A stretch of 64,000 bases of DNA from Macrostomum lignano (GCA_002269645.1 NIVC01003045.1:13703-77702); one strand, 5' to 3'; counted from the first letter of the stretch, positions 1-64,000 are shown. Notes: generated from the letters alone by a model not told the origin. Program-made: numbers and translations.

Positions 1-185
1 CTCCTGAGGGAGTGACATTCTCCTGAGGGAGTGACATTCTCCTGAGGGAGTGACATTCTCCTGAGGGAGTGACATTCTCCTGAGGGAGTGACATTCTCCT
101 GAGGGAGTGACATTCTCCTCATTCTCCTGAGGGAGTGACATTCTCCTGAGGGAGTGACATTCTCCTGAGGGAGTGACATTCTCCT
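1..185. repeat. 19-bp minisatellite (CTCCTGAGGGAGTGACATT), cut by window edge
   Basis: About 9 near-perfect units visible. Confidence 0.95.
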
Positions 186-640
186 AAAATTGCTCCTATA
201 GAAGCAGGCTAGCAAGATATGAAGCCATAGAGAGTCTTGCTAGGGGCGCAAAAGCAGCTGGATTCGCCGACTTGCTTCTATTTTTATTATTGCCGGCTTT
301 TTAGGCTCACATTTTACTGGCCGCCGCTGCTTCCGGCGCTACTGACAATCCGACAAACCTCTTGGAACATTCTCTACACTTGCAGCAAATCTTCTTTTCT
401 TCATAGCCAAACAGACAGGGGCGGGCGCTGCCCCTTGTTATGCCCGAGACGGGAGGCCTCCCCTCTGCTTTATGGCTCAGCGCCGCGATACAGCGAGTGG
501 TTGGGGGAGCGGAGCGCCATAAACTCGGATCATTTCAAATTCCTCCTGCATTTTTCCTTTTTTCGCGCTTCTTTTTTTCTTTTTGGGCATTTGCTTTTAG
601 TCTGCTTGTCTGTTCTCCTGTCTGCCTGCCTGTCATTCTG

Positions 641-978
<338 letters not shown>

Positions 979-2095
979 CTCTCTAACTTCCTTTTGTTAA
1001 TCTTTTCCCTCTTCTCGCAAGTAAAAAGCAGCATCTAAAACAGCAAGCACAATTAATCAAAGCAATCGCTCACCTGTTCACTCAGAGATGGTGTCAGTCA
1101 GTAAGCTTCAGTAAGGACAGACTGCTTGCAGTTTGTTGCAAGAAACTTTGCTCGGGAAATCTGCGACAAAAGATGGTAGTGTAGTCACTTGAATTAGCAG
1201 ATGCTCCGTAACGCTGCCCCTCATGGTGCAGTCATTCCTACAACTGGGACAGGCAGAGCTAATTTAACTCTAAATTTATCTGTTATACACAAGCTGCTGC
1301 TGCTGCTGATGTGTGGGTGTTTTTACACAGAAAACAATACCTTAGTTGAGCATAAGCAAGCAGTTGGGAAGCGGGCATCAAGATATCCAATATAGCGCTA
1401 GAAACAGTCTGCTTGGGAAAGTGGGAAGGGCAGAGGCACAGGGGAGCGGGGGAGAATGAGGTGGGGCTTAGCCAATTGGAGAGTTAAAAAACTTCGGGTT
1501 AGGGTTGTGCAAGGCTAGACAATGAATGAGCAAGCAGCAGCATGCGTATACGCCCGTCCTTTGATCTTTGCCGCCACATTCTGGCATGCAGAGGGCCAGA
1601 AGGGTGTGATTGCGCCCGTCCGTGCACCCATATTGGAGCGGGCAAAGTGTAAAACATTGCACTGCCCAACTGGTTAAACCTACGAGCTAACAACCCTCCA
1701 AAAAGCCTACTAGAATTACTAGTACTACTCGCTATTATACTACTGTAGGGATAGGCCTGCAGCAGCTGGTGGTGCTGGCCACCCACACCCATAGGCAAAC
1801 CCAGTTTACTGCAGTCGAAGCTCACCCACCATGTAACTTGTAATAAAACAACTAAACATGACCCACAGAGTAAATTCATTGCTATTTTTTCGATATTTTA
1901 GATTTTCTATGATCGCTCAGACTGCATTAATTTGGCACGGGAAACCATCTTGATGTTTGGTCTCACACCTGCTCCCCCCCTGAATTCGCACATCATTTGC
2001 TCCTGAGAGCTCAGGTTTACAACTTAGAATTATCCTAATAATGAGTATAGTTTTCTACAGTCGGGAATGAAATTCGCGCTAATGTTTTACACTCA

Positions 2096-2738
2096 TTTTA
2101 GCACTCATTTCTGGCACCAACTCAACACTTTTTTATGGCGCCAATTTAGCACTTATTTCTGGCGCCAATTTAACGCCCAATTCTGGCGCCAATTTAACAC
2201 ACATATCTGGCGCCAATTTAGCACTCATTTCCGACGCCAATTTAGCGCCCAATTCTGGCGCCAATTTAACGCCCAATTCTGGCGCCAATTTAACACACGT
2301 TTCTGGCGCCAATTCAACACTCATTTCTGGCACCAATTCAACACTCATTTCTGGCACCAATTCAACACTCATTTCTGGCACCAATTCAACACTCATTTCT
2401 GGCACCAATTCAACACTCATTTCTGGCACCAATTCAACACTCATTTCTGGCACCAATTCAACACTCATTTCTGGCACCAATTCAACACTCATTTCTGGCA
2501 CCAATTCAACACTCATTTCTGGCACCAATTCAACACTCATTTCTGGCACCAATTCAACACTCATTTCTGGCACCAATTCAACACTCATTTCTGGCACCAA
2601 TTCAACACTCATTTCTGGCACCAATTCAACACTCATTTCTGGCACCAATTCAACACTCATTTCTGGCACCAATTCAACACTCATTTCTGGCACCAATTCA
2701 ACACTCATTTCTGGCACCAATTCAACACTCATTTCTGC
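2096..2738. repeat. 24-bp minisatellite (CAACACTCATTTCTGGCACCAATT)
   Basis: Diverged units on the left, homogeneous units on the right. Confidence 0.97.
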
Positions 2739-3988
2739 CAATTTCGCAACTTTCGAAAAGTCTATCTATAGGACAGAGCATCTGCCATCGTAGCGGTGTC
2801 CATCGGTATGCACTCGCGATGCAGCTGCAAGCAGCTGGGGAAAAGAAGATTGTCCATCTGCTTCTGCGGCTGCATGGATGCATGCGGGGAACAGAGATTT
2901 TCTTAGGATCCCAGATCCCGGCCCCAGAGTTGGAATATCTATCTTTCATCTGGGCCCCTCCAACAATAAGAGGCTGCATGGACAACTAAACTAGATTTGT
3001 TGGCTGGTTTGAAACATTTTCATGTCGCCTTTGAAAACCTGTTAGTCCTGTGATCCCCTATTCCTCTTGAGTGTTTGAATTCGTTAAGAAACTTATTAGA
3101 AAATGACGCACCTCATGCGGCATTATATGACAGAAAATCGAAGACTTTGGGTATAGTTCATAACTTCTTTTGGAACTGAGAGATGCCATTTTGATCTGAA
3201 AGGTGTCATTTCAGGTCTTGAGAGGTGCCATTTTTGGCTCTGGAAGTACCATTTCAACCTGAGATGCCATTTTAGATCTGAGTGGTGCCATCTGAGAATT
3301 GTCTGCGCGTTTGTGTCCTTGCCGTGTTTGCGCGCTTATGTCAAATATTGTAAAAACATACACATGCTATTCTATAGTCTATCTCAGCTGAACTGCGTTA
3401 ATTCGCACTCTGTCACACTTCATTCATCAAGCAGCAACTCCGTCTGCAGAGAGGGGAGGCCATGAATATGGATGCCAAGGTCTTGCGAGCTTGAAGTTTT
3501 GTTTAAACAAAAACTCGCGCTTACACGAACCAGTGCGCAAGTTGCGCTCCCGCTAAATATGAAGAGGCCTTATTCACAGATGCGGATTGAGAGTGCGCAG
3601 ATTATGAAATCAGCAGCTTCACATGCAACTGCGGGTTAGACACGTGGTTATATTGTCAACAAAAAACTTGCAAAACTGATCTGAAATTGGGATTTTTATA
3701 CGGGGGCCCTCTTCACTTGATCCTGTTCTCCCATATAAATAGGCCAAATCTTGATCGCTTTGTTGAATTTAGTTTGCCAGGGTTTATGGCACCTCACATG
3801 GCAACTAATTATAACAATGCTGCTATATACTGCTGCTGCACTGACTTTGATTCTGGTCTGCTGCTGCTGCTGCAGTTAAAGGTAACTATGCAGTTATCTG
3901 CTGTGCGAATCTTGACCTGCTTTTTGTACATGCCGGTTAAAATACTTGAACAGAATAAAGAACCCAATGCCGACCTTCCACTTGAGTC

Positions 3989-4128
3989 TCTGACGCTTAA
4001 CCTCAATGGTTGTTGCCTGAATCTCTGACGCTTAACCCCAGTGGTTGTTGCTTAAGTCTCTGACGCTTAACACCAATGGTTGATGCCTGAATCTCTGACG
4101 CTTAACCCCAATGGTTGTTGCCTGAATC
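3989..4128. repeat. 35-bp tandem repeat x4
   Basis: CTCTGACGCTTAACC.CAATGGTTGTTGCCTGAAT repeated four times with variants. Confidence 0.9.
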
Positions 4129-6139
4129 AGTCTTTACCACAATTACCCACAAGGGGCGACTCCAGTGGTCAGCTGCCCTCCCCATACCGGAGAAATTGGG
4201 GGAGGTCATGACACTCTATAGCTCGGAACAATGAACTTAACCCCTATTTTTACAAGGAGGGGGGCGGGTGGGGGCATCTGACCCCCCAGAATTAAAGCTA
4301 AGCAATAATCTCAAATGTCAGGAGGGGGCAGCTGCCCCCCCCCCTGTTTCTGCTGTGCCTGCGTACGCACTAGCGGGCACCCAATTCCTGGAAATCTCGC
4401 AGAGATTTGAAAGACGACGCTGACAATAAAAAATGCCCAACATTTCCAGACCGCACCTCCGTTTGAGTAAAGCTGGCCGCATGCCCGTGGGGGAAGTGGG
4501 GAAGAATCTAATAGGGGATCTAACAACTCCCCCAAAACGGTCAAGGCGCGTTGATCCATTCTTCCTAATAATATTCTTCCCTTTATTTCCTTCTCGATTC
4601 TTCGGCTCTGCTTCCTCTTTTTGCCCATATTCCCCATTGCCCGGTCGTAAAAATCTCTTATATATTTAGGCATATTTAGGCTGTTGTATGGGGGCGGGCG
4701 AATGAATGGGCGCGGTCGGTTTGGGGAAATGAGAAGAAGGCGGCATGGGAGATAAGCTCAAAGATTTAGAGAGAGAGAGAGAGAGAGCTACAGAGCCGGC
4801 TCCGCCGACAAAGCATTATGAAAAAGGAAATGCGTGGAAAGCTGAGATGCAGCTTGAGTGCTCTGCAGCTACTGTCAATGGAAGATTCTGCAGTTCATTC
4901 CATGCAGATGCAGCCTTCTCTGTGGTCCAAGTCTAATATGTGAGGATAAGGGATAATTAAACCAAATGGCCAGAGGAGGCGGGAGGGAAGAGATTGGGGC
5001 AGAGAGGCTGCTCGAATGCAGATTAAAGCTCGGCGAGGGTTGAGCAGTGTGGGCGACTCCATCTCCATTTCTTGCTTCCTTGCAGAGCGATAAGGAAATT
5101 CGAATAGCAACTGCAGGACGGCAAGCAGGCTGTCAGACTCACGGCCCACCCGCGCGTTAATTGCATTCGTGTGCGGAGACAAAATATGCTTTATGACACC
5201 AGCAATTATCTCTCATCTCTCTCGGCCCCTCTCACGTGGCGCATTCTCCGCTGCACCTCCTTCCCTCCATCAGCGTCCCGTGTTGACAATAGCAACCAAC
5301 AGTAAAATCCCGAGCAACGCTAAGTGGCCGAAGATTTACTGTTTCTGCCTGACTGACCGCTCTAGCGAATACGCCAGCGGATATCTATACTTAATCGAGG
5401 GGATCCGATGGGATATTGATAGCTAATTGCACCTTGCGCAAGGTGGCTTTTTTTGGTCTCCGAAACCCCCCTCAGAGGTCGCCGCCCCAGCAACTCGCTG
5501 GGTGGAATATATAGCAAGGCCATGCAGGCTTGCTATAGGGTAATAAAATTGCGCAATCAACCAGGACCTCCGCCCCAGCCGCCCGCCGCCGCCGCCCCAT
5601 CCGGAGCCAACCCTCGTGCGGTCCGCTCGATTTTTCGAATTTTTATGGGATCTAAAGGGGGGCTGCATTGTTGGTGCTGCAATATCTAACCAATATCTAT
5701 AACTCTCCCTGTCTCTCTCCCTAATGCTCGCTGGGCACGTGCCCTGAGATACCGCCTGCCTTTTTGCTTTGGCATTTTTATATCAAGGACGCTGAGTCGC
5801 TGACAGACACTGCTGGCGAGCTCGGTCGGGCGGCTATGGAATTGGTGAAACAGACAGCAATAAAAATGTCCCCCATTCGTCAGACTAATCGACAATGGCG
5901 GTACGGGGCCGAACTTGTGGGGGTGTATACTCAGTGTTCACTGCTCTGCTGCTCCCATGGATATTCAACCGCCTGCTCAATGCTGTCCTGAAGGACTCCT
6001 TGCTTTGCTCAATAGTTAAGTAAAATTCATGCATAATGTTTCACATCAGCTGTTTAGGTTCAGTTTTAAACTTTTGGTATCTTATTCGGCATCTAAAGAC
6101 TCAATAAACACTCGGTTTTTAAGCTATAAATGTTTAACT

Positions 6140-8823
6140 AGGCATCTAAACACCCAGTTTTGTAGCTAAAATGTTCTACTCGGCATCTAAACACCCAGTT
6201 TTGTAGCTAAAATGTTCTACTCGGCATCTAAACACCCAGTTTTGTAGCTAAAATGTTCTACTCGGCATCTAAACACCCAGTTTTGTAGCTAAAATGTTCT
6301 ACTCGGCATCTAAACACCCATGCAGTTTTGTAGCTAAAATGTTTAACTCGGCATCTAAACACCCAGTTTTGTAGCTAAAATGTTCTACTCGGCATCTAAA
6401 CACCCAGTTTTGTAGCTAAAATGTTCTACTCGGCATCTAAACACCCAGTTTTGTAGCTAAAATGTTCTACTCGGCATCTAAACACCCAGTTTTGTAGCTA
6501 AAATGTTCTACTCGGCATCTAAACACCCATGCAGTTTTGTAGCTAAAATGTTTAACTCGGCATCTAAACACCCAGTTTTGTAGCTAAAATGTTCTACTCG
6601 GCATCTAAACACCCAGTTTTGTAGCTAAAATGTTCTACTCGGCATCTAAACACCCAGTTTTGTAGCTAAAATGTTTAACTCGGCATCTAAACACCCAGTT
6701 TTGTAGCTAAAATGTTCTACTCGGCATCTAAACACCCAGTTTTGTAGCTAAAATGTTCTACTCGGCATCTAAACACCCAGTTTTGTAGCTAAAATGTTCT
6801 ACTCGGCATCTAAACACCCAGTTTTGTAGCTAAAATGTTCTACTCGGCATCTAAACACCCAGTATTGTAGCTAAAATGTTTAACTCGGCATCTAAACACC
6901 CAGTTTTGTAGCTAAAATGTTTAACTCGGCATCTAAACACCCAGTTTTGTAGCTAAAATGTTCTACTCGGCATCTAAACACCCAGTATTGTAGCTAAAAT
7001 GTTTAACTCGGCATCTAAACACCCAGTTTTGTAGCTAAAATGTTTAACTCGGCATCTAAACACCCAGTTTTGTAGCTAAAATGTTCTACTCGGCATCTAA
7101 ACACCCAGTTTTGTAGCTAAAATGTTTAACTCGGCATCTAAACACCCAGTTTTGTAGCTAAAATGTTCTACTCGGCATCTAAACACCCAGTTTTGTAGCC
7201 AAAATGTTTAACTCGGCATTTAAACACCCAGTTTTGTAGCTAAAATGTTTAACTCGCATCTAAACACCCAGTTTTGTAGCTAAAATGTTCTACTCGGCAT
7301 CTAAACACCCAGTTTTGTAGCTAAAATGTTTAACTCGGCATCTAAACACCCAGTTTTGTAGCTAAAATGTTTAACTCGTCATCTAAACACTCAGTTTTGT
7401 AGCTAAAATGTTTAACTCGGCATCTAAACACCCAGTTTTGTAGCTAAAATGTTCTACTCGGCATCTAAACACCCAGTTTTGTAGCTAAAATGTTCTACTC
7501 GGCATCTAAACACCCAGTTTTGTAGCTAAAATGTTCTACTCGGCATCTAAACACCCAGTTTTGTAGCTAAAATGTTCTACTCGGCATCTAAACACCCAGT
7601 TTTGTAGCTAAAATGTTCTACTCGGCATCTAAACACCCAGTTTTGTAGCTAAAATGTTCTACTCGGCATCTAAACACCCAGTATTGTAGCTAAAATGTTT
7701 AACTCGGCATCTAAACACCCAGTTTTGTAGCTAAAATGTTTAACTCGGCATCTAAACACCCAGTTTTGTAGCTAAAATGTTCTACTCGGCATCTAAACAC
7801 CCAGTATTGTAGCTAAAATGTTTAACTCGGCATCTAAACACCCAGTTTTGTAGCTAAAATGTTTAACTCGGCATCTAAACACCCAGTTTTGTAGCTAAAA
7901 TGTTTAACTCGGCATCTAAACACCCAGTTTTGTAGCTAAAATGTTCTACTCGGCATCTAAACACCCAGTTTTGTAGCTAAAATGTTTAACTCGGCATCTA
8001 AACACCCAGTTTTGTAGCTAAAATGTTCTACTCGGCATCTAAACACCCAGTTTTGTAGCTAAAATGTTCTACTCGGCATCTAAACACCCAGTTTTGTAGC
8101 TAAAATGTTTAACTCGCATCTAAACACCCAGTTTTGTAGCTAAAATGTTCTACTCGGCATCTAAACACCCAGTTTTGTAGCTAAAATGTTTAACTCGGCA
8201 TCTAAACACCCAGTTTTGTAGCTAAAATGTTTAACTCGTCATCTAAACACTCAGTTTTGTAGCTAAAATGTTTAACTCGGCATCTAAACACCCAGTTTTG
8301 TAGCTAAAATGTTCTACTCGGCATCTAAACACCCAGTTTTGTAGCTAAAATGTTCTACTCGGCATCTAAACACCCAGTTTTGTAGCTAAAATGTTTAACT
8401 CGGCATCTAAACACCCAGTTTTGTAGCTAAAATGTTCTACTCGGCATCTAAACACCCAGTTTTGTAGCTAAAATGTTTAACTCGGCATTTAAACACCCAG
8501 TTTTGTAGCTAAAATGTTTAACTCGCATCTAAACACCCAGTTTTGTAGCTAAAATGTTCTACTCGGCATCTAAACACCCAGTTTTGTAGCTAAAATGTTT
8601 AACTCGGCATCTAAACACCCAGTTTTGTAGCTAAAATGTTCTACTCGGCATCTAAACACCCAGTTTTGTAGCTAAAATGTTTAACTCGGCATTTAAACAC
8701 CCAGTTTTGTAGCTAAAATGTTTAACTCGGCATTTAAACACCCAGTTTTGTAGCTAAAATGTTTAACTCGCATCTAAACACTCAGTTTTGTAGCTAAAAT
8801 GTTTAATTTGAGCATCTAAACAC
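6140..8823. repeat. 41-bp satellite array, about 65 units, with higher-order blocks
   Basis: Unit GGCATCTAAACACCCAGTTTTGTAGCTAAAATGTT(C/T)(T/A)ACTC; diagnostic variants recur at offsets of about 819-860 bp. Confidence 0.98.
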
Positions 8824-9143
8824 CAAATATGGAGAAAATTGTGCAAATGTAGACACAGGTTATAAAACTAAAGTATTGGTATAGTACCGCCTGTTACTTG
8901 GGTGAAAAATATTTAGCAAAGATTGCGTAATACCGCGTGAGAAACATTCACTTTTCCTGCCTATATGTATGAAATAGGTGCGAAATTCTACAAATTTGCA
9001 ACGTTAGTTCCAGGTCCAACCGTTTCCTGCCAGCAAAGTCGTTATAATAACGAAATTAATTACAAAATAATTACAAAACCTAATTTTGCTTTAAAAATAT
9101 TTGAGCAAAAAGGAATGTTTGAAGCTATATAAATAATAGAAAG

Positions 9144-10385
9144 GGCGACACGGGGGAGAGGGAGACACGGTGGGAGAAGAAGACACGAGGAGAGAGGGAG
9201 ACACGGGGAGAGAGGGAGACACGGGGAGAGAAGGAGACACGGGGAGAGAGGGAGACACGGTGGGAGAAGAAGACACGAGGAGAGAGGGAGACACGGGGAG
9301 AGAGGGAGACACGGTGGGAGAAGAAGACACGAGGAGAGAGGGAGACACGGGGAGAGAGGGAGACACGGGAGAGAAGGAGACACGGTGGGAGAAGGAGACA
9401 CGGTGGGAGAAGAAGACACGAGGAGAGAGGGAGACACGGGGAGAGAGGGAGACACGGGGAGAGAAGGAGACACGGTGGGAGAAGGAGACACGGTGGGAGA
9501 AGAAGACACGAGGAGAGAGGGAGACACGGGGAGAGAGGGAGACACGGTGGGAGAAGAAGACACGAGGAGAGAGGGAGACACGGGGAGAGAGGGAGACACG
9601 GGGAGAGAAGGAGACACGGTGGGAGAAGGAGACACGGTGGGAGAAGAAGACACGAGGAGAGAGGGAGACACGGGGAGAGAGGGAGACACGGGGAGAGAAG
9701 GAGACACGGGGAGAGAGGGAGACACGGTGGGAGAAGAAGACACGAGGAGAGAGGGAGACACGGGGAGAGAGGGAGACACGGGGAGAGAGGGAGACACGGG
9801 GAGAGAAGGAGACACGGGGAGAGAGGGAGACACGGTGGGAGAAGAAGACACGAGGAGAGAGGGAGACACGGGGAGAGAGGGAGACACGGGGAGAGAAGGA
9901 GACACGGTGGGAGAAGGAGACACGGAGAGGGAAGGAGACACGGTGGGAGAAGGAGATACGAGGAGAGAGGGAGACACGGGGAGGGAAGGAGACACGGTGG
10001 GAGAAGGAGACACGGGGAGAGAAGGAGACAGTGGGAGAAGGAGATACGAGGAGAGAGGGAGACACGGGGAGGGAAGGAGACACGGTGGGAGAAGGAGACA
10101 CGGGGAGAGAAGGAGACACGGTGGGAGAAGGAGACACGGGGAGAGAAGGAGACAGTGGGAGAAGGAGATACGAGGAGAGAGGGAGACACGGGGAGGGAAG
10201 GAGACACGGTGGGAGAAGGAGACACGGGGAGAGAAGGAGACAGTGGGAGAAGGAGATACGAGGAGAGAGGGAGACACGGGGAGGGAAGGAGACACGGTGG
10301 GAGAAGGAGACACGGGGAGAGAAGGAGACAGTGGGGGAAGGAGATACGAGGAGCGAGGGAGACACGGTGGGAGAGGGAGACACGA
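9144..10385. repeat. Purine-rich composite minisatellite (GGAGACACGG(G/T)GGGAGA..., about 18-21 bp subunits)
   Basis: Almost exclusively G/A on +; stop-free in several frames, which explains the six overlapping ORFs. Confidence 0.97.
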
Positions 10386-12236
10386 GGGCGGCATCCGGCA
10401 TGACAAGTAACAACCCAGAGGGAGTGCATATTTGTCAAAAGCAGTGTATAGTGTCAGTCCCAGCTGCCAATTAAGTCTAAAAGCTCTATCCCTCAACAGC
10501 AATTTCCGCTGCCCAACATCAACCTCAATTTCGCCCCCCTTAATTCCTTGTTAGCGCCGCCGCTTTTGTCGCCTTGCAGTATAGAATTTAACGACGAGGA
10601 ATTATAATGGTGCTATAAATGGCGCGCAGTCTGCAGCGGCGGGCTTCAATTACAGTTCCTCAATCCGCTGCCCCTAACCCTTCCCTATTTTCATTGCAAT
10701 GGTCGCTTAAGCCTTGTTACCTTTTTTATGGGAGGCCTCTCCGCGCTTTAGGATGCCGTGAGTGGAGCGAGTGTGCCAGCAGTGCGTCGCGTCCGCTTAT
10801 AATAATGTATTGGCGCTGTGGGTTCCTCTCCCAGCCACCGCTTTTTTAATGAGAACTATATTGCCGGATTTTATGGAGTCCAACCCGCGGCTGAGAAGAT
10901 TATATAAAGGGGGCCTTGGGCGGAAAAGAGGGGAAAGCGGGTTTGGACCCTGGGAGGGGGGAGGGGGACACACTGGGGGAGGCCCTCCCAGCTTCCTTGG
11001 CCCTCTCCCTGCCTCTGGGGCATAGCAGCCAGTTGGAGCTGTCCCCGCTCAACGCAGGCCTCTCTCCATTGGCTGCACTCGATGCCCGCCTCGCCGCTCC
11101 GCCAGCCCCCGCCCTCCTCCCTCCTGTCTTTCCGCTCTGGCTGCCAGGGGGGGGGGAGGGTAGGCGGCCGGCGGTGTGACCCGCCTTCTTCTAAGCGCTA
11201 ATCCCAGGCTGCCCACAGCCCCTTCCGCATATTGATCCAGGGGGGCTCTCGGTGAGATTTGCTCTCTTCTTTAATTTAGGCAAGGAGTAGAAACAGGCTT
11301 GCCCGGAAAAGTTGAGAGATCTATCCCGATCCCCCCCTGACCGGAGACTGGGCCATGGCCTCCTGAGACCAGTAAAAACATTTTTGGATTTTGTGCGGCT
11401 GCCTTGACTGACGGCTCGGGATGAGAGAGGAAGGCGGCGGCTGGCGAGGGGGTTGAGGGAGAGTCGAGCGGAGGCCGGTCGTAAAACCTTGGCCCCGGGA
11501 GCCATAAACCGGTATCCAGAGGTCTGATTACCATTTACCCCCCCTCCTCAACTCAGCCATTGCTCACTCTTTGCTGTGCTGGGTCTTCTACTCACTGTCT
11601 CTTGCGCGCTGTGCTCAAACCTATACTGAGACAGACAGTGAGAGACAGTATAGGTATAGGGGGCCGCGGGTGTGAGAACTGTCCTATATAGTGTCATATT
11701 ATAAAAGTTTTTATGTCGATTCTTCAACTCGGCCTTGCCCCAATTGTTTGTCTGTAAACCAAGGCTCGCCAGATTTTGTCCCATATAGACAGTAGATCTT
11801 GTGACTCCACCATCGAATATGATTAACATAAAATTATAGAAAATACATCTTTGCTTAATTCTTTCATCCAGAGAACTGAATGATTGAAGAAGTATTGAGA
11901 AGCGTCCAGTACATATTACTAAAGTTTTTTGTGCCAAGTTTTTTACAGCCACACACCATAGGATGTCGAATTTGCCATACAAACTTTTATTAGCGTTTAT
12001 GGCAGGGGCTACGAACAGTTTAGCATTAAATAAGCCTAATTAAAGGGTCCTACAGTTTGTGCATGCATCTAAAAAGGTGTTGCTCATTCATATGCCCGCG
12101 CCGTCTGCAGTCAGTGTGTTTATGATATGCGAGCTTCTCAATTAGACAAGAGCCGTTGGCCTGTAGCTTGAATAGAAATGATCAATCCCTGCAGCTAAGA
12201 CGATGTTTTAGCAGGAGAAAAAGAATGCTGGAAAGT

Positions 12237-12689
12237 GTGGTGCTGGCGCCCCTGGTGCTGGCGCCCCTGGTGCTGGCGCCCCTGGTGCTGGCGCCCCTGG
12301 TGCTGGCGCCCCTGGTGCTGGCGCCCCTGGTGCTGGCGCCCCTGGTGCTGGCGCCCCTGGTGCTGGCGCCCCTGGTGCTGGCGCCCCTGGTGCTGGCGCC
12401 CCTGGTGCTGGCGCCCCTGGTGCTGGCGCCCCTGGTGCTGGCGCCCCTGGTGCTGGCGCCCCTGGTGCTGGCGCCCCTGGTGCTGGCGCCCCTGGTGCTG
12501 GCGCCCCTGGTGCTGGCGCCCCTGGTGCTGGCGCCCCTGGTGCTGGCGCCCCTGGTGCTGGCGCCCCTGGTGCTGGCGCCCCTGGTGCTGGCGCCCCTGG
12601 TGCTGGCGCCCCTGGTGCTGGCGCCCCTGGTGCTGGCGCCCCTGGTGCTGGCGCCCCTGGTGCTGGCGCCCCTGGTGCTGGCGCCCCTG
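12237..12689. repeat. Perfect 15-bp minisatellite (GTGCTGGCGCCCCTG) x about 30
   Basis: No visible unit variation; source of the VLAPL/GASTR ORFs. Confidence 0.98.
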
Positions 12690-13337
12690 CTGCTGAAGAC
12701 TGTCAGCTCAGATGAAATGTTATTTCCCATAGAATTACGAGTAAATACTTTCTATTTTTAATCTTTCTCTTACGAGTAAACCATCCATCCATCCACTTGG
12801 AAACAAACAATAATTCTTCACTTTATGCTAGTTCTCGGATGTTGCCTGCGCTTCGTGGCATGCACAAAAAACTGGGGCACTGCAGAAATATAAAAATATG
12901 AAAACGCCGCATCCACCTACATTTGAAAGAAGCGGCGGCGGCGGCAGCTGACACAGTCGAGGCCGGCATTTGGTTGGAGTGGGGAGAGGAAGTTTTATAG
13001 CTGGGCTGCTTGAAGCATTTGCTGGCACATGATGGCAGCTGATTCTGCAGGAGACATCAATAAAATATCAGGGATTAGCATGCATGTGGGGCGGCGGTGT
13101 CCGCAGCAAGTTTTATTGTACAGTTTCGAATGCTTTGCCCTCCTCATTTAGCATATTTTGCAGCTCCATGCAGAATTGAATTTCTGTTTCATATTTAGTT
13201 AGACGCATGCTTTATGACGGCATCCATCCATGTTGACTTGGCGTGCCGTCGCGCATGGCAACCCGCTACTCTTTGGACTCGAGCCGAAGCTTGAAATGCA
13301 GTTCCGGTGATTTATAATCGCTATGGATTTGCTCTGG

Positions 13338-14342
13338 AACACAGGGATGTGATTGCGGTATGTGCATGTGAACACAGGGATGTGATTGCGGTATGTGTAT
13401 ATGAACACAGGGATGTGATTGCGGTATGTGCATGTGAACACAGGGATGTGAGTGCGGTATGTGCATGTGAACACAGGGATGTGATTGCGGTATGTGTATA
13501 TGAACACAGGGATGTGATTGCGGCATCTGCATGTGAACACAGGGATGTGAGTGCGGCATCTGCATGTGAACACAGGGATGTGATTGCGGCATCTGCATGT
13601 GAACATAGGGATGTACAGGGATGTGATTGCGGCATCTGCATGTGAACACAGGGATGTGAGTGCGGCATCTGCATGTGAACACAGGGATGTGATTGCGGCA
13701 TCTGCATGTGAACATAGGGATGTACAGGGATGTGATTGCGGCATCTGCATGTGAACACAGGGATGTGATTGCGGCATGTGCATGTGAACACAGGGATGTG
13801 AGTGCGGCATCTGCATGTGAACACAGGGATGTGAGTGCGGCATCTGCATGTGAACACAGGGATGTGATTGCGGCATCTGCATGTGAACATAGGGATGTAC
13901 AGGGATGTGATTGCGGCATCTGCATGTGAACACAGGGATGTGATTGCGGCATGTGCATGTGAACACAGGGATGTGAGTGCGGCATCTGCATGTGAACACA
14001 GGGATGTGAGTGCGGCATCTGCATGTGAACACAGGGATGTGATTGCGGCATCTGCATGTGAACATAGGGATGTGATTGCGGCATCTGCATGTGAACACAG
14101 GGATGTGATTGCGGCATCTGCATGTGAACACAGGGATGTGATTGCGGTATGTGCATGTGAACACAGGGATGTGATTGCGGCATCTGCATGTGAACATAGG
14201 GATATGAGTGCGGCATGTGCATGTGAACACAGGGATGTGATTGCGGCATCTGCATGTGAACATAGGGATGTACAGGGATGTGATTGCGGCATCTGCATGT
14301 GAACATAGGGATGTACAGGGATGTGCTTGCGGCATCTGCATG
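13338..14342. repeat. 33-bp minisatellite (ACACAGGGATGTGATTGCGGCATCTGCATGTGA) with 11-bp insertion variants
   Basis: About 29 units directly visible. Confidence 0.97.
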
Positions 14343-14940
14343 TTATTATGTACATACTAAATAAATTATGTGAACGCATAATAGATGCAATATGTGAACA
14401 GGTGAACGCAGAAGCTTGAACTGATGCCTTGGTGGGTTGGTAGAACTTAAAAGAAAAATTCACTCGATGGAACAGTTCATTAAAATGTGAGCATGCAGGT
14501 GAATTTTGGCGCAAAAAATGTAGCCAATCCACTCTGTTTGGCTCTCTAACATAACTTTAAAATCAGGCCATGCTACTCGAACGCAGTCCTTTCCTTCGCC
14601 TGCGATTATAACTTTTCTGCTCTCATGGAATTTTTTTCGGGAATGTTGCTTTTCATCTCAAGCGCTCTGCAATAACGTTAACAGTTTCAAAATTATGCAG
14701 AAACAACAGCAACAGGTGTAAAAGGCGCTCCTGCTGGGAGCTTCTGCAGCTACGGCAATCTTTTGCTGGCTTTGTGTAGCGAAATTGCTGGGAGAGACGG
14801 AGTGGAAGGCGAGAAGGAACCGAGAACCGCAGTCTGCTTTAATTAAGATCTGTAGCAAATCAGTACTCCCTGTGGTTCTCACTCTGTCCTGACACTGGAG
14901 CGGCTGCAAATTATATCCACATTATGCTAATGCTGCCTCC

Positions 14941-15336
<396 letters not shown>

Positions 15337-17375
15337 AAATCATGCAGTAGAGCTGCAATGGAGGACATAACTCAGTTAAGTATTTTTGTAACCAACGGGG
15401 ACTTGTCGATGTTTGCGTCAGAGGCCCTCAGCGAAGCGTCAGTGAAGTGCGCAGCCCGCGAACCCCCCCCTCCACGCTAGCGCTTCAACATCCACTTGGG
15501 TTGCGAAAGCAGAAAAACGCAAGCTCTGCTTCTGGCTCTTCTACAAGCGGAGGGCTTGCTGGTTGTCTCTCTTTTTCTCTCCCTCTTTCTGTTTGCGCCA
15601 TGGCGTCCTATAAAACTTTTACGATCAAACAATAAAACACTCCGCCCTCAACTTCTGCAAATGCTCCGGCTCTCTTCTCTACCCTCGTTCACTCTCTCTT
15701 TCTCTCTGTCTATCTCGCTCCTCTTCATCCGACAAAAGCCTCTCTTCGGTTTGCCCGACTGTTTTGTTTCTTTTCCAACGCGAGAGGGGGCGTCGGCGGT
15801 GCCTTTGACTCGACCTGCCTGCTATCCCCCAACCCCGACTCAGCCCCCTGCTGTTTTATCTGCTTCTGGGAAATGCCCCACCCCACAGACAGACGGGTTT
15901 TTCAACACAGACGCTTTTTCTCTAAGGAAACAAGAATCAAAGATCGGTTTCTCAAGCTGCATTATCAATATGCCAATTGGCTGCAGATATCTGTATATCT
16001 GCAGATCTAGCGCAGCAATCCAGTGAGGATTTACCATAGACATGCGTGATTATCATCAAGACTACCAATACTAATAGGCTGCAGGGCGATGAAACTAGAT
16101 AAAAACGTCGAGACACGTCGAAACGTTGAGTTTTTTGTCTATGGCTGAGAGTGTCTGACCTAAAACCTCACTTGCTGAGAATGTCTTATGGTAAAAACAG
16201 AGAAATCCACACATTTGAATCCACGTGCTGTGTGCTTATGTAAAGACAAAAGACACGAGAGGAGATATGAGAGAGAGAAGACAGAAAAGAAAGGGAGCTG
16301 AGAAGAGACACAAGCCATATTGTCTATGGTAAACCCTCGCTCTGGTGCTATGCTAACTACAGTATAGGTTATGTAAAGCATGTCTCAGTATTGGTATAAT
16401 TAGTTGAATTAGTTGATAAACTATACATTCAATCAATGGAATTCTAGCCATAGACACCCACCAAATGGGTGGCCACACTGTTATGTGACTTCGGCATAAA
16501 TGTCTATGGTTCAATGCCTAGTCTATAACATGGCATGGATACCCGCTGGCATATTGTGTTTTACTCATTTTATTTCTTCCTCCATAACCTATGCAATCAG
16601 ATTTGGCTATCTATACGATATTGTTTTTTTGTTGTCTTTTTGTCTGGTTTCCTTAATGCTGAAAATGCAATGGTTGCGGTTACACTGTACTCTGCAGGCT
16701 GTTGAAGGTCACTCAGACTGTGCAGCCAGCGCCCCCCCCACCCCAGCTTGGCTCACTGATTTCACTTCAAAGGGACGCCGCCGCCCTGTTTGTAGGCAGG
16801 ATTAACAAAGATGCCTTTGGCGCGCTGTTGGGATAGCAGCCGCAGGAGGCATATAAATTCTGCGCTAAAATCTCTGGGTAAAGGGGGTGCGGGGTGTTCA
16901 GGTGCAGGCGCAAACTTCTGCGGCGATATTGCAACTAAACTTACCCCCCCCCTCTATGTAGCGCGGCTATCTGCAATACAGTAATTGTTATTAACGCAAA
17001 TTTTACTTTCCCTGTGCAACTTAACATAAGCTTAAAAAATACACTAAACCTGCGGAATTCAATGGAATGCTTTCAACTAATATTTAGCGACGCAATTTTC
17101 TTGAATTTTTGGAAGCAGTTTGTTAAATCTTAATCTGTAGCCACGCAGGCTTACCTTGGAATTTGAGTATTCGTTTGAAAATAATTACTTTATGCAAGAT
17201 ATTTCAGTGAGTGAGTGAATCGCTGCCCCCTGGAAGAATCGATACAAAAAAGAGCTAGTTGCTACTAGCAGTAACAATGCTTGAAGTTAGAATATAACCG
17301 CTTTCGTATGTCTGCGTTTTAACAAACCTTAGCTCAGGTCAGCTCAGGAGTTTGACGCATGAGGGTAGGCAGACG

Positions 17376-17590
17376 GTACAGGATGGTAAAAATGGTACAG
17401 GATGAATTATAGGTTAGTACAGGATGGTAAAAACGGTACAGGATGAAATATAGGTTAGTACAGGATGGTAAAAACGGTACAGGATGAAATATAGATTAGT
17501 ACAGGATGGTAAAAATGGTACAGGATGAAATATAGGTTAGTACAGGATGGTAAAAACGGTACAGGATGAAATATATATTAGTACAGGGTG
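17376..17590. repeat. 41-bp repeat built from two GTACAGGAT subunits
   Basis: GGTACAGGATGAAATATAGGTTAGTACAGGATGGTAAAAAC x about 5. Confidence 0.9.
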
Positions 17591-17889
17591 AAATATTGAT
17601 TGATAAACGATGGAAAGGACGCTGCAATAAATGGTCAAAGAAATTTTACTTTCGTCGCCCACTTTTATATCTGCATGCCTAATTTGCTACTAGTAGTAAT
17701 ACTTGCAGATTTCTATTACTATGGAATTCGAACCTAGAAATTTCAGGCCGAATGAGGTCCTTGTCTTCTACGATATATAAGTTCAGAGAGCGTTATTTGG
17801 TAGAGTACGACTGAGTAGAGCCCGTAATCAATTGAGGACGAGTGACTTGTACAAGACTGTACGCAGAAAGCCGAGAGAGGACCAGATTT

Positions 17890-18505
17890 GTACAGGATTG
17901 TAGAGACATTAGTACAGGATTGTAGAGACATTAGTACAGGATTGTAGAGACATTAGTACAGGATTGTAGAGACATTAGTACAGGATTGTAGAGACATTAG
18001 TACAGGATTGTAGAGACATTAGTACAGGATTGTAGAGCCATTAGTACAGGATTGTAGAGACATTAGTACAGGATTGTAGAGACATTAGTACAGGATTGTA
18101 GAGACATTAGTACAGGATTGTAGAGACATTAGTACAGGATTGTAGATACATTAGTACAGGATTGTAGAGACATTAGTACAGGATTGTAGAGACATTAGTA
18201 CAGGATTGTAGAGACATTAGTACAGGATTGTAGAGACATAGGTACAGGATTTTAGAGACCTTGGTACAGGATTTTAGAGACATTGGTACAGGATTTTAGA
18301 GACATTGGTACAGGATTTTAGAGACATTGGTACACGATTTTAGAGTCATTGGTAGAGGATTTTAGAGACATTGGTACACGATTTTAGAGACATTGGTACA
18401 GGATTTTAGAGACATTGGTACACAATTGTTGACATTGATACAGGGTTTTAGAGACATTGGTATACAATTGTAGAGACATTGGTACAGGGTTGCAGAGACA
18501 TTGGT
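17890..18505. repeat. 22-bp minisatellite (GTACAGGATTGTAGAGACATTA) abutting miR-993
   Basis: About 28 units, increasingly diverged toward 18500. Confidence 0.96.
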
Positions 18506-18560
18506 ACGGCATTGCAGAGGCATTGGGGAAATATATTGCTGTTGCTGGCCATGGCAGGCA

Positions 18561-18652
18561 GGTATTCCTGTAGATACGAGCTTCTGCTTTTGAGGTGTGA
18601 AAACTGATACAGCCATTTCGAAGTCAGCAAAAGCTTGCATGTACAGGACACC
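18561..18652 (-). ncRNA. mir-993: pre-miRNA hairpin, miR-993 (miR-10 family)
   Basis: Minus-strand 3p arm 18584-18562 GAAGCTCGTATCTACAGGAATAC versus insect miR-993-3p GAAGCTCGTCTCTACAGGTATCT (seed AAGCTCG identical). 5p arm 18650-18629 TGTCCTGTACATGCAAGCTTTT resembles TACCCTGTAGTTCCGGGCTTTT. The arms pair over about 25 bp (GGTGT/ATACC, CCTGTA/TACAGG, AGCTTTTGCT/AGCAGAAGCT) with a loop of about 38 nt. Confidence 0.88.
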
Positions 18653-18786
18653 CGGACTCTGCTGTTTTCGTTCACCTGACTTTAGTTGCTTGACTTTGAG
18701 TTGCTTTCCAGTTCGAATCGCTTTTGCACCGGCCCTCTTTTAGTCTGTCTGTTTCTCTCTCTTCTGGGCAAGTTGCTTTTATGCCA

Positions 18787-18794
18787 CTTTTATA
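18787..18794 (-). promoter_or_regulatory. Candidate TATA box for pri-miR-993
   Basis: TATAAAAG on minus, with a CA initiator-like dinucleotide 29 nt downstream (18766-18765), about 110 nt 5' of the hairpin. Confidence 0.4.
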
Positions 18795-19089
18795 GCAGCC
18801 CCTTCTCCAAGAATATTTTATGGGTTCCTGCAGCCTCTTAAAACTCGACCCAGTGGGGGGTTACAAGCAACTAGCTAAAAACTCTGAAATTTTATTATAA
18901 CAAATCGTGTCCTTCGAGCATCTGATTCTACATGAAGTTTTGCCGCAATTGCAGCAGTGTATGGCGCGCTTTGACTGCTGAACACTATGGGCTGTCACCC
19001 GCGGACACCGAGAGCTAGGAGTCTGGCCAGCAGGCAATGGAGCTCTGGTTTGGCTGGAGGGCATTTTTCCACACATCTTTGGGCTCTGT

Positions 19090-19430
19090 GAAATTTCGGT
19101 TTTGTGAGATTTCGGATTTTGAGATTTCGGATTTTAAAGGTTTCGGATTTGTGAAGCTTTGAGTTTGTGAAATTTCGGTTTTGTGAGATTTCGGATTTGC
19201 GAAGTTTTGGGGTTTGTGAACTTTCGGTTTTGTGAGATTTCGGATTTGTGAGATTTCGGTTTTGTGAGATTTCGGATTTGTGAGTTTTCGGATTTGTGAA
19301 ATTTCGGTTTTGTGAGATTTCGGATCCGTAAGGTTTCGGATTTGTGAAGTTTTGGGTTTGTTAAATTTCGGTTTCGTGAAATTTCAGAGTTTGTGAAATT
19401 TCGGGTTTGTGAAATTTCGGGTTTGTGAAA
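19090..19430. repeat. 16-17-bp degenerate repeat (GTGAGATTTCGG(A/T)TTT)
   Basis: About 20 units visible. Confidence 0.92.
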
Positions 19431-19849
19431 CGACGCCCCAAGGAAAATGTCCTAAAATGTGTTTACTAAAATGTAATTTCCAGAAAAAGGCGTTTACTTA
19501 CTTACCACTCACTACTTGCCGCTGCTCCATGCGATCTCTGTCAAGCCTGTGGACTAATGGTCTGCATCATACTACAGTGCATATGAGGGTTTGTTCATGC
19601 AGCAGCTCGAACGCGACTGACAATAGAAGCATTTGAAACTCTACTAGCTATTCTATACTGTAATTTCAACCAATCAACTCTTAGCTGTAGAAGAGATTGG
19701 GGCCAGCGCGAGTTTATTGCGTTTTTTGGCATCCAGGCTGACCAAACCCACTCTTAAAGCTTGAAGTGAAAGGCAACCCGCCGTGGCTGTGAGTTTCAGT
19801 TTGTCGCTCAAAATATCAACTAGAGCGGTTTGTGTAGCTGAAACTTACT

Positions 19850-20105
19850 ACCAAATGACCAAAACTACTACCCAATGACCAAAACTATACCCAATGACTA
19901 TAACAAAACTACTATTCAATGATTAAAGCTACTACCCAATGACCAAAACTACTAACCAATGACCAAAACCTACTACCCAGCGACTAAAACTACTACCCAA
20001 TGACTAAAACTACTACCAAATTACCAAAACTACTACCAAATGACCAAAACTACTACCCAATGACCAAAACTACTACCAAATTACCAAAACTACTACCAAA
20101 CGAAC
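19850..20105. repeat. 20-bp repeat (CCAAATGACCAAAACTACTA)
   Basis: About 12 variant units. Confidence 0.92.
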
Positions 20106-20435
20106 AAAGCTCATCCCGAAACGGTGAAGCTACCACACAATGACTCAGTAATTATGTAACCCTTCAACAGTTGACCTGTAGTGCACATAACAAGGCATAA
20201 CAAGGCTTGTCAGAAATAAAATTGAGCAAAGTAAAAATATTTGAGCATTGCTGATAAATGTTTGATTCCACACCAGAGGTGAATGAAGATATACTCATGA
20301 AAGTATACTACTGTTTTGTTCTACGGTATACTATTATCATGCTGTAGAGTCAGTAGCAAGTACGGGCCATCCAAGTTCAAATTATATGATTTTTAAATAC
20401 AATATTCGTATTTGAAACATTTAGAATCTCCAACT

Positions 20436-21880
20436 CGTGATCATGTCTGTGTGAATCTAATCGGAGCGGATCATGTCTGTGTGAATCTAATCGGAGCGGA
20501 TCATGTCTATGTGAATCTAATCGGAGCGGATCATGTCTATGTGAATCTAATCGGAGCGGATCATGTCTATGTGAATCTAATCGGAGCGGATCATGTCTAT
20601 GTGAATCTAATCGGAGCGGATCATGTCTGTGTGAATCTAATCGGAGCGGATCATGTCTGTGTGAATCTAATAGGCAGCGGATAATGTCTGTGTGAATCTA
20701 ATCGGAGCGGATCATGTCTGTGTGAATCTAATCGGAGCGGATCATGTCTGTGTGAATCTAATAGGCAGCGGATAATGTCTGTGTGAATCTAATAGGGAGC
20801 GGATCATGTCTGTGTGAATCTAATCGGAGCGGATCATGTCTGTGTGAATCTAATCGGAGCGGATCATGTCTGTGTGAATCTAATAGGGAGCGGATCATGT
20901 CTGTGTGAATCTAATAGGGAGCGGATCATGTATCTGTGAATCTATAGGAGCGAATCATGTCTGTGTGAATCTAATAGGCAGCGGATAATGTCTGTGTGAA
21001 TCTAATAGGGAGCGGATCATGTCTGTGTGAATCTAATAGGGAGCGGATCATGTATGTGTGAATCTAATAGGGAGCGGATCATGTCTGTGTGAATCTAATC
21101 GGAGCGGATCATGTCTGTGTGAATCTAATCGGAGCGGATCATGTCTGTGTGAATCTAATAGGGAGCGGATCATGTCTGTGTGAATCTATAGGGAGCGGAT
21201 CATGTATCTGTGTGAATCTATAGGGAGCGGATCATGTCTGTGTGAATCTAATAGGGAGCGGATCATGTCTGTGTGAATCTAATAGGGAGCGGATCATGTC
21301 TGTGTGAATCTAATAGGGAGCGGATCATGTCTGTGTGAATCTAATAGGGAGCGGATCATGTCTGTGTGAATCTAATAGGAGCGAATCATGTCTGTGTGAA
21401 TCTAATAGGCAGCGGATAATGTCTGTGTGAATCTAATAGGGAGCGGATCATGTCTGTGTGAATCTATAGGGAGCGGATCATGTCTGTGTGAATCTAATAG
21501 GAGCGGATCATGTCTGTGTGAATCTAATAGGGAGCGGATCATGTCTGTGTGAATCTATAGGGAGCGGATCATGTCTGTGTGAATCTAATAGGGAGCGGAT
21601 CATGTCTGTGTGAATCTAATAGGGAGCGGATCATGTCTGTGTGAATCTATAGGGAGCGGATCATGTCTGTGTGAATCTAATAGGGAGCGGATCATGTCTG
21701 TGTGAATCTAATAGGGAGCGGATCATGTCTGTGTGAATCTATAGGGAGCGGATCATGTCTGTGTGAATCTATAGGGAGCGGATCATGTCTACGTGAATCT
21801 ATAGGAGCGGATCATGTCTACGTGAATCTATAGGAGCGGATCATGTCTGTGAATCTATAGGGGCGGATCATGTCTGCGTG
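20436..21880. repeat. 30-32-bp minisatellite (GGAGCGGATCATGTCTGTGTGAATCTAAT(C/AG))
   Basis: About 46 units. Confidence 0.97.
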
Positions 21881-22327
21881 AGTAAATCTCATTGCAGATC
21901 ATGGGCATGCGTGAGCGTAATTCTGCGAGCGTATTGAAGAATTGTTTTAAATTTTGTTAAACTCAAGTAAAAGATTTTACACTCGTACAACATATCTGTT
22001 GGTAATTTCTTTATAGAATCATAAGAAGATAGCCAGATTAGAAGGATCATCAAGCACTTGTTATTCGAATACATGCCGAGTCAGACTCAATCAATTAGTC
22101 ATAAGTACAGCTCGCTGGCGCACAACAGACAGATCGGGCAAAGAAATAGTTTTCCTTTGATGTCTGCCGACGCCAAGGTGCGAGGGGTGTGGGACGGAGT
22201 GCTTATGATGCTCCATATCCATCGATTGCCCTCCAGCAAAAATCGCTTTTTTAGCGTTTGGGTTGGAGTTTTGAATGCTGACTGATGATCCACAGAATGG
22301 AGGAAGCTGGTTTAGTGACTTTTGCAC

Positions 22328-23255
22328 TCGTTTTATGTAGCACATAGCATTTTACACCCGTTTTATGTAACATGTAGCATTTCACACCCGTTTTATGTAA
22401 CATGTAGCATTTCACACCCGTTTTATGTAACATGTAGCATTTCACACACGTTTTATGTAGCATGTAGCATTTTACACCCGTTTTATGTAGCATGTAGCAT
22501 TTCACACCCGTTTTATGTAGCATGTAGCATTTTACACCCGTTTTATGTAACATGTAGCATTTCACACCCGTTTTATGTAACATGTAGCATTTCACACCCG
22601 TTTTATGTAACATGTAGCATTTTACACCCGTTTTATGTAACATGTAGCATTTCACACCCGTTTTATGTAGCATGTAGCATTTCACACCCGTTTTATGTAG
22701 CATGTATCATTTTACACCCGTTTTATGTAACATGTAGCATTTCACACCCGTTTTATGTAGCATGTAGCATTTCACACCCGTTTTATGTAACATGTAGCAT
22801 TTTACACCCGTTTTATGTAACATGTATCATTTTACACCCGTTTTATGTAACATGTAGCATTTCACACCCGTTTTATGTAACATGTAGCATTTCACACCCG
22901 TTTTATGTAACATGTAGCATTTCACACCCGTTTTATGTAGCATGTATCATTTTACACCCGTTTTATGTAGCATGTAGCATTTTACACCCGTTTTATGTAG
23001 CATTTAGCATTTCACACCCGTTTTATGTACATGTAGAATTTTACACCCGTTTTATGTAACATGTAGCATTTTACACCCGTTTTATGTAACATGTAGCATT
23101 TTACACCCGTTTTATGTAGCATGTAGCATTTCACACCCGTTTTATGTAACATGTAGCATTTTACACCCGTTTTATGTAACATGTAGCATTTCACACCCGT
23201 TTTATGTAGCATGTAGCATTTCACACCCGGTTTATGTACATGTAGAATTTTACTC
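22328..23255. repeat. 30-bp minisatellite (TTTTATGTA(A/G)CATGTAGCATTT(C/T)ACACCCG)
   Basis: About 31 units. Confidence 0.97.
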
Positions 23256-23999
23256 CGATGTTGCGTAGTTTTTTAGACAAGGCTTATGCAACTTTTACGC
23301 TCGCTTTGTTAGCTTTTTAAATTTTTACATGATAATGTCGTTCTGTTTTATGTAGGCAAGCATAATTTAAGTCAGTCATTGATGGAGAAAATTTTCCCAG
23401 AAAAAAAACTTGCAAAAGACCATTCCAGGTCCTCAGTTCTCCCTTCCTAAATCCCACTCATTCGTTCGTCCCGTCTCTCTCTGCCATTCTTGATCCTAAT
23501 CTGCTGCTCTCAGATCTCTCCCTCTCTCTCTGTTGTAATTGTCCAAAACAACGTAATCCCATTCGGAATTGGGATTTCCCCACTTTCGCTCAGCAGCATA
23601 GCCAAGGACTCCTAGAACCAGTGTCTGGTGGCCTCTAATTTTAGATTGATTCAATATCAGGAAACATTTCAAACCTTAAACAATTTAAACATTTTTCAGA
23701 CAATAGGAGTCCTCATCCAATACTTGGTCTACGAGATCATTCATTGTCTGCAATTCAGCCTGAAGAGTCAACTATAATCAGTCACCAATCCACTCACACA
23801 CTCGTTAGGAAAGTACGAGTAGCTAAAGTTGATATCGTAAGAGAGTGTAGAAACACAATTGTCTATGGCAAAAACCACAAGCCAGACAGTGCACTCAAAA
23901 GCTGTGCATCTCTCCATTCAGTCATGCTCAAGAGAAATCGGAATTTTCTTTTTTTGTCTATGGCAGACCCCCGCTTGAGAAGAATCAAGTTGCTTTGGG

Positions 24000-25071
24000 C
24001 AGGGGCGTCACCATGGATTTTATGGTGGGGGGGGGGTGACAAAGCCAAGAATTCTATCTGGACATGTACATGACTAAATTCGTACATTTTCATTATTTTA
24101 AGAATTATTTCAGCTCATTTTAGCGCCGCAGGCACTCATTTTAGCGCCGCAGGCACTCATTTTAGCGCCGCAGGCACTCATTTTAGCGCCGCAGGCACTC
24201 ATTTTAGCGCCGCAGGCACTCATTTTAGCGCCGCAGGCACTCATTTTAGCGCCGCAGGCACTCATTTTAGCGCCGCAGGCACTCATTTTAGCGCCGCAGG
24301 CACTCATTTTAGCGCCGCAGGCACTCATTTTAGCACCGCAGGCACTCATTTTGGCGCCGCAGGCACTCATTTTAGCGCCGCAGGCACTCGTTTTAGCGCC
24401 GCAGGCACTCATTTTAGCGCCGCAGGCACTCATTTTGGCGCACTCATTTTAGCACCGCAGGCACTCATTTTAGCACCGCAGGCACTCATTTTAGCGCCGC
24501 AGGCACTCATTTTGGCGCACTCATTTTAGCACCGCAGGCACTCATTTTGGCGCACTCATTTTAGCACCGCAGGCACTCATTTTAGCACCGCAGGCACTCA
24601 TTTTAGCGCCGCAGGCACTCATTTTAGCGCCGCAGGCACTCATTTTGGCGCACTCATTTTAGCACCGCAGGCACTCATTTTAGCGCCGCAGGCACTCATT
24701 TTAGCGCCGCAGGCACTCATTTTAGCGCCTCAGGCACTCATTTTAGCGCCTCAGGCACTCATTTTAGCGCCTCAGGCACTCATTTTAGCGCCTCAGGCAC
24801 TCATTTTAGCGCCTCAGGCACTCATTTTAGCGCCTCAGGCACTCATTTTAGCGCCTCAGGCACTCATTTTAGCGCCTCAGGCACTCATTTTAGCGCCTCA
24901 GGCACTCATTTTGGCGGCGCAGGCGCTATATTTTGTCACCCTGAAGCAAAATTATTGATTTCCATAACGGGTCAAAGTGAGGGTGGGGGGAGCAAAGCAT
25001 GGGCATGTCCCCTCCATAGATTTTACTGGGGGGACATGTCCCCCCTGTCCCCCCTGGTGGAGACACCCCTG
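24000..25071. mobile_element. Non-autonomous TIR element (hAT-like MITE) carrying a 21-bp satellite (24112-24915)
   Basis: Ends CAGGGGCGTCACCA / TGGAGACACCCCTG are imperfect inverted repeats. Flanks GCTTTGGG (23992-23999) and GCTTTCGG (25072-25079) form a 7/8-identical 8-bp TSD. Internal array GGCACTCATTTTAGCGCCGCA x about 38. Confidence 0.75.
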
Positions 25072-25735
25072 GCTTTCGGGAATAAGCTTGCACTCCAAAT
25101 GCTGGCGCTAGCACTCCTTGACTTATCTAGCCGCCATACGGAATGGAACTGAGCGGGGGATGGTCCGACACAGAGGGGACCTACCCCTGGGGGGCTTAAA
25201 AGATTGATGGGTTAATGTTAATAATAACGCCAAATATGGGAATACGATTTTGACCTGTCGTCTTTTGAATTCGAATTCTTATAAAATAGTTGAAGCAGTC
25301 TTGGTTTCGAAACTCAAGTCTCAAGGGTCCTGTCTGTCGGTCGGTTGTGGGGTTTTACTTGAGCGGAGTATGAGAAATATGGTTAATGGGAGTGGCGTGT
25401 GTATATATGTAGGAATCTTCAAGGCGACTGAACACGAGGTGAATCCCTGTGAGACAATTGCTATCGTTTTTAAAAATCAATGGCCCTATTTACCTGACTG
25501 ATCTTCTCCCAAAAATAAGGCTGGAAGGAAATGGCAACGGTTGGCGGAGGCATAGCAACCCAACTTCCGCATGGAGGCGCTGGCCAAGCATTGGAGAGCG
25601 GCGTGTCATTAATTATCATTAGCGATTTTGAAAAATGCGACCCTAAGTCGAACGAGAGTGCGCAGGCCTGCTAGATAACCTGGTATATCTGGTTTTGGAA
25701 TTTTGCTGCCTTCAAAGGATATAGGAGTACTTTTA

Positions 25736-25970
25736 GATCCAACTGAGGAACAGGGATTTAGGTACACTGATCCCACTGAGGAACGGGGATTTAGGTACAC
25801 TGATCCAACTGAGGAACGGGGATTTAGGTACACTGATCCCACTGAGGAACGGGGATTTAGGTACACTGATCCCACTGAGGAACGGGGATTTAGGTACACT
25901 GATCCCACTGAGGAACGGGGATTTAGGTACACTGATCCAACTGAGGAACAGGAATTAAGGTACACTGATC
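25736..25970. repeat. 33-bp repeat (GATCC(A/C)ACTGAGGAACGGGGATTTAGGTACACT) x7
   Basis: Directly visible. Confidence 0.95.
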
Positions 25971-27036
25971 CGGCTGTGAAAGAGGGACAGTAACGGAAGC
26001 ATACAATATGAAATTCGTGGTTAATGCATTAATTAGATAAAAATATAATGTTTGCAGCCAGTTTCTAACAAATATCTTATTAGTCGCTGCATTTTTGTTC
26101 AAATGCATATCATGTAATATGCTCATCATATCATATCATGTACTCGTACTTTGGCATTGGCTACCGTCCAGACAGATTTTTCTGTCTGCTTTCTTGGCTC
26201 GTTAATAATAAAAAGAATAAATGAAAGATAGGTAAGGTAGTGAGAGAGAGATTTGTTCTCAAACGCATATCTGCAGAGGCCAGAAATTTGTGGGTAATAT
26301 TATTCTGCTTACATTGCTATTTAGTGCCATTATAATGTGCTATTCAAGCACTCCAGTCGAGAGAGAGAGAGAGTTAAGTTGCTATACTGACTTTTGCGCC
26401 CTCAAGTGCAGCTCTCCTCAAACCCTCCGGCGGTTCAGGGTCCTCTCGGAGCTTTGATGCTTGCCGCCGGCACTGTTTCCAGACTGCCTGCTAGCTGCCG
26501 TTTCTCTGGCCCGGGGACTTCTGAAAACAGAGGTCCTTGGACGGGCGTAGTTTCCAAATTTCGGGTCTGCTAGTAGTCCATGGCTTAGGCGGCGCCTTCG
26601 TCTGCCTTTCTCTTTCTGCATAGAATGGTGTGGAATCGAGATGGTCGGCCCGGAGTCAAAGGCTCTCCCCCTCTCTCTCTGGGCTCCTGCGCCACCTGCG
26701 GCAGCAGCTAGCAGCAAAAAAAAACTTAGAAAAAATCCAGTCAAAAAAAGAAACCAAACCCCTCTCATTGCGCACTAGAAATGTTATAAGCCATAGCGCC
26801 TACAGTGGGCGGTACACGCAATTGTAGCGGGTTCTCTGCCTGAAACAGAAGCCATAAATTTGCCGCCTGTCTCAGGCTCTGCCACCCCCACCCCCTCCCT
26901 CAGAACCCATTCGGCCGAAACTCTATCTTGGCTATATTGAACAATTAGTTTATGGAGTTAATAATATTCTAACTAAATAAACAGGTATATAGCTGCTAGC
27001 TATTCTGACCGTACTAAATGTCTGCCATGACCTAGT

Positions 27037-27795
27037 GTCAGAGTGAGATGCTGGCGCCACAACCACATTAGTGTCAGCTGCTGGCGCCACAACCACCATA
27101 TTGTCAGCAGCTGGCGCCACAATCACATTGTGTCAGCAGCTGGCGCCACAATCACATTGTGTCAGCAGCTGGCGCCACAATCACATTAGTGTCAGCTGCT
27201 GGCGTCACAACCACCCTAGTGTCAGCTGCTGGCGCCACAACCATCTTAGTACCAGCTGCTGGCGTCACAACCATTCTAGTGTCAGCTGCTGGCGCCACAA
27301 CCATCTTAGTACCAGCTGCTGGCGCCACAACCACCATATTGTCAGCTGCTGGCGCCACAACCACCATATTGTCAGCAGCTGGCGCCACAATCACATTGTG
27401 TCAGCAGCTGACGTCACAACCACCATATTGTCAGCAGCTGGCGCCACAATCACATTAGTGTCAGCTGCTGGCGCCACAACCACCCTAGTGTCAGCTGCTG
27501 GCGCCACAATCACATTAGTGTCAGCTGCTGGCGCCACAACCACCCTAGTGTCAGCTGCTGGCGCCACAACGATCTTAGTATCAGCTGCTGGCGCCACAAT
27601 CACATTAGTGTCAGCAGCTGACGTCACAACCACCATATTGTCAGCAGCTGGCGCCACAATCACATTAGTGTCAGCTGCTGGCGCCACAACCACCCTAGTG
27701 TCAGCTGCTGGCGCCACAATCACATTAGTGTCAGCTGCTGGCGCCAAAACCACCCTAGTGTCAGCTGCTGGCGCCACAACCACCCTAGTGTCAGC
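27037..27795. repeat. 30/33-bp minisatellite (GTCAGC(T/A)GCTGGCGCCACAA...) just upstream of Hox3
   Basis: About 24 variant units. Confidence 0.95.
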
Positions 27796-28075
27796 TGTTG
27801 TCACGGCGGCCGTAATAGTCAGGGCACTCCTAGTTTCAGGTAGAGTAGATCGAAACTGTCCAATTGATAATGAGTTTACTATCAATAATTGGGAAAAACT
27901 CCAATTCGGAATGATTATTCCCCAGCCCCCTCCCCCCGGTACACCTCGCCGCCTCATCTCTTCGCCTATTCGCCAGCGTTTAGGCGAGAGAATCCAGGAG
28001 GAGGAGAGCCGCCCCCCTCCCCAGGCCCGGCCGCCCCGGACCAACCGGCCGTTTTCAAGCCGGGTCGCGTGCGAA

Positions 28076-28080
<5 letters not shown>

Positions 28081-28126
<46 letters not shown>

Positions 28127-28132
28127 TCTCTC
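28081..28132. repeat. (TC)n tract 90 bp upstream of the Hox3 ATG
   Basis: Directly visible. Confidence 0.95.
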
Positions 28133-28220
28133 TAATATAACTGCCAGATTTGATTCGATTTTTAAAGCCGCCCCGCTGCAACAACTATCTATTCCATATA
28201 TCAGACAGATATTAAACCCG

Positions 28221-28488
28221 ATGACTGGGGTGCAGCGCAACTCGCAGCAGCACAGAGCAGGGATGCATCAGCAGCATCAGCAGATGCTGCATGGCGGTCT
28301 ACCACATCCAATCTATCCCTGGATGATGGAGACTCGAGGCCACAGCGCTGGCGGAGCAGGAGGCGGCGGCGGTGGCGGTGGCCATAGCCGATCCGCTTCA
28401 AGGACAGCTCAGTCGGGACGTCAGTCTGCAGTGGACGGCGTCGGCTTTGACATGGAATCGGCGACCGAGTTTAGCAAAGGAGATGCTG
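28221..28488 (+). CDS. Hox3: Hox3-like gene, coding exon 1 (hexapeptide exon)
   Basis: ORF MTGVQ...LPHPIYPWMMETRG...SKGDA contains the Hox hexapeptide YPWM. It ends at a perfect donor GCTG|GTAAGT (intron from 28489, phase 1). An in-frame TAA lies at 28077-28079. AG acceptors at 28204/28208 leave open an additional upstream exon. Confidence 0.85.
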
Positions 28489-28529
28489 GTAAGTGAAGAC
28501 TTTGAAGCTGCGGAGAGATGGGCGAGAGA

Positions 28530-29925
28530 GAGAGAAATGCAGGGAGATAACAGAGAAGGGAGATAAGGGAGATAAGAGAGAAATGTAGGGAGATAACAGA
28601 AACGCAGGGAGGTAAGAGAGAAATTGCAGGGAGATATGCGAGAGCGAGAGAGAAATGCAGGGAGATGTGCGAAAGAGAGAGAGGAATGCAGGGAGATGCG
28701 CGAGAGAGAGAGGAATGCAGGGAGATGCGCGCGAGAGAGAGGAATGCAGGGAGATGCGCGCGAGAGAGAGAGGAATGTAGGGAGATGTGCGAGAGAGAGA
28801 AATGCAGGGAGATGTGCAAGAGAGAGAAATGCAGGGAGATGTGCGAGAGAGAGAAATGCGGGGAGATGTAGGGAGATAAGAGAGAAACGCAGGGAGATAA
28901 GAGAGAAATGTAGAGAGATAAGCGAGAAACGCAGGGAGATAAGAGAGAAACGCAGGGAGATAAGAGAGAAACGCAGGGAGATAAGAGAGCAACGCAGGGA
29001 GATAAGAGAGAAGCGCAGGGAGATAAGAGAGAAGCGCAGGGATATAAGAGAGAAGCGCAGGGAGATAAGAGAGAAGCGCAGGGAGATAAGAGAGAAACGC
29101 AGGGAGATAAGAGAGCAACGCAGGGAGATAAGAGAGAAACGCAGGAAGATAAGAAAGAAACGCAGGGAGATAAGAGAGCAACGCAGGGAGATAAGAGAGC
29201 AACGCAGGGAGATAAGAGAGAAACGCAGGGAGATAAGAGAGAAACGCAGGGAGATAAGAGAGAAACGCAGGGAGATAAGAGAGAAACGCAGGGAGATAAG
29301 AGAGCAACGCAGGGAGATAAGAGAGCAACGCAGGGAGATAAGAGAGAAACGCAGGGAGATAAGAGAGAAACGCAGGGAGATAAGAGAGCAACGCAGGGAG
29401 ATAAGAGAGCAACGCAGGGAGATAAGAGAGCAACGCAGGGAGATAAGAGAGCAACGCAGGGAGATAAGAGAGAAGCGCAGGGAGATAAGAGAGCAACGCA
29501 GGGAGATAAGAGAGAAGCGCAGGGAGATAAGAGAGAAACGCAGGGAGATAAGAGAGCAACGCAGGGAGATAAGAGAGAAACGCAGGGAGATAAGAGAGAA
29601 ACGCAGGGAGATAAGAGAGCAACGCAGGGAGATAAGAGAGCAACGCAGGGAGATAAGAGAGAAAGGGAGATAAGAGAGAAGCGCAGGGAGATAAGAGAGC
29701 AACGCAGGGAGATAAGAGAGAAGCGCAGGGAGATAAGAGAGAAACGCAGGGAGATAAGAGAGAAACGCAGGGAGATAAGAGAGCAACGCAGGGAGATAAG
29801 AGAGCAACGCAGGGAGATAAGAAAGAAACGCAGGGAGATAAGAGAGCAACGCAGGGAGATAAGAAAGAAACGCAGGGAGATAAGAGAGCAACACAGGGAG
29901 ATAAGAGAGAAACGCAGGAAGAAAG
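28530..29925. repeat. 21-bp purine-rich minisatellite (GCAGGGAGATAAGAGAG(A/C)AAC) in Hox3 intron 1
   Basis: About 50 regular units plus a degenerate 5' part. Confidence 0.97.
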
Positions 29926-31451
29926 AATTCGGAGTCAGAGAAAGAAACGCGGGCAGATCCGGAGAGAGATAAACGCAGTGAAAGGGCATGAACTGACTGT
30001 GTGTGAACAGAGACAGCAAGCCCCTTTGCTATAATATTTTAACTCCACGCGCGTATCAAAGTCGCAAATGGATGCTCTTCAGGCTGAGAATCGAGCCCAG
30101 TCAGTCCCGATGCCTGCGCAGCATTCAAGCAAGGGGGTGTCAGTGCGGTCCATATTTACAGCGGCCAACTGTGGCACCGAAGAGGGCACTGGGAGATTTA
30201 CATCCCCGAACTTCTGGCACTAATAAATTTTCACTGCCTCGAATTCCCAAGTGTTACGACGGGTTGCTGGGATGTACTCCAATCTTCCGACGAAATGTGC
30301 TATTGATTTTTAAGTGGCACTTGGCAAACAATAGAGCCCAAGTCATTAATTAATACGAGCGTAATTACTGATTATGATAGGCGTCACAGAAATCACAATA
30401 GTTTTGGCTAATATCTGAGATTTCTCCGCGTGCCTCATATGCTATGCCATCGGGAGTTGATTGGGGCGGAAGGTTTAGCGGATGGTGGATCATTTGTCAA
30501 ATATGAGCCCTCACGCCAGATTGAAGATGAAGAGAGAGAGAGAGATGGGGAGAGAAGTCTGGAGGCTGGGGGGGGGTATCGGCCCTCTCTCGTGACAAGA
30601 CCCCGGGAGCTGCCCGCGGTGCATCGAAGCAGAGGGGGCGGGGGCGGAAGGGCGGGGCCAGGTTGCCGTGATGGCAAGCGGCGGCTTTGAAGCGAGCCGC
30701 CACTGCTGGCTGTGGGGGAGTTCAGGAACGGCAAAAACTCCCGTGAGCTGCACCTCTGCGCCAGAGCCACGTGAGCAGCAGGCCCTGCGAGGGAGCTCAC
30801 CGCGGGGCACCGGGCAGAGGAGGAGGATCAGGAGAAAGTCAATTAATCTTAGCCGGCCGGTGCACTGGGGGAGGGTCCGGGCGGAGGAGGCAGGGATGGA
30901 GGGCGGGGAACTGATGATGAATGACGGCCGAAGCTTCGCTTTTGTCTGTCTGCGGCCGCGGCGGCAGGAGCAAAGCAGACGAGGAAAATGGGAAGGAAGA
31001 GGCTGTGAGGCTGGGTTGGCGGGGGGGGGTATAATTTCTGTTTTGCATATTTTTCATGATGCCGAATCTACAGAAGAAGAATGGCCGCCACCTCCCCCCC
31101 CCTCATCGGAGCCGAGAATTCGCGAACGAGGAGGAGAGCTCGCGGCTCTCGAGCTCCGCCTCGGATGGCCAGGCGGGCCTGACAGAGGCGGCTCAGCGGC
31201 CGACTGGGTGGAGATTGATGATTCTGCTTCCGTATTCTGCAGCGGCTGCCAGGCAAAGAATTCTCAGCCGCTGCCCCCCTTCCCCCAGGGGGACTTCAGA
31301 ATCAGCACTGCTAATTCTACCTTTGGTTTCCCACCTGCTCAGCTTGGGCCGCAGGAAATGTATAAAATGAAGCTGATGATGGGGTGCTTGCTTTGTTTAG
31401 TTGGCCACTGACTTGCTGACCAACTCGTTTAGTTGGTGCTCTCTGATTCAA

Positions 31452-31911
31452 CAAAGTGGCGCCTCTGAGGGCTCAAAGTGGCATTCCCGACTGACACAAA
31501 GTGGCACCTCTGAGGGTTCAAAGTGGCAATTCCCGACTGACACAAAGTGGCACCTCTGAGGGCTCAAAGTGGCAATTCCCGACTGACACAAAGTGGCACC
31601 TCTGAGGGTTCAAAGTGGCAATTCCCGACTGACACAAAGTGGCACCTCTGAGGGTTCAAAGTGGCAATTCCCGACTGACACAAAGTGGCACCTCTGAGGG
31701 CTCAAAGTGGCAATTCCCGACTGACACAAAGTGGCACCTCCAAGGGCTCAAAGTGGCATTCCCGACTGACACAAAGTGGCACCTCCAAGGGCTCAAAGTG
31801 GCATTCCCGACTGACACAAAGTGGCACCTCTGAGGGCTCAAAGTGGCATTCCCGACTGACCAAAGTGGCACCTCTAAGGGCTCAAAGTGGCAATTCCCGA
31901 CTGACACAAAG
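31452..31911. repeat. 45/46-bp dimeric minisatellite in Hox3 intron 1
   Basis: CAAAGTGGCACCTCTGAGGGCT + CAAAGTGGCAATTCCCGACTGACA x10. Confidence 0.95.
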
Positions 31912-33843
31912 ACTCTTGTGCTGATAAATTGTGCCGCAACAAATATCTGAATATTTCAATCTCATTATTAGCATTGGATCAGGGGAATCTGTACGCACAT
32001 AAAGTTGGTCTGCCTCCCCATAAATACCATATTGCATTTATCAGTTGGTAGCAAGGCTGCTTATACCAACCGCAATAAATTCAAGATTCTCTCGCTTAAA
32101 ACGATAATTATAGTTCAGCGCGGCATCGACAGCGCCAACAGCCTCGGCAACAAACTGGAAAAATGGGGGGGCTGCTCCATCTTCTCCGGGAACGAGAGGC
32201 TGGATGGCTGCAGCCGAATCAGGTCTGGGGGTCATAAATAACTCAGAGAGGAGAGGGGGCGGCAGCGGCGCACCTTGCCAGAGCCTTCATCTTGGCCAGC
32301 TAAGGGAAAAGTCTTGCCGCGCTTTGCCTTGACTGCATGGCAAATTGTTGTGAAGTCAAGCAAAATTTATTAACCTTCATGGATTCTGGCTGCGGGTTGA
32401 TGTAGCTTACGCTCGTAGTTTCCTGGCAACTATTAGAATAGTTTAACTGTCCCACAACTAGTAAGGATAATTGGATAAAAATTTTAATAAATTAAAATCA
32501 CTTATTTTATTGATTAGATTTTTTGTTTTTCAGTCTAATTTAAGTATGTCATTCTATCGCAACACCCCAGATGTTTTTTTTCAGATTGGAAATGCAAAAT
32601 TGCATATCAACAAACAAAAACCAAAGTTCCCTGACCTTCAAGATAACTTCTTTTGATGCAAAAATATGAAAGCGATTTAAATCTGGCTTCAGAATCCTGG
32701 AATTTTAGAATTGCTTTTAATTTAAAAAACAACCCGCGGCCCCCTCTACCGTTACAAAATCGAAATTCAAGCGTCCATGCCACTTCGAACTGCGGGTTGC
32801 CATGCGGCCAATACGGAAAAGATTAAGGCGGAGGAAATGATTGATGCCGGTGTCAAACTTGATTGCAGTCGCTACCTCCCCTCCCCTCCGACCTCACGGG
32901 GTTTGAAGTCGAGTTTTGCTTCCGCAGTAGTCAGCCGTGCGCATCGCTGCTGCTGCTGTACACTACGTGTGCGATTGTGCAGTCCGATAGCCACCACAAG
33001 ATAATACACAGCTAACTTACTATCAGGGGCAAAGTTTTAAAGAGGCCACGCAAACAGCTGCTGTGCTTAATTTTCCAACTGATATTTTCCTGTCAAATGT
33101 GCGGATTGGAGGAGAGGCGGAAAGGAGATTAGGGAACCTATAGAATGAGAGGGTAATTGTAACCCAGGAAGCATCCACTATGCATGCAGGCGGAGGCACT
33201 TTGCGACACCACAGCTCCACTTCAAACTGTCGATTGTTTGTAGCTTATGGACACCTCGCTACACTGCAGTTGCTTGGCTGATTGGCCCTAGCTAGAAGCA
33301 GCGAGAGACGGCTTAGATACTGAAGTCATGAAAAGTTTCTTGCGCCAGACTATACTCACAATTAGTTTTGTGGCTCGAGTACGAAAATCGGGCTTGGGCC
33401 ATCCAAGGCACAGAGTGTACATATGCCTGACGGTCAGACAGTCAGGCCCCGCTGAACACCTTTTGCGAGTGTGTGCTTGTGTACGTATCTAATTCCTCTC
33501 GTGAGCTGACTAACTAACACCTACTGAAGCTGAAAATGAAGCTCGGCTGCTTAGGTCCATGGCCAATTAAAAAAAAACATATTATATACTTTGTGCATCA
33601 TCTGTCATGTGCAACCCAGAGGCATTGCCTGTTGTTCTGTTGCCTGTTGTTGAAAGATCAGAAAAAAGCGATTGGCTGAAGCCATAAGTCACAGGCTGAC
33701 GTAGGCATCAAACGGGGTTAAAATTTCAAATGTTTCATCTCTGGGGGAAGTCATCTTTGCCTTTGCGTCACCTTTGCTTTCGCCTCTGGGTGAGTATTCG
33801 CATCGCATTAACTACCAACGCCTTCAATCCGAACATTTCACAG

Positions 33844-34117
33844 ACTCGGCCATCGGCTCGGCATCGAAGCGGATTCGCACGGCCTACACAAACGCGCAGC
33901 TGGTCGAGCTTGAGAAGGAGTTCCACTTCAACCGCTACCTGTGCCGGCCAAGACGCATCGAACTGGCCAATTCGTTGAGTCTCAGCGAGCGCCAGATCAA
34001 GATCTGGTTTCAGAACCGGCGCATGAAGTACAAGAAGGACCAGAAACTGGTCAGGGAGCAGGACATGCGGCTGCGGCACCTCAGACAGGCCGACGGGCCG
34101 CCCCATCTTATTAAAGA
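33844..34117 (+). CDS. Hox3: Hox3-like gene, coding exon 2 (homeobox, 33864-34043)
   Basis: [61 protein letters not shown] carries PG3-diagnostic TAY, LCRPRR and MKYKKDQ, and differs from the HOXA3 homeodomain as I recall it at about 7/60 positions. Acceptor TTTCACAG|AC is phase 1 and matches exon 1 (G+AC=Asp); branch-like TTAAC about 30 nt upstream; donor GA|GTAAGT at 34118 (phase 2). Confidence 0.95.
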
Positions 34118-34433
34118 GTAAGTACGGAATTAAATGACCGTTTCAGCTACTAACAGTAGCGGATGCGTAAGTAATGCCATTAATCGATGAATTATTATTA
34201 ATAGACTGGTAGAAATTGCATTAAACTACGAGTACATTAACAAGTTGTATGATATTTATACCTAGCTTTATGCAAAAAACTGGATCCAGCTATAAAAGTG
34301 CTAAAGCTGTCATTAAGCAGCCAATTTTTTAAATATGCACATATGCTGTAGGACCTGAAGCAAAGTTAAACAGGACAAGCCACGTCAATCAAAGAAATCC
34401 AAAGAAAAGTTCAATTTGCCGTCTCCTCTGCAG

Positions 34434-34730
34434 AGAGAAGTACATGCACATCGCTGGAATGATACCGATTGCTTATCCGGGCTGCGAGCAGCAGCAGCAG
34501 CAGCAGCAGCATCTTCAACAGCAGCAGCAGCAGCATCAGCAGCATCTTCAACAGCAGCCGGAATTGACCGAGTGCGGCAGTCCCGAAGCTGGGGCCACTG
34601 ACTATCAGCCGATTCTGTGCCCAACTCAGCAGCACGACTTGATGGCGCCTCAGCAGCAGCATGCTAGGCAGCAGTTCTTCCCTCTGCACCTGCAGGAGTC
34701 TCGAGACGGCAAGCAGTCAGCCGGTTACTT

Positions 34731-34774
<44 letters not shown>

Positions 34775-34809
34775 CAGGTCAGCAGCAGTTCCGACTTCCT
34801 TTTGTTTAA
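34434..34809 (+). CDS. Hox3: Hox3-like gene, coding exon 3 (polyglutamine C-terminal tail)
   Basis: Acceptor GTCTCCTCTGCAG|A is phase 2 and matches exon 2 (GA+A=Glu), reading EEKYMHIAG...QQQQ...RLPFV-stop in frame with track ORF 34444-34809. Confidence 0.75.
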
Positions 34810-37152
34810 GTCATTTCGTGCGGAGTGTGGACCCTATCTCTCTTTTGCTTTATTAAAAGAAATGTGTTTGTTAATATTCGTACATACTTAAAGTCTTTGA
34901 TATAAAAATTCTACCTGTGCAAATATTTAGTCACGCTGTACAACTTCATCTACTTACAATATTTCTTATAAAGTTAGTTGTACTGGGCAGTGGTGGTATT
35001 TAATCATCGATATAAAATGTAGATTAATTAAACAGTACTGGATTATATGCATGAATTAATTACTGCTGCTTATCGAACGCGTAAAACCATATAATATTGT
35101 GCAATATTCTAAGCTGTTTTAACTTCATTGATGCTTTAAAAAAACCTAGCTTATCTAATGCATTTTTCTTGTTCGTTCAAACCACAAGAATAACTAGAAT
35201 AATTAGATGGGCCACTATTTGCGTGTAAGCTACTTTCAGCTCAGTAGCAAAGTTAGACGAAGCATTTTAATGTATTTTTAAAGCCAATGCTCATTTATTG
35301 ACTCTTGCCCCCCGCTCCCAGCTTAAACCCTCCAACTGAGCCTTTCCCCACTGCCCCCGCCCCGCCCCAATTTTTATTGCTTTTCTCAGAATTCCAGACT
35401 AAAGCTGCCATGTACATTTCAGTGGACTGGCTAATGTACATTATTGCTGAACCAATTAGCAAGTTGTTTACGCCTGCAAGCTTGGGCTTCTAAACTTATC
35501 AAAGTCGTTTTAAGCAGCCTTTATTTTTATAAAATAGCTTATGTATTCTTCTTTGCTACTGAACTGAAGTAGAAAGCTGTTTTACTAAGTATATAAGCCC
35601 CAGTAGCCCATCTAGTTATTTTAGCATCTGTGGTTCAAACAAAGTGGTACTGCACGTACGAGCTACTATTTAACGAAAATTTAATTCATGCAGCTGTGCT
35701 GTCAGGCGGTAACCAAATCGTTTGTTCAAATGCAGTCGTATATGTTATCGTACAACGCAGAATTATAAACTCTGAGTTCGCTGTCGATAATTTAATAAAA
35801 TAAATAGCAAATCATTTCAGACATCGTATAAAGTATAGCTCACAACACTTGAAAGTTGAGCATCAGAATCTTTATTTCTCTATAACAGATAAGAAGATTA
35901 TAAAGACACTGCCCATTGCGCAATTGTGTAGTAATTATATACTCTGAAGTCTGACCCCTCATTTTATTTCTGCAGGTATCAAGCTAAAGTTCGTACTAAC
36001 AGCGGAAGTAGTTAACAAAGCACTTTTCAGACCAAGGATTCGTTTGGTTACACCAACAGTAATAATAATAATTGCAGAAGGGCTGCGCAGCACCCTGGCG
36101 CAACGCCTTCGGCGACATCGTCCCACAAGCAGCGCTGCACGGCAATTCTGCCGCATGCGGATGCTGTACGGCAGGCACGCAACTCATACACACGCTCACA
36201 CAGGGTGTACAGCAGCCCTGACTTTCTAATCATCAGGCATGTACACTCTGTGCCTCTGGGGGTTGGCCATCATGGCTGTGAATCGCGCACGACAACCCCT
36301 GGCCATATTTTGTACAAGCTCGAAATGAATGTGATCGCGCATTGAATCAAATCAAGGGTCGCGGCGCGAGAGTCAGGATTGTTTACTGCTGAGCTGCTCT
36401 GGTTATAATACCCTGTTAGCCAGCGATGCGTGATGTAATATTCTGTACAATTTAGTGAAACATCGCTTGTATGTAAATCATTCCGAAACAAAGATAAATG
36501 TACATGTAATGCTCCATGGTAAATAAAATCTCAAAATTGCTCGCTATATATCAAGCATATACTGTACATGCAGGGTGCAGTATCAGCCACATCCGCACAA
36601 GTAAAGCAATTGTAAAAATGTTGCTGAGAAGTCAATTTTTTAGATAATAGTCTGAAACTTCTGTCGCAAAGAGTTAATGCAATGGTCTATCAAGTCACTC
36701 AGAAGAATCCCCTCAGGTTCAAACAGCTTCTTAAATCGAGATCAAAACTGATCCCCAGGCATCACGATGATGCTAAAAATAGCATCACGGGCTATATTAG
36801 GGCTTGAATTAAGGACACGTCAACTTCTTTTTCCCAAAACTCGGAGAGATTATTCGTGCAGCAGTTTTGCACACCATTAGCAGAACTTTCTTGTTTGCTG
36901 ATCGAACACTTATTCTGACCGAAATGGGTAGAAATTTATGGGAATCATTCCTGATTTAGATTACTTATCAGCAGCAGTTGCAATTTAATCGTTAAAAAGG
37001 GATCATTAATTGCTGTTGCAGTACGAATTCGGTTGATGTGACCTGTATTTATCTAGATTGGTCAACATATTCTATATACCGAGATGTGTCCACAGATTCT
37101 ATATCTCCCCGCTTCTTCACTGTGGTCCCATATATGTGGCTATTGTGAGGAC

Positions 37153-38197
37153 GTATTGTCAGGACGTGCCAAAGCAGCTGAATTCCGCCGTCATGGCGAT
37201 ATACCGTGATACAAAAGCTGCTGTTTCAACACCGGACGGCCTATCGGACTTCTTTGAGACATCCTCCGGGGTGCTTCAGGGAGATACGCTTGCGCCGTTC
37301 CTGTTCGTTCTGGTGCTTGACTGGGTGCTGCGGACCGCTCTTCCTACCAAACGACAACGGCTTTCTGTTGCGGCGACGCGTGGGTCGACGTCAACCGGAG
37401 AGTCTGCGGCTCAGTGTGCTTGGCTACGCCGTCGATCTCGCCCTGCTGTCCTCAACGGTCCAGGGCGCCCAGCTACAACTGGACAAGCTAGTTGCTGTTG
37501 TGGCGAGCTTCGGCCTGGTGGTCAACACGCAGAAGACCGTCGTGCTCTGCGTGCCGGACGATATCGAGGTTGCGATCTTGTGCCAAAGCGCTGATGGACA
37601 GGCGACAGAGCTTCCGCGTTGTCAACAGTTCGTCTACCTCGGCGGTCTGGTTCCCGGCGTCCGCGAGGATTTGCGGCGTCACCGCGGGCTTGCCTGGGCT
37701 GCCTGTGAGGGCAGTCCTGCAGTCCGAGGCCTTACCTGACCTCCAGAGGGCGGCGTTGTTCCAGGCGGTGATCGAGACCGACCTGCTGTACAACGCCGAG
37801 ACCTGGACGCTGACGGAGTCGCTCGAGCAACAAGTTGACGCGGCGCACGCTGGCCTGCTGCTCGCCGCCTTCAAGATCGGCTACGAGTGAGTGACCAACG
37901 CGGCTTTGTATCGCCGCGCCGGCCTGGTCCGTCCAAGCGACCTGTTGCGCCGTCAGCGACTCCAGCTGGCAGGCCACATCATCCGCGCCGAGTCGTACTG
38001 CCCCGAGCCGGTGCAGGAAGTGCTGCTGCTAACGCTGCAGGCACCCTACCGGCGGGAGCAGGCCCGCACTCGGCGTTTCGTCGACTGCCTCATAGACGGA
38101 CGCCGGCGCCCCGGATTCGGCCGGCGGCGTGGCGTTCATTCGCGACCTGGCTTTGAAGCGCGCCCTGTGACGCTAACTGTGTATTATATTGTTGTTG
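37153..38197 (+). mobile_element. 5'-truncated, frameshifted RTE-clade LINE
   Basis: Translated fragments GVLQGDTLAPFLFVLVLDWVLR, LGYAVDLALLS (YADD-like), GLVVNTQKT, LYNAETWTLT, LQLAGHIIR. (TTG)n tail at about 38186-38200; likely TSD TTGTGAGGAC at 37143-37152 and 38198-38207. Confidence 0.85.
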
Positions 38198-39609
38198 TTG
38201 TGAGGACAGTAGTAATTTGAGTATGCAATAAATTCTTATCAGTATATGTAAATAAATTGAAGAGAAACATAACGTATTGTCTGTACTAGCAACCGAATTC
38301 CAAGCAGTTTTTTTTTCAGAAAGAGACTTAAAAACAAGACAGAGTTGCACCCGATGTCATCCGGATCGGGATAATAAATTAGGTGCCTTTTTATATCGGC
38401 GAGCTTTAAAAGTTAATTTGTAAGGGGGCGGGCCCTGAGCATACTGTTACATCTCAACAACAAGTGTATGTTTTGAGGGTTTCCGCGCCCTATAACAATT
38501 TTTTAAATTAATTTTCTCTCACAGTTGCTTTATTTGTGATTCGCGCAATTTCAGCAGGGGCAATATATGTTGAGTGAAATTTGTGTTAAAATACTGAAAA
38601 CTTACAGTGGTACTTGTGTAAAGTAGCGAGTGGCAAAAATATGAGGAAACAGAAATTATAATTTATTTACTGACGCGGCTCTCATAAATTAATTGAGATG
38701 ACCGGATTTTCAGTTCTCGGTTCAGTTCCGAAATTTAAATTAATTCACTCCGGATTGCCTCTAAATAGTTAGTGTATAAACAAAGTAAAAACATTTCTGC
38801 TCCAATTGCACTTAAACATCAAATAAAAAGCATTGCCATTGCAAGAGATTTTTAAATTATATTATTTTTTTATGATAGTTTTAAATTTTATTGTATTTTT
38901 TTCGTCAGTCATTTTAGCGCGCATATGAAACTTATGCACACGAAATTCAAAAGCACATTGCTTTGGAAGTGCTTTGAATGAGAATACACTAAGGCAAAGG
39001 CAGTGGCGCAACCAGGTGGGGGCGGGGGGCGGTCTGGTGCCCCCAGGTCTGAGACCCAAAAAATCAAAGAATCAAAGGGGGGACCAAGCGAACTTTCGCC
39101 AAAACAGAGCCACCCCGTCCGCCCCACCTCCCGGGACTTTACCCTCCAGAATCCGCCCCCTCATAAAATTTCTGGTTGCACTACTGAACGAAAGTTTCCT
39201 TACACACCCTCTCTTCAATATAAATTTATAATTATATTATATTTCAATATAAAATTATAATATTAATTACATATTATAATTATAATTATAATTATAATTT
39301 TACTTACATGTATATTAATTATATAATTAAAAAAGATATTTAATTTATCTGCACTTTCTTTAAAAATTTAACCTCATAAAAATAAAATATAAGCATTAAA
39401 AGTCATGCTCAAATGTCTTTTGCTGAGCAAAACTGTCACTCTATAATGATGGTATTAAATATTTACGCGTAGATGAACTTTGTTTTAGTTTTTAGTTACT
39501 CTTAAGACTAGAAAAAAAATCACCTGGGACTATATGAAGTATAACTTGTTTCAACTAATTGTTTTACTTAAATGAATAAAAAATATATACACTGTAAAAG
39601 TTAGCTCAT

Positions 39610-40610
39610 AACAGCAACAACAACAACAAATTATATGCAGCTAGCAATCAAAGTCACAGAGCAGGGTGCTTCAGATGGCGCGCCGCAGAGCCTGAGAGCG
39701 GACGAAGTCCGCTCCGTTGGCAGTGTCGGGCGCCCTGGCGTCGCGTACGTAGGAGGCAGTCCACGTATCGACGGGTTTGGGCCTGACCCCGCCTGAGCGG
39801 GCCCTGCAGAGTGAGCAACAGGACGTCCTGAACAGGTTGGGGGCAGTAGCCCTCGGCCCGGATCACGTACGTGGCCCGCCAGTTGAAGTCGCCGCCGGCG
39901 CAGGATGGTGGACGGGCGCTGCAGCTTGGCCCGATCGTACAGGGCCTCAGTCCCGACGCTCTCGTCAGCTCGAAAGGTCGCACGGAGCAGCCCTGAATGC
40001 GCCGAGTCCAGCTGCCGCTCTAAGCGTAGCCGTCAGTGTCCACGTCTCGGCGTTGTAGAGCACACCGCCTGCCACAGCCGACGAGCCCTCTGGCGGTCGG
40101 GCAGCGCTTCGGACTGGACGTCGGCCCGGATCGAACGGAAGGCCGCCCAGGCAAGTCCTCGGCGCCGCCCGATCGAGGTCTTCGTCCACGTGAGGCACCA
40201 GACAGCCGAGTAGGTGATCCCGCTGGTAGCGTGCGCGCGAGCGTGGTCATCTGCCCGTCTGCGAGGCGACATGTCAGGTCCGCTAGCGCTGGGATGTCGG
40301 CCGGCACAGTCAGCACCTAGGTCTTTAGCGTGTTTACAACCAGTTCCGACGCTCAATGCCACCTTGACCAACCTGTCGATCTGGCGGGATGCCACCTTGA
40401 ACGGATGAGGACAGGAGGGCGAGTTCGTCGGCGTAGCCAAGCAAATAATAATAAGGCGCTTTTCGCCGTGGCGGCGACCGATGCGTCTGCGCAGCGCAGG
40501 AAGCCGTCGTTAGCCGAGGAGACTGCGGTCCGAAGCACCCAGTGGCAGCAGCACGAAGAGAAACGGCGCCAAAGTGTCGCCATGCAGAACTCCTGATGAA
40601 GTGTCGAACT
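39610..40610 (-). mobile_element. Degenerate RTE-clade LINE fragment (duplicate at 48119-49119)
   Basis: Minus-strand fragments FDTSSGVLHGDTLAPFLF, RRRGLAWAAFRSIR, LYNAETWTLT, HVIRAEGYCPQPVQDVLLLTLQ; (CAA)n tail at 39610-39629; same family as 37153-38197. Confidence 0.85.
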
Positions 40611-40639
40611 GATGATGATTTACATGTATGTAATCGCCC

Positions 40640-40694
<55 letters not shown>

Positions 40695-41199
40695 ACCGTC
40701 TTCTCATGGGGGAAGGATCAGATCGTATGACTATATGGATGGCTGCCAGCCGTCTATGACCAGACTATGACCGACAGATCGCCCTTCAGGTTGTCCCGCC
40801 CATGCATATTGATAACTTTTTGGTAGTGCTATATTTAGAGATGGGGTAAGGACCCAAATGTGCCCCATCGATAGCTATAAGGTGCAAATATTGATCATCG
40901 GGTTATTGCATGACCCACTGGCTGCGGCCGGAGCCCCGCCTGGGATGGGTATCAAAGGGTTGGAGCTTAATTAGCGGCGAGCAGCATGCAGCCGAATAGC
41001 TAATAGGAATCTGCTTGGGCACAAATCGAGAACTCCGGGATCATACAGACGGATTTTTATAAGGGGATCTTTTAAGGCTGTGATGACATACGGTTCAGAT
41101 TGCAAAAAGTACATGTAGTGTATAGAGAACACGTAGAACAGCTATACGTGTACATCTAGTTTGGATTGATCAATGGGTTCGGGCCTGGCTCCTCATATG

Positions 41200-41460
41200 A
41201 AAGGTAATTTCCTCTCCACATGGAGCACCAGACCGCTGATGTGATGAACCACTGCTGGCAGCGTGCGTCTGCGTCGTGGCATGTCAGGTCCGCTGATACG
41301 TCAGCAGACACAGTCAGCATCTCGGTCTTCAATATGCTGTCAACGCTTGAACCCACCTCTTTCTGTGCTTTCAACAGACGAGAAAAAGAGGCTGAGGTCG
41401 CCAGCGTTGCCAAACAAGCTCAGGTGTTTTTTGCCGCTGTGGCGAACGATGCGTCTCCAC
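41200..41460 (-). pseudogene. Short, older RTE reverse-transcriptase relic (duplicate at about 49711-49971)
   Basis: RLLKAQKEVGSSVDSILKTEMLTVSADVSADLTCHDADARCQ aligns by eye with the post-YADD region of the neighbouring RTE copies. Confidence 0.55.
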
Positions 41461-41487
41461 AACAGATAAAAAAGCAGGAAGAAATCT

Positions 41488-42630
41488 CTCCATTTCAGCA
41501 TTCGAGGTGTGCCACGAAGCTCACAGATGTTCAATTGAAAATATATTTTTTGTGTAAGGTCTACTCAGATGTTATATTGCAAAAATGCTTTAAGTTTAAT
41601 TTTAAAAAGATTTTCCTTACTGTAGTATGCATTTGATTTTTTTGTACAGTCACCATCTACGTCGTAAATTCTAAAGAAAATTCACTCCATTTCAGCATTC
41701 GAGGTGTGCCACGAAGCTCACAGATGTTCAATTGAAAATATATTTTTTGTGTAAGGTCTACTCAGATGTTATATTGCAAAAATGCTTTAAGTTTCATTTT
41801 AAAAAGATTTTCCTTGCTGTAGTATGCATTTGATTTTTTTGTACAGTCACCATCTACGTCGTAAATTCTAAAGAAAATTCACTCCATTTCAGCATTCGAG
41901 GTGTGCCACGAAGCTCACAGATGTTCAATTGAAAATATATTTTTGGTGTAAGGTCTACTCAGATGTTATATTGCAAAAATGCTTTTAGTTTAATTTTAAA
42001 AAGATTTTCCTTGCTGTAGTATGCATTTGATTTTTTTGTACAGTCACCATCTACGTCGTAAATTCTAAAGAAAATTCACTCCATTTCAGCATTCGAGGTG
42101 TGCCACGAAGCTCACAGATGTTCAATTGAAAATATATTTTTTGTGTAAGGTCTACTCAGATGTTATATTGCAAAAATGCTTTTAGTTTAATTTTAAAAAG
42201 ATTTTCCTTGCTGTAGTATGCATTTGATTTTTTTGTACAGTCACCATCTACGTCGTAAATTCTAAAGAAAATTCACTCCATTTCAGCATTCGAGGTGTGC
42301 CACGAAGCTCACAGATGTTCAATTGAAAATATATTTTTTGTGTAAGGTCTACTCAGATGTTATATTGCAAAAATGCTTTTAGTTTAATTTTAAAAAGATT
42401 TTCCTTGCTGTAGTATGCATTTGATTTTTTTGTACAGTCACCATCTACGTCGTAAATTCTAAAGAAAATTCACTCCATTTCAGCATTCGAGGTGTGCCAC
42501 GAAGCTCACAGATGTTCAATTGAAAAGATATTTTTTGTGTAAAGTCTACTCAGATGTTATATTGCAAAAATGCTTTTAGTTGAATTTTAAAAAGATTTTC
42601 CTTACTGTAGTATGCATTTGATTTTTTGTT
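41488..42630. repeat. 197-bp satellite x about 5.8 (duplicate at about 49999-51141)
   Basis: CTCCATTTCAGCATTCG recurs at 41488, 41685, 41882, 42079, 42276 and 42473. Confidence 0.97.
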
Positions 42631-44241
42631 TATTTATTTTCGTGGAACTGAACGTGGAACTAAAAATCCGGTCATTAAATTGAGAGTCAGCCTTTTGACA
42701 GGGCTTACTTATTTTAATCATCTAAACATTTATGGATATTAAATAAACAAATAATTACCATGCGGTGAGGGTTTTATTGTATATTTTAGCTGTAAATGAA
42801 CTTTTAGAAGCTATTTATAACATATAAAATTTATCAATTACCGAGAGCGTTTTGAAATAAAAGTTCTTTTATTTTATATTTTCGAGGAACGGGACACTTT
42901 AAATTCCTACTACGGATCTAGAATTTCGTTAATCAAGGTAGTCAAAGGCCTAGTCTTCGAACTTGAAGACGCTTGAGCTTGAGCATGCTCGGCCTTCTTA
43001 TCCCTATTGATCTAATTAATCCGATTATTGATTTGAGCACTAATCCAAACTAAGGACTACTTCAGTAGAAGGACGGGAAACTACGTTTCTTGGAAATATA
43101 GGAAGCAGGTTTTAACTAAAAATGCATTAAACTAAAGTAACTAGACAATGGAGGTTTTCATTTTTTATTTCATTTAAAAGTGGGAATGCAGAATGATATA
43201 GCTTGAAAGCTTTGTCTTTGACATTAAGTCTATTAGTCAGGTTGTAGAATTAGTCAGTTTTCAGTCAGTGTAGAGAGGAGCAGATGCATTAGACATAACT
43301 CAAACAACTCATTTACTTACCAGGGTAATGGATGCCAAAAACTGTGCCTTTTTAAGAACCAGTTAATAGTTTTAAAAACTGGTTTGCTCATCATTTTTTT
43401 TTAAAGAACAAAATATGCATAGAACTTATATACTATTATATATTTGCCTTATTTTTAATGTTTATCTGTTGCTGCCTAAAGCATGTTATTTTTCTTAACA
43501 ACTATCTAACTAATTAATAATAATGTTGTCAGTTTTGCAAATAATGTGATTAAATGAACTTTTATTACTTTATAATAATAATCAGTTTGTGTGTAGGCCT
43601 AAATTGTCCTGCATAGACATTTTTTTGCATTTGAAGTTTTTTTAGGCTAGGCCGAATGACAATAGAAAAATTAGCATTTTTTACTACTTTGCAAGAGAAC
43701 AAAACTTTGTTTTATTTTTTTACTTTTGTTTTATTTTTTCTTGTTTTATTATCCAAAATGGCATATAAACAAGAGGAAACAATGGTCTCCTTGCTAGATC
43801 TTTCTACAACCCTAATAACAGTACTAATGGTTTAGATAAATGGCAAGAATAAATACCTTTTCATCTAATTAGTAATAATTAGATGGGCATTTTTGCGATT
43901 ATAGAGAAAAAAGCCTAAAAACTAGAGAATATTTAATTGGAGTTAAATTGAAGCAGTAAGTGGGCGCTAGGCCCAAACTGATATATTTATACTAGACAAA
44001 CTTTGGGGGTTAAGCCCATAATAATGAGAGGGGTGGAGTGTGCGACTGAAGAGAAAGGTGAGAATGGAGAGCCAATCAGAAGGCAGTAAGGGAAAAAGAT
44101 AGGAATAACAAGATTGAGCTAGACAGAGAGAGAAAACAGAATAAACAGAGAAAAATGAAGGTGAACTAAAAAATGACTAGGAACGTTGCAACAACAACTT
44201 AACAGTAAGAATACCAAGCCATTTTTCTGCGCATCAAACTA

Positions 44242-44834
44242 CCAAGAGGGGGGAAACCCCCCCCTGACAATTTTTTTTGTCAGAGAAATTTGCATCAGGG
44301 TATCCATAGTCACTTGGTGTCATCTGTGACTTGGTGACAGTGTCGGGATGATGATAGAATGCTTAAGAGACTAGTTGAGAATGTCTAGCAGTTGAGGCTT
44401 GCCCACTGTCAAGGCTTGATTGGTGAAACTCGAGAAATTTGCATCAAGGTGTTCATAGTCACCTGGTGCCACCTGTTGAAGGTCTAGAAGCTCTGTCTCA
44501 GTGAAGGCCAGTAACCAACAAAGTTAGAACTAATGCAGACAGGTGTTCGACATGTTGATGAAATTTGGAGGCTTGGCAAGGCTGCACTGAGGCGCAGTGC
44601 TAATTGGTACATAGGGGTGTATTGAATACACTGGCGCTTATAGGAAAGATCCGACCTTTCGGCAGAATTGTCAAATATCTCGATGGTCCAAAGGGCTAGG
44701 GACTGGATTCTTGTTTGAGAAGGTGTGCAACAAAAAGTTAGCCTGTGTTCTTGAATTTCGTGTGCCTGCGTTGCTCTATTCCAGCATAGCAAAAAAATTG
44801 TTAGGGGGTAGGAAAATTCCCCCCCCCCTCTTGG
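44242..44834. mobile_element. About 590-bp MITE with TA TSD (duplicate at about 52753-53347)
   Basis: TIR CCAAGAGGGGGG...CCCCTGACAATTTTTTT / AAAAAAATTGTTAGGGGG...CCCCCCTCTTGG. TA flanks both ends; the reconstructed empty site AACTAGTT is palindromic. Confidence 0.7.
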
Positions 44835-45102
44835 TAGTTCTACTGTTAATCTGAGCTTCTTCAGAGACAAGATGTAATGCTCTACATTGACAGTTGTGTT
44901 TGGCTCTAGAAAGTTGATAGTCAGAAGGCCATGGCAATCAAAAAAGCAGCAGCATCAGCTTCTGGCAATGAACTTCTTGATAAGCCTTGCTTGGAAGGTC
45001 GGAACCCCTTATTGCCCAGACCTTTGACTCTTCTTTTGTTGGGGGGTCAAAGTGAGGCAGCCAGGTTTCATCACCTGTGACAATGAGCTGTCAAAAGGCC
45101 TC

Positions 45103-45847
45103 CTACCTGCCTCGCTCTTTGAGAAACCTGAGATTGCTCTTGTACATGTTCTGTTGCTGTGCTTTTATCTCCAGTGTGAGAAGCCTCGAAACCCACCTGG
45201 CACTGAGCTTGATGAGATCTATGCTGCAGATGCAATGATAAACTATGGACTTTGGCATATCTAGTCTGTTAACAATTTCCCTGATGGTAAGGCAAGCATC
45301 ATCTTCAAACAGATCCAAAATTTGATTGCTCAAAGTCTTGGATGTGGACATCCTTGGCTGACCACATTTTGGCCATGCCGTCACATTGGTTCAACCAGCC
45401 TCAAACTCTTCAATCTACCAGTAAATCGTGCTCTTGATCACTGTGTGCTATTTATGGATATACTGCAGTTTACTTAAAATCTCCAATCCATTGTGTCCAA
45501 GGCTCCATAGAGTAAAAATGGCATGGTACTACCCCTTTTTTGAGTGGATGTCCAACATGTTGGCACAAACTTTGTTGCTTCAGAAGCGCAAGTTGACAAG
45601 ATGTCTGGCTTAGCTGTGCCATCCATGTAAAGCTTAGTATCAGCTGGCTTTAATGATACTGCATATGTTCATAGTTTTGGTATTCAGCCCATAGACATGC
45701 GTTACTATATCTTATCTTATTAACATAATTCAAAATATATTGCATAGATAGATAAAGCCACTTTAATGAAATGTCAATGTCATTTATGTATCTGACTCTA
45801 GCTATGAACTATGTTGAAAAGTCCCACTACTTTTTGGACACCCCTTG
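45103..45847 (-). mobile_element. Truncated, heavily mutated mariner relic (duplicate at 53616-54360)
   Basis: One TIR (CAAGGGGTGTCCAAAAAGTAGTGGG on minus) plus TA at 45848. Translation STIYW*IEEFEAG*TNV...PKCGQP...DACLTIREI...KLSARWVSRLLT matches the mariner HTH and WVPxL regions. Confidence 0.75.
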
Positions 45848-46203
45848 TAAATCAGTTTTTTGGTCAAAAGGATCATAGTCCTAATGTAAATTTCCCATAA
45901 AGAAACCCAAAATATTTCTTTCATAAAAAATAGAATAATTTTTTTATTCCTCAACCAAATTTAACAAATGAGGCCATTTTAGACTTCTGTCACTTAGATC
46001 TATCTAGCTAAGAAATAAAAATTATAGAAATATAAAATTTCAAGATCTCACTGGAGTCCCTAGATATAGCATTCTTGTTTTCATATAAAATATTAATACA
46101 AATTACATGAATAATTGCAAACTAATTGGACTTAGGAATGAAAGGAAATATATTGAAATCTAGGCTGAAGTCTTAGATTGTAGATAAAACAGGTGCCTAA
46201 TAG

Positions 46204-46365
46204 TTCCCACTATTTAGTAGGCTTGCTTTAGCATGCCTAGCTCTACTACCTAGTAACAATGATAGTAAACAAGCATTCTTAGACTTGGTAAACATCCTGA
46301 CAAATAAGCGCAATTGCCTGTCAGGTGATATGATCAGAGCAGCCTTGCAAGTAAAGTACAACCTC
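46204..46365 (+). pseudogene. hAT transposase C-terminal dimerisation-domain relic (duplicate at 54717-54878)
   Basis: FPLFSRLALACLALLPSNNDSKQAFLDLVNILTNKRNCLSGDMIRAALQVKYNL matches the hAT pattern FPxLxxLA..LxLPxSNAxSERxFS...ILTxKRNRL...LxVKxN. Confidence 0.7.
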
Positions 46366-49148
46366 AAATCAGCAATAAAGCTTAAGCTATGGCTTCAATT
46401 TTAGCAAATCACTTATTGTTGTTGCATGAACTGCGTCCCAACATTATAGGCAAAGAGAATGCAAATGGCATGCTTTAGAAGCAGAGGCAAATATTAAGAA
46501 GAGGTGAGAATTAGAGAAGGCCTAGCATCAATGCCTGCAAGCAGAGATTTGGAAGGCCAAAGAGCAGCAGCAGAAGAAAAAGAACTGAGTAAACAAGAGG
46601 CTACTGCCACTGCTATGCTGCAGGTGTATCAAGAAGCAACGAAAAACATTCAACAGCTATGCAAGGGTCTTGCTGCCAGTGCTAAGAAGCAAAAGTAACT
46701 TTGTGTAACTTTGTGAACATGTGAGACTGTCACACTAGACACCATCCCAGACAGCTACCCATCCTTTCCTGCCTAGAGTTAGGCAAGGCCATTTAATATT
46801 CAAGCAATTTAATTTATAAGTTTCATTTCATATTTTTATTTCTATTTTAAAGTTTTATATTTTTCTCATAATTGTAGGTTTCTTGTCTATCCTTGTTGAA
46901 ATTTTCAATCTTCTACAAAATCTTGTAATAAAATCTGCCATTGTACTTTTTTAAAATGCTTAATTAGGCTTCAATTCAATTAGGCTATTCAGTCAATATT
47001 GTAATCGTATGTACTTAACTCTTTCTTTGGCTAGACTAAAATAGTCTGAAGTTCAAAAACCTTAAATGTATTCATATCCATCATTAAAATATAATTTATA
47101 TGAAATATAATCTACCAAAATTCTGAAAATGGGTTAGGTGCAAGTGCCATGCCACAAGTTCTTTTGTGGCAAGAATTACAACAATAAGAAACAACAATTA
47201 ATTGAGATGACCGGATTTTCAGTTCTCGGTTCAGTTCCGAAATTTAAATTAATTCACTCCGGATTGCCTCTAAATAGTTAGTGTATAAACAAAGTAAAAA
47301 CATTTCTGCTCCAATTGCACTTAAACATCAAATAAAAAGCATTGCCATTGCAAGAGATTTTTAAATTATATTATTTTTTTATGATAGTTTTAAATTTTAT
47401 TGTATTTTTTTCGTCAGTCATTTTAGCGCGCATATGAAACTTATGCACACGAAATTCAAAAGCACATTGCTTTGGAAGTGCTTTGAATGAGAATACACTA
47501 AGGCAAAGGCAGTGGCGCAACCAGGTGGGGGCGGGGGGCGGTCTGGTGCCCCCAGGTCTGAGACCCAAAAAATCAAAGAATCAAAGGGGGGACCAAGCGA
47601 ACTTTCGCCAAAACAGAGCCACCCCGTCCGCCCCACCTCCCGGGACTTTACCCTCCAGAATCCGCCCCCTCATAAAATTTCTGGTTGCACTACTGAACGA
47701 AAGTTTCCTTACACACCCTCTCTTCAATATAAATTTATAATTATATTATATTTCAATATAAAATTATAATATTAATTACATATTATAATTATAATTATAA
47801 TTATAATTTTACTTACATGTATATTAATTATATAATTAAAAAAGATATTTAATTTATCTGCACTTTCTTTAAAAATTTAACCTCATAAAAATAAAATATA
47901 AGCATTAAAAGTCATGCTCAAATGTCTTTTGCTGAGCAAAACTGTCACTCTATAATGATGGTATTAAATATTTACGCGTAGATGAACTTTGTTTTAGTTT
48001 TTAGTTACTCTTAAGACTAGAAAAAAAATCACCTGGGACTATATGAAGTATAACTTGTTTCAACTAATTGTTTTACTTAAATGAATAAAAAATATATACA
48101 CTGTAAAAGTTAGCTCATAACAGCAACAACAACAACAAATTATATGCAGCTAGCAATCAAAGTCACAGAGCAGGGTGCTTCAGATGGCGCGCCGCAGAGC
48201 CTGAGAGCGGACGAAGTCCGCTCCGTTGGCAGTGTCGGGCGCCCTGGCGTCGCGTACGTAGGAGGCAGTCCACGTATCGACGGGTTTGGGCCTGACCCCG
48301 CCTGAGCGGGCCCTGCAGAGTGAGCAACAGGACGTCCTGAACAGGTTGGGGGCAGTAGCCCTCGGCCCGGATCACGTACGTGGCCCGCCAGTTGAAGTCG
48401 CCGCCGGCGCAGGATGGTGGACGGGCGCTGCAGCTTGGCCCGATCGTACAGGGCCTCAGTCCCGACGCTCTCGTCAGCTCGAAAGGTCGCACGGAGCAGC
48501 CCTGAATGCGCCGAGTCCAGCTGCCGCTCTAAGCGTAGCCGTCAGTGTCCACGTCTCGGCGTTGTAGAGCACACCGCCTGCCACAGCCGACGAGCCCTCT
48601 GGCGGTCGGGCAGCGCTTCGGACTGGACGTCGGCCCGGATCGAACGGAAGGCCGCCCAGGCAAGTCCTCGGCGCCGCCCGATCGAGGTCTTCGTCCACGT
48701 GAGGCACCAGACAGCCGAGTAGGTGATCCCGCTGGTAGCGTGCGCGCGAGCGTGGTCATCTGCCCGTCTGCGAGGCGACATGTCAGGTCCGCTAGCGCTG
48801 GGATGTCGGCCGGCACAGTCAGCACCTAGGTCTTTAGCGTGTTTACAACCAGTTCCGACGCTCAATGCCACCTTGACCAACCTGTCGATCTGGCGGGATG
48901 CCACCTTGAACGGATGAGGACAGGAGGGCGAGTTCGTCGGCGTAGCCAAGCAAATAATAATAAGGCGCTTTTCGCCGTGGCGGCGACCGATGCGTCTGCG
49001 CAGCGCAGGAAGCCGTCGTTAGCCGAGGAGACTGCGGTCCGAAGCACCCAGTGGCAGCAGCACGAAGAGAAACGGCGCCAAAGTGTCGCCATGCAGAACT
49101 CCTGATGAAGTGTCGAACTGATGATGATTTACATGTATGTAATCGCCC

Positions 49149-49205
<57 letters not shown>

Positions 49206-52200
49206 ACCGTCTTCTCATGGGGGAAGGATCAGATCGTATGACTATATGGATGGCTGCCAGCCGTCTATGACCAGACTATGACCGACAGATCGCCCTTCAG
49301 GTTGTCCCGCCCATGCATATTGATAACTTTTTGGTAGTGCTATATTTAGAGATGGGGTAAGGACCCAAATGTGCCCCATCGATAGCTATAAGGTGCAAAT
49401 ATTGATCATCGGGTTATTGCATGACCCACTGGCTGCGGCCGGAGCCCCGCCTGGGATGGGTATCAAAGGGTTGGAGCTTAATTAGCGGCGAGCAGCATGC
49501 AGCCGAATAGCTAATAGGAATCTGCTTGGGCACAAATCGAGAACTCCGGGATCATACAGACGGATTTTTATAAGGGGATCTTTTAAGGCTGTGATGACAT
49601 ACGGTTCAGATTGCAAAAAGTACATGTAGTGTATAGAGAACACGTAGAACAGCTATACGTGTACATCTAGTTTGGATTGATCAATGGGTTCGGGCCTGGC
49701 TCCTCATATGAAAGGTAATTTCCTCTCCACATGGAGCACCAGACCGCTGATGTGATGAACCACTGCTGGCAGCGTGCGTCTGCGTCGTGGCATGTCAGGT
49801 CCGCTGATACGTCAGCAGACACAGTCAGCATCTCGGTCTTCAATATGCTGTCAACGCTTGAACCCACCTCTTTCTGTGCTTTCAACAGACGAGAAAAAGA
49901 GGCTGAGGTCGCCAGCGTTGCCAAACAAGCTCAGGTGTTTTTTGCCGCTGTGGCGAACGATGCGTCTCCACAACAGATAAAAAAGCAGGAAGAAATCTCT
50001 CCATTTCAGCATTCGAGGTGTGCCACGAAGCTCACAGATGTTCAATTGAAAATATATTTTTTGTGTAAGGTCTACTCAGATGTTATATTGCAAAAATGCT
50101 TTAAGTTTAATTTTAAAAAGATTTTCCTTACTGTAGTATGCATTTGATTTTTTTGTACAGTCACCATCTACGTCGTAAATTCTAAAGAAAATTCACTCCA
50201 TTTCAGCATTCGAGGTGTGCCACGAAGCTCACAGATGTTCAATTGAAAATATATTTTTTGTGTAAGGTCTACTCAGATGTTATATTGCAAAAATGCTTTA
50301 AGTTTAATTTTAAAAAGATTTTCCTTGCTGTAGTATGCATTTGATTTTTTTGTACAGTCACCATCTACGTCGTAAATTCTAAAGAAAATTCACTCCATTT
50401 CAGCATTCGAGGTGTGCCACGAAGCTCACAGATGTTCAATTGAAAATATATTTTTGGTGTAAGGTCTACTCAGATGTTATATTGCAAAAATGCTTTTAGT
50501 TTAATTTTAAAAAGATTTTCCTTGCTGTAGTATGCATTTGATTTTTTTGTACAGTCACCATCTACGTCGTAAATTCTAAAGAAAATTCACTCCATTTCAG
50601 CATTCGAGGTGTGCCACGAAGCTCACAGATGTTCAATTGAAAATATATTTTTTGTGTAAGGTCTACTCAGATGTTATATTGCAAAAATGCTTTTAGTTTA
50701 ATTTTAAAAAGATTTTCCTTGCTGTAGTATGCATTTGATTTTTTTGTACAGTCACCATCTACGTCGTAAATTCTAAAGAAAATTCACTCCATTTCAGCAT
50801 TCGAGGTGTGCCACGAAGCTCACAGATGTTCAATTGAAAATATATTTTTTGTGTAAGGTCTACTCAGATGTTATATTGCAAAAATGCTTTTAGTTTAATT
50901 TTAAAAAGATTTTCCTTGCTGTAGTATGCATTTGATTTTTTTGTACAGTCACCATCTACGTCGTAAATTCTAAAGAAAATTCACTCCATTTCAGCATTCG
51001 AGGTGTGCCACGAAGCTCACAGATGTTCAATTGAAAAGATATTTTTTGTGTAAAGTCTACTCAGATGTTATATTGCAAAAATGCTTTTAGTTGAATTTTA
51101 AAAAGATTTTCCTTACTGTAGTATGCATTTGATTTTTTGTTTATTTATTTTCGTGGAACTGAACGTGGAACTAAAAATCCGGTCATTAAATTGAGAGTCA
51201 GCCTTTTGACAGGGCTTACTTATTTTAATCATCTAAACATTTATGGATATTAAATAAACAAATAATTACCATGCGGTGAGGGTTTTATTGTATATTTTAG
51301 CTGTAAATGAACTTTTAGAAGCTATTTATAACATATAAAATTTATCAATTACCGAGAGCGTTTTGAAATAAAAGTTCTTTTATTTTATATTTTCGAGGAA
51401 CGGGACACTTTAAATTCCTACTACGGATCTAGAATTTCGTTAATCAAGGTAGTCAAAGGCCTAGTCTTCGAACTTGAAGACGCTTGAGCTTGAGCATGCT
51501 CGGCCTTCTTATCCCTATTGATCTAATTAATCCGATTATTGATTTGAGCACTAATCCAAACTAAGGACTACTTCAGTAGAAGGACGGGAAACTACGTTTC
51601 TTGGAAATATAGGAAGCAGGTTTTAACTAAAAATGCATTAAACTAAAGTAACTAGACAATGGAGGTTTTCATTTTTTATTTCATTTAAAAGTGGGAATGC
51701 AGAATGATATAGCTTGAAAGCTTTGTCTTTGACATTAAGTCTATTAGTCAGGTTGTAGAATTAGTCAGTTTTCAGTCAGTGTAGAGAGGAGCAGATGCAT
51801 TAGACATAACTCAAACAACTCATTTACTTACCAGGGTAATGGATGCCAAAAACTGTGCCTTTTTAAGAACCAGTTAATAGTTTTAAAAACTGGTTTGCTC
51901 ATCATTTTTTTTTAAAGAACAAAATATGCATAGAACTTATATACTATTATATATTTGCCTTATTTTTAATGTTTATCTGTTGCTGCCTAAAGCATGTTAT
52001 TTTTCTTAACAACTATCTAACTAATTAATAATAATGTTGTCAGTTTTGCAAATAATGTGATTAAATGAACTTTTATTACTTTATAATAATAATCAGTTTG
52101 TGTGTAGGCCTAAATTGTCCTGCATAGACATTTTTTTGCATTTGAAGTTTTTTTAGGCTAGGCCGAATGACAATAGAAAAATTAGCATTTTTTACTACTT

Positions 52201-55200
52201 TGCAAGAGAACAAAACTTTGTTTTATTTTTTTACTTTTGTTTTATTTTTTCTTGTTTTATTATCCAAAATGGCATATAAACAAGAGGAAACAATGGTCTC
52301 CTTGCTAGATCTTTCTACAACCCTAATAACAGTACTAATGGTTTAGATAAATGGCAAGAATAAATACCTTTTCATCTAATTAGTAATAATTAGATGGGCA
52401 TTTTTGCGATTATAGAGAAAAAAGCCTAAAAACTAGAGAATATTTAATTGGAGTTAAATTGAAGCAGTAAGTGGGCGCTAGGCCCAAACTGATATATTTA
52501 TACTAGACAAACTTTGGGGGTTAAGCCCATAATAATGAGAGGGGTGGAGTGTGCGACTGAAGAGAAAGGTGAGAATGGAGAGCCAATCAGAAGGCAGTAA
52601 GGGAAAAAGATAGGAATAACAAGATTGAGCTAGACAGAGAGAGAAAACAGAATAAACAGAGAAAAATGAAGGTGAACTAAAAAATGACTAGGAACGTTGC
52701 AACAACAACTTAACAGTAAGAATACCAAGCCATTTTTCTGCGCATCAAACTACCAAGAGGGGGGGAAACCCCCCCCCTGACAATTTTTTTTGTCAGAGAA
52801 ATTTGCATCAGGGTATCCATAGTCACTTGGTGTCATCTGTGACTTGGTGACAGTGTCGGGATGATGATAGAATGCTTAAGAGACTAGTTGAGAATGTCTA
52901 GCAGTTGAGGCTTGCCCACTGTCAAGGCTTGATTGGTGAAACTCGAGAAATTTGCATCAAGGTGTTCATAGTCACCTGGTGCCACCTGTTGAAGGTCTAG
53001 AAGCTCTGTCTCAGTGAAGGCCAGTAACCAACAAAGTTAGAACTAATGCAGACAGGTGTTCGACATGTTGATGAAATTTGGAGGCTTGGCAAGGCTGCAC
53101 TGAGGCGCAGTGCTAATTGGTACATAGGGGTGTATTGAATACACTGGCGCTTATAGGAAAGATCCGACCTTTCGGCAGAATTGTCAAATATCTCGATGGT
53201 CCAAAGGGCTAGGGACTGGATTCTTGTTTGAGAAGGTGTGCAACAAAAAGTTAGCCTGTGTTCTTGAATTTCGTGTGCCTGCGTTGCTCTATTCCAGCAT
53301 AGCAAAAAAATTGTTAGGGGGTAGGAAAATTCCCCCCCCCCTCTTGGTAGTTCTACTGTTAATCTGAGCTTCTTCAGAGACAAGATGTAATGCTCTACAT
53401 TGACAGTTGTGTTTGGCTCTAGAAAGTTGATAGTCAGAAGGCCATGGCAATCAAAAAAGCAGCAGCATCAGCTTCTGGCAATGAACTTCTTGATAAGCCT
53501 TGCTTGGAAGGTCGGAACCCCTTATTGCCCAGACCTTTGACTCTTCTTTTGTTGGGGGGTCAAAGTGAGGCAGCCAGGTTTCATCACCTGTGACAATGAG
53601 CTGTCAAAAGGCCTCCTACCTGCCTCGCTCTTTGAGAAACCTGAGATTGCTCTTGTACATGTTCTGTTGCTGTGCTTTTATCTCCAGTGTGAGAAGCCTC
53701 GAAACCCACCTGGCACTGAGCTTGATGAGATCTATGCTGCAGATGCAATGATAAACTATGGACTTTGGCATATCTAGTCTGTTAACAATTTCCCTGATGG
53801 TAAGGCAAGCATCATCTTCAAACAGATCCAAAATTTGATTGCTCAAAGTCTTGGATGTGGACATCCTTGGCTGACCACATTTTGGCCATGCCGTCACATT
53901 GGTTCAACCAGCCTCAAACTCTTCAATCTACCAGTAAATCGTGCTCTTGATCACTGTGTGCTATTTATGGATATACTGCAGTTTACTTAAAATCTCCAAT
54001 CCATTGTGTCCAAGGCTCCATAGAGTAAAAATGGCATGGTACTACCCCTTTTTTGAGTGGATGTCCAACATGTTGGCACAAACTTTGTTGCTTCAGAAGC
54101 GCAAGTTGACAAGATGTCTGGCTTAGCTGTGCCATCCATGTAAAGCTTAGTATCAGCTGGCTTTAATGATACTGCATATGTTCATAGTTTTGGTATTCAG
54201 CCCATAGACATGCGTTACTATATCTTATCTTATTAACATAATTCAAAATATATTGCATAGATAGATAAAGCCACTTTAATGAAATGTCAATGTCATTTAT
54301 GTATCTGACTCTAGCTATGAACTATGTTGAAAAGTCCCACTACTTTTTGGACACCCCTTGTAAATCAGTTTTTTGGTCAAAAGGATCATAGTCCTAATGT
54401 AAATTTCCCATAAAGAAACCCAAAATATTTCTTTCATAAAAAATAGAATAATTTTTTTATTCCTCAACCAAATTTAACAAATGAGGCCATTTTAGACTTC
54501 TGTCACTTAGATCTATCTAGCTAAGAAATAAAAATTATAGAAATATAAAATTTCAAGATCTCACTGGAGTCCCTAGATATAGCATTCTTGTTTTCATATA
54601 AAATATTAATACAAATTACATGAATAATTGCAAACTAATTGGACTTAGGAATGAAAGGAAATATATTGAAATCTAGGCTGAAGTCTTAGATTGTAGATAA
54701 AACAGGTGCCTAATAGTTCCCACTATTTAGTAGGCTTGCTTTAGCATGCCTAGCTCTACTACCTAGTAACAATGATAGTAAACAAGCATTCTTAGACTTG
54801 GTAAACATCCTGACAAATAAGCGCAATTGCCTGTCAGGTGATATGATCAGAGCAGCCTTGCAAGTAAAGTACAACCTCAAATCAGCAATAAAGCTTAAGC
54901 TATGGCTTCAATTTTAGCAAATCACTTATTGTTGTTGCATGAACTGCGTCCCAACATTATAGGCAAAGAGAATGCAAATGGCATGCTTTAGAAGCAGAGG
55001 CAAATATTAAGAAGAGGTGAGAATTAGAGAAGGCCTAGCATCAATGCCTGCAAGCAGAGATTTGGAAGGCCAAAGAGCAGCAGCAGAAGAAAAAGAACTG
55101 AGTAAACAAGAGGCTACTGCCACTGCTATGCTGCAGGTGTATCAAGAAGCAACGAAAAACATTCAACAGCTATGCAAGGGTCTTGCTGCCAGTGCTAAGA

Positions 55201-55909
55201 AGCAAAAGTAACTTTGTGTAACTTTGTGAACATGTGAGACTGTCACACTAGACACCATCCCAGACAGCTACCCATCCTTTCCTGCCTAGAGTTAGGCAAG
55301 GCCATTTAATATTCAAGCAATTTAATTTATAAGTTTCATTTCATATTTTTATTTCTATTTTAAAGTTTTATATTTTTCTCATAATTGTAGGTTTCTTGTC
55401 TATCCTTGTTGAAATTTTCAATCTTCTACAAAATCTTGTAATAAAATCTGCCATTGTACTTTTTTAAAATGCTTAATTAGGCTTCAATTCAATTAGGCTA
55501 TTCAGTCAATATTGTAATCGTATGTACTTAACTCTTTCTTTGGCTAGACTAAAATAGTCTGAAGTTCAAAAACCTTAAATGTATTCATATCCATCATTAA
55601 AATATAATTTATATGAAATATAATCTACCAAAATTCTGAAAATGGGTTAGGTGCAAGTGCCATGCCACAAGTTCTTAACATGTTATCTCAAATAAATTAG
55701 AACTTTTTTAGGAAAAAATCTAGAAATATTCAGGCAAAGACTGCCAAGATACATTGCTCAGCTAATAAAAAAGCCCCAAAACATCCAGTTTCAAAGCAAG
55801 AAATTTTGGAGGAAATTTTTTCTTGCAGAGGAAACTTTACAGTTAATACCAAGTGGCAACACTATCCCCAAATCATTGCTCCTTAGTGACAAGAGAGACA
55901 AGCAAAATA

Positions 55910-57240
55910 CAAGGGGTGCGCAAAAAGTTTTGGCAACTGGGTTCCCAATTGCAGATAAATTGTTAGTAAATCTTAAAACGTTATTAAAGTCCTTCAATGT
56001 AATCTCCGCCACGTTCTATGCATTTCTGGTGACGGCGGATCCATGCCTCGAAGGCAGCGCGGTACTCTGAAGCTGGCATGGTGTTCAGCTCTGAATTAAT
56101 GCGGCGAGCCAGGTCTTGGGGCCGCTGAAAATGGCATCCAGCCATGCATTCGGTCAGCTTTGGGAATGCCCAGAAGTCACAGGGTGCCAAATCAGGACTG
56201 TACGGAGGGTGCGGTATCACTTTGAGCTTGTTATTGGCCAAAAAGCTTGTTGTCATGGCCGCAGTGTGGCTGGAGGCATTGTCGTGGTGCAAGTGAATTC
56301 TGCCACTTTGGAGGCAGGTTGGCTGCTTTTCCATGACTGAAGCCACGACTTTAGGCAAAACCTTGCCAGTATAGAACGTGGCATTGACGTTCTGTCCATT
56401 TGGCACCATAACAACTGTCTCTGGCCCATTGATGCTGAAAAAGACGACGAACATCTGCTTCCTTGAGTGAAACCCTGGGCGCAGAACAGTTGGACGGTCT
56501 TCATCGGAACCAATCCAAACCTTGTTTTGGTTCTTGTGAGGCACTTGGAAGTAGTAGAACCACTTCTCATCGCCAGTCACGACATCAGTAAGTCGTTTAG
56601 TGCCACCTTCGCCGAAGCATCGCAGAAATTCTTGGCTGCATCGAACCCTCTCCTGCTTCTGCTCTGCTGTCAGTGCATGAGGTACCCAAGGGGCCGTGAC
56701 CTTGCGGAAGCCAAGATGGTCATGCAAGATGGTTCGGACACTGCCATCAGAAATGCCGATTGTCTGGCTAAGTAGTGCAACAGTGATATTGCGATCTTCG
56801 TCCACCAGCTGTCACATAGCAACAATGTTCTGCTCGGTCACGGATGTCATTGGCCTCCCAGAACAAGGGCTGTCGGTCATGGAGCGTCAACCAGCACTGA
56901 CCAATTCAATCCAACGGGCGACGGTGCGGTACGAAGGGGCTTGATCTGCTACAACTTGGACTAGCTCGGCATGAATTTTGGTGGCATTTTCTCCAAGCTG
57001 CGATCGCATGAAAACATAAAATCTCCACTGATCAGCAGTGATATTTTCCATTTGAAGGCTGAAAACGAGACTGTTCGTTAATCAAAATGCTCTAGGAAGC
57101 GAAAGAATCAATGCAATGAGCTGAAAACTTATGGACAAACGCAAAATATGGTCATATTTATGAGATTAAAAAATGGCTACGTTTAAACGTTTATTTAAAA
57201 AGTTATGAGCCAGTTGCCAAGACTTTTTGCGCACCCCTCG
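55910..57240 (-). mobile_element. Full-length (1331 bp) mariner DD34D element with inactivated transposase (57051-55984)
   Basis: 31-bp TIRs C(A/G)AGGGGTGCGCAAAAAGT(T/C)TTGGCAACTGG; TA TSD at 55908-55909 and 57241-57242. Motifs WVPHAL, TGDEKW, HHDNA-34 aa-PCDF and YSPDLAP; in-frame TGA at codons 55 and 80. Confidence 0.96.
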
Positions 57241-57779
57241 TAGCTACATTACAGAAAAAAGGACAAAACATCACATAGACACCTCAACAAATAATGCATT
57301 GGAACCCCTGAACTTCAATTCTGTTAGCATAGCTACTGCAAATCAGATGACCATAGAAGCAGCAGTAGCAAGACACTCTAGACAAATAGGCCAGCTATGA
57401 CCAGTCTATAGAGCAGTGCCACTATTGCCATCTCCAATGTCTTGCAAGTTGCAGCTAGGTTCTGGTCGATTAGGGCCTGGCATATGGGCAACAGAGCCAG
57501 AACTGCTGCTGCTAGGGCCTGGCTGGTCACCTTCAGGCTGGTGGTCACCATCTAGCTAGTCACCATCCAACTGATCACCATCAAGCTAGTGATCAATTTC
57601 TGGCTAATTATCATCAGGCTAGTGGTCACCATCTGGCTGGTCACCATTAGGCTAGTGATCACCATCTAGCTAGTCACTAGCAGGTGGGTAATCACTCTCC
57701 AGCTGGTCAATGTCCAGTTGGTTATTGGCAGCAAGATGGTCAGGTGGTCAGGCTAAAGTGCAGCAAGCAAAAAATGGAT

Positions 57780-58090
57780 TGCCACTTGAGCCAGTCTATG
57801 CAACACCTTGATGGGGATGATTTGCTTACTACTTAGCAGTTTGTACACCCAACATATTCCAATATTCTTCATGATAAATGGCACCTTTTGCATTCAACAG
57901 ATCACCTGGCCAAGCAGCAGCCTTGACATGTTGGCAAAGTAGGTTGAGCACATGCTATGAGTGAGTGATAGGTATTGGTTGATAATGAAGTCCCAGAGGT
58001 TGGGATGTGCACTCTTAACAAATGTCCTCTAGCAGTTGTGGTACAATTCCTGCTTGCTATTTGTCCTTTCATCGCAATTGTGCACAGAGA
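57780..58090 (-). pseudogene. Decayed Mutator-like (MULE) transposase C-terminal fragment
   Basis: Minus frame reads ERTNSKQELYHNC*RTFVKSAHPNLWDFIINQ, resembling the RTNNxxExxHxxL...HPNxWxFI motif of metazoan MULE transposases. Confidence 0.45.
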
Positions 58091-59080
58091 TTATATCTAT
58101 GCCTATCTTCTATAGCTAGAATATCTAGACATACTTGTGAGTACAGTTCAGCTGCTATAGCTTCTGTGCCAAAATGGAGGTGTTGAATATACATTATTTG
58201 GGTGCAAAATTGCATGGACTGGAGCAATCATTGCTGCTAGCAGCAGAGGAAGACATGTTAGAAGCCGAGAGTAGTTTGGGATTTCAGCATGGTGAGAAAC
58301 ATCTGACTAGAGACCCAGTTTCTTCAGCTTAGCCAATAGCCAGGATAGCCTTAGCAACTTGGAACTAGTAGCCATGGATGCTAGCTTCCTGATGAAACTC
58401 TAAGGAGGTCTTGTAAATAGCTAATTCCAAATCAGCCATTAGGCTGGCAGGCTAGAAGCATAATCATATGTTGTTGAGCTTTGTCCACACCATATAATAG
58501 GTATCTTTCAATTTCTCTATTAATTGTGCAAAAAATGGAAAGAAGTAGCTACATTTGGTGATGCCAATGGTAAAAAGTTGATAAAAAAAGCCTTGGTGTC
58601 ACATAAAAAGTTCCATTAGCAAAAACTTAGTCAGCACTTTCCAGTTTATGTAGCAGGATAAGATTGGCAAAAAAGATTGCTACCTGTCCATTGGCTTGCA
58701 TGCTGCCTTGGTATACCTTGCTAGGTACACTGTCAGCATCATAGTATTGCAAAGTGTTGTCACCATTCAGCATCTGGATAGCAACTTTAATAGAATTAGG
58801 AATTCTGGGCTGAATGGTGCATCTAGCATAGTGTGTTCTGCTCAACCTGTGGGAAAGCCATAGTATCTTGTGCTGGATCCCTGCTTAATACAAGGTCAAA
58901 CACAGTTCAAAGATGCTTGGATGGCTGATTCACAATAGCCTTACTGAGCTCTTACTTCAATGTGAGGACTCAAAGCTGTTCTTCACTCTGAGGAGCATGG
59001 TTGTAGATACTATTAGTGCTTAGAATGTTGCCATTAAGCACTGCATTGGCATTGCAAGTCATAGTGCAACATTTGAAGTA

Positions 59081-60845
59081 CTTACTTACTTACTACTGAT
59101 GGGGGGGTGCAGGCGCCGCGAATAGGCCGCGAGGCCCCTATCGCAACCCCAAGGTAAAAGAGCACAAGGATTAACCCTGGGGTGCGCCCAGTCCCCGCCA
59201 GTAGTCGGCAGGTTCCCGGAGTCCCGGACGAAGGCGCGCAGGTCACGGATATTGTCCGGGGTGGTCAGCTCGTCCATCCGCTGGGGGTGGCCGAGGTATT
59301 TGTGCCGCGCCTTGTTGAAGTAAGGGCAAAAAGTGACGTGATGCTCTGCAGTCTCCTCTCCTATGCCACAGAAAGGACAGGTGGGAGGGCAACCGGTTTG
59401 CAATGATATATGTCTCTGGAAGAATCCATGGCCGGTTAGGACCATGCACATCTCCCTGAGGTCGGTTCTGTTAAGCGAAATCAGATAATCAGAGACTTTC
59501 CTGTTCAGGTTAGGCATGGCAGAGCGGCTCTGCCTGTACTCGGTGCAGCTGTTCCAGTGGAGGTGGTGCTGCTGATGGAGCCACCTGTTGATATGGTGGG
59601 TGACTTGCGACCTAGGAGTGGGTAGCCTCATCAGACGATGGTTGCCGTCTGGGTTGCTGCCCTCCTTGGCGAGAGAGTCTGCAAGCTCGTTGCCCAGGAT
59701 GTTGCTGTGACCAGGTGTCCAGATAATTCTAATCCTGTTAAGGACTGAGAGAGATTGCACACTGCGGTGGCATTGAGATACTGTAGTAGCGGAGATATTC
59801 TCAGTGGTTAAGGCCTTAATAGCAGCTTGGCTATCAGTGTAGAAATTAATGTCAAAGTTATTAATGTTCGCCTGAAGCAGTTGCTGGGCACACTGCTCAA
59901 TGGCGCAAATTTCAGCTTGGAAAACTGAGGTGTTTTCACCAAGGTGCAGACTTTCCTGGAAAAGCATCTTACCCTTGTGGAAAATGGCAATACCCGTTCC
60001 AGCATGGCCGTTGAACAGTGAGCCGTCAGTGAAGCAGTGAATGCCCTGGCTGCGCCGGTTCACACCGACATCCAGCGGAATATTGTCTCGGCCAGGGATG
60101 GTGGTCTTGAAGCCCCTCCTGATGTTGAGGGCGGGAGGTCGACTATCCACATTACCCAGGTCCATGTGGATGTTGTTGAGGTCGCGGCGGACAAAGTCCA
60201 TATGCGGGATTAATGTTTTCATTGGCATAAAGCCAGAGGGTGCGTTATTTAACGTTTTATCTCTGATAAGCCGGGAGGCAGACTTCATAGCCTCCGCCCT
60301 AATGAATAGGTGAAGCGGAGGCAGGTTAAGGATAGTGTTCAGCCCCTCATAGGGGGTAGACGGGTACGCACCTGTGATGGCACAGCAAATGCTGCCCTGA
60401 AGCTGGTACAGGCACTGATGGGCGGTCTTCTGCTCCAACACGCTAGTCCAGATGAGACTCGCATATGTGATACTGGGCCGGATGATGCCGGTGTAAATCC
60501 AACGGACCGTTCTAGGTGAGAGGCCCCAAGTCGGCCCGATGGCTCTGCGCAGCTGGGCAAAGCAGCGTTTTGCCCGACCGATGATGTTATCAAGGTGCTT
60601 CGTCCAGCGCAGGTCATGCGTTAGCGTCACACCAAGGTATTTGACCTCCTTCTTGAAGGGGATGTTTCTGCCATAGACAGTGAGGTTTTTCATCTCCCAT
60701 GCATGGCGCTTGGTGAAAACGACAGCGACAGTCTTAGTGACGCTGATATTTAGGCCATGCTGCGTAGCCCAGTCGGCCGCCTTGTCGGCGAATTGCTGCA
60801 TCAGGTTGCGCAGAGTGGCGGGGTCGGGTCCGCTGACAACCGCGG
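59081..60845 (-). mobile_element. Young 5'-truncated I-group non-LTR retrotransposon (Loa/Lian-like): RT C-terminus + RNase H + CCHC
   Basis: Stop-free ORF with VKYLGVTL, RNase H motifs FTDGS/QAEI/YTDSQ/WTPGHS/NELAD and CPFC...HHVTFC; (GTAA)n tail; exact 11-bp TSD CATTTGAAGTA at 59070-59080 and 60846-60856; stem-loops in the 3' region (59117-59182). Confidence 0.93.
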
Positions 60846-62799
60846 CATTTGAAGTATTCTTTGCCATTGTACTTATGGTTGCCTATAAACAGATGCCACT
60901 CATAAAGGAGTAATCTAGAGCCTCATTGGCCTTCAACAAATTGGAAGGCCATTGTCAATGCAAATCAAGATGTCTATGGCTATACATATGGCAAGGTGAT
61001 CTACAAAACAGTGGGAAGAGTGGGAGCAAATTAGGATTTAAACAAATTTAGACAAAATTGGAAATGACAGGACAAAATTTGATCTACAAGTAATAGTATC
61101 CTGCCTACTAGCATGACATTTTATTTTTAAGTTTTTCTGAAAAATTGAACTAATTACCAAAAATGTTAAAAGACAGAAAATACTGGAAAGCTTTTATTAC
61201 TAAGCTACAGTACTTGATGACTGCTACAAGGTGAAAAAAGATTTCTTTTTAGAATTAGGCTACTTGTTTCATTTCTAATAAGTAAAGAGTACTTGATAAT
61301 TTGCAAAAAAACAATTACAATTGCCAATGGGGTATTTGAAAAAAATGGACATAAGATAATTTTTTTACCTTTATCATACCTGTGTTTGCAAAATGTATAA
61401 ATTAAATATAAAAGGTCAAATAAGCTAAAAATAGGATTCTACCAATGTATAATTAATTAAAGAGAATTGAATTCTATATCAAATTGGCTCAAGAATTGCA
61501 AATTGTTGCTAATAAAATAATTTATAACTAGGAATGAATGAAGTAATAGAAAAAGTTTTGTCTTTAGGGCACACTAAGACTATTCATTCATTTTAGGCAT
61601 AATCACTTTTAGCCCAAAAACACTATTTTCAGATGCCATATTTTTTATTTGACATCCTGGCATCAAAAAAACCAATGTCATAGGACATTCTGGGTCTAAA
61701 AACTAGATATCAAAACCTTTTTAGGGTTTGATGCATCTATTATTGGTATCAAATTTTGGACCCTAGATGCCATAAAGTATCTGACTTCTAAGAAACTCAG
61801 CACTAGGACATACTTTAGTCAAGCCAGGTCTAATATATAAGTAATAATAAGAAACTATTAGTCTAAGTAAAAAACTATCCAATTCTCAAATTCAAGTTAA
61901 TCTAACACTAATAGCCAATACCTAACCACAAACATAGCCAAAACACAACATAAACTTCAATTCATAAAATTATATAATATACAAAAACTAAATGTGTCAT
62001 AGAAATTAAATGGAGCTGCATAGTGAAACTTGGATTCTATTCCTAATATAGCTTATTTGGGCTTATGCACATTGAATTTAATCCAAGATACATTTGCCAA
62101 TGTAACAGAACTTTTGTCTATGGTAGCAAGGCTGGCGCAGTGGCATTTGATTTGGTCCAACAAGCATCAATTTGGTCCAAATGCTTGTGAGCCAATGGCA
62201 AACTCTTGCCTTCTTGCAACTGCCTAAAGGTTGTTGCGCACCGCTGGAGTATTTAGCATCTGTATTCCCGCCTGGCAAATTTTGGCCTTGTCCTCTGGCA
62301 ATTCATCTGGCTGCAATTCTGGTTTTCATCTGGGAGTGTAATGTCATTTGAAAACTGGAGAAAAGCTGAAAGTTTTGTCTACAAACCAGACAAACACGTT
62401 TCATGTCTCCAGTTTCATCTGGAATTGAATCCAACATATATCCAAAAATATCTCCAGTTTGCTACCCGAGAAATACTGGAGGATAACTGGAAAAATATCC
62501 AGATTAAAACCAGACAATTGTCCTATTGTAGGCAGTACAGGAGGAATTCTAGATGAAAAGCAGGCCAAATGCACAAAAGCCATTGTATTTTGTAACTCAG
62601 TCATAGAGTGCATACATAGAACATCTGTCATTTGTTGTCTGATTATATACTAAGGTAAAACGAATAATTTGACTTTACTTTGCTCGTTTATCAAAGAAAT
62701 ATATTAGACCCTGAAGAAAGCCTCGTTCTAGCTGAAATATTGGTCATTTTCTAGTTTAAGTGTGAAGTAGCTTCCACTTTGTGTGTGGTTTGTTTTACG

Positions 62800-62897
<98 letters not shown>

Positions 62898-62949
62898 CAT
62901 CTATTCATCCATCCGTCTATCTATCAATGATCCATCTATCTATCTATCT
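62800..62949. repeat. (TATC)n microsatellite
   Basis: Directly visible, degenerate at the right end. Confidence 0.97.
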
Positions 62950-63625
62950 AGAGGGATCATTGATGGCAAAAGTGTATAATGCATTCCATTTTGCTACTTG
63001 TATACACACTGTAAAACAGCATTTATTATAAAAAGAAAGTCACATTATTATTCATCAAATGTGCATTAATAATTGCAACATTCGGAATATTAGCATGGGT
63101 GTATTAGGTAGAAAATCATTTTATTTCGTCGAAGCAAAATAACATTAAAATTATAGCAAAAGGGCTTGTTTAGTAAGACATTATAAACAGCTTTAAACTT
63201 ACTGATATGACATCATGAAGTTTGTGCATAATATATTCACTGGATATGCACTCCCAATTTTTTATTATATAGATGGAGAACTGCATAATATCATTTCAAT
63301 GCTTTTGGTGTGATAGCTTAATGTCTTTACAAATTTTGTATCTTTTTTAAAATGGTCAAGTAACTGAAATATGAGACAATCCTATAAATAAAACTGCATA
63401 ACTCATATAGAAGTCGCTTGAGCTGCCAAAACTATTGAGCAGACAAGTTTTTTAAAGAGAATTACTAGAAAGACGCTGGGTGCTACCTTGTCAAGGGTAC
63501 CCCCACAGCAAGGGTTTTGCTACTCCTTAAAAAGGGGGTCTACTATACCCCAGTATGCTCGCTTTTGGGCTACATAAAAGCTTCTAGTAAAACATAATAA
63601 AAATTTTGTCATGTGTCCTGTCAGG

Positions 63626-64000
63626 TTTTAGAGAATGTGATATTTAGGGATTGTGATGTGTCTTGTAAGATGTTAGAGAATGTGATATTTAGGGATTGTG
63701 ATGTGTCTTATAAGATTTTAGAGAATGTGATATTTAGGGATTGTGATGTGTCTTGTAAGATGTTAGAGAATGTGATATTTAGGGATTGTGATGTGTCTTA
63801 CAAGATTTTAGAGAATGTGATATTTAGGGATTGTGATGTGTCTTGTAAGATGTTAGAGAATGTGATATTTAGGGATTGTGATGTGTCTTATAAGATTTTA
63901 GAGAATGTGATATTTAGGGATTGTGATGTGTCTTGTAAGATGTTAGAGAATGTGATATTTAGGGATTGTGATGTGTCTTATAAGATGTTAGAGAATGTGA
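63626..64000. repeat. 45-bp satellite with 90-bp dimeric higher-order unit, cut by window edge
   Basis: GAGAATGTGA every 45 bp; units alternate CTTGTAAGATGTT and CTTATAAGATTTT. Confidence 0.95.

What the first reader, a model, noticed from the sequence alone, without database searches (positions are those of the whole stretch)
18561..34809. Unannotated miR-993 hairpin 9.6 kb 5' of Hox3: a surviving piece of ancestral Hox-cluster synteny
Seen: a well-paired minus-strand hairpin whose 3p arm keeps the miR-993 seed (GAAGCTCG) and a long loop of about 38 nt, hidden between two minisatellites and invisible to the ORF track. Established: miR-993 lies between Hox3/zen and Hox4/Dfd in protostome Hox clusters. 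Inference: the miR-993-Hox3 linkage has been kept even though about 5 kb of new tandem arrays sit between them. If this is a flatworm, whose Hox genes are generally described as dispersed, this is direct evidence of a cluster remnant and predicts a Hox4-like gene to the left of the window. The 5p arm is strongly diverged (TGTCCTGTAC versus TACCCTGTAG), suggesting 3p-only function.
Basis: partly seen in the sequence, partly recalled or inferred. Interest (0 to 1): 0.8.

Follow-up and report, generated by a model that had tools for sequence, protein, structure and literature searches.

The report
Flatworm miR-993 hairpin beside Hox3
A well-formed microRNA hairpin of the Hox-cluster family miR-993 (Mir-10-P4) lies 9.6 kb upstream of, and antisense to, the only Hox gene (Hox3) in this Macrostomum flatworm window; arthropods have the same arrangement, so one small piece of the ancestral Hox neighbourhood survives in an animal said to have no Hox cluster.

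Summary
Window 18561-18652 (minus strand) folds into a strong hairpin (-34.3 kcal/mol, z = -5.2). Its 3' arm, GAAGCUCGUAUCUACAGG, matches arthropod miR-993-3p at 17 of 18 bases with the seed intact; no such match is expected by chance. A covariance model built only from 15 published arthropod mir-993 precursors finds this one site in 64 kb (26.9 bits, E about 3e-5; antisense reading 16.8 bits). The 5' arm aligns in register (16/22), and 15 of 16 family consensus pairs are kept.

The neighbour is an intact two-exon Hox3 gene on the plus strand and holds the only homeobox in the window. A retroelement ORF is 90-97% identical to many Macrostomum lignano proteins, so the window is from a Macrostomum flatworm.

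The hairpin sits on the Hox4 side of Hox3 and on the opposite strand. Where strand can be read, Strigamia, Ixodes, Bemisia and a mite-like contig show the same antisense orientation, so position and orientation both fit inherited synteny.

Three things are not shown: expression, conservation in sister species, and a Hox4 gene to the left (none within 18.5 kb). This is a new member of a known kind and moderately interesting. No paper in the searchable library reports miR-993 in flatworms.

The parts
18554..18662 (-). Predicted pri-miRNA stem-loop of the miR-993 (Mir-10-P4) orthologue. It has a basal stem of about 10 bp with two small 5'-side bulges, an upper stem of about 25 bp with three single mismatches or bulges, and a 37-nt terminal loop.
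   Evidence: Folds at -42.2 kcal/mol, z = -4.62. The 92-nt core gives -34.3 kcal/mol, z = -5.19. The arthropod-only covariance model R1 hits 18564-18647(-) at 26.9 bits, E = 2.9e-5, the only significant hit in 64 kb.
18562..18584 (-). Predicted mature 3p product GAAGCUCGUAUCUACAGGAAUAC (seed AAGCUCG).
   Evidence: 17/18 identical to arthropod miR-993-3p with 0 chance matches expected; 19/23 over the full length, by eye against the sequence. All 16 comparison hairpins share CAGAAGCUCG. The 3p arm is the mature arm of Mir-10-P4 in annelids (PMC12257675). The exact ends are predicted, not observed.
18628..18650 (-). Predicted 5p (star) product UGUCCUGUACAUGCAAGCUUUUG, placed by the 2-nt overhang rule.
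   Evidence: Aligns in register with the canonical 5p arm ACCCUGUAGAUCCGGGCUUUUG at 16/22 identity. It ends in the same GCUUUUG. Its seed differs from the canonical one at two positions.
18589..18625 (-). Terminal loop of 37 nt with a small internal 5-bp helix.
   Evidence: Long loops have precedent: Drosophila and Anopheles mir-993 precursors have inserts of similar size (alignment in PMC4862073 supplement 5), and long precursors are described as typical of flatworms (PMC6468455).
18787..18794 (-). TATAAAAG, 125 nt upstream of the stem base on the hairpin's strand. It is a possible core promoter element for an independent pri-miRNA transcript (inference only).
Evidence: Five copies in the window against 3.6 expected.
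17886..18524 (.). 22-bp minisatellite (29 copies) ending 30 bp from the 3' base of the stem-loop (18554); flanks the miRNA.
   Evidence: TRF result; sequence read.
19087..28133 (.). Spacer between the miRNA and Hox3. It holds eight tandem arrays (19087-19430, 19841-20108, 20439-21881, 22325-23250, 24114-24924, 25736-25971, 27049-27797, 28081-28133) totalling 4,830 bp.
   Evidence: No Pfam-supported gene was found among the ORFs tested here.
28221..28488 (+). Hox3 exon 1. The ATG is at 28221, the hexapeptide YPWM at 28314-28325, and the donor G|GTAAGT follows 28488 (phase 1).
28489..33843 (+). Hox3 intron (GT...AG, 5,355 nt), largely filled by tandem arrays (28524-29926, 31451-31911).
33844..34121 (+). 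Hox3 exon 2. The homeobox is at 33867-34046 and the stop codon at 34119-34121. The spliced product is 181 aa.
   Evidence: Pfam Homeodomain E = 1.5e-23. tblastn finds this as the only homeobox in the window. Named database hits are overwhelmingly Hox3/zen class, with 85-90% identity to vertebrate Hox-B3/D3 over the homeodomain. The spliced translation is open.

Best explanation
The hairpin is the Macrostomum orthologue of the protostome Hox-cluster microRNA miR-993 (MirGeneDB name Mir-10-P4). It is still in its ancestral place: on the Hox4 side of Hox3 and transcribed antisense to the Hox gene.

Proposed mechanism (inferred):
- A minus-strand primary transcript is made, possibly from its own promoter within about 150 nt upstream.
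- It folds into a stem of about 35 bp.
- Drosha/Pasha cuts about one helical turn above the basal junction.
- Dicer removes the 37-nt loop.
- The 3' arm, GAAGCUCGUAUCUACAGGAAUAC, is loaded into Argonaute. Its seed AAGCUCG is identical to that of arthropod and annelid miR-993, so it should recognise the same kind of target sites.
- The 5' arm, whose seed has changed, acts as the passenger strand.

What is shown: the hairpin, its family membership by sequence and structure, its position and orientation relative to an intact Hox3, and the flatworm origin.

What is inferred: transcription, the processing sites, arm choice, and that the linkage is inherited rather than re-created.
For: Hairpin strength:
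- z = -5.19 for the core and -4.62 with the basal stem.

Sequence and family membership:
- The 3p arm is 17/18 identical to arthropod miR-993-3p, with 0.00 chance matches expected (reference sequences from PMC12484754 and PMC4862073 supplement 5).
- Model R1, built from 15 published arthropod mir-993 precursors without the window, gives one significant hit in 64 kb, at this site on the minus strand: 26.9 bits, E = 2.9e-5. The plus-strand reading scores 16.8 bits.
- In an alignment with 16 bona fide hairpins both arms align in register and the window keeps 15 of 16 consensus pairs.
- The single substitution in 3p positions 1-18 (C10 to A) also occurs in Metaseiulus mir-993. In the window it pairs with U14 of the 5' arm, closing what is an internal loop in the canonical hairpins.
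- The locus is single-copy, not part of a repeat.

Neighbour gene and organism:
- Hox3 is intact and carries the only homeobox in the window.
- The organism is Macrostomum.

Position and orientation:
[quoted passage not shown] It is placed in the lophotrochozoan ancestral Hox complex (PMC3290615) and in the annelid cluster (PMC12257675).
- In the mite-like contig L008 the miR-993 hairpin is on the strand opposite a pb-type homeobox 5.4 kb away.
Against: - There are no expression data, so processing and arm choice are predictions.
- Rfam gives no hit for the site, either at gathering thresholds or at E up to 10 in a 601-bp search. Rfam has no mir-993 family, however. Its mir-10 model scores four genuine miR-993 hairpins at 29-52 bits, and only one of them reaches the 47.5-bit gathering cut-off.
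- The model score (26.9 bits) is far below that of canonical hairpins (61-82 bits). This reflects the diverged 5' arm, the long loop and unmatched flanks.
- Both strands fold equally well.
- No second Hox gene is in the window, so 'cluster' context is not demonstrated.
- Conservation in a sister species or in the paralogous Macrostomum Hox3 locus could not be examined.
Confidence: 0.75

Rival explanations
1. It is a decaying relic. The locus descends from miR-993 and still sits next to Hox3, but it is no longer transcribed or correctly processed. The conserved 3' arm would then reflect only recent loss of function.
For: - The 5' arm seed has changed, and two stem positions that pair in the canonical hairpins are mismatches here (A.C and C.C).
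- The loop is long and the model score low.
- The locus is hemmed in by minisatellites.
- No flatworm miR-993 is reported in the searchable literature, and flatworms are known for losing conserved miRNAs (PMC3840308).
Against: - 17/18 identity of the 3' arm with arthropods implies purifying selection over most or all of the lineage's history.
- The stem is strong and continuous with a proper basal extension.
- Two substitutions tighten the stem rather than degrade it.
- Long loops are normal for Drosophila mir-993 and for flatworm precursors.
Confidence: 0.15
2. The functional reading is the plus strand, or both strands as in mir-iab-4/iab-8. A hairpin transcribed in the same direction as Hox3 would yield a miR-10-like 5' product, UAUUCCUGUAGAUACGAGCUUCUG.
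For: - The plus strand folds just as well (-33.8 kcal/mol, z = -5.19).
- It gives a weak hit to the mir-993 model (16.8 bits, E = 0.02).
- Bidirectional Hox miRNA loci exist (mir-iab-4/8, PMC7210998).
Against: - The plus-strand seed (AUUCCUG) matches neither miR-10 nor miR-993.
- The Rfam mir-10 model finds nothing on either strand.
- The minus strand scores 10 bits higher and carries the exact miR-993-3p seed.
- Antisense orientation is the norm for mir-993.
Confidence: 0.05
3. It is a chance or satellite-derived hairpin. An inverted arrangement of minisatellite-like sequence (the neighbouring arrays share a TCCTGTAC core with the 5' arm) would happen to resemble miR-993.
For: - The 22-bp and 41-bp arrays to the left contain ATCCTGTAC, and the 5' arm contains GTCCTGTAC.
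- The pattern scan also picked up an unrelated 41-bp satellite (L047) whose unit resembles miR-993-3p. Satellites can therefore mimic the motif.
Against: - The seed half GAAGCTCGT is absent from the flanking satellites.
- The 18-mer match has zero chance expectation, and the whole-precursor model gives E about 3e-5.
- The hairpin is unique sequence.
- Its position and orientation next to Hox3 are exactly those expected for miR-993.
Confidence: 0.03

Closest known systems
Arthropod mir-993 (e.g. Drosophila MI0005854, Tribolium MI0010588, Ixodes MI0012289, Metaseiulus mir-993)
   Same: - The 3p arm GAAGCUCGU.UCUACAGG and its seed.
- A 5p arm homologous to miR-10-5p, with the same stem register.
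- Location on the Dfd side of Hox3, on the strand opposite mir-10 where strand can be read.
- A long terminal loop, as in Drosophila and Anopheles.
- A at 3p position 10, as in Metaseiulus.
   Different: - The 5p arm has 6 of 22 substitutions, two of them in the seed region.
- The canonical internal loop is closed into pairs, and two new single mismatches appear.
- The flanks do not match the arthropod basal stem.
- Tandem arrays surround the locus.
- No Hox4 gene is visible nearby.
Annelid and mollusc Mir-10-P4 (Platynereis, Capitella, Lottia)
   Same: Lophotrochozoan members of the same gene, located in the Hox cluster. The 3p arm is the mature product (PMC12257675; PMC3290615 Fig. S4 legend).
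   Different: I could not obtain their sequences or coordinates with the tools available, so no direct comparison was made. Those species keep organised or split Hox clusters, whereas Macrostomum is reported to lack one (bioRxiv 10.1101/058669).
mir-10 (Mir-10-P1; Rfam RF00104)
   Same: The parent family. The hairpin architecture is the same and the 5p arms are related (CCUGUA...).
   Different: - mir-10 lies between Hox4 and Hox5, in the same orientation as the Hox genes.
- It uses an ACCCUGU 5p seed.
- The window hairpin does not score against RF00104 and carries the miR-993-specific 3p arm.
[quoted passage not shown]
   Same: A Hox-complex miRNA locus where strand matters. One product is antisense to the Hox genes, and the hairpin folds on both strands.
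   Different: The sequence is unrelated, the locus lies in the posterior part of the cluster, and it is arthropod-specific.

Membership tests
miR-993 / Mir-10-P4 | 3p arm with the miR-993 seed (AAGCUCG) and the conserved 3p body | tested here: met
   GAAGCTCGTATCTACAGG at 18567-18584(-) is 17/18 identical to the arthropod sequence, with 0 chance matches expected. The CAGAAGCTCG columns are invariant in the 17-sequence alignment.
miR-993 / Mir-10-P4 | Whole-precursor similarity (sequence plus structure) to known family members | tested here: met
   Covariance model R1, built from 15 published arthropod precursors, scores 26.9 bits with E = 2.9e-5 (rough calibration). This is the only significant hit in 64 kb. 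15 of 16 consensus pairs are kept.
miR-993 / Mir-10-P4 | 5p arm homologous to the miR-10-type 5p arm (ACCCUGUAGAUCCGGGCUUUUG) | tested here: inconclusive
   It aligns in register at 16/22 and ends in the same GCUUUUG, but two seed-region positions differ. Intermediate forms exist in metagenomic hairpins L003, L015 and L044.
miR-993 / Mir-10-P4 | Pri-miRNA geometry: about 35 bp of stem including a basal stem of about 11 bp, with arms offset by 2 nt | tested here: met
   This is a predicted fold only. The upper stem is about 25 bp, and the basal stem about 10 bp with two bulges (18554-18662, -42.2 kcal/mol, z = -4.62).
miR-993 / Mir-10-P4 | Genomic position between Hox3 and Hox4/Dfd | tested here: inconclusive
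   The Hox3 half is met: the hairpin is 9.6 kb 5' of Hox3, on the expected side. The Hox4 half cannot be seen: there is no homeobox in the 18.5 kb to the left.
miR-993 / Mir-10-P4 | Orientation antisense to the Hox genes and mir-10. This is an empirical regularity read from published coordinates, not a formal criterion. | tested here: met
   In the window the hairpin is on the minus strand and Hox3 on the plus strand. The same holds in Strigamia, Ixodes, Bemisia and the mite-like contig L008.
miR-993 / Mir-10-P4 | Expression criteria for a bona fide miRNA: reads from both arms, uniform 5' ends, 2-nt 3' overhangs | not testable with these tools
Rfam mir-10 (RF00104) | Score at or above the family gathering threshold (47.5 bits) | tested here: not met
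   No hit at gathering thresholds or at E up to 10. Of four genuine miR-993 hairpins tested, three also fail the threshold (42.2, 37 and 29.1 bits) and one passes (51.8 bits).
Hox3 (paralogue group 3) | PG3-type homeodomain plus an upstream hexapeptide, in an intact reading frame | tested here: met
   Pfam Homeodomain E = 1.5e-23. YPWM is at 28314. The best named hits are Hox3/zen class at 85-90% over the homeodomain, against 71-77% to Dfd, pb, lab and Scr queries that I wrote from memory. The spliced ORF of 181 aa is open.
Hox cluster | Two or more Hox genes linked in collinear order | tested here: not met
   There is only one homeobox in 64 kb. The window may simply be too small to show a second one.

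The most novel reading that the evidence does not exclude
The miR-993-Hox3 pair is an indivisible regulatory unit. The antisense miRNA transcript and the Hox gene downstream of it would share cis-regulatory DNA (divergent transcription). Selection would then keep them together even when the rest of the Hox cluster is atomised. This would explain why the pairing survives in a flatworm despite about 5 kb of inserted satellites. It would also explain why mites that lost Hox3 keep the miRNA attached, in the same antisense orientation, to the next anterior gene, pb. A weaker side reading is that the flanking satellites are amplified debris of extra Mir-10-family hairpins.
Probability: 0.15. Interest if true: 0.6.

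Novelty: new member of a known kind. Interest (0 to 1): 0.38.

Why it matters
Flatworm Hox genes are the textbook case of a dispersed ('atomised') Hox complement. Macrostomum lignano is cited as lacking a Hox cluster, and flatworm chromosomes are scored as scrambled in macrosynteny analyses.

A Hox-cluster microRNA that still sits on the correct side of Hox3 and in the ancestral orientation is a concrete piece of ancestral microsynteny in this phylum. It would extend Mir-10-P4 to Platyhelminthes. It gives an anchor for asking, in chromosome-scale Macrostomum assemblies, whether Hox4 lies further left. It also offers a testable case for whether miRNA-Hox linkage is kept by shared regulation.

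The find is incremental rather than surprising, because miR-993 is an old protostome gene whose presence in an early-branching free-living flatworm is what one would expect.

Tried and rejected
- **Rfam scans:** no hit for the window at gathering thresholds or for the locus at E up to 10. Rfam has no mir-993 family, and its mir-10 model misses three of four genuine miR-993 hairpins at its threshold.
- **Macrostomum paralogue locus:** the look-up of the contig encoding the closest M. lignano Hox3-like protein (P0001) returned nothing on record. The paralogous or orthologous locus could not be inspected.
- **Metagenome pattern scan:** GAAGCTCGTNTCTACAGG returned 51 loci. About half are bacterial chance matches. 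About 25 are genuine miR-993 hairpins, including termite-, Daphnia- and mite-like ones. None is recognisably a flatworm orthologue, and only L008 carries a homeobox.
- **L001:** a diverged miR-993-like hairpin scoring 22.8 bits on one strand and 21.1 on the other. It lies next to a Dicer gene, not a Hox gene, and gives no help on synteny.
- **L047:** the match lies in a 41-bp satellite, probably a chance pick-up.
- **Flanking minisatellites as miR-10-family derivatives:** nominal p is about 0.01 and 0.026. This is not significant after about 28 tests, so it is kept only as a note.
- **Seed-site scan:** miR-993-3p sites occur at background frequency. One site lies inside the Hox3 homeobox and one 5p-type site in the putative 3'UTR. 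These are too few to interpret.
- **TATA-like box upstream:** suggestive by position only.
- **Folding energy as a strand discriminator:** rejected, because both strands fold equally well.
- **Mesobuthus coordinates as orientation evidence:** rejected, because that table lists iab-4 and iab-8 with identical coordinates.
- **Literature:** no paper in the library reports miR-993 in flatworms or a MirGeneDB annotation of Macrostomum.

Full report
**Observation.** The minus strand of 18561-18652 reads GGUGUCCUGUACAUGCAAGCUUUUGCUG...CAGAAGCUCGUAUCUACAGGAAUACC. It folds into one long hairpin (-34.3 kcal/mol; shuffles average -18.2; z = -5.19; 0 of 200 shuffles fold as well). Adding the flanks extends the stem by about 10 bp, with two small bulges on the 5' side. 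The resulting 109-nt stem-loop spans 18554-18662 (-42.2 kcal/mol, z = -4.62). The terminal loop is 37 nt and holds a small 5-bp helix. The hairpin is unique sequence within the window. It lies between a 22-bp minisatellite (17886-18524) and a 16-bp one (19087-19430).

**Is it miR-993?** I took reference sequences from papers rather than from memory. One is a Bemisia precursor with 3p gaagctcgtctctacaggtatct (PMC12484754). The others are 15 arthropod mir-993 precursors from the supplementary alignment of PMC4862073.
- The 18-mer GAAGCTCGTCTCTACAGG has a single match in the window at up to 2 mismatches, at 18567-18584(-) with one mismatch. Chance expectation is 0.00. Over 23 nt the identity is 19/23.
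- I built a covariance model from the 15 published arthropod precursors alone (alignment A2, model R1). Searching the whole window gave one significant hit, 18564-18647(-), at 26.9 bits and E = 2.9e-5 (rough calibration). The same locus read on the plus strand scores 16.8 bits, and nothing else is below E = 0.2.
- In an alignment with 16 genuine hairpins both arms fall in register. The 5' arm is GUCCUGUACAUGCAAGCUUUUG against the canonical ACCCUGUAGAUCCGGGCUUUUG (16/22). Three metagenomic hairpins (L003, L015, L044) have intermediate 5' arms.
- The window keeps 15 of the 16 RNAalifold consensus pairs. The one broken pair is an A.C.
- The single change in 3p positions 1-18 (C10 to A) is shared with Metaseiulus mir-993. 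In the window it pairs with a U of the 5' arm, so the canonical internal loop is closed.
- Rfam gives no hit. Rfam has no mir-993 family, however. Its mir-10 model scores four genuine miR-993 hairpins at 51.8, 42.2, 37 and 29.1 bits against a 47.5-bit threshold. The Rfam negative therefore mainly reflects the long loop and the diverged 5' arm.

**Processing geometry (inferred).** If the 3p product starts at G at 18584, as in all relatives, a 23-mer ends at 18562. The 2-nt overhang rule then places the 5p product at 18650-18628, ending in GCUUUUG like the canonical 5p arm. About 10 bp of basal stem lie below these ends, which is the usual Drosha measuring distance (general knowledge). A 37-nt loop is unusual for miRNAs in general. 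It is not unusual for this gene, since Drosophila and Anopheles mir-993 carry comparable inserts. Nor is it unusual for this phylum, since long precursors are reported as characteristic of flatworms (PMC6468455).

**Strand.** Folding does not decide the strand: the plus strand gives -33.8 kcal/mol and the same z-score. The strand call rests on three things: the 10-bit difference in model score, the exact miR-993-3p seed on the minus strand, and the orientation seen in other animals (below).

**The neighbour gene.** The plus strand carries a two-exon Hox gene.
- Exon 1 is 28221-28488, with YPWM at 28314 and the donor G|GTAAGT.
- The intron is phase 1 and 5,355 nt long.
- Exon 2 is 33844-34121, preceded by the acceptor tttcacag|AC. 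The homeobox is at 33867-34046 and a stop follows ...LIKE.
- The spliced frame is open and encodes 181 aa.
- Pfam Homeodomain scores E = 1.5e-23.
- Named database hits are overwhelmingly Hox3/zen class, with 85-90% identity to vertebrate Hox-B3/D3 over the homeodomain. Identity to Dfd, pb, lab and Scr homeodomain queries that I wrote from memory is 71-77%.
- It is the only homeobox in the window by motif search and by tblastn with eight Hox homeodomains.

**Organism.** The best hit of the Hox3 protein is a Macrostomum lignano homeobox protein (A0A1I8FWG9). Identity is 77% over the homeodomain and C-terminal tail, including the terminal LIKE motif. A retroelement ORF at 59086-60867(-) has dozens of M. 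lignano hits at 85-97% identity, while other sources reach at most 55%. The window therefore comes from Macrostomum, either M. lignano or a very close relative. The UniProt Hox3-like protein is then a paralogue, or the orthologue in a sister species. I could not decide which.

[quoted passage not shown] It is drawn in the inferred lophotrochozoan ancestral Hox complex (PMC3290615, Fig. S4 legend). It is part of the annelid cluster, where the 3p arm is the mature product (PMC12257675).

In the window Hox3 is on the plus strand, so the Hox4 side is to the left, and that is where the hairpin lies. The hairpin is antisense to Hox3. Published coordinates show that this is the normal state:
- In Strigamia the mir-993 BLAST hits run forward and the mir-10 hits run in reverse on the same scaffold.
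- In Ixodes mir-993 is listed in reverse and mir-10 forward on the same scaffold.
- In Bemisia mir-10 is on the plus strand and the miR-993-type hairpin on the minus strand, 148 kb apart.
- In the metagenomic contig L008 the hairpin is nearly identical to Tetranychus mir-993b and scores 82 bits. It is on the strand opposite a pb-type homeobox 5.4 kb away (the pb assignment is from the sequence signature as I know it).

Position and orientation thus both agree with inheritance from the ancestral cluster. The 9,568-bp spacer contains eight tandem arrays totalling 4,830 bp. That these arrays are recent is plausible but untested.

**What is known, and novelty.** Macrostomum and Schmidtea are cited as lacking a Hox cluster (bioRxiv 10.1101/058669; PMC4815179). 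Flatworm genomes are scored as scrambled for ancestral linkage groups (PMC12257675). No paper in the searchable library links miR-993 to flatworms or records a curated Macrostomum miRNA set. I could not consult MirGeneDB or miRBase directly, so prior annotation there cannot be excluded. The finding is a new member of a known kind: a known protostome Hox-cluster miRNA, found in a phylum and a genomic setting where it had apparently not been described.

**Most likely mechanism.**
- A minus-strand primary transcript is made. A TATAAAAG at 18787-18794(-), 125 nt upstream of the stem, is a possible core promoter, but this is only a positional hint.
- The transcript is cropped by Drosha and diced.
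- GAAGCUCGUAUCUACAGGAAUAC is loaded as the guide strand. Its seed is unchanged from arthropods and annelids.
- The altered 5p seed, together with 3p use in annelids, makes 3p dominance likely. Arm usage of mir-993 does switch among arthropods (PMC2956262; PMC3141673), so this remains an inference.

**Rival explanations.**
- A non-functional relic (about 0.15) cannot be excluded without reads. The near-perfect 3p arm and the tight stem argue against long-standing decay.
- A plus-strand or bidirectional product (about 0.05) has no homology support.
- A chance or satellite-derived hairpin (about 0.03) is contradicted by the statistics and by the unique sequence.

**Limits.** Four things are not shown: expression, conservation in sister species, targets, and the presence of Hox4 further left. 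'Cluster remnant' should be read as 'a two-member microsynteny consistent with the ancestral cluster'.

Noticed in passing
window 17376-17601, 17886-18524 and 19087-19430: On the hairpin's strand, the minisatellites flanking it carry miR-10-family-like motifs. Copies of the 22-bp unit nearest the hairpin read ACCCTGTACCAATGTCTCTACA, which combines ACCCTGTA (the canonical 5p seed region) and GTCTCTACA (canonical miR-993-3p nt 8-16). The 16-bp unit AATCCGAAATTTCACA contains ATCCGAAATTT, as in Bemisia miR-10-5p. Nominal shuffle p is about 0.01 and 0.026, which is not significant after multiple testing. This could be chance, or amplified debris of Mir-10-family hairpins.
   Followed up: partly
window 40000-45200 and 48509-53700: A near-identical (99-100%) direct segmental duplication with an offset of about 8.51 kb. 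Each copy contains six copies of a 197-bp satellite (41482-42766 and 49993-51277).
   Followed up: partly
window 55984-56805(-), 59086-60867(-), 37058-38220(+): Transposable-element remains lie downstream of Hox3. They include a mariner/DDE-type transposase fragment and a retroelement ORF with an RNase H domain that is 90-97% identical to many Macrostomum lignano proteins. Overlapping ORFs around 37-38 kb have no Pfam hit. No Hox1 or Hox2 gene lies in the 30 kb to the right of Hox3.
   Followed up: partly
window 33905 (+) and 34370 (+): A 7-mer complementary to the miR-993-3p seed (CGAGCTT) lies inside the Hox3 homeobox, in the codons for V-E-L of LVELEKEF. A site for the predicted 5p seed (ACAGGAC) lies about 250 nt after the Hox3 stop codon. 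Site counts over the whole window are at background level.
   Followed up: partly
window 28524-29926, 31451-31911, 34444-34809: The Hox3 intron is largely made of tandem arrays: AG-rich 21-31-bp units over about 1.4 kb and a 46-bp unit in 10 copies. A CAG/polyQ-rich ORF lies just downstream of the Hox3 stop in a different frame. It may be 3'UTR, an alternative exon, or noise.
   Followed up: no
P0001 (UniProt A0A1I8FWG9, Macrostomum lignano): The closest database protein contains the same Hox3-type homeodomain twice in 192 aa. This suggests a gene model that merges two tandem or allelic copies. It is 77% identical to the window protein, so Macrostomum probably has at least two Hox3-type loci. 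No contig is on record for it.
   Followed up: partly
L001 2357-2456 (+), with genes at 4173-7312 (+): A diverged miR-993-like hairpin sits in an unidentified eukaryotic contig (JAALOO010000351.1). Its 3p arm is exact, its 5p arm reads AGCUUGUACAUUCGAGCU, and it scores 22.8 bits. It lies 1.7 kb upstream of a Dicer gene (Dicer_dimer, PAZ and two RNase III domains). The same project also has a canonical miR-993 hairpin (L026, 61 bits).
   Followed up: partly
L047 1950-3200: A 41-bp satellite of about 30 copies, on a contig from the same sample series as the termite-like miR-993 hits. Its unit GTCAGCAGCTTGTATCTACAGGGCTAT... resembles miR-993-3p, and one copy matches the search pattern exactly. 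There is no hairpin partner, so it is probably a chance pick-up of the pattern scan.
   Followed up: yes
L008 560-900 (-) and 6063-6148 (+): A rhizosphere metagenome contig carries a hairpin almost identical to Tetranychus mir-993b, 5.4 kb from a pb-type homeobox on the opposite strand. This looks like an acariform mite showing the published 'mir-993 next to pb after Hox3 loss' arrangement.
   Followed up: partly
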